Of a stretch of 37,896 nucleotides of DNA, positions 1-37,896 are shown one piece after another. Origin of the DNA: an uncultured Clostridia bacterium (GTDB lineage: Bacteria > Bacillota > Clostridia > Christensenellales > CAG-1252); NCBI GenBank assembly GCA_946626795.1, contig CAMOUZ010000001.1, forward strand, positions 1 through 37,896. Direction: 5' to 3'. Each line of letters starts with the position of its first letter. Position 1 is the first letter of the stretch. The position numbers and the translations under genes are program-made. The notes below the pieces were generated by a model. It saw nothing but the letters and a program-made list of their open reading frames with translations, made no database searches and was not told where the DNA came from.

Positions 1-2
1 AT

Positions 3-866
3 ATCGACCTCGTGCGCTCCCTCGACATCGTCGAGGACGTAAAGCGCATCCAAGAGCCTTTCAAGATGGCGAATCGGAAGTTCCACCCCGAAGACACCGT
101 CGTGAAAGTGGGCGGTCTCACGATCGGCGGCGGGAGCTTCCATTACATCGCGGGGCCCTGCTCCGTGGAGAGCGAGAAGCAGATCATCGAGGTGGCGGCG
201 GCAGTGAAAGAGGCGGGCGCCACGATTCTGAGAGGGGGCGCTTTCAAGCCGAGGACCTCGCCGTATGCCTTCCAAGGCTTGCGGGAAGAGGGCATTCGCC
301 TGCTCCTTCGCGCGAAAGAGGAGACGGGTCTCCCCATCGTGACCGAGATCATGAGCGAGACGCATATCGACCTTTTCCGCGACGTGGATATCGTTCAGAT
401 CGGCGCTCGCGACATGCAGAATTTCGAACTTTTGAAGGCGGTGGGGAAGATGGGCAAGCCCGTCGTCCTGAAACGCGGCATCGCCGCCACCATTCAGGAA
501 TGGCTGATGAGCGCGGAATACCTCATGAGCGAGGGATGCCATGACATCGTGCTCTGCGAGCGCGGCATCCGCACCTATGAGACCTATACGAGAAACACCT
601 TGGACATCAGCGCGGTGCCCGTTCTGAAAGAGCTCACGCATCTTCCCGTCATCGTGGATCCCTCCCACGCGAGCGGCGTGGCGAGGCTGGTGAAGCCCCT
701 TGCGAAAGCGAGCGCGGCGGCGGGCGCGGACGGCGTGATGATCGAAGTGCATAACGATCCGCCGAGAGCCCTCTGCGACGGCGCGCAGTCTCTCCGCCCG
801 GAGCAATTCCGCGACGTGGTCACGGAAGTGAATAAAGTCATCGCGGCGGTGGGGAAGAGGATATGA
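3..866 (+). CDS. aroF: 3-deoxy-7-phosphoheptulonate (DAHP) synthase, class I-beta; 5' end cut by window edge
   Basis: The frame-3 ORF is open to the window edge. The translation has DAHPS/KDO8PS-family motifs [47 protein letters not shown] and VDPSHA. The first residues resemble the linker after the N-terminal regulatory domain of Thermotoga-type DAHPS, so the true start is probably upstream. The stop overlaps the tyrA start (ATGA). Confidence 0.9.
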
Positions 867-1702
867 TAAAGAAGATCGGGATCGTCGGGCTCGGGCTGAT
901 GGGCGCAAGCTTCGGCAGGCTCCTCGTGCAGAGGGGATATGAAGTGTTCGGCGCGGACAGAGATGCCGCCGTGATGGCGCGGGCGCTTATGGCGAAGGCG
1001 TATATCGAGCCTTTGACGGAGGAGACGGCGAAAGAGCTTGATCTTCTCGTCGTCGCCATTTTTCCGCGCGATTTCAAGGCGGCGGCGGAAAGATATCTTC
1101 CCTTCCTCAAAAAAGGCGCGATCCTCTCCGACTTTTGCGGGAATAAGCGCATCGTCGTTCGCGCGATGAAGGAGCTCAGAGAAAAATATTCTGAGGTCGT
1201 GTATTGCGGCGGGCATCCCATGGCGGGCAGAGAATACAGCGGCGTGGAGCATTCCTCCGTGCGCCTCTTCGAGAATGCCTCGATGATCCTCGTGCCCGTG
1301 ACGGAGGACCTCTTTGTCCTCTCGGAATTGAAGAAATTTTATCTTTCGTTGGGCTTCGGCGAAGTGGTGGTCACCACCCCCGAGAAGCATGACGAGATGA
1401 TCGCTTATACTTCGCAGCTCTGCCACGTCGTGAGCAATGCTTTCATCAAGAGCGAGACGGCGAGGCGGCACGGCGGCTATTCCGCAGGAAGCTATAAGGA
1501 TCTCACCCGTGTGGCGAGGCTGAATCCCGCAATGTGGTCGGAGCTGATGGAGGACAATCGGGACTATCTCAAAGCGGAGCTCGATCTTCTCATCGGGAAT
1601 TTGGAAAAATACAGAGACGCCCTTGCCTCGGGAGACGAAGCGGAGCTTCGCTCGCTTCTCGCGGAAGGGGATAAGATCAAGCGGGAGATCGATAAAAGAT
1701 GA
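863..1702 (+). CDS. tyrA: prephenate dehydrogenase
   Basis: 279-aa ORF with a Rossmann motif ([10 protein letters not shown]) plus GGHPMAG and [13 protein letters not shown] motifs. Both ends overlap the neighbouring genes by ATGA. Confidence 0.85.
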
Positions 1703-2937
1703 GCGACGCGCGGATATTTCCTTCCCCTTTAAAAGGACGGGTCGCGGCGGTGCCCTCCAAGTCCTACGCCCATCGTCTGCTCATCGCGGCGGCGCTTTCG
1801 AGCGGAAGTCTCGCCTTTGGCGAGTCGGATGACTCGTTCCGCACGGCGAAAGGGCTTCAAGAGCTGGGCTTCGAGGCGACTTTTACGGGGCATCACGTTT
1901 GTTACGGCGCTTTCCGACCCTCCGCGGAGGAGAAGATCGTCCATGTGGGCGAGAGCGGGAGCACCTTGCGTTTTCTTCTTCCTTTGGCGGCGGCGCTCGG
2001 CGTGAAAGCGACTTTTGTGAGAGAGGGCAGGCTTGCGGAACGTCCGATGGGCGCGCTGACCGAGACGCTTCGGGCGCATGGCGCGGAGGCGGACGGAGGA
2101 AGCACCTGCGGGGCGCTCACGGCGGGCAGATACGAGATCGACGCGACGGTGAGTTCGCAGTACGTCACGGGGCTTTTGATGGCGCTCCCCCTTCTCGAAG
2201 GCGAGAGCGAGATCGTCCTAAAAGGACGAATGGTTTCCGCGCCTTACGTGGAGATCACCTTGGAAGTGCTCGAAAAGTCGGGGATAAAGATCCGCCGTAC
2301 GGCGGAAGGTTTCCTCGTCGCGGGGAAGCAGAAGTATCATTTGACGGAGAGCCGCGTGCCCGGGGATTTCTCGGGAGCGGCGTTTTATCTCGTCGCGGGG
2401 GCGCTCGGCGAGGGCGTCGAAGTGACGGGGCTGGACCTCTCTTCCGCGCAAGGGGATAAAGCGGTCCTGGACGTTATCCGAGAGGCGGGGGCGGAAGTCT
2501 CCCCCCGAGAGGACGCGGTGAAGGTGAAAGGCGGCGATCTCCGCGCATTCCGCGTGGACCTCGGCGGCATCCCCGATCTTGCGCCCATCCTCTCCGTTCT
2601 CGCGGCGTTCGCCAAAGGCGAAAGCGTCTTCGAGAAGGTGGGAAGACTGCGGGATAAAGAGAGCGACAGGCTCTTAGCGATCCGCGATATGCTATGGCAG
2701 GCGGGGATCGAGACGAGAGAGGAAGAAGACGCTCTTTTCATCCGCGGCGGGAAGCCGAGAGGCGGCGTTTTCGAGAGCTTCGCCGATCACAGAATGTGTA
2801 TGTCGGCGGCGGTGCTCGCAAGTTTTGCGGAGGGTGAAAGCCGCGTGAAAGAAGCGGAATCGGTGAAAAAATCCTATCCTTCTTTTTGGGAGGATTTTAT
2901 AAAAGCGGGAGGACGATATGAAATGGAGAGGAGATAA
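1699..2937 (+). CDS. aroA: 3-phosphoshikimate 1-carboxyvinyltransferase (EPSP synthase)
   Basis: 412-aa ORF with PSKSYAHR near the N terminus, a GESGSTLRF loop and DHRMCMSAAVLA near the C terminus. ATGA overlap with tyrA and a 20-nt overlap with aroC. Confidence 0.9.
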   Translation: MSDARIFPSPLKGRVAAVPSKSYAHRLLIAAALSSGSLAFGESDDSFRTAKGLQELGFEATFTGHHVCYGAFRPSAEEKIVHVGESGSTLRFLLPLAAALGVKATFVREGRLAERPMGALTETLRAHGAEADGGSTCGALTAGRYEIDATVSSQYVTGLLMALPLLEGESEIVLKGRMVSAPYVEITLEVLEKSGIKIRRTAEGFLVAGKQKYHLTESRVPGDFSGAAFYLVAGALGEGVEVTGLDLSSAQGDKAVLDVIREAGAEVSPREDAVKVKGGDLRAFRVDLGGIPDLAPILSVLAAFAKGESVFEKVGRLRDKESDRLLAIRDMLWQAGIETREEEDALFIRGGKPRGGVFESFADHRMCMSAAVLASFAEGESRVKEAESVKKSYPSFWEDFIKAGGRYEMERR

Positions 2938-3964
2938 GATCGCGTTCGAGGTCTATGGGACGTCGCATGCGCCCGAGGTGGGCGTGATCGCAAAAGGCGT
3001 GCCCGACTTGCCTTGGGACGAGGCGGCGCTTCGCCGTTTTCTCGATAGGAGACGGGCGAAAAATGCCGTGTATTCCACAAAGAGGATGGAGGCGGACGTC
3101 CCCGTCATCGAGAGGAAAGGGGAGGAGCTCCGCGCCGTGATTCGCAATGAGAACGTGCGCAGCGGGGATTATTCCGAGCTCTATGGCATTCCCCGTCCTT
3201 CGCACGCCGATTACGCGGCGCATCTTATGGACGGGAGGCTGGATTTTTCGGGCGGCGGCGAATTCAGCGGCAGGCTCACGGCGCCTCTTTGCGTGCTCGG
3301 CGGGATCGCGAAAGAGATCTTGCGCGGCGCGGGCGTGAAAGTCTCCGCTTGGGTCAGCGAGATCGGCGGCGTCAAGGGCGTCAGCTATAAAGACGGGATC
3401 TCGGAGGCGGCGCTCTCCTGCGGAGAAAGGGGGAAATGGACCCCCGCAAAGGAAGAAGAAATGCTTTCTGTCATTGAGGGCGCGGCGGCGGAAAAGGACT
3501 CTGTCGGCGGCAGGGTGGAATGCGCCGTCATCGGGCTTGCGGGCGCGGTGGGCGGCGGCTCTTTCGGCTCTTTGGAAGGGAAGATCGCCTCGCTTTTATA
3601 TCTCGTTCCCGCCGTGAAAGCGGTGGAATTCGGGCTGGGCTTCGGCTTTGCTTCCGCTTTCGGTTCGGAGGCGAATGATCCCCTGCGCATGGAAAAAGGC
3701 GAGGTGCTGATCGTGAAGAACGACGCGGGCGGCATTAACGGCGGCTTGTCCAACGGAAATCCCGTCACGCTCGGCGTCGCCGTCCGTCCCACCCCGTCCA
3801 TCGGACGGAAACAAGACTCCGTGGACCTCGTGAAAAAGGAGAATGCGGAGATCGAGATCAAGGGCAGACATGATGCTTGCATCGTGCCGCGCGTCGTTCC
3901 CGTTGTGGAGGCGGCGGTATCCATCGCGGTGTTGGACGCAATGCTCGAAGGAGGAAGATTATGA
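2918..3964 (+). CDS. aroC: chorismate synthase
   Basis: 348-aa ORF with GGAGG 5 nt upstream of ATG 2918. Motifs GTSHAPEVG, RPSHADY and GRHDACIVPRVVPVVEA. Confidence 0.9.
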   Translation: MKWRGDKIAFEVYGTSHAPEVGVIAKGVPDLPWDEAALRRFLDRRRAKNAVYSTKRMEADVPVIERKGEELRAVIRNENVRSGDYSELYGIPRPSHADYAAHLMDGRLDFSGGGEFSGRLTAPLCVLGGIAKEILRGAGVKVSAWVSEIGGVKGVSYKDGISEAALSCGERGKWTPAKEEEMLSVIEGAAAEKDSVGGRVECAVIGLAGAVGGGSFGSLEGKIASLLYLVPAVKAVEFGLGFGFASAFGSEANDPLRMEKGEVLIVKNDAGGINGGLSNGNPVTLGVAVRPTPSIGRKQDSVDLVKKENAEIEIKGRHDACIVPRVVPVVEAAVSIAVLDAMLEGGRL

Positions 3965-4218
3965 CGGACCTTACGAAAATGAGAGAAGAGATCGATCGCA
4001 TTGACGCGGAGATCGTGCCCTTATTGCGGGAGCGTTTCGCCGTCGTCAGGAAGATCGGCGCGGCGAAGAAAGAGGCGGGGCTCCCCGTCTTCAATCCCGA
4101 GCGCGAGAAAGCCGTCTTGGAGAAGATCTCGGCGAAGGCGGAGACGGAGGAGGAAAAAAAGGCGCTTTGCGCGGTGTATCTCAGCATCATGACCGCCGCC
4201 AAAGAACTCGAAAAATAA
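3961..4218 (+). CDS. chorismate mutase, AroQ class (85 aa)
   Basis: Helical AroQ pattern MREEIDRIDAEIVPLLRERFAVVRKIGAAKK..PVFNPEREKAVLEKI. I start it at ATG 3961 (ATGA overlap with the aroC stop). The ORF-track start at 3877 lies inside aroC. Confidence 0.8.
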   Translation: MTDLTKMREEIDRIDAEIVPLLRERFAVVRKIGAAKKEAGLPVFNPEREKAVLEKISAKAETEEEKKALCAVYLSIMTAAKELEK

Positions 4219-4270
4219 AAAATTCCGCTTTGCGAAATCGAAAAACGCTTTTTGTAAAATTTCCGTAAAA

Positions 4271-4303
4271 AAAGATCTCGGCGAGCGCCGAGATCTTTCT
4301 TTA
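4271..4303. terminator. bidirectional rho-independent terminator between convergent genes
   Basis: Perfect 12-bp stem aaagatctcggc (4271-4282) / gccgagatcttt (4287-4298) with loop gagc. An A-run lies on the left and a T-rich run on the right. Confidence 0.75.
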
Positions 4304-4325
4304 TGCCGTGATATCCGAAAAGAAA

Positions 4326-4751
4326 TTACTCGCAGATGTGTTTCAAGAGAGCGTATTCCTCACGCGTGACTTTATCGTCGCTGACGAGCAAGCAGAGCCC
4401 GAAAAGGCAGATGTAATATTTAAGCTCGGCGTCGAGCGCGTCGATAAAAGCGTCCATCGCCGCGACAAATCGGGGATCGGCGCCGCCGTTGGAGAAATCG
4501 AAGAACTCGTCATAGGACATGTCCGTAAATTCGTAAATGTCGTTGATCAGGCAATATTCCTCTTGCGAGCATTTCCTGTCCGCGCTGACGAAAAGGCGGA
4601 TGCAGTCACAGATCTTGCCGCTTGCCATCTCTTCGCTGAATCCGATCGCGAAGAGCCCGTTGCAGATCTCTTCCACGCATTTCTTGCCGAGCGTCACTTT
4701 TTGGTCGTAATTCAGGTCGATCGTCGTGAGTATCATTTCATCCAAATTCAT
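4326..4751 (-). CDS. hypothetical protein, possibly TerB-like (141 aa)
   Basis: GGAGG 7 nt upstream of the ATG. Two copies of a (A/D)D(R/K)x(S/T)xEEYxL pattern (SADRKCSQEEYCL, SDDKVTREEYALL) are reminiscent of TerB/DjlA-N type domains. The composition is protein-like, unlike the overlapping + strand ORF. Confidence 0.6.
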   Translation of the reverse strand: MNLDEMILTTIDLNYDQKVTLGKKCVEEICNGLFAIGFSEEMASGKICDCIRLFVSADRKCSQEEYCLINDIYEFTDMSYDEFFDFSNGGADPRFVAAMDAFIDALDAELKYYICLFGLCLLVSDDKVTREEYALLKHICE

Positions 4752-4779
4752 AGATATCCTCCGAAACGGGACTACATTT

Positions 4780-4809
4780 ATGATACAGGATTTTTACAAA
4801 TCTTGTAAA
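4780..4809 (-). promoter_or_regulatory. candidate promoter of the 4326-4751 gene
   Basis: The minus strand reads TTTACA-18 nt-TATCAT. The -35 lies in a 7-bp inverted repeat, TTTACAA-atc-TTGTAAA (4793-4809). Confidence 0.4.
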
Positions 4810-4936
4810 GGAATTTTACGGAGAAATCACCATGCGTCCGAAGCGCGGAGAAAAAAGCTCTTTCGGAAAGGGAATTTTCGCTTTGCTTCGGGCGGCAAAA
4901 AGGCGTCTTTTCGCCCCGTCTCGCTTTTGTGGCGTT

Positions 4937-4976
4937 CAAGGGCGCGTCAAGGGACTTTTTAGGGGGAAAACAAGGG
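4937..4976 (+). promoter_or_regulatory. phased direct repeats CAAGGG x3 plus TAGGGG (period 11-12 bp)
   Basis: Hexamers start at 4937, 4948, 4960 and 4971, about 34 nt upstream of the -35 at 5010. A similar array occurs at 19978-20005. Confidence 0.45.
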
Positions 4977-5009
4977 GGAATGCGGGCGCGAAAACCCTCT
5001 TGCGGAGCA

Positions 5010-5038
5010 TTGACGGGCGCGCCGAAACGTGTTATACT
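5010..5038 (+). promoter_or_regulatory. candidate sigma-A promoter of the 5086 gene
   Basis: TTGACG (5010-5015), a 17-nt spacer, then TATACT (5033-5038) preceded by TGT (extended -10). Confidence 0.55.
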
Positions 5039-5085
5039 GACCGCAGACGTCGGCGGGAGATCTTCCGCTTCGTCGGGAGGAAAGA

Positions 5086-5832
5086 ATGAAAAAGTTTCTC
5101 AGCATCCTTGCTTTTTGCGTCGCCGCGGTCTTTACGCTCATCGGCGCGGTGGCGATCTTGAAGACGGGGCAGACCGCCATCGGGATCGCGCTGCTCGTCG
5201 GCGCGGGGCTTTTCTTGGCGCTCGGCATTTTCGTTCGGAAAAAGAGGCGCAGACGCGCTTCCAAGCCGCGCGGAAAGAGGAGCGTTCCCCGTAAGGCTCC
5301 GAAGCCCAAGACCTCTTCGACGGGAAGAAGGGCTCCGGTTACGCCCGTGCGCCCCGAAAAGAAGGAACCGAAGAAGCCCATAGCTCCCAAGCCCGAGCCG
5401 AAGAAAGAGGAGCCCGAGGAAAAGCAGCCTTCGTCGAAAAACGCGGCGGAGCCGAAGCGTCCTTCCGAGCCGAAGACGCCGCAAGCGGCGCCCCTCCCCA
5501 AGCCCGCGCCGAAGGAAGAAAAGAAGGACGTCGCCACTATGGTGAGAGAGCTCGTGGAGAGCTGCAAAGACGGCTATGCATATGAGTCGAATAGCGGCAT
5601 CGCAAAGATAAAAGAGACCGCTCTCACGGAGACGGAGGAGGGACGTTATACGATCGAGCTCGTCGTCGAGATTTCTTTCTTCCAAGGCAAGCTCGCAGAC
5701 GAAAACGCCACCAAGGCGGAGACAAATCGCGTCATCGGCGCGGTCAATGAGAAGATCAAGTGGCTGAAAACCCGTGTCGAGAAACTCGGCGGGGAAGCGG
5801 AGATTACCGCGCAGTACGATTTCAACGAGTAA
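5086..5832 (+). CDS. membrane protein with Lys/Pro-rich linker (248 aa)
   Basis: GGGAGGAAAG RBS. Two N-terminal hydrophobic helices, then RKKRRRR and about 100 aa of KP/EP-rich low complexity, then a globular C-terminal domain. Confidence 0.75.
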   Translation: MKKFLSILAFCVAAVFTLIGAVAILKTGQTAIGIALLVGAGLFLALGIFVRKKRRRRASKPRGKRSVPRKAPKPKTSSTGRRAPVTPVRPEKKEPKKPIAPKPEPKKEEPEEKQPSSKNAAEPKRPSEPKTPQAAPLPKPAPKEEKKDVATMVRELVESCKDGYAYESNSGIAKIKETALTETEEGRYTIELVVEISFFQGKLADENATKAETNRVIGAVNEKIKWLKTRVEKLGGEAEITAQYDFNE

Positions 5833-5852
5833 TATTTTCTTTGCAAAAGCCC

Positions 5853-5909
5853 GGTTTCCCCGCGCGAATCTTTCTTGCTCACAAGAAAGAAGGTGCGGGA
5901 AACCTTTTT
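5853..5909 (+). terminator. rho-independent terminator
   Basis: Long hairpin with an outer stem ggtttccc(c)gc / gcgggaaacc and an inner stem tctttcttg / caagaaaga (loop ctca), followed by TTTTT. Confidence 0.7.
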
Positions 5910-6055
5910 GTCTCGCGAAGCGTCACAATCGATTGACCTCTTCTCTTTTGATATGTTATGGTATAGAATGTAGTATCCGAGCGGGCGCGCTCGCTCGGGC
6001 GCATTCCGTCGATGGGCGCTTGCCCGATATCATGTCGGCGGAAGACAGGAGATCC

Positions 6056-9000
6056 ATGGAAAAAAGAAGACTGTGGAAGATCGGAATCATCGTGGTGTTT
6101 GCGGTACTCGCCGTTTTGACGTTCGTCGCTTGCGGTACGAAGACCTGCTCGCACGAATGGAGCGACTACACCGTGACGAAAGCCGCCACCTGTTCGGAAG
6201 AAGGCGTGAAAACGCGGACGTGCGGTAAGTGCGGCGCGGTGGAAACGCTGGCGATCGCCGTGGACGAGAACGCTCACGATTGGGGCGAATGGCAGGTCGT
6301 GACGCCCGCCACGACGGAAGCGGAGGGCGTGAAAGAGCGCGTCTGTAAGCATAATGCGCAGCACGTCGAACGCGGCACGGTGGATAAGCTCCCCGCAGAA
6401 GGCGGAGACCAAGGCTCGGGCGATCAAAACCAAGGCTCGGGTGATCAGCAAGGTAGCGGAGACCAAGGACAAGGCGGCTCCGGCGACCAGAATCAAGGTT
6501 CGGGCGAAGAAGGACAGGGCTCCGGCAGTCAGCAAGATCCCGTGGACGCCCACGTGCATAGCTACACCGTGCAAAAAGCGGAGAGCGCATATCTCGCTTC
6601 TTCCGCCACTTGTACGACCCCCGCGAAGTATTATTATTCCTGCGCTTGCGGCGAGAAGAGCGGCAATACTTTCTCTTGGGGCGAGACCGCCGCGCATGCG
6701 TACGTGGCGGATCTAACGAAATCCACGGCGGCAGACTGTGAGAATGCGGGCGAGACCGTTTCCGTTTGCAGCAATTGTAATGCGGAGAAGAGAGAGCCGG
6801 TAGCGGCGCTGACGCACGATTATTCGCAGTGGACGCCCGTTACCCCCGCCGGATGTATGACCAAGGGCGAGCAGAAGAGAGAATGCTCTCGCTGCCATCA
6901 CGAGGAGACGGAAGAGCTCTCCGCGCTCGGTCACGCTTGGAATAAAGCGGCGGTCACTTGTACGGAGGGACGCGAATGTACGCGTTGCGAAGAGAAAGAG
7001 AATGCGCTCGGGCATAACTATCAAGAGACGGTCTCCGCGGCGGCGTCTTGCGGCGCGGAAGGAAGGATCGTCCGCGTCTGTCGGAACTGCCAAGACGAGA
7101 TCATAGACGTCTTGCCCGCGACGGGCGAGCACGAGAGCGACGGCGTCTGGGTGAAAGTAGATCCCGTCTTGAAAGACGGCACGACCTGCACGTATATTAC
7201 CCGTTCCGTGAGCCATTGCTCGATCTGCGAAGCTGAGATCGTCCAAACGGAAGAATCTTATAAGCACACCTATGCGGTCTCCATCGAGACCAAGGCAAAA
7301 TGTAATGCCTCGGGCGAGAAGAAATACACTTGTTCCGCATGCGATCATTCTTATACGGTCACGTACGACGACGCGGAAGCGCATGCTTGGGACGACGGCG
7401 TGAAAAACGGAAACGTCACCACCTATACTTGCGGAAATTGTTCGCAGACCAGAACTGCGATGTCTTACGAAGAGGAGGAAGAACAGACTGTCTCCGCCGA
7501 GGATCTCGGCGCGGCGGGCGCCATCGACCTCAAAGACGCGTCCATCACCTTCGACGAAGACGCGAAGGCGGCGCTCGGCACGGGCGACGTCACCCTCTCC
7601 GCTACGGCGAATACGGCAGAGGATCTTTCCATCCGAGATGAAAACATTCCGTCAGACGCCAAAGTCTATAATATCACGATGACCACGACGGAGCAGTCCG
7701 AAGGCGTGCACGCGCTGAACGGAAGGGTCACGGTCCGCGTGCCCTATGAGCTCGCGGAAGGCGCCGACCCCGAGAACGTGGACGTTTATTATATCTATAC
7801 GGTGGAAGAGAATGGCGTCGAAGTGACAAAGCTCGAAACGATGAACGCCCGTTATTCCGACGGATACGCTTATTTCGAGACCGATCACTTCTCCTATTAT
7901 TCCGTGACCTATCTCACGCCCAAACAGCGTTGCCAGAAATACGGCCACAGCAATGAAGAAAGAACGGTCAAGGCGAAGACCTGTACTTTGGACGGCTATG
8001 AATGCTATGTCTGTCAGCGTTGCGGCGAAGTTCGTTTCGTGGTGACGGAAGCGCTGAAAGCGACGGGACACGAACTGTCCGAGACCGTGGTTCCCGCTTC
8101 CTGCGTGACGAACGGCAGTAAGACGGTCACCTGCGCGAACTGTAATTATCGTCGCGTAGAGACGCTTTTCGCCACGGGTCATAACTACGTGAAGAACGAA
8201 GAAAAGAGCAGCGCGGCTTCTTGTAGCGCGGCGGGCAAGACCTATTACGTCTGTACGATCTGCGCGGACGAATATTATAAGACCGAAGCGCAGCTCGCGC
8301 ATGCTTTCGAGGCGGAGACCGTGGCGGCGGGCTGTCTGACCGGCGGTTATACCCTCTATACTTGTTCGACTTGCGGATATTCTTATAAGGACGCGATCAC
8401 GAAGGCCCTGGGGCATAATTACAAGGAGGAGAATCACGCAAAGACCTGTACGGAGGACGGCTATGTGCTTCATACCTGTCTGCGCTGCGGAGACAATTAT
8501 AAAGATCAGATCGTGCCGAAGGGGCATGTCTGGAATCTCGCCGAGCCGAACTGCGGTCAGGGACAGGTCTGTCTCGTCTGCGGAGCGGAAGGGCTTCCCG
8601 CGACGGGCGAGCACGTGATGAAGAACGGCGTCTGTACGGTCTGCGGACAGGGCTGCGAACACGCTTTGACGAGCGTCACCGTGCTCCCGACTTGCGTTTC
8701 GGAGGGCTATACTCTCGTGACCTGCTCCAAATGCGGTTACAGTGAGAAGAAGGACATCACCGCTGCGACGGGCATCCATACCTATCTTGACGGTGCTTGC
8801 ACGATCTGCGGCGCGAAAGAGCCCGTTTTGACGACGTATTATTTCACTGTTTTGCAAAATCTTGCTTCTCAGCCGCTGTATTTCCATATCGACGAGCTTG
8901 CGATGAAAGCGAGTCTTCCCGTGAACGGCGAAGGCATTCCCGTGCAATATATCTCCAATTATAAGATGAAGAACGCGGAATTTACCCTCCTGAGAAATGA

Positions 9001-12000
9001 AAAAGGGCTTTGGGACGGGAAGCTCTCGGCGGAACTCTATCTGTACGATGAGCGTTATTCCCAAGACGGGAAGCTCTCGGCGGAACTCTATCTGTACGAT
9101 GAGCGTTATTCCCAAGACGGGAAGAGCGACAATGCACGCGAAATGATGAAGATCACTTTCACGGCGGTCATCGCGGACAGCGTGGTCTACGTGAAAGATT
9201 ATGACAATAGCCATTATGGCGCCGCCGACATGCGTTTCACCGTCGAAAGGGCGATCGAATTTTGGATAGAGGAAGCTTTGGACGGAGAAGGTTTCATTCC
9301 GATGTTGTATGAGATGAGTAAAGGCGGCGTTCCTGCCTTGCTCAGCGCCATCGAGGCGCTCCCCGACGCGGCGAAAGCTTCCCTCGTCGACGCGGCGGAC
9401 AGCTTCTTCGCTTATTTCACGATCTTGCGTGACGAAGGCGGAAAGAAAGTCCTTACGATCGATCTTGCCAAAGTCTATGAGATGTTTGCGCTCATCGCGG
9501 AAAGCGATCTCAAAACCGTCTTTGAGACCCTTCTCGGCGAAGGCGGCTATGACAGGCTTTCGGAAGAGATCATATCTCTCTTCGATATCACGATGGGCGA
9601 GATCATCGACGCCGCCGAGGCGCAAGGCTTCGATCTCGCGGAATATATCCTCTCCGTTTCGGAGAATGAAGAAGATCCCATCGCGTCTTTCCTCTCCGGC
9701 TTCGGCTTGGAGATCAAAGAACCGGTGGATAAGATCATCGACGGCTTGCGCGAGACTTATCCCGAAGTGACGGGCGACACTCAAAAGCTTTATCTCAAAG
9801 CGCTTTTGAAGAGCGCGAGCTTCCGCGCGGCGAAACTCGCGGATCTCTTCGTGGATTACGGATTCCTTGATGAGGACACCATCGAGAGAGTCAAAGGGAA
9901 CGCGGAACAATTCTTCGCAGAAGGAAATGAAGTGAAGCTCGCCGATTTTCCGTTCATCGAAGATTCGCCCTTGCTTTGGATGCTTGCGGATGAAGAGACG
10001 TATTCCGAGATGAAAGAGACGTTTGCGCTCTTTGCGGAAGGGACGTACGCGATGATCCGCACGGACGCGCTCGGGAATATCCTCGACGGGTCGGTGACCT
10101 TTAACGTCGAGGGAGACGGCATCTCCTTCAAGGGAGAGATCAAGATCGCTTCGGAGGATGATCTAACGGGCGATTACGACGATATCCAAGCGACGGTCGA
10201 GGGAGAGATGCTGCCCAAGGAGGCGTATGCGGATCTCGTGGAGACTTACGCTACGCCGCAGACGGTGTCGGACGACGATTACGAAACAGAGCAATACACC
10301 GTTACGGGGATCTATGGCGAGGCGGGCGCTTTGGAAGGCGTCACGATCATCTTTGAAGAGATCGCCGGCAGATACACAAGTTATGGCAGAGGACATACCC
10401 ATAAACCGTATAATAAAGTGACGACGACCTTTGTTTTGGACAATGATATGGTCGCCGTAACGAGATCTTGCGGCGAAACGGAGATCGTGTATTCTTTCGC
10501 CATGCCGGCAAGCATCCTTGCCGAATATTATGAAGAGGGCAAGGACGGTGAAAAGTTCTTGGAGTATCAAGACCTTATCGACGGCTTTGAAAACATAGAG
10601 ATCGTTTACAACATAGAAGCAGGAACGTATCGGATCGAGGGCGATTATTGTCAACATAAATGGAAAGAGGATGAGACGCTTTCCGTGCCGGCGGAGAAAT
10701 GCGGCGAAGTTTGGACGACGGTGTACGTTTGTGAGAAATGCGGCAAACAGAGGAGCGAGTATGCGTATCGTCAGCACGACGTGGAAGCGGACTATGCCTT
10801 CGACGGCGAAAAGGACTGCACGCAGGGCGGCGTCTATAATCTCGTCTGTAAGGACTGCGGCGAGATCGTTTATTCCGTTCCTTTCTCCGACCATCAAAAG
10901 ACGATGACCCCCGTGGATCTTTCCGCATTCGATCTTTCGGAGGACGTGGCGGATATTTTGGCAAACTGCGTCCGCGTTTGCGCCTGCGGCAAAGAATACA
11001 GCATAGCCGAATATTTGCCGTATTATTTGGAGCGCTACGATTTCGACGTCGAATATACGAATAATTATCAGGATTTCACAGCGACGTGCGGAGATCTCAC
11101 CGTGACGGGCACCGAAGAGACCGTGCCGGTCGAAGGAAAGCTCTGCATCTATGAAAAACGCCTTCAAATCGAGATTAAGCAAGGCGACGTTACGCGCGTC
11201 TTTACGCAGAGCAAGGAGGAAAAGATTCATAATCTCCAAACTTTCGTCTCCCTCGCGGAGGGCGCCGTGACCTGCTTGGACGGTGTGATTGTGGAGAATA
11301 AATGTATCCGTTGCGGATACGTCTATGCGACAGATGAGAGGCTGGGCCATGAGGAAGGCATTATGGCGACCCTCGAAGCGGGCGACGCCACGATATGCGT
11401 CTATGGCTGCGCTTGCGGCGAGTATTTCGAAAGATATCAGATGTATTATGAGTACGGAGAGGGCGGAAATTGGGTCTATCGTCCGTATAGCGTATATTGG
11501 AATGGCGCGTGGGCGCAGGAAGACGAAGATTCCGCCGTCACGGAAGGCGGCGTCAGCTGGACGATCTTCTCCTTGGGCGATACGCGCATTCGCGTCGGAT
11601 ACGGACTGACCGAGCCCGTGAACTGCAAGAGCGACGTGAAATTCTACGTTTGCTTGGGTTATAACGTCTTGACGGGCGAATCCCAACATGCGCTTTCTTA
11701 TACGATCGCGACGAAGGATAACCATACGGAGAAGGTGACTTATTCCCTTGCGGAAGGAAGCCGTGATTGCAGTGACGGAGTCCTCGTTCGCACGGTCTGT
11801 TCCGTCTGCGGCTTGGTGATGGGCGAAAGGACGGATTATGAACACCGCGAAAATGTCGAGATCATCGACCTTGCGGAGTACGGCGAGACCCACGGCGGCA
11901 AAATCGGGCATTATACCTGTCCCTGCGGATTCGTCAATTACGTCCGCGTGCTCTCCGGAGATTTTGATGCCGGGGTGTATAAGTATGTTGCTTCTTCGAT

Positions 12001-13795
12001 CAGCGAAGAGATGAGGCATTTATACATGGAAAGGGGCTATTATGATTGGGTCTATTCTTGTTCGGTGACCGAGCCCGATTCCTGCGGCTTCCGCTATGCT
12101 TTGAGATATAAGGAAGTGCCCGATGGCGACGCTTGCCATTGGAAGCTCGTGAAATACTGCGTCATCGGCTGTGACGAGGATGGAAACGAGATGAAAAACA
12201 GCCTCAGCTTTGATCTCTTTGATGTTTATAAGTTCACTGCGCATATCGAGCTTTCCTCCGCGGAGGGAGAGAAGACGGCGGTCAGCGCCGACGCGCCTTG
12301 TCTCAAACGTGTGAGCGTGACGGAAAGCTGCGCCGCTTGCGGATATAGCAGCACGCATTATTCCTTCGTTACGGAGCACGTCAAAACCACGGAGCCTTAT
12401 GAAAAAGCCCTGTCGAAAGGCATGAAGATCTATTCTTATGCGGATGAATATTGCAGCGCTTGCGGCTATGGCTTCTATTGGGTCCAAAGCAGCAACGGCA
12501 ATACCCTTGTCACCTATTCCGAAGCAGAAAGCGTCGAAAACGCGCATTATCTGCGTTATAGATATATGTACGATGAGAGCTATCCGATATACGAAGTGAG
12601 GATGGCGGAGGACGGCAGCTATACGATCAAGACCTATTATTACACGCAGTTCGGCACGCTGTCGGCGGAAGACGTGGATCGCCTCTTGGAAAACGTCTCG
12701 ATCAGCGAGAGCTTGAAAGAAAAGTTCGGACTTGATTTTGAGAGCGGCATGAAGACCGCGGTGCCTCAGTTGGAGGAAGTATTGTCTAATCGCGGCATAA
12801 GGGATTATGCAAGCTACAAGGCATTCTTGACGGAGAATTGGCCGAATGTCGCAAGCTTCACGCTTCGCGAAGAATATGTGCGGCAATACGGTGAGATGGG
12901 GCTCTGCGCATTGCATGCGGCGCATCTTGAGCTTTTGGATGAGATTGCAAGCACGACCGGCGTGCGTGACTTTATCCGTATCTATGCGTACGACGACGAT
13001 CTCTTCTATGCGGCGTTGGACGGAGATTTGGACGCGAGCGTCATTTCTTATCTCAAACAGGCGATCTCCGCGGGCGGCTGCTATCGCCTGACGGTCGAGA
13101 CCACGGGGAAGGGCAGCTTCCTTTCGGGATTCTCCGCGTCTTGCGGACGCCGCTATGCTTATAACGGCGGCGAAGCGCCCACCTGCACGCAGTTCGGCGT
13201 CAGCGATTATACGGATTATTGCCCCTTCTGCGGAAAGATCCGTTGGGAAGGCGAGAGCGCTTCTTCGCCGACGGGACATACTTTCGTGGCGGATGAGGAC
13301 GGAGAGGGCTATCATTGCTCCGTTTGCGGCATCGAGAGCAGCATCGGCGTGAATGGCTCCGTCGCCCTCGAAGATTGCACGGTCTATACCACCGATCCGA
13401 ATTATTATATCGTGGGTTACTATGATCCCACGGGGAGAGACTTCCTCTTGGTGATCTCGCTTGTGGCGAAGGACGGCAGAAAAGACGAGGCGGGAAATAT
13501 CGTAGAGATCGTGGTCCCCGATGTGCCGATGAAGGTCACGGGGCTCGGACTCGACGGAAAGCCCATATACGCCTACACCGTGGACGGACATTATATCTTC
13601 TTCTCCAAGGACGCCGTCTTCGAGGCGGCTCGCGAGATCGATCCGGAGATCGATGAGGACGTTTGGAATGTCCGCCTCTCCTTCGTACCTTACGGCGGCG
13701 ATGACGGCGACTATGATTACAGCATCACCTTCGGCGACCTTCCCGAGGAAGATCCCGAGGCCTTGGACAATGCGTTAGTCGGCTTCACGGCGTGA
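6056..13795 (+). CDS. giant surface lipoprotein (2579 aa) with about 26 CxxC zinc-ribbon-like modules
   Basis: AGGAG lies 4 nt upstream of ATG 6056. The N terminus MEKRRLWKIGIIVVFAVLAVLTFVAC is a lipoprotein signal peptide with a lipobox. The translation has a Gly/Ser/Asp/Gln linker, many H-x-W...C-x(7-9)-C-x-x-C...GH modules and a beta-sandwich ending in HFSYYSV. The ORF-track start at 5774 overlaps the upstream gene and terminator. Confidence 0.85.
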   Translation: MEKRRLWKIGIIVVFAVLAVLTFVACGTKTCSHEWSDYTVTKAATCSEEGVKTRTCGKCGAVETLAIAVDENAHDWGEWQVVTPATTEAEGVKERVCKHNAQHVERGTVDKLPAEGGDQGSGDQNQGSGDQQGSGDQGQGGSGDQNQGSGEEGQGSGSQQDPVDAHVHSYTVQKAESAYLASSATCTTPAKYYYSCACGEKSGNTFSWGETAAHAYVADLTKSTAADCENAGETVSVCSNCNAEKREPVAALTHDYSQWTPVTPAGCMTKGEQKRECSRCHHEETEELSALGHAWNKAAVTCTEGRECTRCEEKENALGHNYQETVSAAASCGAEGRIVRVCRNCQDEIIDVLPATGEHESDGVWVKVDPVLKDGTTCTYITRSVSHCSICEAEIVQTEESYKHTYAVSIETKAKCNASGEKKYTCSACDHSYTVTYDDAEAHAWDDGVKNGNVTTYTCGNCSQTRTAMSYEEEEEQTVSAEDLGAAGAIDLKDASITFDEDAKAALGTGDVTLSATANTAEDLSIRDENIPSDAKVYNITMTTTEQSEGVHALNGRVTVRVPYELAEGADPENVDVYYIYTVEENGVEVTKLETMNARYSDGYAYFETDHFSYYSVTYLTPKQRCQKYGHSNEERTVKAKTCTLDGYECYVCQRCGEVRFVVTEALKATGHELSETVVPASCVTNGSKTVTCANCNYRRVETLFATGHNYVKNEEKSSAASCSAAGKTYYVCTICADEYYKTEAQLAHAFEAETVAAGCLTGGYTLYTCSTCGYSYKDAITKALGHNYKEENHAKTCTEDGYVLHTCLRCGDNYKDQIVPKGHVWNLAEPNCGQGQVCLVCGAEGLPATGEHVMKNGVCTVCGQGCEHALTSVTVLPTCVSEGYTLVTCSKCGYSEKKDITAATGIHTYLDGACTICGAKEPVLTTYYFTVLQNLASQPLYFHIDELAMKASLPVNGEGIPVQYISNYKMKNAEFTLLRNEKGLWDGKLSAELYLYDERYSQDGKLSAELYLYDERYSQDGKSDNAREMMKITFTAVIADSVVYVKDYDNSHYGAADMRFTVERAIEFWIEEALDGEGFIPMLYEMSKGGVPALLSAIEALPDAAKASLVDAADSFFAYFTILRDEGGKKVLTIDLAKVYEMFALIAESDLKTVFETLLGEGGYDRLSEEIISLFDITMGEIIDAAEAQGFDLAEYILSVSENEEDPIASFLSGFGLEIKEPVDKIIDGLRETYPEVTGDTQKLYLKALLKSASFRAAKLADLFVDYGFLDEDTIERVKGNAEQFFAEGNEVKLADFPFIEDSPLLWMLADEETYSEMKETFALFAEGTYAMIRTDALGNILDGSVTFNVEGDGISFKGEIKIASEDDLTGDYDDIQATVEGEMLPKEAYADLVETYATPQTVSDDDYETEQYTVTGIYGEAGALEGVTIIFEEIAGRYTSYGRGHTHKPYNKVTTTFVLDNDMVAVTRSCGETEIVYSFAMPASILAEYYEEGKDGEKFLEYQDLIDGFENIEIVYNIEAGTYRIEGDYCQHKWKEDETLSVPAEKCGEVWTTVYVCEKCGKQRSEYAYRQHDVEADYAFDGEKDCTQGGVYNLVCKDCGEIVYSVPFSDHQKTMTPVDLSAFDLSEDVADILANCVRVCACGKEYSIAEYLPYYLERYDFDVEYTNNYQDFTATCGDLTVTGTEETVPVEGKLCIYEKRLQIEIKQGDVTRVFTQSKEEKIHNLQTFVSLAEGAVTCLDGVIVENKCIRCGYVYATDERLGHEEGIMATLEAGDATICVYGCACGEYFERYQMYYEYGEGGNWVYRPYSVYWNGAWAQEDEDSAVTEGGVSWTIFSLGDTRIRVGYGLTEPVNCKSDVKFYVCLGYNVLTGESQHALSYTIATKDNHTEKVTYSLAEGSRDCSDGVLVRTVCSVCGLVMGERTDYEHRENVEIIDLAEYGETHGGKIGHYTCPCGFVNYVRVLSGDFDAGVYKYVASSISEEMRHLYMERGYYDWVYSCSVTEPDSCGFRYALRYKEVPDGDACHWKLVKYCVIGCDEDGNEMKNSLSFDLFDVYKFTAHIELSSAEGEKTAVSADAPCLKRVSVTESCAACGYSSTHYSFVTEHVKTTEPYEKALSKGMKIYSYADEYCSACGYGFYWVQSSNGNTLVTYSEAESVENAHYLRYRYMYDESYPIYEVRMAEDGSYTIKTYYYTQFGTLSAEDVDRLLENVSISESLKEKFGLDFESGMKTAVPQLEEVLSNRGIRDYASYKAFLTENWPNVASFTLREEYVRQYGEMGLCALHAAHLELLDEIASTTGVRDFIRIYAYDDDLFYAALDGDLDASVISYLKQAISAGGCYRLTVETTGKGSFLSGFSASCGRRYAYNGGEAPTCTQFGVSDYTDYCPFCGKIRWEGESASSPTGHTFVADEDGEGYHCSVCGIESSIGVNGSVALEDCTVYTTDPNYYIVGYYDPTGRDFLLVISLVAKDGRKDEAGNIVEIVVPDVPMKVTGLGLDGKPIYAYTVDGHYIFFSKDAVFEAAREIDPEIDEDVWNVRLSFVPYGGDDGDYDYSITFGDLPEEDPEALDNALVGFTA
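6401..6535 (+). repeat. imperfect in-frame low-complexity repeat encoding GDQGSGDQNQGSGDQQGSGDQGQGGSGDQNQGSGEEGQGSGSQQ
   Basis: Repeated ggNgaYcaRggNtcggg-like units are visible in the nucleotide sequence. Confidence 0.8.
9017..9118 (+). repeat. perfect 51-bp tandem duplication (2 copies), in frame
   Basis: 9017-9067 and 9068-9118 are identical base for base. They encode GKLSAELYLYDERYSQD twice. The 9-nt gacgggaag occurs at 9014, 9065 and 9116. Confidence 0.95.
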
Positions 13796-13814
13796 CCTGA
13801 AAAAAGGATAAAAA

Positions 13815-13851
13815 GATCCTTCCTCGAATCGCAGAGGAGGGATCTTTTTTT
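13815..13851 (+). terminator. rho-independent terminator of the giant gene
   Basis: 11-bp stem gatccttcctc / gaggagggatc (one G-U pair) with an 8-nt loop, then TTTTTTT. Confidence 0.8.
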
Positions 13852-13960
13852 AAAGTTGCGTGGCACTAAAAGGATTACGGAGAGCGATTTGTTATGCGCC
13901 TCTATGTCCGTCCTTACGCTATTTTAAAAGTCAACCAAAAGTAATTAATGCTTTTTTATT

Positions 13961-14013
13961 AAAAAAGACCTATCCGTATTTCTTCCAAATTCACGGAAGT
14001 GTTCGGATAGGTC
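13961..14013 (-). terminator. terminator downstream of tRNA-Ala
   Basis: On the minus strand, a 10-bp stem (gacctatccg with its exact complement cggataggtc) flanks an internal cttcc/ggaag hairpin and is followed by TTTTTT. Confidence 0.7.
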
Positions 14014-14018
14014 CACTG

Positions 14019-14094
14019 TGGTGGAGATAAGGGGATTCGAACCCCTGACCTATACGATGCGAACGTATCGCTCTACCAACTGAGCCATATCCCC
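14019..14094 (-). tRNA. tRNA-Ala (anticodon CGC), CCA encoded
   Basis: The reverse complement is GGGGATATGGCTCAGTTGGTAGAGCGATACGTTCGCATCGTATAGGTCAGGGGTTCGAATCCCCTTATCTCCACCA. It forms a cloverleaf with anticodon loop TTCGCAT, the G3:U70 alanine identity pair and a GGTTCGAATCC T-arm. Confidence 0.95.
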
Positions 14095-14106
14095 AAGCAC
14101 TTTTGT

Positions 14107-14135
14107 ATTATAGAGCATTGCGCGGGAGTTTGCAA
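14107..14135 (-). promoter_or_regulatory. near-consensus promoter of tRNA-Ala
   Basis: The minus strand reads TTGCAA (14135-14130), a 17-nt spacer and TATAAT (14112-14107). The predicted start is about 6 nt upstream of the mature tRNA 5' end. Confidence 0.8.
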
Positions 14136-14290
14136 GTGTTTTTTCGTGATTTCTTATCATTGCGTCGAAATGCTCGCTTCGGGCGGGGAGGAAGGGGGCG
14201 ATTCGGCTCTTTTCCCTTGTGATATGCGGCGGGATTTCGGCGTCGGAGGCGGCGCAGCGTGGGCGAGAGACTGCGATCTTCTCGATTTCA

Positions 14291-14320
14291 TTGGACATTT
14301 CCCTCACAGGGTGTTACAAT
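14291..14320 (+). promoter_or_regulatory. candidate promoter of the yhhQ operon
   Basis: TTGGAC (14291-14296), an 18-nt spacer, then TACAAT (14315-14320) with an upstream TGT (extended -10). Confidence 0.6.
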
Positions 14321-14357
14321 ATGGATATTCGGCGCGCACGCGCGTCTTTTGCGGATA

Positions 14358-14403
14358 GAAGATGTTCCTTGCATAACCATCTTCAAAATAAAAAACAAGG
14401 AGG
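14358..14403 (+). promoter_or_regulatory. preQ1-I riboswitch (translational, SD-sequestering pseudoknot)
   Basis: P1 is AGAUG (14360-14364) / CAUCU (14378-14382), extendable to 7 bp. The loop is UU-CCUUG-CAUAAC. An A-rich tail AAAAUAAAAAA follows, then CAAGG (14396-14400), which pairs with loop CCUUG (14367-14371) and overlaps the SD AAGGAGG (14397-14403). It closely parallels the B. subtilis queC aptamer AGAGGUUCUAGCUACACCCUCUAUAAAAAACUAAGG. The A-rich linker is a few nt longer than usual. Confidence 0.7.
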
Positions 14404-14411
14404 TCACGGCG

Positions 14412-15161
14412 GTGACGGTCATCAAAAACTTTTTTTCGGAAATCAAACTTTTACTTCGAAGCATTCCCTCTCTCGTTACGGCGCTTTTCGTGACGGCGGT
14501 GGTGTCGATGAATCTCCTCGCGAATAAGAGCATCGATCTCGGGCTGAGCTGGCTCGCCTTGGACTGCGGCATCCTTTTCTCTTGGCTCGTCTTCCTCCTG
14601 ATGGACGTCGTGACCAAGCGTTTCGGCGTGCGCGCGGCGAACCTTCTTTCCCTCGTGGCGCTTGTGATCAATCTCTTCTTTTCGGCGTTCTATATCGCGA
14701 TGTCTTATATCCCCGGCACTTGGTCGATGAGCTTCGCAGAAGGATCGGAAGGGGTGATCAACGCGGCTTTGGACGGTACGTTCCGTTCCTCTTGGTACGT
14801 GATCTTCGGGAGCTCCGTCGCCTTCCTCTCCTCCGCCGTGGCGAATAACTTTATGAATCGTTCTTTCGGGCGGCTTTTTGCGGGACACCCGAAAGTGAGC
14901 TTCTATCTCAGCTGTTATCTTTCCACCTTCCTCGCGCAGTTTTTGGATAATATCCTCTTCGCCTTCATCGTGAGCTATCATTTCTTCGGCTGGTCGCCGC
15001 TTCAATGCGTGATGTGTGCCGTGACGGGCGCGGTGGCGGAGCTACTCTTCGAGGTGGTGTTCTCGCCCGTGGCGTATAAGGTGGTAAGGAAGTACGAGGA
15101 AGAAAAGGTCGGGCAGGCGTATCTGGACTATCTTGCCGCCCGCAAGGAGGCGAATGTATGA
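14412..15161 (+). CDS. yhhQ: queuosine precursor (preQ0/preQ1) transporter, YhhQ/VUT (DUF165) family
   Basis: GTG 14412 lies 8 nt after AAGGAGG. The 249-aa polytopic membrane protein (NLLANKSIDLG..LALDCGILFSWLVFLLMDVVTKRFG..FLDNILF) fits the VUT family. The ORF-track extension to 14259 covers the promoter and riboswitch. Confidence 0.85.
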   Translation: MTVIKNFFSEIKLLLRSIPSLVTALFVTAVVSMNLLANKSIDLGLSWLALDCGILFSWLVFLLMDVVTKRFGVRAANLLSLVALVINLFFSAFYIAMSYIPGTWSMSFAEGSEGVINAALDGTFRSSWYVIFGSSVAFLSSAVANNFMNRSFGRLFAGHPKVSFYLSCYLSTFLAQFLDNILFAFIVSYHFFGWSPLQCVMCAVTGAVAELLFEVVFSPVAYKVVRKYEEEKVGQAYLDYLAARKEANV

Positions 15162-15823
15162 AAGCTTTGATCACGGGCGCGAGCGGAGATATCGGACGCG
15201 CCATTGCGGAGAAATTCTTGGCGGAGGGATATGAGGTCGTCGGCTTGGACGTCCGCCCTTCCGACCTGAAAAAAGCGGGATACATCCATATCCTTGCGGA
15301 CGTGCGGGGAGAGCTTCCGCCCGTGGAGGGCGTGAATGTCCTCGTGACAGCCGCAGGCGTGCAGTTTCCCGCGGAAGAGGTCATCGACGTAAATCTCAAA
15401 GGCGTGATCCGCACGATGGAGCGCTATGCTTACACCCCCGCCATTCGCGCCGTGGTGAACATTGCCTCCGCGAGCGCAAGAAACGGCGCCGAATTCCCCG
15501 AATACGTCGCAAGCAAGGCGGGCGTCGTCGCTTATACAAAGAACGCGGCTCTGCGCCTCGCTTCTTACGGCGCCACGTGTAACAGCCTCTCGCCCGGCGG
15601 CGTGTATACGCGATCGAACGCGCCCGTCCTCGACGACGAAGCGCTTCGCGCCGCCGCGATCGGCGAGTCCCTTCTCGGAAAATGGGCGGAGCCCCGAGAG
15701 ATCGCCGAATGGACGTATTTCCTCGCCGCATTGAATAAGAGCATGACGGGGGAGGACGTCTTGGTGGATAACGGCGAGATGTTGAAGTCGAATTTCGTCT
15801 GGCCGAAAGGAAATGCCGATTGA
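15158..15823 (+). CDS. short-chain dehydrogenase/reductase (SDR) family oxidoreductase (221 aa)
   Basis: TGASGDIGRAIA cofactor motif and catalytic YVASKAG (YxxxK). The ATG overlaps the yhhQ stop (ATGA). Confidence 0.85.
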   Translation: MKALITGASGDIGRAIAEKFLAEGYEVVGLDVRPSDLKKAGYIHILADVRGELPPVEGVNVLVTAAGVQFPAEEVIDVNLKGVIRTMERYAYTPAIRAVVNIASASARNGAEFPEYVASKAGVVAYTKNAALRLASYGATCNSLSPGGVYTRSNAPVLDDEALRAAAIGESLLGKWAEPREIAEWTYFLAALNKSMTGEDVLVDNGEMLKSNFVWPKGNAD

Positions 15824-15853
15824 CGGCGCAGAAGGTCGCCCCGAGCCTGTAAT

Positions 15854-15893
15854 TTTGCATAGATATTTTGTATATTGCATAAAATATCGCATA
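15854..15893. promoter_or_regulatory. AT-rich TGCATA/CGCATA repeats, possible ArgR/AhrC (ARG box-like) sites
   Basis: TGCATA occurs at 15856 and 15876 (20-bp spacing, as for tandem 18-bp ARG boxes) and CGCATA at 15888, just upstream of the argG promoter. The second half-sites match the consensus poorly. Confidence 0.3.
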
Positions 15894-15937
15894 AATACAA
15901 AAATATAAAATATTTTCTAAATAATATACAAAAACAT

Positions 15938-15966
15938 TTGACTTGCCGCGGCGGCATTTCTATAAT
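15938..15966 (+). promoter_or_regulatory. argGH promoter
   Basis: TTGACT (15938-15943), a 17-nt spacer, then TATAAT (15961-15966). Confidence 0.75.
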
Positions 15967-16000
15967 AAGGATACCATCGACTTTTTATAGGAGAAGAATT

Positions 16001-17224
16001 ATGGATAAAAGCAGCATCAAGAAAGTTGTCCTTGCCTATTCGGGCGGGCTTGACACCTCCATCATCATCCCTTGGCTCAAAGAGAATTACGGCGGATGCG
16101 AGGTCATCGCCGTGGCGGCGAACGTAGGACAGGCAGACGAGCTGGACGGCCTTGAAGAGAAGGCTTTGAAGACCGGCGCGGACAAGATCTATATCCTCGA
16201 CCTCACCGAGGAATACGTGAATGATTATATCATCCCGACGATGCAGGCGGGCGCCCTTTACGAGGAATATTATCTCGGGACGTCGCATGCGCGTCCTTTG
16301 ATCGCGAAAGCGCTCGTCGAGATCGCGAAGAAGGAAGGCGCGGACGCCATCTGCCATGGTTGCACGGGCAAGGGAAACGATCAAGTGCGTTTCGAGCTCG
16401 GCATCAAGCATTTTGCGCCCGAGATGAAAGTCATCGCTCCTTGGCGCGAATGGAGCATAAAGTCGCGTGAAGAGGAGATCGCTTATGCCGAAACGCATAA
16501 CGTGCCTTTGAAGATCAATAAGCAGACCAATTACAGTAAGGACAAGAATCTCTGGCACCTCTCGCACGAGGGCTTGGATCTCGAAGATACGGGGAATGAG
16601 CCGCAGTACGAGAAAGAGGGCTTCCTCGAAATGGGCGTTTCGCCCCTGAAAGCGCCCGACGCGCCCACCTATATCGAGCTGACCTTCGAGAAAGGTGTGC
16701 CCACCTCCCTGAACGGGGAGAAGATGACGGCGAAAGAGATCATTCTCGCCCTGAATAAGATCGGCGGAGCGAACGGCATCGGCATCATCGACATCGTGGA
16801 GAATCGTCTTGTGGGCATGAAATGTCGCGGCGTGTATGAGACCCCGGGCGGCGCCATCCTTTATAAGGCGCATTCCGTTTTGGAGAGCCTCACCCTCGAT
16901 AAACTCACGATGCATGAGAAGCAGAAGCTCGCCATCACCTTCGGTGAGCTCGTCTATAACGGGCAATGGTTCAGCCCCCTCCGCGAGGCGCTCTCCGCTT
17001 TCGTCACCAAGACGCAGGAGACCGTCACGGGCAAGGTGCGCTTGAAGCTTTATAAGGGCAACATCATCAAGGCCGGCGTATGGAGCGATTACTCCCTCTA
17101 CAGCGAGGAGATCGCCACCTTCGGCGAGAGTGATTACGATCAGACCGATTCCAAGGGCTTCATTACCCTTTACGGACTGCCCACCAAAGTGCAGGCGATC
17201 GTGAAAAGCAAGGTGAAAAAATAA
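16001..17224 (+). CDS. argG: argininosuccinate synthase
   Basis: AGGAG lies 7 nt upstream of ATG 16001. N-terminal [15 protein letters not shown]-binding motif and [13 protein letters not shown]. 407 aa. Confidence 0.95.
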
Positions 17225-17225
17225 G

Positions 17226-18608
17226 ATGAGCAAGCTCTGGGCGGGACGCGCGAACGGCGCGATCAACGAGGCGGCGGAGGCTTTTAATGCGTCCATCACC
17301 TTCGACAAGCGGCTGTATCGAGAGGACATCATCGGTTCCGTCGCGCATGCCGCGATGCTGGCGAAGCAGGGGATCATCTCCGTGGAAGAGGAGAAACTCT
17401 TGATCTCCGGTCTCAGCACCATCCTCTCCGATATCGAGAGCGGGGATCTCGTCATAGACGAGAAGGCGGAGGATATCCATACCTTCGTGGAGGAGACGCT
17501 CGTGGCGCGGATCGGCGCGGTGGGGAAGAAGCTTCATACGGCGCGGAGCCGCAATGATCAAGTCGCCCTCGATATGAAAATGTATGCGCGGGACGCGGCG
17601 GACAGCTTGAAAGAGGCGGTCCTCTCCCTCGCGGCGGCGCTCACGGATAAGGCGGAGGTCTATAAGGGCACGGTGATGAGCGGCTACACCCATCTCCAAC
17701 GCGCGCAGCCCATCACCTTCGGGCAGCATTTGATGGCGTATGTCTTTATGTTCTTACGGGACGCGGCGAGGCTTTCCGACGCGCGTAAGCGCCTTAATGT
17801 ATCCCCCATCGGGGCGGCGGCGCTCGCAGGCACGACCTATGATACCGATCGCGCGTACGAAGCCATGCTTTTGAGCTTCGACGACGTGACGGAGAATAGC
17901 CTCGACTCAGTCTCGGACAGAGATTACGTCGTGGAGCTCCTCGCGGCGATCTCACTCCTCATGGTCCATCTCTCGCGCCTCTCGGAAGAGCTGGTGCTTT
18001 GGTCAAGCTTTGAATTCAAATATGTGAAAATATCCGATGATTTCACGACAGGGTCCTCCATCATGCCACAGAAAAAGAATCCCGATATGGCGGAGCTTGC
18101 GCGCGGCAAGACGGGCAGGGTCTTCGGGGATCTCATGGCGATGCTCACCGTCTTGAAAGGACTGCCGCTTGCTTATAATAAGGACATGCAAGAGGATAAA
18201 GAATGCTTCTTCGACGCGGTGGACACGGCGGAAGCCTGCCTCTCCGTCTTCATCCCGATGATCAAGAGCTTGAAGGCGAATGAGGAGAATATGCTCGCGG
18301 CGGCGAAGGGCGGCTATATCAATGCCACCGATCTTGCGGATTATCTCACGAAGAAAGGGATCCCTTTCCGCGAGGCGTATAAGCTCGTGGGCGAGATCGT
18401 GCGGGACGCCGTGACGGCGAAAAAGGCGCTCGAAGACATCGCGCTCGATGAGTATAAGAAATACAGTCCGCTTTTCGACGAGGACCTTTATGAGGCGATC
18501 TCCATCCTGAATTGCGTGAATAAGCGCACGTCCTATGGCGGCACGGCGGTCTCCTCCGTGGAGAAGCAGATTACTCTCGCACGGGAGAAGATACAAAATA
18601 TGCAATAA
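17226..18608 (+). CDS. argH: argininosuccinate lyase
   Basis: 460 aa. LWAGR start, TARSRNDQV, YTHLQRAQP and the fumarate-lyase signature GSSIMPQKKNPD. Confidence 0.95.
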   Translation: MSKLWAGRANGAINEAAEAFNASITFDKRLYREDIIGSVAHAAMLAKQGIISVEEEKLLISGLSTILSDIESGDLVIDEKAEDIHTFVEETLVARIGAVGKKLHTARSRNDQVALDMKMYARDAADSLKEAVLSLAAALTDKAEVYKGTVMSGYTHLQRAQPITFGQHLMAYVFMFLRDAARLSDARKRLNVSPIGAAALAGTTYDTDRAYEAMLLSFDDVTENSLDSVSDRDYVVELLAAISLLMVHLSRLSEELVLWSSFEFKYVKISDDFTTGSSIMPQKKNPDMAELARGKTGRVFGDLMAMLTVLKGLPLAYNKDMQEDKECFFDAVDTAEACLSVFIPMIKSLKANEENMLAAAKGGYINATDLADYLTKKGIPFREAYKLVGEIVRDAVTAKKALEDIALDEYKKYSPLFDEDLYEAISILNCVNKRTSYGGTAVSSVEKQITLAREKIQNMQ

Positions 18609-18630
18609 AACTATTCTTTCGATTCGTAAA

Positions 18631-18663
18631 AAAAGAATGCGCTCAAACAGGGCGCATTCTTTT
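18631..18663. terminator. bidirectional terminator (argH / XRE gene)
   Basis: 9-bp stem agaatgcgc / gcgcattct with a 9-nt loop, flanked by an A-run on the left and a T-run on the right. Confidence 0.8.
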
Positions 18664-18672
18664 TAAGCTTAT

Positions 18673-18882
18673 TCAATAATCTTTCAGTCCTAACAAATAA
18701 TCCGTTGAGACGCCGTAAAAAATCGCAAGCTCTGCCAGAAGGGCAAGGGGCGGCTCGCGTTGATCTTTCTCGTAATGGAGATAAGTGACGGGGTTCAAAT
18801 GGAGCTTTTTCGCGAGTTCCTTTTGCGTATAATGCTTTTCTTCGCGTAGTTCTTTCAGCCTTTTTCCGAGTAAGATATTCAT
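18673..18882 (-). CDS. XRE-family (Cro/CI-type) helix-turn-helix regulator (69 aa)
   Basis: AGGAGG lies 7 nt upstream of ATG 18882. LGKRLKELREEKHYTQKELAKKLHLNPVTYLHYEKDQREP is a classic HTH_3 pattern. Confidence 0.8.
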   Translation of the reverse strand: MNILLGKRLKELREEKHYTQKELAKKLHLNPVTYLHYEKDQREPPLALLAELAIFYGVSTDYLLGLKDY

Positions 18883-18903
18883 CTTTCCGCCTCCTAAAAA
18901 GTG

Positions 18904-18932
18904 TTGACATAGTAACATTTTGGTAGTACAAT
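18904..18932 (+). promoter_or_regulatory. promoter of the 18983 gene
   Basis: TTGACA (18904-18909), a 17-nt spacer, then TACAAT (18927-18932). Confidence 0.75.
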
Positions 18933-18942
18933 GTAACAAGAA

Positions 18943-18957
18943 CTACCAAATTGGTAG
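18943..18957. promoter_or_regulatory. 15-bp perfect palindrome CTACCAAATTGGTAG, candidate XRE operator
   Basis: The palindrome lies just downstream of the -10. A third TTGGTAG half-site lies at 18920-18926 inside the spacer. Confidence 0.5.
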
Positions 18958-18982
18958 CAGAAAACAAACGGAGGAAAAGAAA

Positions 18983-19327
18983 ATGGCAGGTTTTTTCAAA
19001 ATGTTTTTGCGCTTGAACAGTAATGTGTTCGGGATGGTGACGGGTAGTGATTTCAGAAATGGCAAATTACCTTTCGCATATCTCGGAAAAGGCGAAAAGG
19101 GAAATCGCGGTAAGCTGATGATTTACGGCGAGAAGTTGGACGATTATGTCTTCGACAAGTCCGACGTGGCGTCCGTCGTCGCCGTTGGTCAAAACGTTAC
19201 TTTCAAGTTTATGGCGAACAAGACTTATTCCGGGACGAAATACGAGATCACGTTTAACGATGGAAAGAAGGCGATCATCCAGATTCCGCAGAACGACACG
19301 CCGAAATTCGAAAACATCGTTTTCTGA
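18983..19327 (+). CDS. hypothetical protein (114 aa)
   Basis: GGAGG RBS upstream of ATG 18983, with a strong promoter and an operator upstream. No motif recognised. Confidence 0.65.
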   Translation: MAGFFKMFLRLNSNVFGMVTGSDFRNGKLPFAYLGKGEKGNRGKLMIYGEKLDDYVFDKSDVASVVAVGQNVTFKFMANKTYSGTKYEITFNDGKKAIIQIPQNDTPKFENIVF

Positions 19328-19357
19328 TAGTCGAGACAAGATAAAAGAAAGTGAAAG

Positions 19358-19397
19358 AAAACAGCCCTGCAAGCATATGCGCGTAGAGCTGTTTTTT
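19358..19397. terminator. weak bidirectional terminator
   Basis: aaaacagc ... gctgtttttt stem with a 22-nt loop, between convergent genes. Confidence 0.45.
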
Positions 19398-19422
19398 AGA
19401 AAATGTCGGAAATATGCGGCGA

Positions 19423-19893
19423 TTACAGAAATTTCTTTAAAGCTTCCACGCTTCCCGAATAGAGGGCGAGGATGTCACGGGCGAGGGTGACGCTCTCGTC
19501 GCTGACGGAAAGCGCGTTGTTATTCAGGCAGCGGGTGAGATCGGTGATGCCCATATTCGTGCCCTTGATGAGCTTTTCCGCGATGTTACTATTGCTCTTA
19601 TCGCCGAAAATGGAGAGTTTCACCATCTTTTTCTGCCATTTTTGCTTCATGCTTCCATAGACTTCGGGATCGATGTCGAGTTTCTTCATCATGTCGCTGA
19701 CGCGGCGGGTGACGGCGGCGTATTCGCCCAAAAGTTGTTTTACGTAAGCATTGAGCTCGCCGACGGCGACTTTCTCCACGACGTCGAGCGACTGCATGCC
19801 GAAGGCGGTCCCTTTCATACATTCATTGAGGAGCTCTTCCTCGTTCTCTGCGAAGATTCTTTTTTTCTCCGGTTCCAAGACGGTCGTTTCCAT
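19423..19893 (-). CDS. hypothetical helical protein (156 aa), possibly a ferritin-like four-helix bundle
   Basis: GGGAGG RBS upstream of ATG 19893. Amphipathic helical pattern. The fold assignment is a guess. Confidence 0.65.
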   Translation of the reverse strand: METTVLEPEKKRIFAENEEELLNECMKGTAFGMQSLDVVEKVAVGELNAYVKQLLGEYAAVTRRVSDMMKKLDIDPEVYGSMKQKWQKKMVKLSIFGDKSNSNIAEKLIKGTNMGITDLTRCLNNNALSVSDESVTLARDILALYSGSVEALKKFL

Positions 19894-19977
19894 AGTTTCC
19901 TCCCTTTTTATAGCTGTCTTCCTTATTATTTTGGGCGAAACGACGTTTTTTATTACGCGGACTTTTCGGAGCGTTTC

Positions 19978-20005
19978 CAAGGGGCGCCCAAGGGACTTAC
20001 AAGGG
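19978..20005 (+). promoter_or_regulatory. three CAAGGG direct repeats at exact 11-bp spacing
   Basis: Hexamers start at 19978, 19989 and 20000, in the region upstream of the 19893 gene. The shared 21-nt core is CAAGGGGCGCCCAAGGGACTT here, versus CAAGGGCGCGTCAAGGGACTT at 4937. Confidence 0.45.
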
Positions 20006-20042
20006 AAAGAAAAAGCTCTCGTCCCGAAAAAGGAGCGAGAGC
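20006..20042 (-). terminator. terminator of the lipoprotein gene
   Basis: Minus-strand hairpin of the gctctcg type with a few irregular pairs, followed by TTTTCTTT. Confidence 0.65.
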
Positions 20043-20063
20043 CGAGCGGTCTTTAACGAAAGA

Positions 20064-20429
20064 TCATTTCGTGAAAACGAAAGTATAAGAGGAGGAGTAT
20101 TTCCACGTCAGCTCGCCGTCGTTGTACGTTGCGGTCGATGTGTCTCCGTTACTTGTCGTGAAGGTCAGGACCTTGCCGTCCTTTTCCCACGTGCCGTTCG
20201 TCTTGATGGAGACCACGTTTCCGTAATTGAAGCTGAATGTGTACGTGCCGTCTTTTTTCAGGGAGAGGGAGACGGCGTCGTCGTCCATTTGTTCCGCGGA
20301 GATCGTGACGACGGAGATCGTGGCGGACTTGAATTTATAGTCGCCCACCGCCGCGTTACAAGCGTAAAGCGCCGTACAGCAGAAGCAGATAAGGAGCAGA
20401 ATGGAAAGGATCAATGCGAGTTTTTTCAT
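20064..20429 (-). CDS. small lipoprotein (121 aa)
   Basis: Signal peptide MKKLALILSILLLICFCCTALYAC with a lipobox, then a beta-rich mature part. Confidence 0.8.
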   Translation of the reverse strand: MKKLALILSILLLICFCCTALYACNAAVGDYKFKSATISVVTISAEQMDDDAVSLSLKKDGTYTFSFNYGNVVSIKTNGTWEKDGKVLTFTTSNGDTSTATYNDGELTWKYSSSYTFVFTK

Positions 20430-20487
20430 AATGTTTACCTCCGATTTTATAATTGTTTTTTGTGAAAGAAGCCCGAGAGGCTCTTTT

Positions 20488-21501
20488 TCAATCTTGTTTT
20501 TCCGCAGGCTCTTCCTTTGGACGTTCGCCTTCTTCCGCCATTTCGTCGTCCTTTTGGGATTTCTTTCGGCGGATCTTTTCCCTGGTGGCTTCGTAATGCT
20601 TTTTGATCTCTGTCACGAGCGTCTCTTCTTGGGGACGGTCTTTTTCCACGCGTTCGGGGAGAGGCTTTTTGTCATAAGGCATCACGACTTCGTCCTTGCG
20701 GTCACGCACTTCCACCTGCGCGAAGGGAATGGAGATGCCGTTCCGCTTAAACTCATTGAAAACATTCTCCATCACGTAATAGTATACGTCCCAATAGTCC
20801 TCGGAATCGCACCAGCAATTCGCAAAGAAATTCAGGCTGCTGTCCGCAAATTCTTTGAGCTTGCAGAAGGGTTCGGGATCGAGATAGATCTTGCCGTTGC
20901 TCTTCATCACGTCGAGCACGGTCTTTTTCACGAGCTCGGTGTCGGATTCGTAGGCGACGGGGAAGGTGAAGTCCACGCGGCGTTTGGGGTTCGCGCCCGC
21001 ATTTATCACGGCGTTATTCACGATGGTGGAATTCGGGATGGTGACGCGTTTATTATCGGGGGTATAAAGGGTGGTGAAAAGGAAATTGATCTCGATGATG
21101 CGCCCCGAGACATCTCCTATCTGAATGAAATCTCCCTTTTTGAACATCTTATTCGCCACGATGACGATGCCGTTCGCGACGTTCGAGATATTGTCCTTCA
21201 AAGCCATGCCGACGGCAAGGATCGCGGCGGAGAGCGCCGTCACAATGCCCGTAATCTGCACGCCGATGATCGAGAGCAGGATGAGGATGAAGACCAGCCA
21301 TAAAAGGAAGCGGATCACCGTTAGGAGGAAATTCTGCGCCACTTCTTCCATCTTCGTGCGGGCAAAGATCTTGCGCAAGCCCGTAAAGAGCAGTTTCAGC
21401 ACGATGATCCCGATGACGAGGACCGCGAAAAACTTCACGATGTTCCAGACGTTATTCGAGAAAAAATCTTTGATGGTTGTCCACAGTGCGTTCCAATCCA
21501 T
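20488..21501 (-). CDS. mscS: mechanosensitive ion channel, MscS family (337 aa)
   Basis: GAGGAGG RBS upstream of ATG 21501. TM helices followed by the conserved pore and beta-domain pattern ALSAAILAVGMALKDNISNVANGIVIVANKMFKKGDFIQIGDVSGRIIEI. Lys/Glu-rich C-terminal tail. Confidence 0.9.
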   Translation of the reverse strand: MDWNALWTTIKDFFSNNVWNIVKFFAVLVIGIIVLKLLFTGLRKIFARTKMEEVAQNFLLTVIRFLLWLVFILILLSIIGVQITGIVTALSAAILAVGMALKDNISNVANGIVIVANKMFKKGDFIQIGDVSGRIIEINFLFTTLYTPDNKRVTIPNSTIVNNAVINAGANPKRRVDFTFPVAYESDTELVKKTVLDVMKSNGKIYLDPEPFCKLKEFADSSLNFFANCWCDSEDYWDVYYYVMENVFNEFKRNGISIPFAQVEVRDRKDEVVMPYDKKPLPERVEKDRPQEETLVTEIKKHYEATREKIRRKKSQKDDEMAEEGERPKEEPAEKQD

Positions 21502-21626
21502 AACGCGCCTCCTCGGGGCTTGCCCCATTTTTATCAGCGTAACGCATCCGCGCCGAAAAGTCAAGCGAAGGTCGGAGCGAGTCTCCTTCCGCTTTCCCGC
21601 CGCGTAAGCGGGCGAGATTTAGAGTA

Positions 21627-21656
21627 TTGACAACGCCCCCGCGCGTGTTGTAATAT
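21627..21656 (+). promoter_or_regulatory. promoter of the giant lipoprotein operon
   Basis: TTGACA (21627-21632), an 18-nt spacer, then TAATAT (21651-21656). Only 6 nt separate the -10 from ATG 21663. Confidence 0.6.
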
Positions 21657-21662
21657 TATATT

Positions 21663-24600
21663 ATGCGTAAAAATAAGCTTACTTTTTCTTTCTTAATATT
21701 ATTGCTCGTCCTTTCGTTGGCGCTTTCGCTTGTCCTCTTTGCCGCGTGCAAGAAGAAGCCGGAGGAGACGGCGGATCCGAATGGGGACGTCATCGCGGTG
21801 TCCACGGCGATGGCGGTGGTGCAGAACGCCCTCCTCTCGGCGGATGGATCCAAGGATCAGAACGTTTTCTTCCTTTCTGCGACGGGGCGTTACGGCGAAG
21901 GCGACGACGTCTATGATCTCGCGATCCGCGGCGCTTTCGACATCACGGCGGTGAATGTGGAGGATGACACTCGCACGGAGTTTCTCCTCGAAGTCAAGAA
22001 AGAGACTTCTTCCGTCTTCCGCATGTATTATCGCGAAGGGGATCTTTATGTCGATTATCCCCCTTATCTGAATCGCGCCAAGATCTCGGACGTGGAGCTC
22101 GCGGCGATCGTATCCGAGCTTTATTTCGAGAAGGAAAACGGCGCTTTGAAGTCCGTCATCGACCTTATCCCCACCATCGGAAGCCGCATTTTCAGCGGCT
22201 GTAAGTATTATGCGAATAGCGAGACGGGCGAGTCCCGTTATGTTTTCTCGCTTTCCTATGCGCTTTTGTTCGATTCGCTCGCCGAGCTCTTGGAGAGCGC
22301 GGACATCGGCGTTTCCGCGTCGGAATTCCTTTCCGCCTTGCATATCACGAATGCGGCTGCCGCGGCGCTCCGCGAAGGAAGCGCGGCTACGGTGGAGTTT
22401 TATCTTGTAAACGGCGCTTTCGTTTCGGCGAAGGCGGAGGGCGGAAGCAAGGCGATCGAATGGACGTCTTTCTCCCTTTCCAAAAATGTCGTCACGATGG
22501 ATCTCCCCGCCGCTTTCGAGAATTATAAGGAAGCGGATCTTCGCAATTTCGCCTTAAACGGCACGGCGAGGATCTCTTTCACGCGGGAAGAGGGGGACAT
22601 CGAGCTGAATTACGGCATTGCGGCGAACCGTCTCTTCACCGAGTTCGGACATGATTTCACCTATGCCGTCACGACGCATTACGTCGCGGGGAGCGGGCTC
22701 GAAGGCTCGCTGGTCCTCACGGAGATTACGGAAGAAGCGGAGAAAAAGCGACTGTCTTTTGTCTTAAAGGGAGGATATCTTTATGCGGATCTTTCTTCTT
22801 TCGGCGTCGGCAAGTGCAAGATCGCGAGAGAAGAGCTGGAAAGGCGCCTCGGGATTTTGGGCTTGACCGATACGGGCGAATATACTTTCAAAGATAAGTT
22901 GCGCGTCGCCGCGCTTCTTTCCGGCGGCGTAACGAAGACGGGAGACACCGTCACTTGCGTTTTCGGCAAGGATCTTTTCGATCTGCTCGCGAAGAAATTC
23001 GGCTTCCTCGGCGTCTTCGGCGTGCAGGGAGCCACCGTCTCTTGGAGCGTTGCGGATCACGCGCTTTCCGCGCTCTCCGCGGAGATCTCTTTCCCCGACG
23101 CGGTGCTCTCTTTCTCGGACGAGAGTTTCTCCTTCGCCACGTTGCCGGAGGGGGCGGAGATTCTGCTTCCCGCCGACGCGGACGATTACGCGGATCTCGC
23201 GGAGAATGAGGCTACGCGCCTTTCTCTCGCAGGGAGGGTCTCCACGCAGTCCGCGTTTTCGAGCGCGGGCGAGATGCTCACCGTGCTTCTCTCCTCTCTT
23301 TCGGGAGAGTCTTTGAGCTTTACCGTGGATGGAAATGAGCTCGCTTATGAAGCGGACTTCCTTTTCGCCAAAGACGGCGCGCTCGATCGGGCGATCATCC
23401 ATCTCGGCAAAGGCAGCGTGGACTCGGAAGTGGTGAAGCTTTATTACACGTCGGACGATCCCACCGCCTTTTATCTCATCTATCCCGCCGTACGCGCGGT
23501 GCGCCGCGCGAAGCGTTGCGTCTTGGCGGATGAGCCGTTTGCCGCTTTCAATGCGGCGATGGGTCTCGAACGCGAAGAACAGAATAAACGCATCTATCTC
23601 GCCGCTTCGGACGATTATTTGATGCTCGGTGCGAATGCGAGCGTCGGCGCGGATCTCATCGCTTTATTGTCCTCCGTCCATTCGGGGCTGTCGAGCCGCG
23701 CGATGGCGGAGATGGCGTTCCGTCGTTTCGAGATCTCGCTTTATGCGGAGAAAAAGGTCTTGGCGGTGGTCTTCGACTCCCATCGGAGCGTCTCCGTCAC
23801 GGCGAATTCCTTTGCGATCACGCATAACGATTCTTTCGATATCACCGTCGAGGTGGAGGATATCCCCGAAGACGTGATGCTCTTGGACGACGAATTGAAG
23901 TCCATGCCGAGCGAGGCGCGCGTCACTTTCCCCGGGAAGAGCGCGTATAAAGTCTCCTTGCTGACCGAAGAGGGCGGAAGCACTTGGACCTATGAGGAAA
24001 CGCAAGTGCCGAAGGCGATCGGCGGCGCGGCGGTCACTGTGCCCGCAAGCGTTTCCCTGCTCGGAAAAACCGTGACGGGGACGATCTCGGTGGACTGCAC
24101 GGCGCCTTCGCAGTCTCGTCTCTCGGGCTCCGAGAAAGAGGAATACGCCGTCGGGTTCTATAATCAAAATAATCGCACTTTCACCTTTGCTCGCTACGGC
24201 GCGTACGATCCGCATGAGGTCGTCAATAGTTTCAAAAAAGCGGAGCTCACGATCCTCGGGTCCGCCCGTCAGGTCGAGATCTCTTCTTGGAATTTCAAAG
24301 GCACAAGCACGTCGGGCGATACGACTGAATTCGAGATCGAGCCCAGAGTGAAGACCTTCTTCGGGAATGAGATCGAGGCCGGCGTGACCTTCCGTCTGCG
24401 CTTCACCGGCGACAAGGTGGTGAGGACGGAGTACACGAAAGAATTCGTCGCCTATGACAAGCAAGATCCCATGGATCCCGAGACCTATCCCGCGACCATC
24501 GAGGCATTTACGGAGGACGGAACGCCCGTCACGGTGCCCGTCGTATGGGTTCCGAGCGCCGCTTCCGAGGTGAAGGACGCCGCCGAAGAGAAAGCTCTTT

Positions 24601-27600
24601 ACAGACTCTCGAAGACTTACACGATCGATGCGCGCATATACGATTGTTGGGACAAGCAAACGTATCTGACTTTACCTGTCTCCATTTCCTTTACGCCGAA
24701 GATCCTCTCCGTGAATTACGCGCATTTCTCCTTCGATATGTCCGAGCTCGTCGGCACGACGACTTACGACGCGACGACGCATACTTTCCTCATCGACGTT
24801 TTGCACGCGAATTCTCTTGCCACCACCGCGTGGGGGAAGATATTGCCGGGGACGTTTACCGTCGAAAATGACAGCGCGCGCTTTACGATGAGCGGCGTTA
24901 ATTGGGAATTCACAGAGGTGGCTTCCGTGGAGAACGCCGTGGGCGCTTCGGGCAAGGTGACTCTCCTCGTGGGAGATTCCATCAGCGGATATCAGCGCAA
25001 AGAATTCGATTATCGTTTTGTCCCCGCCACGGTGACGAAGACGGCGCTCCTCGACGAGGACGGCGCAGTCATCATCGAGAGCGGCGAGAGCGTTGCTTCG
25101 CTTTATCATTATGAGATCAAAGATGTGAACGTCTTTACGTATCGTTATCCCGCCTTTATCAAAGCCACGTATAACAGCGGATCGGAGACGGGGAAGGAAT
25201 ACGTTTATCGTGCGAATTGGAGCTTTGACCGCGCCTTTACGGAGACGGAGATCGCAAATGGCGGCACGTATGTAGGCACGAGTCACGTCGGAAGCGAGCC
25301 TCTCACGTTGACCTTTATCTTCGATAAAGTCCTCGTCGTGAAGACGGGCTTTGCCACGGACGGGGAGAATAAGATCGCGATCGCGGCGTCCGAGACCGAG
25401 GACGGGACGGAACTTCACGGCGGTGAGCTCATTTACGATATGAATAACGGAGAGAAGAGGCTCCTCTTCTCGGTCATGGGCGCGATGTCCTATACGGTCA
25501 GTTATCTCGAAGAAAAGAGCTATCCTTCCGAGATCTTGCTCTATCTGAATGAAGAGACGGCGACTCCCGTCTCCGTCAAGGTGGATCGCTGGGAGGGCGT
25601 CTCCGCCTTCCGCGAGAAGAAGGACGTCATCACGAGGGGCTTCCTCGACGATGTCGTCGCCGTAGTGAGAGGGCAGCGCATCACCGTACACGTTTACGTG
25701 GCGCCCGCCATCTTTTCTTACGATACGGTGTATACCGACGATACCATCGCCGTGGCGGAGACCGTGATCTTCCGTCTTCTGACGCCGAATCCGGCGAGCG
25801 AAGGCGGCTATGACGTCGTTGACGCGGGCGAAAAAGCGAATTATCCCGAGAATCTTTATATCCAAAGCTCGGGCGCGTCGACGCGCGACACCGTGATCCC
25901 CATTGTCCGTTGGGAAGGATACGAGCAATTCCGCGACCTTTATAAAACAGAGCTCAAAAAGGGCACGGCGATCGAGCGCATCAGCGGGAAAAAGATCTGT
26001 ACGGCGGTCATAGGAAACGACGTCGTCGGATATAGTAATAGAGAGATTGAGGTATATCTCGAAGCGAGCGAACTTGCGGATCTCGATGTGACGGCGATCC
26101 CGCTCTCCGAAGAGGGGACGGAGTCCATTGAGCGCATCGCGGGCGCAGGTACGCACGGCACCTTCTCCTATGCTTTCTCTTTGGAAGTGAATCCCTATTT
26201 CGTGGATCCCACCTCCCTTTATTCTTATCCGCGTTATATCACCTTTAAGGTGGGCGGACAGGACGCGAAAGTGGAAGCCGATTGGGATCTCTCCGCAGTG
26301 CCTGCGGACGCGGTCAAGACGGGCAATAGCTACACGTATCAAGGCTATGCCGGCGTGTATGGCTTCCCGATCTATGCGAGGATCGATCTCGGCGACGGCT
26401 TCGCCGCGACGCGCGCCTATCTCGAAGAAGCTTTTAAGAAAGAGGGGATGCCCGAGATGGATATCCGCATCGGCGTGGAAGTGAATATCAAAGCGAGGAA
26501 TATAGACAAAGTCTATATCAAGAACAGCGCAGGCAAATACAGCACGCAGTCCTTCCTCTATATCGACAGCTATGCGGCGTATCCTTTCGGCAAGGACGTG
26601 GACGAAAACGGGAATGCTTATCTCGACGTGAAAGTCACCTTCGCGGGCGATACGCGCCGCTATGATTTGAAGCTCCGTTATAACACCCAAGGCATCAGCC
26701 TCTCTTACGACGGCACGGGCGGCAAGACGAATGTCACCGTGGAAGTGGGGAATGAGAGCGCGGGCTATCAGCCGATCGAGGGTTACACCGTTTCCGTCAT
26801 CGAGAACGTCATCGAGCAGATCAACGTTCCCGAAGCGTATAAGCTCTCGGGGGCGGCGGATACGATTTTCTATCAAAAGAAACCCTTGGGCGAAGGCAGG
26901 TTCGAAGAGGTCTTCAACCCGATGAACGCGACGACTTTGGAGACGGTGGGACTGCCCACCGTGCTGACGATCACATCGGGCGGACAGGTCCGTACGGTGT
27001 ATGAATACAGGACCGAGTCGGCGAAGGATACGGGCGCCGTCTTCGAGTGGACCGCGGAAGGCGGACATATGGGCATCCGTCTCTGGAATGCCACGGTGGA
27101 TGCGGCGGTGCGCGGCGAGGCGCAAGAGCTTTATAACGAGAATCAGGCAAGCGGACAGTTGCCCGCAAGCGTGAATGATCTCTTCGACATCTTGTCTTAC
27201 AGGGCGACTTTCGGCGATACGGCGGAGACCTTTATTACGCCGACGAGAATCCTCGAAGAGATGAGCGCCCATTTCCTCACGACGGAAGTGGAGGCGAAAT
27301 ACCAGACGCGTTACATCGTCAGAGAGGGTGAGACCACCCCGCTCGGCGAGACCGAGACCTTGGGCGCGGGCGAATATGCTATCTGCGTGAAGGCGGTCGG
27401 ACATCCGCTTTACGGCGATACGCCCGTGAGCATCCCCTTCACGGTGGATCCGAAGGATATCACCGAGGAAGTCAGGCTCTTCCGCGGCAATCAGGAAGTG
27501 GAAAGCGGAGCGGAATTCAGCTATAACGGCGTGGACGGCTACACCTTCACGGCGAGGGTGCGCGCGGGATATCACCTCCGCGATATCGCCCTGCTCGTCA

Positions 27601-28061
27601 AGGCGGAGGAGGGCAGCCCCGCGGAGTCCGTCAAGCTGACCAACGTCAAGTACAGTGGCAAGACGGCGGTGGCTTATGTCATTACGGTCACGTCGGGCGA
27701 TCCGAACTATGTCGTCGGCACGGAGCTTTCGCCCAAGATCTTTGAGGTCAAGATCAATGAAGTGGGTCTTGATAAAGAGAAGGTCACGGTCACCGTCTCT
27801 TGGAGCGAGGCGCCCGATCCGCATTTCGTCGTCACGGCGTATGTCCAGCCCTTGAACGGTTCGGTGCCCGAGGCAGAGAACGAAGAGAGCTTGACACACG
27901 GATATATTATAAGATATTATGAGTATAATCCCGATGACGAAAGCAGCCTTGATACGCCCGTGACGAGCGGCTTCGAGCACGGCAAGACCTATGCTTGGCA
28001 GGCTTTTGTGAAGGTGGAGAATTATACGACAGTGGAAAAGATCGGTCAGATCACGATCTGA
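21663..28061 (+). CDS. giant lipoprotein (2132 aa), uncharacterised, Ig-like repeat-rich
   Basis: N terminus MRKNKLTFSFLILLLVLSLALSLVLFAAC (lipobox). There are recurrent modules with a V-x-(V/W)-x-W-(D/E) type signature (TVPVVWVPSAASEV, SVKVDRWEGVSAF, IPIVRWEGYEQF, KVEADWDLSAVPADAV, SGVNWEFTEVASV) reminiscent of Big_4-like Ig folds. No catalytic motif recognised. Confidence 0.85.
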   Translation: MRKNKLTFSFLILLLVLSLALSLVLFAACKKKPEETADPNGDVIAVSTAMAVVQNALLSADGSKDQNVFFLSATGRYGEGDDVYDLAIRGAFDITAVNVEDDTRTEFLLEVKKETSSVFRMYYREGDLYVDYPPYLNRAKISDVELAAIVSELYFEKENGALKSVIDLIPTIGSRIFSGCKYYANSETGESRYVFSLSYALLFDSLAELLESADIGVSASEFLSALHITNAAAAALREGSAATVEFYLVNGAFVSAKAEGGSKAIEWTSFSLSKNVVTMDLPAAFENYKEADLRNFALNGTARISFTREEGDIELNYGIAANRLFTEFGHDFTYAVTTHYVAGSGLEGSLVLTEITEEAEKKRLSFVLKGGYLYADLSSFGVGKCKIAREELERRLGILGLTDTGEYTFKDKLRVAALLSGGVTKTGDTVTCVFGKDLFDLLAKKFGFLGVFGVQGATVSWSVADHALSALSAEISFPDAVLSFSDESFSFATLPEGAEILLPADADDYADLAENEATRLSLAGRVSTQSAFSSAGEMLTVLLSSLSGESLSFTVDGNELAYEADFLFAKDGALDRAIIHLGKGSVDSEVVKLYYTSDDPTAFYLIYPAVRAVRRAKRCVLADEPFAAFNAAMGLEREEQNKRIYLAASDDYLMLGANASVGADLIALLSSVHSGLSSRAMAEMAFRRFEISLYAEKKVLAVVFDSHRSVSVTANSFAITHNDSFDITVEVEDIPEDVMLLDDELKSMPSEARVTFPGKSAYKVSLLTEEGGSTWTYEETQVPKAIGGAAVTVPASVSLLGKTVTGTISVDCTAPSQSRLSGSEKEEYAVGFYNQNNRTFTFARYGAYDPHEVVNSFKKAELTILGSARQVEISSWNFKGTSTSGDTTEFEIEPRVKTFFGNEIEAGVTFRLRFTGDKVVRTEYTKEFVAYDKQDPMDPETYPATIEAFTEDGTPVTVPVVWVPSAASEVKDAAEEKALYRLSKTYTIDARIYDCWDKQTYLTLPVSISFTPKILSVNYAHFSFDMSELVGTTTYDATTHTFLIDVLHANSLATTAWGKILPGTFTVENDSARFTMSGVNWEFTEVASVENAVGASGKVTLLVGDSISGYQRKEFDYRFVPATVTKTALLDEDGAVIIESGESVASLYHYEIKDVNVFTYRYPAFIKATYNSGSETGKEYVYRANWSFDRAFTETEIANGGTYVGTSHVGSEPLTLTFIFDKVLVVKTGFATDGENKIAIAASETEDGTELHGGELIYDMNNGEKRLLFSVMGAMSYTVSYLEEKSYPSEILLYLNEETATPVSVKVDRWEGVSAFREKKDVITRGFLDDVVAVVRGQRITVHVYVAPAIFSYDTVYTDDTIAVAETVIFRLLTPNPASEGGYDVVDAGEKANYPENLYIQSSGASTRDTVIPIVRWEGYEQFRDLYKTELKKGTAIERISGKKICTAVIGNDVVGYSNREIEVYLEASELADLDVTAIPLSEEGTESIERIAGAGTHGTFSYAFSLEVNPYFVDPTSLYSYPRYITFKVGGQDAKVEADWDLSAVPADAVKTGNSYTYQGYAGVYGFPIYARIDLGDGFAATRAYLEEAFKKEGMPEMDIRIGVEVNIKARNIDKVYIKNSAGKYSTQSFLYIDSYAAYPFGKDVDENGNAYLDVKVTFAGDTRRYDLKLRYNTQGISLSYDGTGGKTNVTVEVGNESAGYQPIEGYTVSVIENVIEQINVPEAYKLSGAADTIFYQKKPLGEGRFEEVFNPMNATTLETVGLPTVLTITSGGQVRTVYEYRTESAKDTGAVFEWTAEGGHMGIRLWNATVDAAVRGEAQELYNENQASGQLPASVNDLFDILSYRATFGDTAETFITPTRILEEMSAHFLTTEVEAKYQTRYIVREGETTPLGETETLGAGEYAICVKAVGHPLYGDTPVSIPFTVDPKDITEEVRLFRGNQEVESGAEFSYNGVDGYTFTARVRAGYHLRDIALLVKAEEGSPAESVKLTNVKYSGKTAVAYVITVTSGDPNYVVGTELSPKIFEVKINEVGLDKEKVTVTVSWSEAPDPHFVVTAYVQPLNGSVPEAENEESLTHGYIIRYYEYNPDDESSLDTPVTSGFEHGKTYAWQAFVKVENYTTVEKIGQITI

Positions 28062-28085
28062 CACCTTGATCGAATAGGAGGAAAT

Positions 28086-29384
28086 ATGGAAGAAAAAGAA
28101 ACTTTTGAGGGGACGGCGGAAGTCTCCGAAGAGCAGACTGCGGAGAAGATCGAAGAGGCATTCACGACAGAGTCCGCAGAGAAGGAGAGCACCGTTGAGC
28201 TTCGCGAAAGCTATGAGGAAGCGGTCTCCGAGCCCGAACCCCCGAAGAAAAAGAAGCTCAGCAAGAAAAAGCTCATTATCATCATCGTGGCGGCAGTGCT
28301 TGCGGCGGCGCTTCTCGGCTTCTTGCTTTGGTTCTTTATCCCGAGCGGTCCCGGCAGCACGGCGGATAATCTCGTGCTGACCCCCGGAAAGCCGTCCGTC
28401 ACGGCGGTCATCCCCGTGGACGTTCAAGCGAAAGTGGATCTTGCGCTTGCGCCGACGGCGACGGACGCGCAGAAGCAAGAGGCTTTCATCGCGCTTTATA
28501 ATCTCGCGAATCAGAATAAGATCGACGCGGCGCAATGCGTGATGGTCGCGCAGGGCTCCGGCTCCGCGCTCGTTGCGAAGTCGGCGGGCGGCACGATGAC
28601 CGTGCGCGCTTTCAAAGTGCAAGCGAACGGCGAATATTATTATCAGAAAGGCGCGAAGCTCATGGAAGTCACTATGGGCAAGAAGGATGTCATCGAGAAA
28701 GTGCTCGATAAGCAGGAGCGCGCTTATTGCTCCGCGGATAAAAAGACCTGCCGCGCCGTCACCTTGTCGGGCTCGACCGCGCAGGTGGACGGAGATTCTT
28801 TCTCCACGGATATCCCCTTCTTGAAGCTCGGCAGCCGCGATAAGAAAGACAGGCTTCTCGACGAATTCAAGGCGACCTACACCTATGACGAATTCGCCGC
28901 GGCGACCTTCATCTCCGAGGGCGGGGACTGCAAAGAGATCAATAACTTCAAATACGCAAGCGCGGACTCCATCCGCGAAGTGCAGTCTTTCACCTATGAC
29001 GCGAAGGAAGGGTATTACGACATCACCGTCGTGGTGGAAGTGACGGACGAGGCGACGGTCTCGGCGGCGCGCGAATACCTCCGCCAAAGCGCAGACAGCA
29101 AAAATCTCGAATATAAGAAATATATTTTGAACGTGAAGATCTGGGACAATGGCTATATCCGCAGCTTCAAGGACGAAGAGGAATGGGCGGGCGACGCTAC
29201 GATCATCGGCAGCATCAAGGGCGAGAGCAGCAGCGAGACTTGGTACGAAGCGGCGTTCTATTACGACTATAAGTCCCTTACGAATGACGGCATCGTCGAT
29301 AAGAAGGACAAGACCATCACGAAGACGAATTTTGCGAAAGACATCATCGACAAGTACGCGAAAGAAGTGGAATGGGTGAAATAA
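28086..29384 (+). CDS. single-pass membrane protein with acidic cytoplasmic N terminus (432 aa)
   Basis: AGGAGG lies 6 nt upstream. About 55 acidic residues, then KKKKLSKKK, the TM helix LIIIIVAAVLAAALLGFLLWFFI and an extracytoplasmic domain of about 350 aa. It starts 24 nt after the giant gene in the same frame. Confidence 0.8.
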   Translation: MEEKETFEGTAEVSEEQTAEKIEEAFTTESAEKESTVELRESYEEAVSEPEPPKKKKLSKKKLIIIIVAAVLAAALLGFLLWFFIPSGPGSTADNLVLTPGKPSVTAVIPVDVQAKVDLALAPTATDAQKQEAFIALYNLANQNKIDAAQCVMVAQGSGSALVAKSAGGTMTVRAFKVQANGEYYYQKGAKLMEVTMGKKDVIEKVLDKQERAYCSADKKTCRAVTLSGSTAQVDGDSFSTDIPFLKLGSRDKKDRLLDEFKATYTYDEFAAATFISEGGDCKEINNFKYASADSIREVQSFTYDAKEGYYDITVVVEVTDEATVSAAREYLRQSADSKNLEYKKYILNVKIWDNGYIRSFKDEEEWAGDATIIGSIKGESSSETWYEAAFYYDYKSLTNDGIVDKKDKTITKTNFAKDIIDKYAKEVEWVK

Positions 29385-29471
29385 TCCATCCTTGAAAACA
29401 AAGGAAGAAAAGAGGTCGACAAAACCGCACTTCCATTAGGGAATTTTCGGTAAGGCTGTTCTTTGAGAATC

Positions 29472-29500
29472 AGGCGTGGCGTAATGCCACGCCTTTTCTC
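29472..29500 (+). terminator. rho-independent terminator of the 21663-29384 operon
   Basis: Perfect 9-bp stem aggcgtggc / gccacgcct with loop gtaat, then a T-rich tract. Confidence 0.85.
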
Positions 29501-29509
29501 TTGTTTGTT

Positions 29510-29866
29510 TCAGTCGAAGTCGGGGATTTCAACGGCTCCGACGAAGTTGTACATGATTTCTATTGTGTGTTTGTAATGTCCGTCAACTTTCTGCTTTTCG
29601 TTGATCAGCACCTTGTCTATGAACGCTCGCAGGATCTCAGGCGTCAATTCCTTAAAGTCGCTGTAATTGTCCACGAGAGAAACGAATTTTATGATCTCTT
29701 CGGTTTTGTTCTTGGACTTTTCCATATCCGTTTTTAACACAGACACTTTGTCCGTCAACGACCGCTGTTCCGTTTCGTAGTTTTCGCTCATCTTCATATA
29801 GCGTTCTTCGGAAAGTTTGCCTGCTACTTTATCTTCGTAAAGACTTTAAATGATCTTGTCGAGCGT
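29510..29866 (-). pseudogene. C-terminal remnant of a large serine recombinase (DUF4368-type tail)
   Basis: The translation ...TLDKII*SLYEDKVAGKLSEERYMKMSENYETEQ...ELTPEILRAFIDKVLINEKQKVDGHYKHTIEIMYNFVG matches the conserved C-terminal region of Firmicutes transposon and prophage serine recombinases. There is an in-frame TAA at 29846-29848. No resolvase catalytic domain or zinc-ribbon domain is present upstream. Confidence 0.75.
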
Positions 29867-29877
29867 TTTTGTGTTGC

Positions 29878-29986
29878 GCGAAATAGGTGTGTAGAAACAG
29901 TCATCTCGACTTTGTTCGGTGGACAAAAAGCCTCACAGAGCCTACGACCAAACAACGTTTGGTGTAGTAGGCTACACCTATTTCGC
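29878..29986. repeat. 109-bp structured element closed by a perfect 13-bp inverted repeat
   Basis: gcgaaataggtgt (29878-29890) pairs with acacctatttcgc (29974-29986). There is an inner hairpin, cctac-g-accaaa / tttggt-gta-gtagg. Confidence 0.6.
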
Positions 29987-30131
29987 TTCATCTCGTTTTG
30001 CTTGCAATTTGCTTTCCCGAATAGGTCTTTTGTAATCACTTCCGCAAGCGACCAAAAAACGGCTATAAAGGACTATCCCGTGCGTTCATCTGTATCTCCT
30101 TGAAATATGTTTCAAACTGAATACAGACGAC

Positions 30132-30200
30132 AAAAAAGGGCGAACAGACAAAACCTCAGATGTGTTTCCTTAACACAAAATAAGGTCTATCTGTTCGCCC
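30132..30200 (-). terminator. terminator-like hairpin (minus strand)
   Basis: 11-bp perfect stem gggcgaacaga (30138-30148) / tctgttcgccc (30190-30200) with a 41-nt loop. TTTTTT follows on the minus strand. Confidence 0.5.
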
Positions 30201-30375
30201 GAAGTCTCGTGGTTCTCGGTTTCGTACTGTTCTCTCCGCTCACTGCCACAGTTTTCACGCGGTTTAAGTCAATACGGCTTCTGCCAAGTATCATCGCTTA
30301 ACGAACGTCAGCGGCAAGCAATGGTATTTTACCTACCGCCCGTATTCGGTTTGTAGTGTATCACTTTCAGATTGG

Positions 30376-30425
30376 TTTGTAAAGGTTGAGGTGTCGGTTT
30401 TAGCAAACACCTTAACGCTTTTTTT
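30376..30425 (+). repeat. terminator-like repeat unit, copy 1 (TTTGTAAAG + hairpin + T-run)
   Basis: tttgtaaag, then the stem gttgaggtg / caccttaac, then cgc and a T-run. It is a paralogue of 30545-30590. Confidence 0.6.
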
Positions 30426-30455
30426 ATTATATAACAATATCATTGAAAATTCAAA

Positions 30456-30493
30456 TTTTCACTTCCCGGTTTTGGGAAGTGAAAAAGTTTTTT
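30456..30493 (+). terminator. terminator-like hairpin
   Basis: Perfect 12-bp stem ttttcacttccc / gggaagtgaaaa with loop ggtttt, then agtttttt. Confidence 0.6.
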
Positions 30494-30544
30494 GCGAATT
30501 TTTTCTTTCGTGGCACCTTGCCGATCGTATATCACAAAAAACTC

Positions 30545-30590
30545 TTTGTAAAGATTAGGGTGCTGAAGATTTCAACACCCTAACGTTTTT
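30545..30590. repeat. terminator-like repeat unit, copy 2; probable terminator of the 30621-35324 gene
   Basis: tttgtaaag, then the stem ttagggtg (30555-30562) / caccctaa (30576-30583), then cgttttt on the + strand. On the - strand it lies 38 nt after the giant-gene stop and is followed by tcttt. Confidence 0.6.
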
Positions 30591-30620
30591 GCTGGTTTTG
30601 CGGTTTATCCGCCTTGATTG

Positions 30621-33600
30621 TTAGTTCTTTTTGCCGAACTTGACGATGCCTTTCTTGTTGAGCAAGAATAGAACAGCGCAAGCGATCAACGCCAAGAGAA
30701 TCACAGAGCCGATGACGATACCCGCAATGGCTCCACCGCTTAAACCGCCCTTTTGTGTGTTCGGAGTGATTTCAGGCTCGCTCGGAGTCGGATTTACAGG
30801 ATCATCAGGCTCTTCGGGATCAACAGGAGTTGGCATCGTGGCCTCTTCAAAGACTACCGCAAACTTCGAGAAGTGGTTCGTCTCAAACGAGACCTTGCCG
30901 TCCGCAAACGTTGCGTTCATATCCGTTTTGTTGCCTTGCGCGTCAACGTAGTAGACCTTTGCGACTTTACCTTCGGGAACAGCCGTCGTAAACGGAAGTT
31001 TGACAGATACGGTGCCGTTTGCAAAAGTCGTATTGCCGAGCGAAAGTTCGATGACCGACCGGATTCCGTCAAGACCGTCTATGCCGAAATTGGAAGTCAG
31101 GACATTTGCCGTAAGATTTGCCGCATTACCGCCGATAGCGTTTACTGCGTTTGCGTCAAACGTTAGCACGAGATCGCCTGCGCTGATTTTTACTTTGCCG
31201 GTTGCTTGTTTAGCCGCGGCAAAGAGAGCCGCGAAGTCGTTTGCAGTGCCGAGAGCCAAAGAATGCTCAAACACTTTTATGCCTTGCTCGTCGGTTGTAT
31301 AGCTGAATCCGCTTGCGGTAATGGTGCGTTGTTCTTTGTGGCTTTCGTCACGAGAGCATACACGCTCTTCAACGCCGTCCTCCGTTTCGGTTGCGGGTGT
31401 GACGACGTGCCAATCGTCCCAGTCGTGACCGAGCGCCTCCAAAATGCCGTATTCGTCAAGATTTTCAATGAGAAGTTGGCAATTCGCGTCCTCAAAATAC
31501 TTGTTGCAATCCGTGCAGTGGTAGTAGGCTTTTTTGCCCGCCGCCGTGCAAGTCGGATCGACTTGAGCCGTTAGTGTCACGTGTTCGTGGTCGCAATCCT
31601 GAACAGGAATAACAGTGTTTTCACTGCGTCTTTCGTGGCAAACGGAACATTCTTCGTGTTTGATACCGGTTGCCGTCTTGGTTGCGGCTGTATCAACAAT
31701 CCATTGCCAATTGTGCGCAAGTTTGTCGATCTTGCCGTCTCCTGCTTTCCAAGCGTTAAGATCTGCGATTTCGTGCTCGCCGAGCGCGTCCGTAAAGCTC
31801 TTGCCGCATTGAGAACAAGTGTAATATGCTTGAACGCCGTATGCCGAGCAGGTGGCGGGAACTTCGCCGACTGATTCAAGGTGCTTGTGGAATGCGTCGA
31901 TAACGAGCGATTCGGGTTCTACTTCATAGTATTCAGTTTCATCTTGGACGAATTTCTTGTGGCAAACGGAGCATTCAAAGTGCGCGTGATTTCCGTCCGT
32001 GGTGCAAGTTGCGGCAATTGCCGCAACTGCTTGATAGTTGTGACCTGCCTTGATAACGAGCGTGGACGGATCGGCGCATTCTACCCAATGGTTTGCCGTG
32101 TCCTCCACATAATATTTGTCGTATCCGCCGAGCGTAAAGTGCTTGTGCGCTCTCATACCGTCCTCCGTGCAGGTTGCGGCTTGGGAAATAAGCGGAAGTC
32201 CGTCCGCTTCGCCCGTTCTGTAAACCCAGATATATGCGCCGGGGAGATTTTCTTCGCAGATATCGCACTTGTTGGCGATCATGATATACGCGCCGTAGGT
32301 TTCGTCGTTGCCGAAGGTGTAGGTGGTCGTTACGTGTTCGTGCGTGCAGGGAGCAACGACGGTAAGCGCGAAGTGATGACCTTCAAAAGCGCCGCGTTTG
32401 ACGGTGAATTGATCGTCAACGTTCTCGTTGACGATGATTTGATAATCCATCACGACGTACGCGTCGTAAACGCCGTTAAGCGTTTCAATGCCGAGAGCCG
32501 CAAGTTTTGCCGCGCTCGTATCAAAGATCAGGTCTTGCGCGTTGTTGTAAGGTTCCGTTCCGTCGCCGTAGTAGTCGGTTTGGGCGAAACAGATATATTC
32601 AATTTCGCCGTCCTCGTTCGGAATGCCGACGTATAGACGGTAACCCGTGACGAAGTGGTAATAACTTGACGCTTTGTGATTGCCGCGAAACCAGGTTTGC
32701 GCGGTGGTAGAAACGTCGCCGTTTGTGAAGAGATATTCGTAATTTGCGCTTGCGACGTCAATCGTTTCACTGTTTCCAAGTTCAACTGTGACGGGATCGA
32801 TTTCCGCCTCGTCTTCACGAGGGAGAACGACGATCGTAAATCTCATTCTCTCGTCGTTTTCTCTGTTATACTCTATGGATTGAACGTGGCCGAGGCCGTC
32901 ATCGTATTCGGCATAAAATCTGCCGTAATACTCAAACGTGCCTGCCATGGACGTGTCGATATACTTTTTGCCCATACCGTTGTCGTTAAGCCCCGTTTCG
33001 TTTCTCCAATCGGTGCCGATAGACTTCTCGAAGTCGGTTGCATTGCCGTCGGTTGCCTCGAAGCCGATAAGGAACACGTCGCCCAAGTGACATACGAGGG
33101 TGTGCTCGTCGTTGTCGAGCATATAGTCGGAATTGCCTTCCGCAAAGGATACCGAAAGACCGCTCGTAAGGTCGGCGTTAAGCACCGTGCCGTCTTTGAT
33201 GACGAATTTGGCGGCGTCGGAATTGACGGAGCCTGCCGCGTTGGATACAACGCAGCGGTAATACGTGCCGTTGGTCGCAACGCTTCTGTCAACGAGATAG
33301 TTGAAAGCATTGGCACCCTCGATATTCGCCCAAGTAATGCCGTCTTCGGAAGATTGCCATTGATAGGTCAGCGTGCCTTGCTTTGTGCTTGCATAAACGG
33401 CGATCGCGTGCGTGTTGTCGGCTTTTGCAAGATTTGCGCCCTGCGGTTGCGTGGTGATGACAGGCTTCGGCAAGTCGATGAAACTGACGGAAACGTCCTC
33501 GGTGTTGGCGTTTCTCTTGTAGCCGTTTTTGGTGCCCGTCACTTGGCAGCGCACGATGAGCGGATCGGCATTCGTTGTTGCACGGGAGATCGTGAGGGTA

Positions 33601-35324
33601 GCCGTGTCCGCATTAGCGAAGGTATAACCGTTTTTCGTGCCGTTTTCGATCGCCTTGTAAAGCGGTGTGCCTTCCGCATACGCCCAGACGTAATACCATT
33701 GATAGGTCACGCTATCGAAATAGTTTGCGTTGTCAACGGTCGCGCCGATCTGAACGTCATAGCCTTTCACTTCTTCTATTTCCGTAGGATTCGAGAGTTT
33801 TGCGACAGGGGAATTATAATCAACGACAGAATATGTAATTTCATCGGAATATTCCCAAACCGAATACAAATTACGGTTTACAAAACGCACGCCGACGCGC
33901 AAAGTTTTTTCGGCTATCTCGGCAGAGCCCGGATAATACGTTGCTTTCGTTGCATAATTGATATTCTGCCATTCGTTGCCGACAAGTTGTTGCCATTGAT
34001 ATTCCGCGCGGATGTCATTGCCGTTTTTATTGTTTTTGGTAGAATATTTCGCTTCTAATTTCGGGTTTTGTCCGATTGATACGCTGATATTTCCCGTCTG
34101 TCCCGAATATGCAACTGCCAAATCCGCAGGCGCGGCAGGAGTAATGTTTTGAGAAACGCGGTCGCTTTCAAAATAACGAACTGCCCCTGCTTTTTCAGAA
34201 GCAAATACTGCATAATACGTCGCATAGTTTGACCCGAACGGAACCGTGTCCTTATAATAGTATTCGGACGTAGTCACTATTTTTTCAAACGAACCGCCGT
34301 TCAGACTTCTGTACCAAGATACGGAAATATTGTTCGGGAACGCATTCCAAACGTCATAACTTGCTTCGGGCTTCAATTCTACGCTGACGCCTTTTGTCGG
34401 ATCGAAATCATCTGCCGTCACGTCATTGTTCAAAACTTCACCGATCCTAATACCGGAATTGATTGAAGCCGGCGTTGTGGAAGGAACGTTGAGCGAACCA
34501 TACCACGCCGTGCCCTGCGATATGCTTTTAGGTTGGTAATTTGACAAATTGAATGTTTGCGCCTTCGGCAAATCAACGTCGCCCAGCGTTGCTTGTTGGC
34601 TTGTCGTTTTGATACTGAAATCGCTTCCTTTGCCGGTAGCGCTTAAATCTCGAACGCCAAGTGTGCCAATTTTACCACCGGACATCAATACAGTCGATCC
34701 TTTGTAATGGATATAATCCGATATCTTCATATTGCCTTCGATTTTGACGGTGGCGCTTGCGGCAGAGAAATCTTCTAAGCCGATATAATAATCCGTGATT
34801 CTTTCAATAGAACCGATGGCATATTCGGAAATGTTCAATTTGGCATTTATGCCAAGAGCAATGGTGCCGAATTGAATCAATCTCTTTATGGTGCCGAACA
34901 TTGAAAACGTTCTGACATCGATATTGAGCGTTCCGCCATCAACATCGATTTGACTAAATCTGAATTGTCCACCGCCGATGCTGTCAATGACAGTCAGCGA
35001 GCCATACACTTTAAGGTAAAAACAATCATCGCGAGTGGAATAGATTTTGTGTCCGTTGAGATCGAGCGTGATATTATCGCCGGCTTTTATGTCAAAATTA
35101 CCGTTCGGATCACCGATACCGGTTGAAACATAATAGTCTTTTTCGAGTACGTGCGTACCGCTACCGCGCAACAAGTTTTGAAGCGCATAATGATCGGCGC
35201 TTTCCGCATACGCGGTCAGAGTCGTGGCGGGCAGGAGCGCAAATATCATTGTGAGCATCATCGCTATACCGAGCAAAACGGATACTACGCTTGCCATCTT
35301 TTTTCTTGCCTTTTGGTTTGTCAT
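30621..35324 (-). CDS. giant membrane-anchored surface protein (1567 aa)
   Basis: AAAGGAGA RBS and a signal peptide ending TLTAYA. Beta-helix-like N-terminal region (ITLDLNGHKI, GSLTVIDS). Three Ig-like modules with a YQWQ/YQWY signature (for example LTYQWQSSEDGITWANIEGA...YYRCVVSNAAGSVNS). Five CxxC modules and a beta-sandwich ending HFSKFAVVF. Then a Pro-rich stalk and a C-terminal TM helix plus a KKGIVKFGKKN tail. There is no LPXTG motif. Confidence 0.85.
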   Translation of the reverse strand: MTNQKARKKMASVVSVLLGIAMMLTMIFALLPATTLTAYAESADHYALQNLLRGSGTHVLEKDYYVSTGIGDPNGNFDIKAGDNITLDLNGHKIYSTRDDCFYLKVYGSLTVIDSIGGGQFRFSQIDVDGGTLNIDVRTFSMFGTIKRLIQFGTIALGINAKLNISEYAIGSIERITDYYIGLEDFSAASATVKIEGNMKISDYIHYKGSTVLMSGGKIGTLGVRDLSATGKGSDFSIKTTSQQATLGDVDLPKAQTFNLSNYQPKSISQGTAWYGSLNVPSTTPASINSGIRIGEVLNNDVTADDFDPTKGVSVELKPEASYDVWNAFPNNISVSWYRSLNGGSFEKIVTTSEYYYKDTVPFGSNYATYYAVFASEKAGAVRYFESDRVSQNITPAAPADLAVAYSGQTGNISVSIGQNPKLEAKYSTKNNKNGNDIRAEYQWQQLVGNEWQNINYATKATYYPGSAEIAEKTLRVGVRFVNRNLYSVWEYSDEITYSVVDYNSPVAKLSNPTEIEEVKGYDVQIGATVDNANYFDSVTYQWYYVWAYAEGTPLYKAIENGTKNGYTFANADTATLTISRATTNADPLIVRCQVTGTKNGYKRNANTEDVSVSFIDLPKPVITTQPQGANLAKADNTHAIAVYASTKQGTLTYQWQSSEDGITWANIEGANAFNYLVDRSVATNGTYYRCVVSNAAGSVNSDAAKFVIKDGTVLNADLTSGLSVSFAEGNSDYMLDNDEHTLVCHLGDVFLIGFEATDGNATDFEKSIGTDWRNETGLNDNGMGKKYIDTSMAGTFEYYGRFYAEYDDGLGHVQSIEYNRENDERMRFTIVVLPREDEAEIDPVTVELGNSETIDVASANYEYLFTNGDVSTTAQTWFRGNHKASSYYHFVTGYRLYVGIPNEDGEIEYICFAQTDYYGDGTEPYNNAQDLIFDTSAAKLAALGIETLNGVYDAYVVMDYQIIVNENVDDQFTVKRGAFEGHHFALTVVAPCTHEHVTTTYTFGNDETYGAYIMIANKCDICEENLPGAYIWVYRTGEADGLPLISQAATCTEDGMRAHKHFTLGGYDKYYVEDTANHWVECADPSTLVIKAGHNYQAVAAIAATCTTDGNHAHFECSVCHKKFVQDETEYYEVEPESLVIDAFHKHLESVGEVPATCSAYGVQAYYTCSQCGKSFTDALGEHEIADLNAWKAGDGKIDKLAHNWQWIVDTAATKTATGIKHEECSVCHERRSENTVIPVQDCDHEHVTLTAQVDPTCTAAGKKAYYHCTDCNKYFEDANCQLLIENLDEYGILEALGHDWDDWHVVTPATETEDGVEERVCSRDESHKEQRTITASGFSYTTDEQGIKVFEHSLALGTANDFAALFAAAKQATGKVKISAGDLVLTFDANAVNAIGGNAANLTANVLTSNFGIDGLDGIRSVIELSLGNTTFANGTVSVKLPFTTAVPEGKVAKVYYVDAQGNKTDMNATFADGKVSFETNHFSKFAVVFEEATMPTPVDPEEPDDPVNPTPSEPEITPNTQKGGLSGGAIAGIVIGSVILLALIACAVLFLLNKKGIVKFGKKN

Positions 35325-35359
35325 AAAATCTCTCCTTTTCTACTAAAAAAGTTGTCTTA

Positions 35360-35388
35360 ATTGTAGTTTTTTTCTTTAGAAAAAGAAA
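35360..35388 (-). promoter_or_regulatory. candidate promoter of the giant surface-protein gene (good -10, poor -35)
   Basis: The minus strand has TACAAT at 35365-35360. The -35 position reads TTTCTT, so the promoter may depend on an activator. Confidence 0.4.
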
Positions 35389-35390
35389 TA

Positions 35391-35428
35391 GTTAGAGCGG
35401 CCAAAAACGCATGGCCGCTCGGCTAAAC
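35391..35428. promoter_or_regulatory. dyad element A (GCGGCC-N10-GGCCGC with flanking CGGCTAA); also a possible terminator of the LuxR-type gene
   Basis: gttagagcggccaaaaacgcatggccgctcggctaaac. 24 of 34 aligned positions are identical to element B at 37454-37491. The proximal half-site is 32 nt from the -10. Confidence 0.5.
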
Positions 35429-35565
35429 TTTTCAATTTGATTCATGACACAGCAAATATTGTAAGATTTCCGCAAAAACAGAGAGGAACGTATATGATCA
35501 AATGTAAAAAAACACCATGCCACAGATTATGCCCTCATTCCCGTAGTTGTCGGATTATGCAAAAA

Positions 35566-37371
35566 TCAAAAGTAATCTTTGTAGCGAAGGATAAGATCGG
35601 TACGTGACGAACAAGCAAGCTTTCTGTAAATATTCATCAGATCGAACTTGATCGTTCCAACTGAAAAATGCAGTTCTTCGGCAATTTGTTCTCTCGTTTT
35701 GCCTGAAAGCGTCAAGGCGACGATCTTGTATTCTCTCTCGGTCAGCGTGTCGATGCGCTCTTTTTCGGTCATAACAGGCGCAACGGGGTGCTGTTCTTCC
35801 GTTTCCGACGTTTCGGCTCCCGTTTCTTGCGCTTCGGGGGCTTTTACATTTGTTTTTCTCTTCTTTCTGAACACCACGAAGAGAACGACGAACGACGCGG
35901 AGAGCGCCGCGCCTATCACGACGAGAACGATCACAAGCGTAAGATTGATTTGCGGTTTTGCGGGAATTTCGTTGTATTCTCCGATGGCGCAGGATTGCGT
36001 TGCACCCGCAAATGCGCTGTGCCAACTTCGATACACGTTTGCAGGGACGTAAATATCCGCGTCGCTACCTTTTACGGCGTAAACGCTTTCTCCATCTGCG
36101 ATGTTCAGATCGTTTATTGCACCGCTGTCGAGCGCTTCGGTCGCCGCAGCGATATAATTATAAGCAGAAGGAGAAGTTTCGTATTCATCGTCGCCAATTA
36201 CCATACAGCCGCGCAGAACGATATAGCCGAGAAGTCCGTCCGTCTCGTAAAAGCCGAACGTGCCTTGGTCCGGCGCCGTATTGTTCGCCGCTTTTGAAAA
36301 CAGAAGATTGATTTGTCCGCCGTTATATTTCTTCGTCCAATAGGCATAGGGCTGTGTATAGAGAATACTTCCTTTATCCATCGCCGTGTTGCCATAGAAC
36401 TCGCACCCTACAAAATCTATAGGTTGTCCCTGCAAGCTGTCAATGAACACCGCGCCGCCGTCTTCCGCTCTGTTGTTTTCGATACGACAGTTTTTTATCA
36501 GCATACTACCGTTTCCCGCAAATGCGGAAGTGAGCGCAAGCCCGCCGCCGTATTTGGTTTCATTGCCCGTGATAACGCAATCGGCCATATCGAGGTCTAC
36601 GCCGCCGATATAAACGCCGCCGCCACGGTCTTCAGATCCGAGATCGGCAAACGGATAGAATGCATTGTCTGAAACGTTGCAGCTTTTTATTTCGGCTTTT
36701 CCGTTGCTGATGACAAAACCGCCCGCCGCACCTACGGTGTTATGATAAAAATTACTGTTTTCGATTTTTGTCGTCAATTTGTCGTTGAACACTTTGACCG
36801 TGCCGTGTTTTGCCACGTTGTCATGAAAATCGCAGTTTTCTATCAAGAGCGTCTGCGCTTCGTCACGAAACTTATTGCCAAAATAGAGCGCGCTGCCTTC
36901 AAGCGACGCATATCCCTTGATTTCAACGTTTTTCAAAACAAGATTCGTATAGCCCCAATCCGCCGTGATACAGCGTTTTTCTTCTCGTTCACCGTCAAAC
37001 ACTTCTTCAAAGGTTTTATCCGTTCCGTCAGGCTCTTCATAACAGCCGCCGTCCAAAATGATGTTTTCAAAGGTGACGGCATTCGTTTCACCCGCAACGT
37101 TCGGACTGATGATTTTGAAATGTGCGTTTTTTATCGTCGCTTTCATTCCGTTGCCTCTGATTGTCAATCCGTAGTTGATTTGAACGACGGTGTCTTCGTC
37201 AAAGGTTATGTCATTCGCAAGGATCAAAGTTTCTTTGTTTTGGAGCGAGAAAAAAAACTCTGCCGTATCACGTACAACTGCGCCTTGCTGTTCTTTGTTG
37301 CTCGCACACCCGACAAACAATGCCAACAATGCAATTACGAACATTAAAACCGCCGCTATTCTTTTAGCCAT
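35566..37371 (-). CDS. membrane-tethered LuxR/GerE-family transcriptional regulator with an exported beta-helix ectodomain (601 aa)
   Basis: N-terminal signal peptide MAKRIAAVLMFVIALLALFVGC. About 450 aa of PbH1-like rungs (LVLKNVEIKG, LLIENCDFHDN, KIENSNFYHN, EIKSCNVSDN, ADCVITGNET, LIKNCRIENNRA, FVGCEFYGN). TM helix INLTLVIVLVVIGAALSASFVVLFVVF followed by RKKRK, then an acidic linker. C-terminal HTH LTEREYKIVALTLSGKTREQIAEELHFSVGTIKFDLMNIYRKL. I prefer ATG 37371 over the TTG at 37389. Confidence 0.85.
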   Translation of the reverse strand: MAKRIAAVLMFVIALLALFVGCASNKEQQGAVVRDTAEFFFSLQNKETLILANDITFDEDTVVQINYGLTIRGNGMKATIKNAHFKIISPNVAGETNAVTFENIILDGGCYEEPDGTDKTFEEVFDGEREEKRCITADWGYTNLVLKNVEIKGYASLEGSALYFGNKFRDEAQTLLIENCDFHDNVAKHGTVKVFNDKLTTKIENSNFYHNTVGAAGGFVISNGKAEIKSCNVSDNAFYPFADLGSEDRGGGVYIGGVDLDMADCVITGNETKYGGGLALTSAFAGNGSMLIKNCRIENNRAEDGGAVFIDSLQGQPIDFVGCEFYGNTAMDKGSILYTQPYAYWTKKYNGGQINLLFSKAANNTAPDQGTFGFYETDGLLGYIVLRGCMVIGDDEYETSPSAYNYIAAATEALDSGAINDLNIADGESVYAVKGSDADIYVPANVYRSWHSAFAGATQSCAIGEYNEIPAKPQINLTLVIVLVVIGAALSASFVVLFVVFRKKRKTNVKAPEAQETGAETSETEEQHPVAPVMTEKERIDTLTEREYKIVALTLSGKTREQIAEELHFSVGTIKFDLMNIYRKLACSSRTDLILRYKDYF

Positions 37372-37422
37372 AAGTACGATTCCTTTCAATTACGGAAACC
37401 TCTAGTATGCAAGAATAAATTT

Positions 37423-37450
37423 ATTATACCATAATATTCCTATAAATCAA
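37423..37450 (-). promoter_or_regulatory. promoter of the LuxR-type regulator gene
   Basis: The minus strand reads TTGATT (37450-37445), a 16-nt spacer, then TGG-TATAAT (extended -10, 37428-37423). Confidence 0.75.
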
Positions 37451-37453
37451 TGT

Positions 37454-37491
37454 CAGGGCGGCTAAACCTCTTTGGCCGCGCGGCTAATAAT
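37454..37491. promoter_or_regulatory. dyad element B (GCGGCT-N10-GGCCGC with flanking CGGCTAA)
   Basis: cagggcggctaaacctctttggccgcgcggctaataat. The proximal half-site is 30 nt from the -10. No T-run follows on the minus strand, so it is unlikely to be a terminator. Confidence 0.5.
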
Positions 37492-37582
37492 CGAAAAGCC
37501 ACCGGGATTTCCGCATTTTTCGAGGTCTTGGCTGCAATAACAGTCAACTTAATTTTTCTTAAAAACCGGTGCCGCCACAAAC

Positions 37583-37611
37583 AAAAAGGACTTGGAAATC
37601 AATCCAAATCC
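37583..37611 (-). terminator. terminator-like hairpin (minus strand) with no ORF upstream
   Basis: Stem ggacttgga / tccaaatcc (one mismatch) with a 6-nt loop. TTTTT follows on the minus strand. Confidence 0.5.
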
Positions 37612-37799
37612 TTGAATGCCCACCGCTTGAAAGTGCAATTACCATTAAATTTCAGTTTTTCATAAAATCCCTAATGGAACAGCACTAAGCGCCGACTTCT
37701 TTTTTTTGTCTTTGGTTTTCGTCGCGCGTTTAGGCAAAAAGCCCAAAGCTTACGCCGTCCTTTCGCAGCCCTCTATTCGGAGCACCCGCTCGAATTCGC

Positions 37800-37828
37800 T
37801 TGACGGCTTTTTCCGTCGATAGTATAAT
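37800..37828 (+). promoter_or_regulatory. consensus-like promoter reading out of the window
   Basis: TTGACG (37800-37805), a 17-nt spacer, then TATAAT (37823-37828). Confidence 0.7.
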
Positions 37829-37880
37829 TTCACTTTGTTAAAAGTAAATCCCAAGACGGCATGGCGATAAGGAAAAAAGT

Positions 37881-37896
37881 ATGATACGGAAAGATT
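37881..37896 (+). CDS. possible 5' end of a CDS (MIRKD...), cut by window edge
   Basis: ATG 37881 lies after AAGGAAAAAAG and about 50 nt downstream of the promoter. Only 5 codons are visible. Confidence 0.3.

Follow-up and report, generated by a model that had tools for sequence, protein, structure and literature searches.

Candidate three-half-site operators beside a putative membrane-anchored LuxR/GerE-type regulator and its adjoining giant gene in rumen Clostridia

The 7-2-7 heptamer sites of NarL are inverted repeats with 2-bp spacing that are bound by a dimer of LuxR/NarL-type helix-turn-helix (HTH) domains, and NarL itself, a phosphorylated response regulator, has numerous targets, with sites that vary in position. 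ToxR and CadC are single-pass membrane regulators in which a cytoplasmic DNA-binding domain is joined to a sensor on the outside; they carry an N-terminal winged-helix (OmpR-type) domain, have an N-in/C-out topology, and their regulons are small, with neighbouring genes often among the targets. In the ComA targets of Bacillus subtilis, an RE1-RE2 inverted repeat is found together with RE3/RE4 (Griffith & Grossman 2008, via PMC3246441; Wolf et al., PMC4797271), and at these promoters the inverted repeat is accompanied by further direct half-sites beside a poorly conserved -35 (PMC3246441, PMC4797271).

In the present work, two look-alike elements, A and B, were analysed in a 37,896-nt stretch of Clostridia DNA (the window), where A lies 5' of a giant gene and B lies 5' of the regulator gene next to it. 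The HTH of the regulator is of the tetrahelical LuxR/NarL type, and its best solved relative is the ComA C-domain (2krf, E 4e-7). As at ComA sites, a hexamer inverted repeat is combined with an extra direct-orientation half-site, which at A-type promoters is placed between the repeat and a poor -35; the promoters are likewise of the housekeeping sigma factor type, and activation is proposed to proceed via contacts from both positions. The half-site, however, is TAGCCG and not TTGCGG, and the 6-2-6 arrangement (2-nt spacer by hexamers as defined here; centres 8 bp apart) is tighter than the 6-4-6 of ComA. Between the second and third sites lie 8 nt, and only some B-type copies show a fourth element. 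Unlike ComA of the ComP/ComA phosphorelay, the regulator has neither a receiver domain (no Pfam match to Response_reg) nor a kinase partner, being instead a putative single-pass membrane protein with an exported beta-helix, and a two-promoter regulon would stand here in place of a quorum regulon. TTAGCCG-NN-CGGCTAA can also be written as a NarL-like 7-2-7, from which it differs in the half-site sequence and in a fixed third half-site at constant phase, which falls outside the 7-2-7 definition. Judged from its domain order, the regulator would work like the one-component regulators of the ToxR/CadC type but is not a member of that group, since the topology is reversed, with an exported N-terminal sensor and a C-terminal LuxR-type HTH. 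No relevant description of a beta-helix-TM-LuxR family came up in a literature search.

The regulator, the giant gene and the two elements

The features of the window are listed below.

30621-35324, minus strand: giant gene, 1567 aa, presumed target of the regulator (translation)
35360-35365, minus strand: giant-gene -10 box TACAAT (consensus match)
35395-35420, minus strand: hairpin that can form from hs2, hs3 and their flanks, with a 9-bp GC-rich stem GAGCGGCCA/UGGCCGCUC and an 8-nt loop
35398-35427, minus strand: element A, candidate three-part operator 5' of the giant gene (exact pattern match)
35566-37371, minus strand: regulator gene, 601 aa (Pfam GerE 9.3e-13, Beta_helix 2.7e-12)
37423-37450, minus strand: regulator promoter (promoter scan 10/12 with TG extension, consensus match)
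37459-37488, minus strand: element B, candidate three-part operator 5' of the regulator gene (exact pattern match)
37586-37613, minus strand: terminator-like hairpin and T-run 5' of element B (terminator scan)

The regulator is composed, in order, of a lipoprotein-type signal peptide, a right-handed beta-helix ectodomain, one transmembrane (TM) helix and a C-terminal GerE/LuxR HTH. Signal peptide and ectodomain make up the N-terminal 470 residues, the TM helix spans approximately residues 475-503 and is followed by RKKRK, the Pfam GerE match lies at residues 541-595, and the hydropathy profile contains two hydrophobic segments only. In its likely type-I membrane topology, the beta-helix is exported, a single TM helix crosses the membrane and the HTH is cytoplasmic. 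In the giant protein, Ig-like and CxxC modules are accompanied by a signal peptide and by a TM anchor at the C-terminus; no Pfam family was found in it, and its orthologue at locus L003 is 62% identical. Comparison of the regulator ectodomain with the adjacent giant protein revealed no similarity at E<=1 that would hint at self-sensing. An Rfam scan of 35200-37896, assessed by E-value, returned no family.

On the minus strand, element A reads TTTAGCCG-AG-CGGCCA-TGCGTTTT-TGGCCG, with half-sites hs1 at 35420-35427, hs2 at 35412-35417 and hs3 at 35398-35403 (to 35405 with the T-run). Element B reads ATTAGCCG-CG-CGGCCA-AAGAGGTT-TAGCCG, with hs1 at 37481-37486, hs2 at 37473-37478 and hs3 at 37459-37464. 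A first-pass annotation of the window had described the two as copies of one dyad, identical at 24 of 34 aligned positions. Both strings are present and the look-alike elements are confirmed as real; the identity is 23/34, and the coordinates were corrected to 35395-35428 for A, the start first given (35391) having been 4 nt early, and to 37456-37489 for B, which had been drawn 2 nt too wide on each side. The pattern GCGGCY-N10-GGCCGC matches the window at A and B only (about one match is expected at one mismatch), and in the whole assembly (1.2 Mb, 147 contigs) it was again found at A and B and nowhere else. GGCCGC-N-CGGCTAA is likewise unique to A and B in the assembly, and the octamer TTTRGCCG occurs there seven times on both strands, four of these occurrences being within A and B. 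The resemblance is far beyond chance.

Conservation, promoter spacing and distribution of the unit

Conservation of the elements upstream of orthologous gene pairs, suggested as a check on the dyad, was found at 13 loci for A and at 12 for B. These 25 copies (13 A-type and 12 B-type), which adjoin orthologous regulators of 52-95% identity, share on the gene strand (minus in the window) the unit TTTRGCCG-NN-CGGCYA-N8-TRGCCG. Its half-sites are oriented -> <- -> with the hexamer geometry 6-2-6-8-6 (TAGCCG-NN-CGGCYA-N8-TRGCCG). Across A-type and B-type copies, 14 of the 20 half-site positions are invariant while the spacers vary, differing consistently between the two types and being conserved within each.

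The 22-bp dyad initially taken as the target is the promoter-proximal two thirds of this unit; its interpretation as an operator stood, whereas the conserved unit comprises three half-sites and not one dyad. In the dyad, hs2 and hs3 are 14 bp apart centre to centre, and the core of hs3 is invariant across copies. The pair hs1/hs2, TAGCCG-NN-CGGCYA, has centres 8 bp apart (9 bp as heptamers) and is near invariant in 20 distinct copies, a distance which a head-to-head pair of HTH domains could bridge (the range being about 8-13 bp between centres). Comparison of the copies supports this distal 6-2-6 palindrome, including the CGGCTAA that had been regarded as a tail of the dyad, as the canonical LuxR/NarL geometry. 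When the frame is shifted by one base, the palindrome becomes TTAGCC-N4-GGCTAA with a 4-nt spacer, in place of the 2 nt obtained with TAGCCG hexamers; the 6-2-6 frame is favoured because positions 6 and 9 are approximately 90% conserved.

At the giant gene, the -35 position (35384-35389) reads ATTTCT, a poor match to consensus, and there is no TG extension; this holds for all A-type promoters in every lineage. The regulator promoter consists of a -35 TTGATT at 37445-37450, a 16-nt spacer and an extended -10 TGgTATAAT (box at 37423-37428), and B-type promoters as a group are near consensus (TTGATT, 16-17 nt spacer, TGnTATAAT). Of the 13 A-type copies, 12 have 32 nt from hs3 to the -10 box and one has 31 nt; in B-type copies this gap is 30-32 nt. 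The -35 box (TTGATT or TTGACT) of the B-type copies lies exactly 8 nt past hs3 in nearly all 12, the exceptions being L001 (9 nt) and L003, which has only TGGAAT at the -35 position. The equal spacing to both promoters noticed in the window is thus fixed across the 25 copies. The distances originally given, 32 nt (A) and 30 nt (B), are correct when counted start to end and leave 31 and 29 intervening nt; they were measured on the plus strand, where the proximal half-site starts at 35397 (A) and 37458 (B). Assuming for dyad and operator positions alike a start site 7 nt past the -10 box, the dyad centres, proposed near -53 to -55, would be located at approximately -54.5 (A) and -52.5 (B). The hairpin at 37586-37613 would shield the regulator promoter from upstream transcription. 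It sits in a multi-copy repeat (about 37576-37708) at the island edge, and the stretch has several matching places in G025 at 74-88% identity.

Among 401 genomes of the order, three contain the 28-nt pattern, each of them exactly twice, on one strand and about 2.06 kb apart. The regulator occurs in 4 of 28 genomes of the family, all four of which carry the motif, and the motif was absent from those order and family genomes searched that are without the regulator; the linked cognate GerE/LuxR regulator that is a feature of an operator is thereby present in every motif genome and absent from motif-less ones. Across 596 Gb of species genomes, 24 stretches matched against approximately 17 expected by chance (our own estimate); the sole double match and all matches from rumen Clostridia adjoin the regulator, and the others are chance-level singletons. 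Three related genomes, among them a 100%-complete genome of 2.0 Mb, contained no sites beyond the two when up to 3 mismatches were allowed. With up to 4 mismatches, the search of the assembly for extra regulon members gave six weak matches, none with conserved half-sites and five of them on other contigs; the 6-2-6 palindrome alone, at one mismatch, gave three near-palindromes on other contigs, and the hs2-hs3 pair searched alone gave nothing beyond A and B. A protein-based metagenome scan yielded only three usable loci.

These counts agree with the prediction of a small private regulon, the motif being found only where the regulator is present and exactly twice per genome searched, and with only two copies per genome it is not a common genome-wide terminator repeat. 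The predicted autoregulation is in keeping with the presence of B at the regulator promoter in 12 loci but is not universal, as the clade in which the regulator follows luxS has element A and no element B.

The flanking genes vary over 16 orthologous and three paralogous loci, and only the regulator and a giant gene are constant. This speaks against recognition of the elements by some other DNA-binding protein, with the regulator linked to them only incidentally, as by joint carriage on one mobile island, as do the joint absence of regulator and motif and the change of half-site with the recognition helix described below. The cassette island is 94% identical to an island in another genus, so the linkage could be due to co-transfer, but we rate an unrelated binding protein as very unlikely. 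At locus L007, a non-homologous giant gene is found behind the same element A, with element and promoter kept, which indicates that the element travels with the regulator and not with the cargo gene.

Since the regulator gene lies between A and B, which share one orientation, and recombinase remnants are found at L005, the elements might also be direct-repeat sites at which a recombinase excises or inverts that gene. The consistent difference between A-type and B-type spacers, however, leaves no shared crossover core, the spacing to -10 and -35 is fixed, and at paralogous loci with divergent genes the copies stand in opposite orientations, about 150 bp apart and with no gene between them. The type-specific spacers, together with the luxS-linked clade and its single copy, are the grounds for rejecting the recombination-site reading, to which we attach next to no probability.

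The hairpin of element A

In the transcript of the regulator gene, the hairpin of element A would be followed by a U-rich tail (35372-35394), in which the U-run starts 6 nt past the stem. The RNA fold of 35370-35440 (71 nt, including a second small hairpin) has a predicted energy of -23.2 kcal/mol (z -4.2), and the hairpin region alone has -19.5 kcal/mol. A 9-bp GC stem and a U-rich stretch 3' of the regulator stop are what A in this lineage shares with intrinsic terminators, and one may ask if hairpins are all that is conserved, with A as intrinsic terminator behind the regulator gene and B, a copy of the same terminator repeat, terminating upstream transcription or insulating against it. In the window clade, L001 and L003, no other convincing terminator is found past the regulator stop and the hairpin is strong (-18 to -20 kcal/mol); in these lineages position 13/24 is changed on both sides and flanking pairs are added.

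Seven loci, in contrast, have a strong terminator of their own between the stop codon and A, and there the hs2-hs3 hairpin is weak (-9 to -16.6 kcal/mol). Hairpin strength thus tracks the absence of another terminator, and from the seven loci it follows that A is not simply the regulator terminator. Unlike in intrinsic terminators, the loop measures 8-10 nt, the U-run stands 6 nt off the stem, and hs1 lies outside the hairpin yet is conserved as much as hs2 and hs3. On its gene strand B does not surpass shuffled sequences in folding (z -0.5) and is without the terminator feature of a GC stem-loop followed by a U-tract; the paralogous versions are also poor hairpins, the TACCCA version giving just a 5-6-bp AT-rich stem. 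A consensus terminator scan called neither A nor B. Among the copies, flanking stem pairs are broken in 35-40%, and the core pairs are kept by sequence identity, not by compensation. These pair counts and the loci with separate terminators are the grounds for rejecting an RNA hairpin as the general explanation, and a hairpins-only account of the two elements is accordingly given a very low probability.

The caveat of the first-pass annotation that A might be the terminator of the regulator gene is borne out in part: the strengthened hs2-hs3 hairpin and the lack of another terminator in the window lineage favour it, but termination cannot explain the whole element. In the window lineage the hairpin probably also terminates the regulator transcript, and one sequence would then be both operator and terminator in some lineages.

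Two half-site classes and the proposed mode of regulation

Paralogous regulator subfamilies were found by a full HMMER scan, to which a profile search of a word-indexed database for distant relatives added nothing. One of them, the P0025 group, is about 40-42% identical to the window family and again adjoins a giant gene without a Pfam family. Its candidate operator, TACCCA-NN-TGGGTA-N8-TACCCA, is built with the geometry of the TAGCCG class; the -35 is again offset by 8 nt and the -10 again lies at 31/32 nt, and these distances hold even where regulator and giant gene are divergent. L053 is an exception, with 7 nt and not 8 between hs2 and hs3 and a best -10 match just 21 nt from hs3. The recognition helix is FSENTIKKDLT in the P0025 group and FSVGTIKFDLM in the window family, and the differences align with the DNA-contact residues R183, Y187 and T190 of ComA. 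Half-site specificity follows the recognition helix as in an operator, TAGCCG going with V/G/F/M and TACCCA with E/N/K/T. That the half-site changes exactly where the recognition helix changes is the decisive result in favour of the neighbouring regulator as the protein that would recognise the elements.

We consider it likely, on comparative grounds, that A and B are operators of the adjacent LuxR/GerE regulator, which would act in a ComA-like manner, activating the giant-gene promoter and regulating its own, with a regulon of just these two promoters. The operator would span about -72 to -45, directly 5' of the -35 position, with one dimer on the distal 6-2-6 palindrome (centre near -65) and a further subunit or dimer on hs3 beside the -35 region, and the bound subunits together would recruit RNA polymerase to the giant-gene promoter. 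With its poor -35 and no TG extension, this promoter should depend on an activator. The same regulator would feed back on the promoter of its own gene. With a good -35 and an extended -10, that promoter looks strong alone, so the effect at B could be small or negative. It is from operator position and promoter quality that we infer the sign of regulation.

The same operators could serve a repressor, which would block UP-element/alpha-CTD contacts or loop the intervening 2 kb until relieved by a signal at the beta-helix. All the evidence for regulator binding fits repression equally, the near-consensus B promoter should need no activator, and two same-orientation sites 2.06 kb apart could form a loop. 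The operator, however, ends 8 nt 5' of the -35 and overlaps neither promoter hexamer, the poor -35 without TG at the giant gene in every lineage is a signature of activator dependence like that of ComA targets, and the clade with site A only indicates that looping is not required. Repression is therefore judged unlikely, though it retains some weight, and activation is the reading we prefer.

On the operator reading, a regulator family of rumen Clostridia that had been uncharacterised gains a testable candidate DNA target and a minimal regulon, which are the usual bottleneck for proteins known from metagenomes only. An exported beta-helix, a fold which suggests that it may bind carbohydrate, would be linked directly to the expression of a giant surface protein, suggesting a route by which gut bacteria could switch on adhesin-like proteins upon an external cue. 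With two natural specificity classes on one architecture, DNA reading by LuxR-type helices could be studied on ready-made material, from which orthogonal regulator-promoter pairs could also be drawn.

More tentatively, and at somewhat less than an even chance as one joint reading, the locus may represent a mobile sensor-operator-cargo cassette, in which a superfamily of tethered beta-helix LuxR regulators governs private two-promoter regulons through 6-2-6-8-6 operators. Such a cassette would be previously undescribed and horizontally mobile, its regulon would be the regulator's own gene and the adjacent giant surface-protein gene, and the giant cargo gene would be swappable. Co-evolution of the half-site with four helix residues would give insulated (orthogonal) regulator-operator pairs, and DNA binding may happen at the membrane in cis, aided by co-translational insertion of both products.

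Regulator subfamilies further to the two described here exist, for example one with the recognition helix VSEDTVKTH.

Layout of the locus and a predicted three-part operator

Every feature considered here is on the minus strand; the gene order is element B, promoter, regulator gene, element A, -10 box and giant gene.

Features of the regulator and giant-gene locus
37456-37489, minus, element B, predicted operator before the regulator gene
between element B and the regulator gene, minus, regulator promoter (TTGATT, 16 nt, TGgTATAAT)
37371..35566, minus, regulator gene
35395-35428, minus, element A, predicted operator before the giant gene
35324..30621, minus, giant gene (1567 aa), preceded by a TACAAT -10 box, itself after element A

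The N-terminal part of the regulator holds a lipoprotein-type signal peptide and a right-handed beta-helix domain, followed by a single TM helix, RKKRK and a C-terminal GerE/LuxR HTH (Pfam; hydropathy). A signal peptide and a C-terminal TM anchor were identified in the giant protein, which matched no Pfam family.

The observation of the first-pass annotation, a dyad GCGGC(C/T)-N10-GGCCGC shared by both promoters, was confirmed. Both element strings were present in the sequence, although the ends reported for them were 2-4 nt too wide, and the distances to the -10 boxes agreed; identity between A and B was counted at 23 of 34 positions, not 24. GCGGCY-N10-GGCCGC and GGCCGC-N-CGGCTAA each occurred at A and B and nowhere else, whether in the window or in the 1.2-Mb assembly as a whole. 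Nearly all orthologous loci, with regulators 52-95% identical, retain both elements.

The interpretation is supported in a refined form, as a predicted three-part operator. In gene orientation, the unit conserved across orthologous loci is TTTRGCCG-NN-CGGCYA-N6-TTTRGCCG, three half-sites (hs1 to hs3, hs3 being promoter-proximal) with hexamer geometry 6-2-6-8-6, oriented forward, reverse, forward. Of the 20 half-site positions, 14 never vary across 20 distinct copies and three others are conserved at 90% or above; the spacers are variable. The dyad is real but comprises only hs2 and hs3, and the CGGCTAA regarded as its tail is hs1, which pairs with hs2 as the tight palindrome TAGCCG-NN-CGGCYA. 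Relative to inferred starts (-10 box set at -12..-7), hs1 lies at about -72..-67, hs2 at -64..-59 and hs3 at -50..-45, placing the centre of the 6-2-6 palindrome near -65.5 and that of the dyad near -54.5.

Promoter features of A-type and B-type elements
hs3 to -10 box: A-type, 32 nt in 12/13 copies, 31 in one; B-type, 30-32 nt
-35 box: A-type, poor, without TG extension; B-type, TTGATT/TTGACT, 8 nt past hs3 in nearly all copies
-10 box: A-type, plain; B-type, usually with TG extension
Extras: A-type, conserved TTTCTATTCC block and T-run/A-run; B-type, none noted

The A-type TTTCTATTCC block and T-run/A-run dyad are found in the interval that separates hs3 from the -10 box (35366-35397 in the window, which reads TTTCTTTTTCTAAAGAAAAAAAC); possible roles for them are an unusual -35/spacer, a bend, the site of a second factor or the U-tract of a terminator. 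In the B-type elements of L005 (5904-5920), L039, L045, L046 and L043, all orthologous loci, a fourth half-site-like hexamer, TAGCCA/GAGCCA, was found 2 nt past hs3, abutting the -35 box; the window has CTGACA at that place.

Exclusivity of the pattern and co-variation with the recognition helix

Of 401 genomes from the order, three contained the 28-nt pattern, always as exactly two same-strand copies separated by about 2.06 kb; a control pattern gave no match in the same search. In 596 Gb (one genome each, ~185,000 species) it occurred in 24 stretches, with ~17 expected by chance as estimated from its information content. Matches outside Clostridia were singles, mostly in GC-rich taxa, and the sole double match and all four rumen Clostridia matches adjoin the regulator. 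Within the family, the regulator is present in 4 of 28 genomes and the motif in all four of these. Allowing up to three mismatches added no further site to the two in each genome, among them a 100%-complete one of 2.0 Mb, so the regulon is predicted to be the two promoters, in line with the small regulon first proposed. These searches exclude a common genome-wide terminator repeat. In the window's assembly, CGGCTAA occurs 18 times (median 98 for 7-mers) and TTTRGCCG just 7 times, counting both strands, with 5 of these copies inside the window; this genome otherwise strongly avoids the half-site.

A full HMMER scan revealed a wider superfamily of the same architecture (~600 aa, 27-42% identical) with differing recognition helices. 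Three loci of one paralogous subfamily, P0025, were examined, giving two specificity classes for comparison. A giant gene without Pfam family again adjoins the regulator, divergently in two loci and in tandem in the third, and TACCCA-NN-TGGGTA-N8-TACCCA (N7 in one locus) is present in 5 of 6 gene-proximal upstream regions. The sixth belongs to the L053 regulator, which starts 40 nt after a GH28 gene without an operator upstream. P0025 regulator promoters read hs3, 8 nt, TTTGAA, 17 nt, TATAAT, i.e. 31 nt to the -10 box; at the two divergent giant-gene promoters the distance is 32 nt and the -35 is poor. The TTTCTATTCC block and T-run/A-run dyad are absent from P0025. The predicted operators of the two families are thus alike in geometry and promoter logic but different in half-site.

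Half-site and recognition helix in the two families
Window family: TAGCCG; FS-V-G-TIK-F-DL-M
P0025 family: TACCCA; FS-E-N-TIK-K-DL-T

The helix is invariant inside each family. Of the four positions that differ, three align with R183, Y187 and T190 of ComA, residues that reach into the major groove or touch the DNA backbone (PMC3246441), and the fourth immediately precedes R183. The common T-A-x-C-C core may correspond to the common TIK motif. It is mainly because of this co-variation and the exclusivity that the predicted operator is assigned to the adjacent regulator.

Element A as a probable terminator

The first-pass annotation had cautioned that element A could terminate the regulator gene. 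On the gene strand, A forms a GC stem of 9 bp with a U-rich stretch after it (z -4.2), whereas B folds no better than shuffled sequence (z -0.5).

Terminators past the regulator stop
L005, L043, L046, L007, L044, L040, L039: strong separate terminator; hs2-hs3 hairpin -9 to -16.6 kcal/mol
Window clade, L001, L003: no separate terminator; hs2-hs3 hairpin -18 to -20 kcal/mol

In the latter group the stem is reinforced by C:G replacing T:A and by additional flanking pairs. Pair counts indicated that the stem core is maintained by sequence identity, with the three flanking pairs broken in 35-40% of copies. In the window's lineage, element A has thus probably come to act as a terminator as well, but termination as the whole explanation fails for hs1, element B, the fixed promoter spacing and the paralogous version.

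Comparison with ComA and genomic setting

The best solved relative of the regulator HTH is the ComA C-domain (2krf, E 4e-7). ComA targets comprise an inverted repeat, RE1-RE2, and further direct elements, RE3/RE4, located between it and a -35 of low conservation; in the proposed scheme, the repeat works at a class I position, with the proximal elements at class II (PMC4797271). The present operator has a like logic, an inverted repeat plus a direct third half-site, and the fourth hexamer of some B-type elements can be likened to RE4. From operator A, the regulator would activate the giant-gene promoter in a ComA-like manner; with less confidence, element B would mediate positive feedback on the regulator promoter. 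However, the regulator lacks a receiver domain and is membrane-tethered with its sensor outside, and the operator differs in half-site and spacings; the pair is no member of the ComA system. The sequence comparisons support a predicted LuxR-type operator whose architecture resembles that of ComA sites and which would be used by a previously undescribed family of membrane-tethered regulators.

The proposed autoregulation is lineage-specific: element B is absent in one clade (L007 5378-6000; L044 139-700), where luxS (AI-2 synthase) stands immediately before the regulator gene (gap 35-98 nt) and is itself preceded by a standard TTGACT-17-TATAAT promoter. There, the regulator would share expression with the autoinducer synthase. 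The giant protein of L003 is an orthologue of the window's (62% identity), yet that of L007 (8012-13788), behind the same A element, is non-homologous to window 30621-35324; element A thus goes with the regulator, not the cargo gene, and clades differ in the cargo gene that has come under this regulator-operator module. At L053 (2245-4000), the gene ending ahead of the regulator encodes a GH28 polygalacturonase, a beta-helix enzyme, with GH65 and ABC genes upstream; this hints at a possible link between the beta-helix sensor domain and pectin or another polysaccharide.

The cassette lies on an island (window 29400-37705), of which 31723-37692 is 94% identical to G025, a genome of another genus; similarity stops at about 37686-37706 in three genomes, and the regulator is missing from the majority of genomes in the window's own genus. 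Horizontal transfer is suggested by this, although the contig may instead have been mis-binned. Both island edges (37576-37708, 29423-29988 and 30132-30424) are multi-copy in G025, in 4-6 further places at 74-94% identity. The repeat at 37576-37708 holds an orphan terminator hairpin (37586-37613, minus strand); in L003 and L005, too, a similar hairpin precedes element B.

Follow-up and report, generated by a model that had tools for sequence, protein, structure and literature searches.

Regulator gene, surface-protein gene and family

Within the window (the whole 37,896-nt stretch analysed), a regulator gene adjoins the gene of a giant surface protein, both on the minus strand (Table 1). From the N- to the C-terminus, the regulator comprises a lipobox signal peptide, a predicted exported beta-helix, a single transmembrane (TM) segment with RKKRK, a linker and a GerE/LuxR helix-turn-helix (HTH). 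An in-frame TTG at 37389 as an alternative upstream start received no support from the family alignment.

Table 1. Features of the two genes and their upstream regions (positions are those of the window).
Feature	Position	Strand	Details and basis
Regulator gene, 601 aa + stop	35566..37371	(-)	ATG start; ORF list, Pfam domains, full-length homologues, AlphaFold2 (AF2) model
Signal peptide with lipobox (predicted), residues 1–22, MAKRIAAVLMFVIALLALFVGC	37306..37371	(-)	Hydropathy; Cys22 would be lipidated
Exported ectodomain (predicted), residues 23–476	35944..37305	(-)	Right-handed parallel beta-helix (~30–395) and conserved juxtamembrane segment
Single transmembrane helix, residues 477–501	35869..35943	(-)	Hydropathy peak 2.9; AF2 helix 477–503
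RKKRK and acidic, disordered, length-variable linker, residues 502–540	35752..35868	(-)	Sequence; pLDDT < 50 at 501–532
C-terminal GerE/LuxR HTH	35587..35751	(-)	Pfam GerE; Foldseek; PDB sequence matches
Three-part operator (putative), regulator gene	37459..37486	(-)	TAGCCG-CG-CGGCCA-AAGAGGTT-TAGCCG
Three-part operator (putative), giant gene	35398..35425	(-)	TAGCCG-AG-CGGCCA-TGCGTTTT-TGGCCG
Regulator promoter (predicted)	37423..37450	(-)	-35 TTGATT (37445–37450), 16-nt spacer, TG-extended -10 TATAAT (37423–37428)
Giant gene, -10-like hexamer TACAAT	35360..35365	(-)	Exactly 32 nt after third half-site; without a good -35
Presumed target gene, 1567-aa surface protein	30621..35324	(-)	ORF list; adjoins regulator gene; no Pfam family

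The preliminary description had allowed for a chimeric fusion. The beta-helix/HTH fusion was full-length in 21 homologues (52–93% identity) from independent samples, assemblies and assemblers, including all 16 that were aligned for the family alignment, and the same uninterrupted ORF was found in about 70 more distant clusters. With more than 20 independent assemblies showing the full-length fusion, it was taken not to be a chimera. For an assembly chimera or frameshift artefact that joined an exported protein to a separate cytoplasmic regulator, nothing was found in favour; the conservation effectively refutes it and leaves it practically no probability.

No receiver, autoinducer-binding, winged-helix, TPR or Y_Y_Y domain was matched in the regulator by Pfam, even at E <= 1; Response_reg (PF00072), Autoind_bind (PF03472), Trans_reg_C and Reg_prop were all without a match. 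The claim that the protein has no other cytoplasmic input domain was thus borne out. NCBIfam response-regulator models reached only the C-terminal ~60 residues, with scores far under their cut-offs, and none of the SusR-named NCBIfam models matched the regulator.

The giant protein carries, besides a signal peptide and Cys/His-rich repeats, a C-terminal TM anchor that has a K-rich tail; its search against Pfam gave no family match. Homologous giant genes adjoin the regulator gene in relatives (79%, 62%, 54% and 46% identity), and the two proteins diverge in parallel, with 67, 59 and 39% identity for the regulator compared to 79, 62 and 54% for the giant protein. The two genes are inherited together as a two-gene module, the flanking genes differing in every lineage. 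The other neighbours are housekeeping genes; no association with a SusCD-type beta-glucan locus was seen, and no protease gene conserved beside the module was found. A domain shared between the regulator and the giant protein was rejected, the best BLASTP match having an E value of 0.35 and lying in the TM region.

The architecture of beta-helix, TM segment and GerE domain was found in approximately 70 clusters at 50% identity, the representatives of which exhibited an N-terminal signal, a TM segment ~80–145 aa from the C-terminus, a K/R cluster after it and an HTH. The genome scan gave five loci, all from MAGs of rumen Clostridia, and the metagenome scan only three further usable loci. Partnership with a giant protein across the whole superfamily was rejected: beside distant members lie smaller secreted proteins or lipoproteins, none of which resembles the giant protein in BLAST. 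No description of the architecture was found in the literature searches. In the portion of text available from the supplements of a census of transmembrane transcription regulators (TTRs; PMC10269533), the string 'Beta_helix' was not present, which is a weak indication.

The arrangement of the module bears on what the regulator might sense. One alternative is that the beta-helix, instead of reading an external glycan, monitors the giant protein (how it is exported, folded or engaged) or the cell-wall state, within a display feedback loop. This would be consistent with co-inheritance between variable flanks, with the parallel divergence and with the anchoring of both proteins in the same membrane. 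It is distinctly unlikely, however, given that distant family members lie beside smaller, unrelated secreted proteins and lipoproteins and that the ectodomain and the giant protein showed no detectable similarity and no domain in common.

Ectodomain, membrane segment and DNA-binding domain

Hydropathy analysis revealed only two hydrophobic segments in the regulator, residues 1–25 and 477–501. The first consists of MAKR, a hydrophobic run and, at its end, LFVGC (C22), with G21 and C22 invariant in 16 homologues. This succession of n-region, h-region and invariant lipobox Cys points to a lipoprotein, in keeping with the lipobox-like signal peptide first described. Distant family members have either a lipobox or an AxA-type signal peptide. 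A protein anchored by lipid at one end and by a TM segment at the other would be unusual, and this was counted against the main explanation.

Following the signal peptide, Pfam Beta_helix (PF13229) matched residues 174–332 (47 bits, cut-off 25.9). The AF2 model showed a confident beta-helix of strand-turn repeats at ~30–395, with pLDDT values mostly of 80–97 for the ectodomain; the conserved juxtamembrane segment reads ADIxVPxxVYxxW...IG. Foldseek neighbours of the ectodomain were the beta-helices of AlgE4, AlgG, Pel9A and SRRP, with a probability of 1.0 for the first three. Both AF2 and Foldseek therefore gave a right-handed beta-helix, as had been proposed for an ectodomain of ~450 aa. The Foldseek matches were weak (E value 5e-4 at best, TM-score 0.3–0.46, 10–14% identity), and a phmmer search of the ectodomain against PDB sequences gave no match at E <= 1, so that the likeness is at fold level only.

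The fold neighbours comprise enzymes and adhesins alike, the top matches being the mannuronan C5-epimerases AlgE4 and AlgG, the pectate lyase Pel9A and the adhesins SRRP and PfbA. These could indicate an ectodomain that serves chiefly as an adhesin or as an enzyme, whether polysaccharide lyase, epimerase or hydrolase, with the HTH a secondary feature. Such a role was considered very improbable in view of the weak structural matches and the absent PDB sequence match. Furthermore, no charged or catalytic-type residue was invariant across the superfamily, and the DPHD-type motif that we associate with epimerases was not seen in the regulator sequence. Since the only invariant residues among 28 superfamily members were Asn-ladder and Gly residues, the ectodomain is more readily read as a sensor than as an enzyme.

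The TM segment was conserved in hydrophobicity across homologues, not in sequence, and contains small residues (GAALSAS). A linker of 39 aa follows, with 8 D/E and 8 K/R residues, five of the latter forming RKKRK; the AF2 model is disordered over most of it (Table 1). The acidic linker of ~45 aa in the preliminary description is therefore present and disordered, but shorter than stated. K/R clusters after the TM segment were common to the ~70 family representatives. Based on the N-terminal signal and lipobox and on the positive-inside RKKRK, the HTH is predicted to be cytoplasmic and the beta-helix to be outside.

Regulated proteolysis is well established among membrane regulators, and a disordered, length-variable linker together with small residues in the TM segment would suit it. 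The full-length protein would then be an inactive membrane precursor, and cleavage would free a soluble GerE fragment of ~70–100 aa. The order envisaged is that a signal at the ectodomain triggers a site-1 and then an intramembrane cut, or a cut in the linker. However, the sequences of the TM segment and linker are not conserved, and an obvious protease recognition site is consequently absent; no conserved protease gene lies beside the module, whose flanks change with every lineage; and BguR, ToxR and CadC are described as membrane-acting. Proteolytic release was judged unlikely on balance. As an intact one-component protein, which is the preferred reading, the regulator would most likely act while tethered to the membrane, as proposed for those three proteins.

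At the C-terminus, Pfam GerE (PF00196) matched residues 541–595 (48 bits, cut-off 23.5) and the AF2 model placed a helical HTH at 536–597. With Foldseek, this region matched the DNA-binding domains of VraR, LiaR and NarL with TM-scores of 0.81–0.89 and an rmsd of 1.0–1.7 Å, the best matches being at 0.86–0.89 and ~1 Å. The closest PDB sequences were those of ComA, LiaR, VraR, DesR and GerE, with ComA the nearest (2krf, E value 2e-7). Together, Pfam, hydropathy, AF2 and Foldseek support the order originally described, namely an exported beta-helix, a single TM segment, a positive-inside cluster and a GerE HTH.

A three-part element at two promoters

The 'shared dyad' of the preliminary description corresponds to a conserved 28-bp element, TRGCCG-N2-CGGCYA-N8-TRGCCG, which occurs at two promoters. 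Two half-sites form a 6-2-6 inverted repeat, and a third follows 8 bp downstream. When the 37.9 kb were scanned without bias for X6-N2-rc(X6)-N8-X6, two sites only were found, one at each promoter, compared to 0.25–0.3 expected by chance from shuffling, and the dyad was accordingly accepted as real. The same scan of related loci gave 1–2 sites per locus, always at equivalent positions. The element was located upstream of the giant gene in all eight related lineages and upstream of the regulator gene in six of the eight; it was absent from the latter position in L004 and L023, the two most divergent lineages. Together with the synteny, this conservation supports the connection that had been proposed of the dyad to the neighbouring giant surface protein. 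No fourth half-site could be recognised by eye behind the third, whether inverted at 2 nt or direct at 5 nt.

In L013, a distant clade, the same geometry was observed with the half-site TACCCA instead, beside a giant gene of 54% identity; five copies of TACCCA occur in 259 nt and three in the remaining 17 kb. The recognition helix of the L013 regulator (39% identical) also differs (FSENTIKKDLTSIYQKL versus FSVGTIKFDLMNIYRKL). Other clades exhibit their own repeated half-sites before the gene downstream of the regulator. We infer from these sequences that the half-site co-varies with the regulator clade.

Promoters and transcription starts were assigned from consensus matches only. At the regulator promoter, 30 nt lie between the end of the third half-site and the downstream -10, and 8 nt between it and the -35. 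The 32-nt spacing seen at the giant gene (Table 1) was also found at the giant-gene promoters of L004, L007, L010 and L011, in each case to TATAAT, TACAAT or TATATT. The distance from the third half-site to the -10 was thus 32 nt at giant-gene promoters and 30–32 nt at regulator promoters. A hexamer inverted repeat with a third element downstream, the whole upstream of the core promoter, would correspond to the layout of ComA-type sites.

GerE-family proteins are able to repress or to activate. As a repressor or autorepressor, the regulator would use the three-part site to hinder RNA polymerase or upstream-element contacts, and the signal would relieve repression. The regulator promoter could accommodate this, the third half-site ending 8 nt before a good -35 in a core that looks strong (TTGATT-16-TGgTATAAT). 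Nevertheless, the whole site lies at a constant distance on the upstream side of the -35, no -35 could be recognised at the giant-gene promoter, the same layout activates at ComA promoters (PMC4797271) and BguR is an activator (bioRxiv 10.64898/2026.01.10.698779), making repression as the main mode clearly improbable.

The dyad formed by the second and third half-sites was also considered as a terminator for the regulator gene. As its main role this was rejected, since L004, L010 and L023 have a separate canonical terminator before the element; the presence of the element upstream of the regulator gene and the variation of the half-site with clade also counter this reading. In the window, the dyad, with a T-rich stretch after it, could additionally terminate the regulator transcript. 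For the non-coding block that is conserved upstream of the regulator gene, nothing relevant was found in Rfam, either across the whole window at the gathering threshold or in 37400–37896 at E <= 1, and RNAalifold revealed no compensatory pairs.

Proposed mechanism and related systems

The regulator was postulated to be a transmembrane one-component transcription regulator, and the full mechanism that follows was given a probability of about 0.6. The N-terminal signal peptide, in the window's clade a lipoprotein signal, would export the beta-helix ectodomain, and the TM segment and positive-inside cluster would leave the flexible 39-aa linker and the GerE/LuxR HTH in the cytoplasm. Comparative genomics suggests that the HTH binds the three-part operator as a dimer plus a further subunit or dimer, ~45–72 bp upstream of the inferred start, at the regulator's own and the giant-gene promoters. 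The giant gene would be activated and the regulator positively autoregulated, because the site lies upstream of the -35 with a fixed spacing and the giant gene has a poor -35. With its good -35 and extended -10, the regulator's own promoter may not need an activator, and there the three-part site could be neutral or repressive. As input, the beta-helix would perceive a cue from outside the cell, for which a polysaccharide or other cell-surface ligand is the most likely candidate. As the TM sequence and the linker are not conserved, the signal is probably passed on through clustering or dimerisation that depends on the ligand, and not through a defined conformational relay.

The preliminary description could match this protein to no known system and implied that its polarity was unique. 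This was incorrect: TTRs with a C-terminal GerE domain have been catalogued, and BguR and SusR have the same polarity. TTRs are a recognised, widespread class, in which GerE ranks third in frequency among the DNA-binding domains (4,943 proteins, 9.8%; PMC10269533). Having a TM region (477–501) and a DNA-binding domain (541–595) in one protein, the regulator falls within the definition of this class.

BguR of Formosa agariphila has a signal peptide, a periplasmic beta-propeller sensor, one TM segment, a linker and, at the C-terminus, a GerE domain; it was shown genetically to activate a laminarin locus, and SusR was cited as comparable (bioRxiv 10.64898/2026.01.10.698779). The regulator matches BguR in order and polarity, in the single TM segment, in the C-terminal GerE domain (PF00196) and in the lack of phosphorelay domains. 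Both are encoded beside their target genes (presumed for the regulator) with a conserved intergenic motif, and both are proposed to act from the membrane. BguR differs in having 940 aa and in belonging to a SusCD-type polysaccharide utilisation locus of a Gram-negative Bacteroidota species, whereas the regulator has 601 aa and a lipobox and is from Clostridia. The linker is alpha-helical in BguR and disordered in the regulator, and the target is a utilisation locus for BguR but presumably one giant surface protein here. The tandem beta-propeller and Y_Y_Y sensor of the BguR family is lacking in the regulator, the model of which has a beta-helix. The BguR study describes SusR, of Bacteroides thetaiotaomicron starch utilisation, as a membrane-associated one-component regulator of a glycan-utilisation locus without phosphorelay domains (bioRxiv 10.64898/2026.01.10.698779); the likeness is by that description, and the sensor domain and phylum of SusR are different. 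The general design is therefore known from Bacteroidota, and what is new here is a beta-helix as sensor, Clostridia as host, a giant surface protein as target and the operator, each as proposed above.

ToxR, TcpP and CadC, too, are one-component regulators with a single membrane pass that bind DNA while membrane-bound. Their polarity is the opposite, however: the winged helix (OmpR/Trans_reg_C type) is N-terminal and cytoplasmic, and the sensor is C-terminal and periplasmic. ComA promoters contain an inverted repeat together with a third recognition element downstream, the latter being required for activation (PMC4797271). ComA, of Bacillus subtilis, has the nearest solved DNA-binding domain by sequence, of the same fold as those of VraR, LiaR and NarL, and a similar three-part site; both ComA and NarL, however, are soluble response regulators and possess a receiver domain, a part absent from the regulator. 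The ComA half-site is TTGCGG and its spacer 4 nt, whereas the element described here has TRGCCG, 2 nt between the inverted half-sites and 8 nt before the third. A 2-bp spacer is likewise a feature of NarL '7-2-7' sites. In the RsgI/SigI systems of cellulolytic Clostridia, the single-pass RsgI has an exported carbohydrate-related domain and controls genes that encode surface or extracellular proteins. As an anti-sigma factor, RsgI has its cytoplasmic domain at the N-terminus and acts via a partner sigma factor, whereas the regulator has the opposite polarity and carries the DNA-binding domain in the same polypeptide.

How membrane-tethered regulators read the cell exterior yet find DNA is poorly understood, and little is known of how giant surface proteins are controlled in rumen and gut Clostridia. 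The locus offers a compact, fully specified test case, consisting of a single protein, one presumed target gene and a 28-bp operator that occurs at two promoters; specificity could be mapped with the natural differences between clades in recognition helix and half-site. Should the beta-helix bind a glycan of plant or host origin, the family would constitute the Gram-positive counterpart of the SusR/BguR glycan switches and also a source of orthogonal parts connecting an extracellular ligand to transcription. A wider reading, put forward tentatively, is that rumen and gut Clostridia possess a large unstudied family of switches composed of a beta-helix, a TM (or 7TM) segment and GerE, each clade having its own half-site and an adjacent secreted or surface target. 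The window's clade would then couple giant adhesin-like display to surface contact, possibly to engagement of the giant protein, and positive autoregulation could give bistable display in a subpopulation.

Polytopic LuxR-type regulators of Firmicutes and Actinobacteria, of which AguR is presumably one, also have a C-terminal LuxR-type HTH but sense via a multi-pass membrane domain, without a large exported domain. AguR appears among the members of the TTR census (PMC10269533). Family variants of 800 aa, comprising a beta-helix, HisKA_7TM and GerE, resemble these polytopic regulators.

Domain organisation and predicted structure of the regulator

The regulator begins at a Met that coincides with the start of the family alignment, and a ribosome-binding site, AAAGGA, is located 9 nt upstream of the ATG. 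Hydropathy analysis revealed exactly two hydrophobic segments, residues 1–25, ending in LFVGC, and residues 477–501, directly followed by RKKRK. Scored against curated Pfam thresholds, the sequence matched Beta_helix (residues 174–332, 47 bits, threshold 25.9) and GerE (residues 541–595, 48 bits, threshold 23.5). Inspection of weak matches down to E ≤ 1 identified no receiver, autoinducer-binding, winged-helix, TPR or Y_Y_Y domain, in agreement with the preliminary description, which reported no other input domain. The NCBIfam response-regulator and LuxR models matched the last ~60 residues only.

An AlphaFold2 model built with 16 homologues as input (mean pLDDT 76) showed a confident beta-helix over about residues 30–395, a transmembrane helix at 477–503, disorder at 501–532 and a helical C-terminal domain. 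In Foldseek searches against the PDB, the ectodomain fell among right-handed beta-helices (AlgE4, AlgG, Pel9A, L. reuteri SRRP and tailspikes), the fold first proposed for it, and the C-terminus superposed on the DNA-binding domains of VraR, LiaR and NarL (TM-score 0.86–0.89, rmsd about 1 Å). The order originally proposed, a lipobox signal, beta-helix ectodomain, single transmembrane helix, RKKRK and C-terminal GerE, was borne out by Pfam, hydropathy, AlphaFold2 and Foldseek. The linker, put at about 45 aa and acidic, is acidic beyond the basic cluster but measures 39 aa.

The signal/lipobox, together with the positive-inside cluster, predicts export of the beta-helix and a cytoplasmic HTH. 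Were the lipobox processed, the ectodomain would be membrane-held at both ends, by the N-terminal lipid and the C-terminal transmembrane helix, which is unusual; a free N-terminus is expected in the distant clades with ordinary signal peptides.

Features of the window and of related loci (L-numbers)
Feature	Position	Strand	Description
Regulator ORF	35566–37371	minus	601 aa, uninterrupted; ATG at 37371
Giant gene	30621–35324	minus	1567 aa; directly downstream of regulator
Operator before regulator gene	37459–37486		28 nt; TAGCCG-CG-CGGCCA-N8-TAGCCG
Operator before giant gene	35398–35425		28 nt; TAGCCG-AG-CGGCCA-N8-TGGCCG
Second inverted repeat	35366–35397	minus	T-tract then A-tract, TTCCTTTTT-N4-AAAAAGAA
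Non-coding block	37586–37700	minus	about 110 nt
Terminator-like hairpin	37586–37613		ends non-coding block
Further giant ORF	5774–13795	+	2673 aa; no Pfam match
Further giant ORF	21663–28061	+	2132 aa; no Pfam match
Two-gene module	30450–37500 (region)		G+C 0.479
Ordinary chromosome	1–4000, 14019–14094, 15875–18608		
Variant regulator P0030, L017	4201–6639		~800 aa; beta-helix ectodomain, about six transmembrane helices (HisKA_7TM), C-terminal GerE
Lipoprotein downstream of distant regulator, L020	2816–4348		Cys/His motif
Lipoprotein downstream of distant regulator, L015	3117–3341		Cys/His motif

Extent of the family and relation to known regulators

Homologues (21 at 52–93% identity, ~600 aa apart from a few fragments) were found in independent ENA, JGI, Logan and NCBI assemblies, and kept both Pfam domains. 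The concern that the ORF might be a chimera or the product of a frameshift can for practical purposes be set aside, since the same fusion recurs in independent full-length homologues. All named genomes are rumen Clostridia MAGs (goat, yak, sheep and cattle), and the single NCBI name encountered for a member is 'right-handed parallel beta-helix repeat-containing protein'.

When 1.84 billion cluster representatives were searched with a profile, 58 proteins matched at E < 1e-30, and numerous others of 580–750 aa aligned end to end. The architecture, described at first from a single polypeptide, recurs in about 70 of the proteins from this search: these carry a lipobox or an AxA-type signal peptide at the N-terminus, continue with a large ectodomain and a transmembrane helix 80–145 residues from the C-terminus with a K/R cluster immediately behind it, and end in a LuxR-type HTH. 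In a subgroup of ~800 aa (P0030, P0035, P0036, P0038 and P0046), the single helix is swapped for six or so helices annotated HisKA_7TM, indicating that the sensor has been reused with a different membrane module.

In an alignment of 16 regulators, lipobox residues G21-C22 and most of the HTH were invariant, the transmembrane segment was conserved in hydrophobicity alone, and both length and sequence varied in the linker. Across 28 members (22–67% identity), the only invariant ectodomain residues were the ladder asparagines and glycines. This pattern argues for a structural scaffold with clade-specific surfaces, as would suit a sensor, and against a conserved active site. The signal would be an extracellular ligand of the beta-helix and, since neither the transmembrane segment nor the linker is conserved, would probably be passed on by clustering or dimerisation, with the regulator acting while membrane-tethered. 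Proteolytic release of the DNA-binding part is the main alternative to such tethered action.

Transmembrane transcription regulators are a recognised, widespread class, in which GerE is the third most common DNA-binding domain (4,943 proteins, 9.8%; PMC10269533). BguR of Formosa agariphila activates the adjacent laminarin locus, as determined by deletion and RNA-seq, and SusR is the only comparable case according to its authors (bioRxiv 10.64898/2026.01.10.698779). BguR comprises a signal peptide, periplasmic sensor, one transmembrane helix, linker and C-terminal GerE, the same order as here. The earlier view that the regulator matched no known system, its polarity setting it apart from ToxR, CadC and TcpP, was therefore too strong. 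The two differ in sensor (beta-helix here, beta-propeller plus Y_Y_Y domain in BguR), host (Clostridia against Bacteroidota) and target (presumed giant surface protein against a SusCD locus). The regulator would work like BguR but lies outside the BguR family. A literature search found no published description of a beta-helix, transmembrane and LuxR regulator, and the protein belongs to a sizeable, so far unstudied Clostridial family of beta-helix-sensor one-component transmembrane regulators. Although not a new category, the system stands out for its completeness and lends itself to direct testing.

The three-part operator and its co-variation with the regulator

The 14-mer TRGCCGNNCGGCYA was present at two places in the window, both operators, against 0.25 expected. 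An unbiased scan for any hexamer X arranged as X-N2-rc(X)-N8-X returned the two operators and nothing else (shuffle mean 0.3); in related loci it returned one or two sites each, always at equivalent positions. The 'shared dyad' of the preliminary description is real and corresponds to this 28-nt element, with no third copy in the window. The operator preceded the giant gene in 8/8 lineages and the regulator gene in 6/8, the exceptions (L004 and L023) being the two most divergent.

From the end of the third half-site, exactly 32 nt lead to TATAAT, TACAAT or TATATT in giant-gene promoters, and 30–32 nt to TATAAT in regulator promoters. The operator as a mere terminator was rejected, since L004, L010 and L023 have a separate canonical terminator between the regulator stop codon and the operator, which is thus promoter-associated. 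Given a site upstream of −35 at fixed spacing and a giant-gene promoter lacking a −35, binding would activate the giant gene, with positive autoregulation of the regulator; repression from the same operators is the main alternative.

By sequence, the closest solved homologue of the HTH is ComA, whose promoters carry an inverted repeat and a third downstream element required for activation (PMC4797271), a layout that the three-part operator resembles. The L013 regulator (P0022) is only 39% identical to that of the window, and its recognition helix reads FSENTIKKDLTSIYQKL as against FSVGTIKFDLMNIYRKL. In L013, the unbiased scan matched once in 17.8 kb: TACCCA-AA-TGGGTA-N8-TACCCA precedes the regulator gene's TATAAT by 31 nt. 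A degenerate copy was found 32 nt before the TAAAAT of a divergently transcribed 1441-aa gene, the product of which is 54% identical to the giant protein. The 259-nt intergenic region holds five copies of TACCCA, the remaining 17 kb three. In other clades, the gene that directly follows the regulator encodes a smaller secreted protein or lipoprotein rather than a giant one, and a clade-specific 6–7-mer (GTAGCC in L020, TGGTCC in L015, TCACCC in L017 and TACGCC in L014) stands before it in three or four copies. The half-site changes with the regulator clade; regulator and operator co-vary. This co-variation with the recognition helix, the exclusivity of the sites and the ComA precedent suggest that the HTH binds the element.

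Beside the directly observed domain order and conservation, two-gene synteny, operator geometry and clade-specific half-site stands the overall model of an exported beta-helix sensor with a cytoplasmic HTH on the operator, acting as a tethered activator with positive autoregulation, to which we assign a probability of roughly 0.6.

In the giant-gene promoter, the second inverted repeat lies between operator and −10 and takes up the −35 region along with the spacer. It is kept in the close clade, is absent from L013, and could be a second factor's site or an intrinsic DNA bend. The non-coding block just upstream of the regulator's operator was also present in L001, L002 and L009/L010, even where the L009 regulator is 58% identical, and absent from L003, L007 and L011. 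It showed no Rfam family, compensatory base pairs or conserved ORF; a small RNA is one possible identity, the end of a mobile segment another.

The giant gene and its surroundings

In the giant protein, a signal peptide is combined with Cys/His-rich repeats and, at the C-terminus, a transmembrane segment with a K-rich tail; no Pfam family was found for it. In every relative with downstream DNA available, a giant Pfam-less gene (1540–2912 aa) follows the regulator, and the products are homologous to that of the window (79%, 62%, 54% and 46% identity). In this clade, a conserved ComA-like three-part operator appears to pair the regulator with a giant surface-protein gene. The main alternative to an external glycan as the signal is that the beta-helix senses the giant protein itself.

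The outer flanks of the pair differ among relatives (FeoAB, ABC/CbiQ/TruA and others), G+C in the rest of the window is 0.545, and a serine recombinase gene lies near the module in L009. The low G+C, differing flanks and recombinase suggest that the two-gene module moves horizontally.

Short Cys/His modules are repeated at residues about 990–1330 of the giant protein (e.g. AGHNY...ATCTTDGNHAHFECSVCHKKF), with Pfam RYYR-CCHC a faint match only. A similar motif (CGHTHTF...DCNTCGY; CGHQHNY...HHWHDC) opens lipoproteins downstream of distant regulators, as in L020 and L015; BLAST detected no homology. No operator was found upstream of either further giant ORF. The 2673-aa ORF is weakly similar to the Cys/His-rich part of the giant protein; its predicted N-terminus is unlike a signal peptide, and the true start may lie further downstream. 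The remaining window is ordinary chromosome, encoding DAHP synthase, prephenate dehydrogenase, EPSP synthase, chorismate synthase, tRNA-Ala(CGC), argininosuccinate synthase and lyase, and a Vut_1 transporter.
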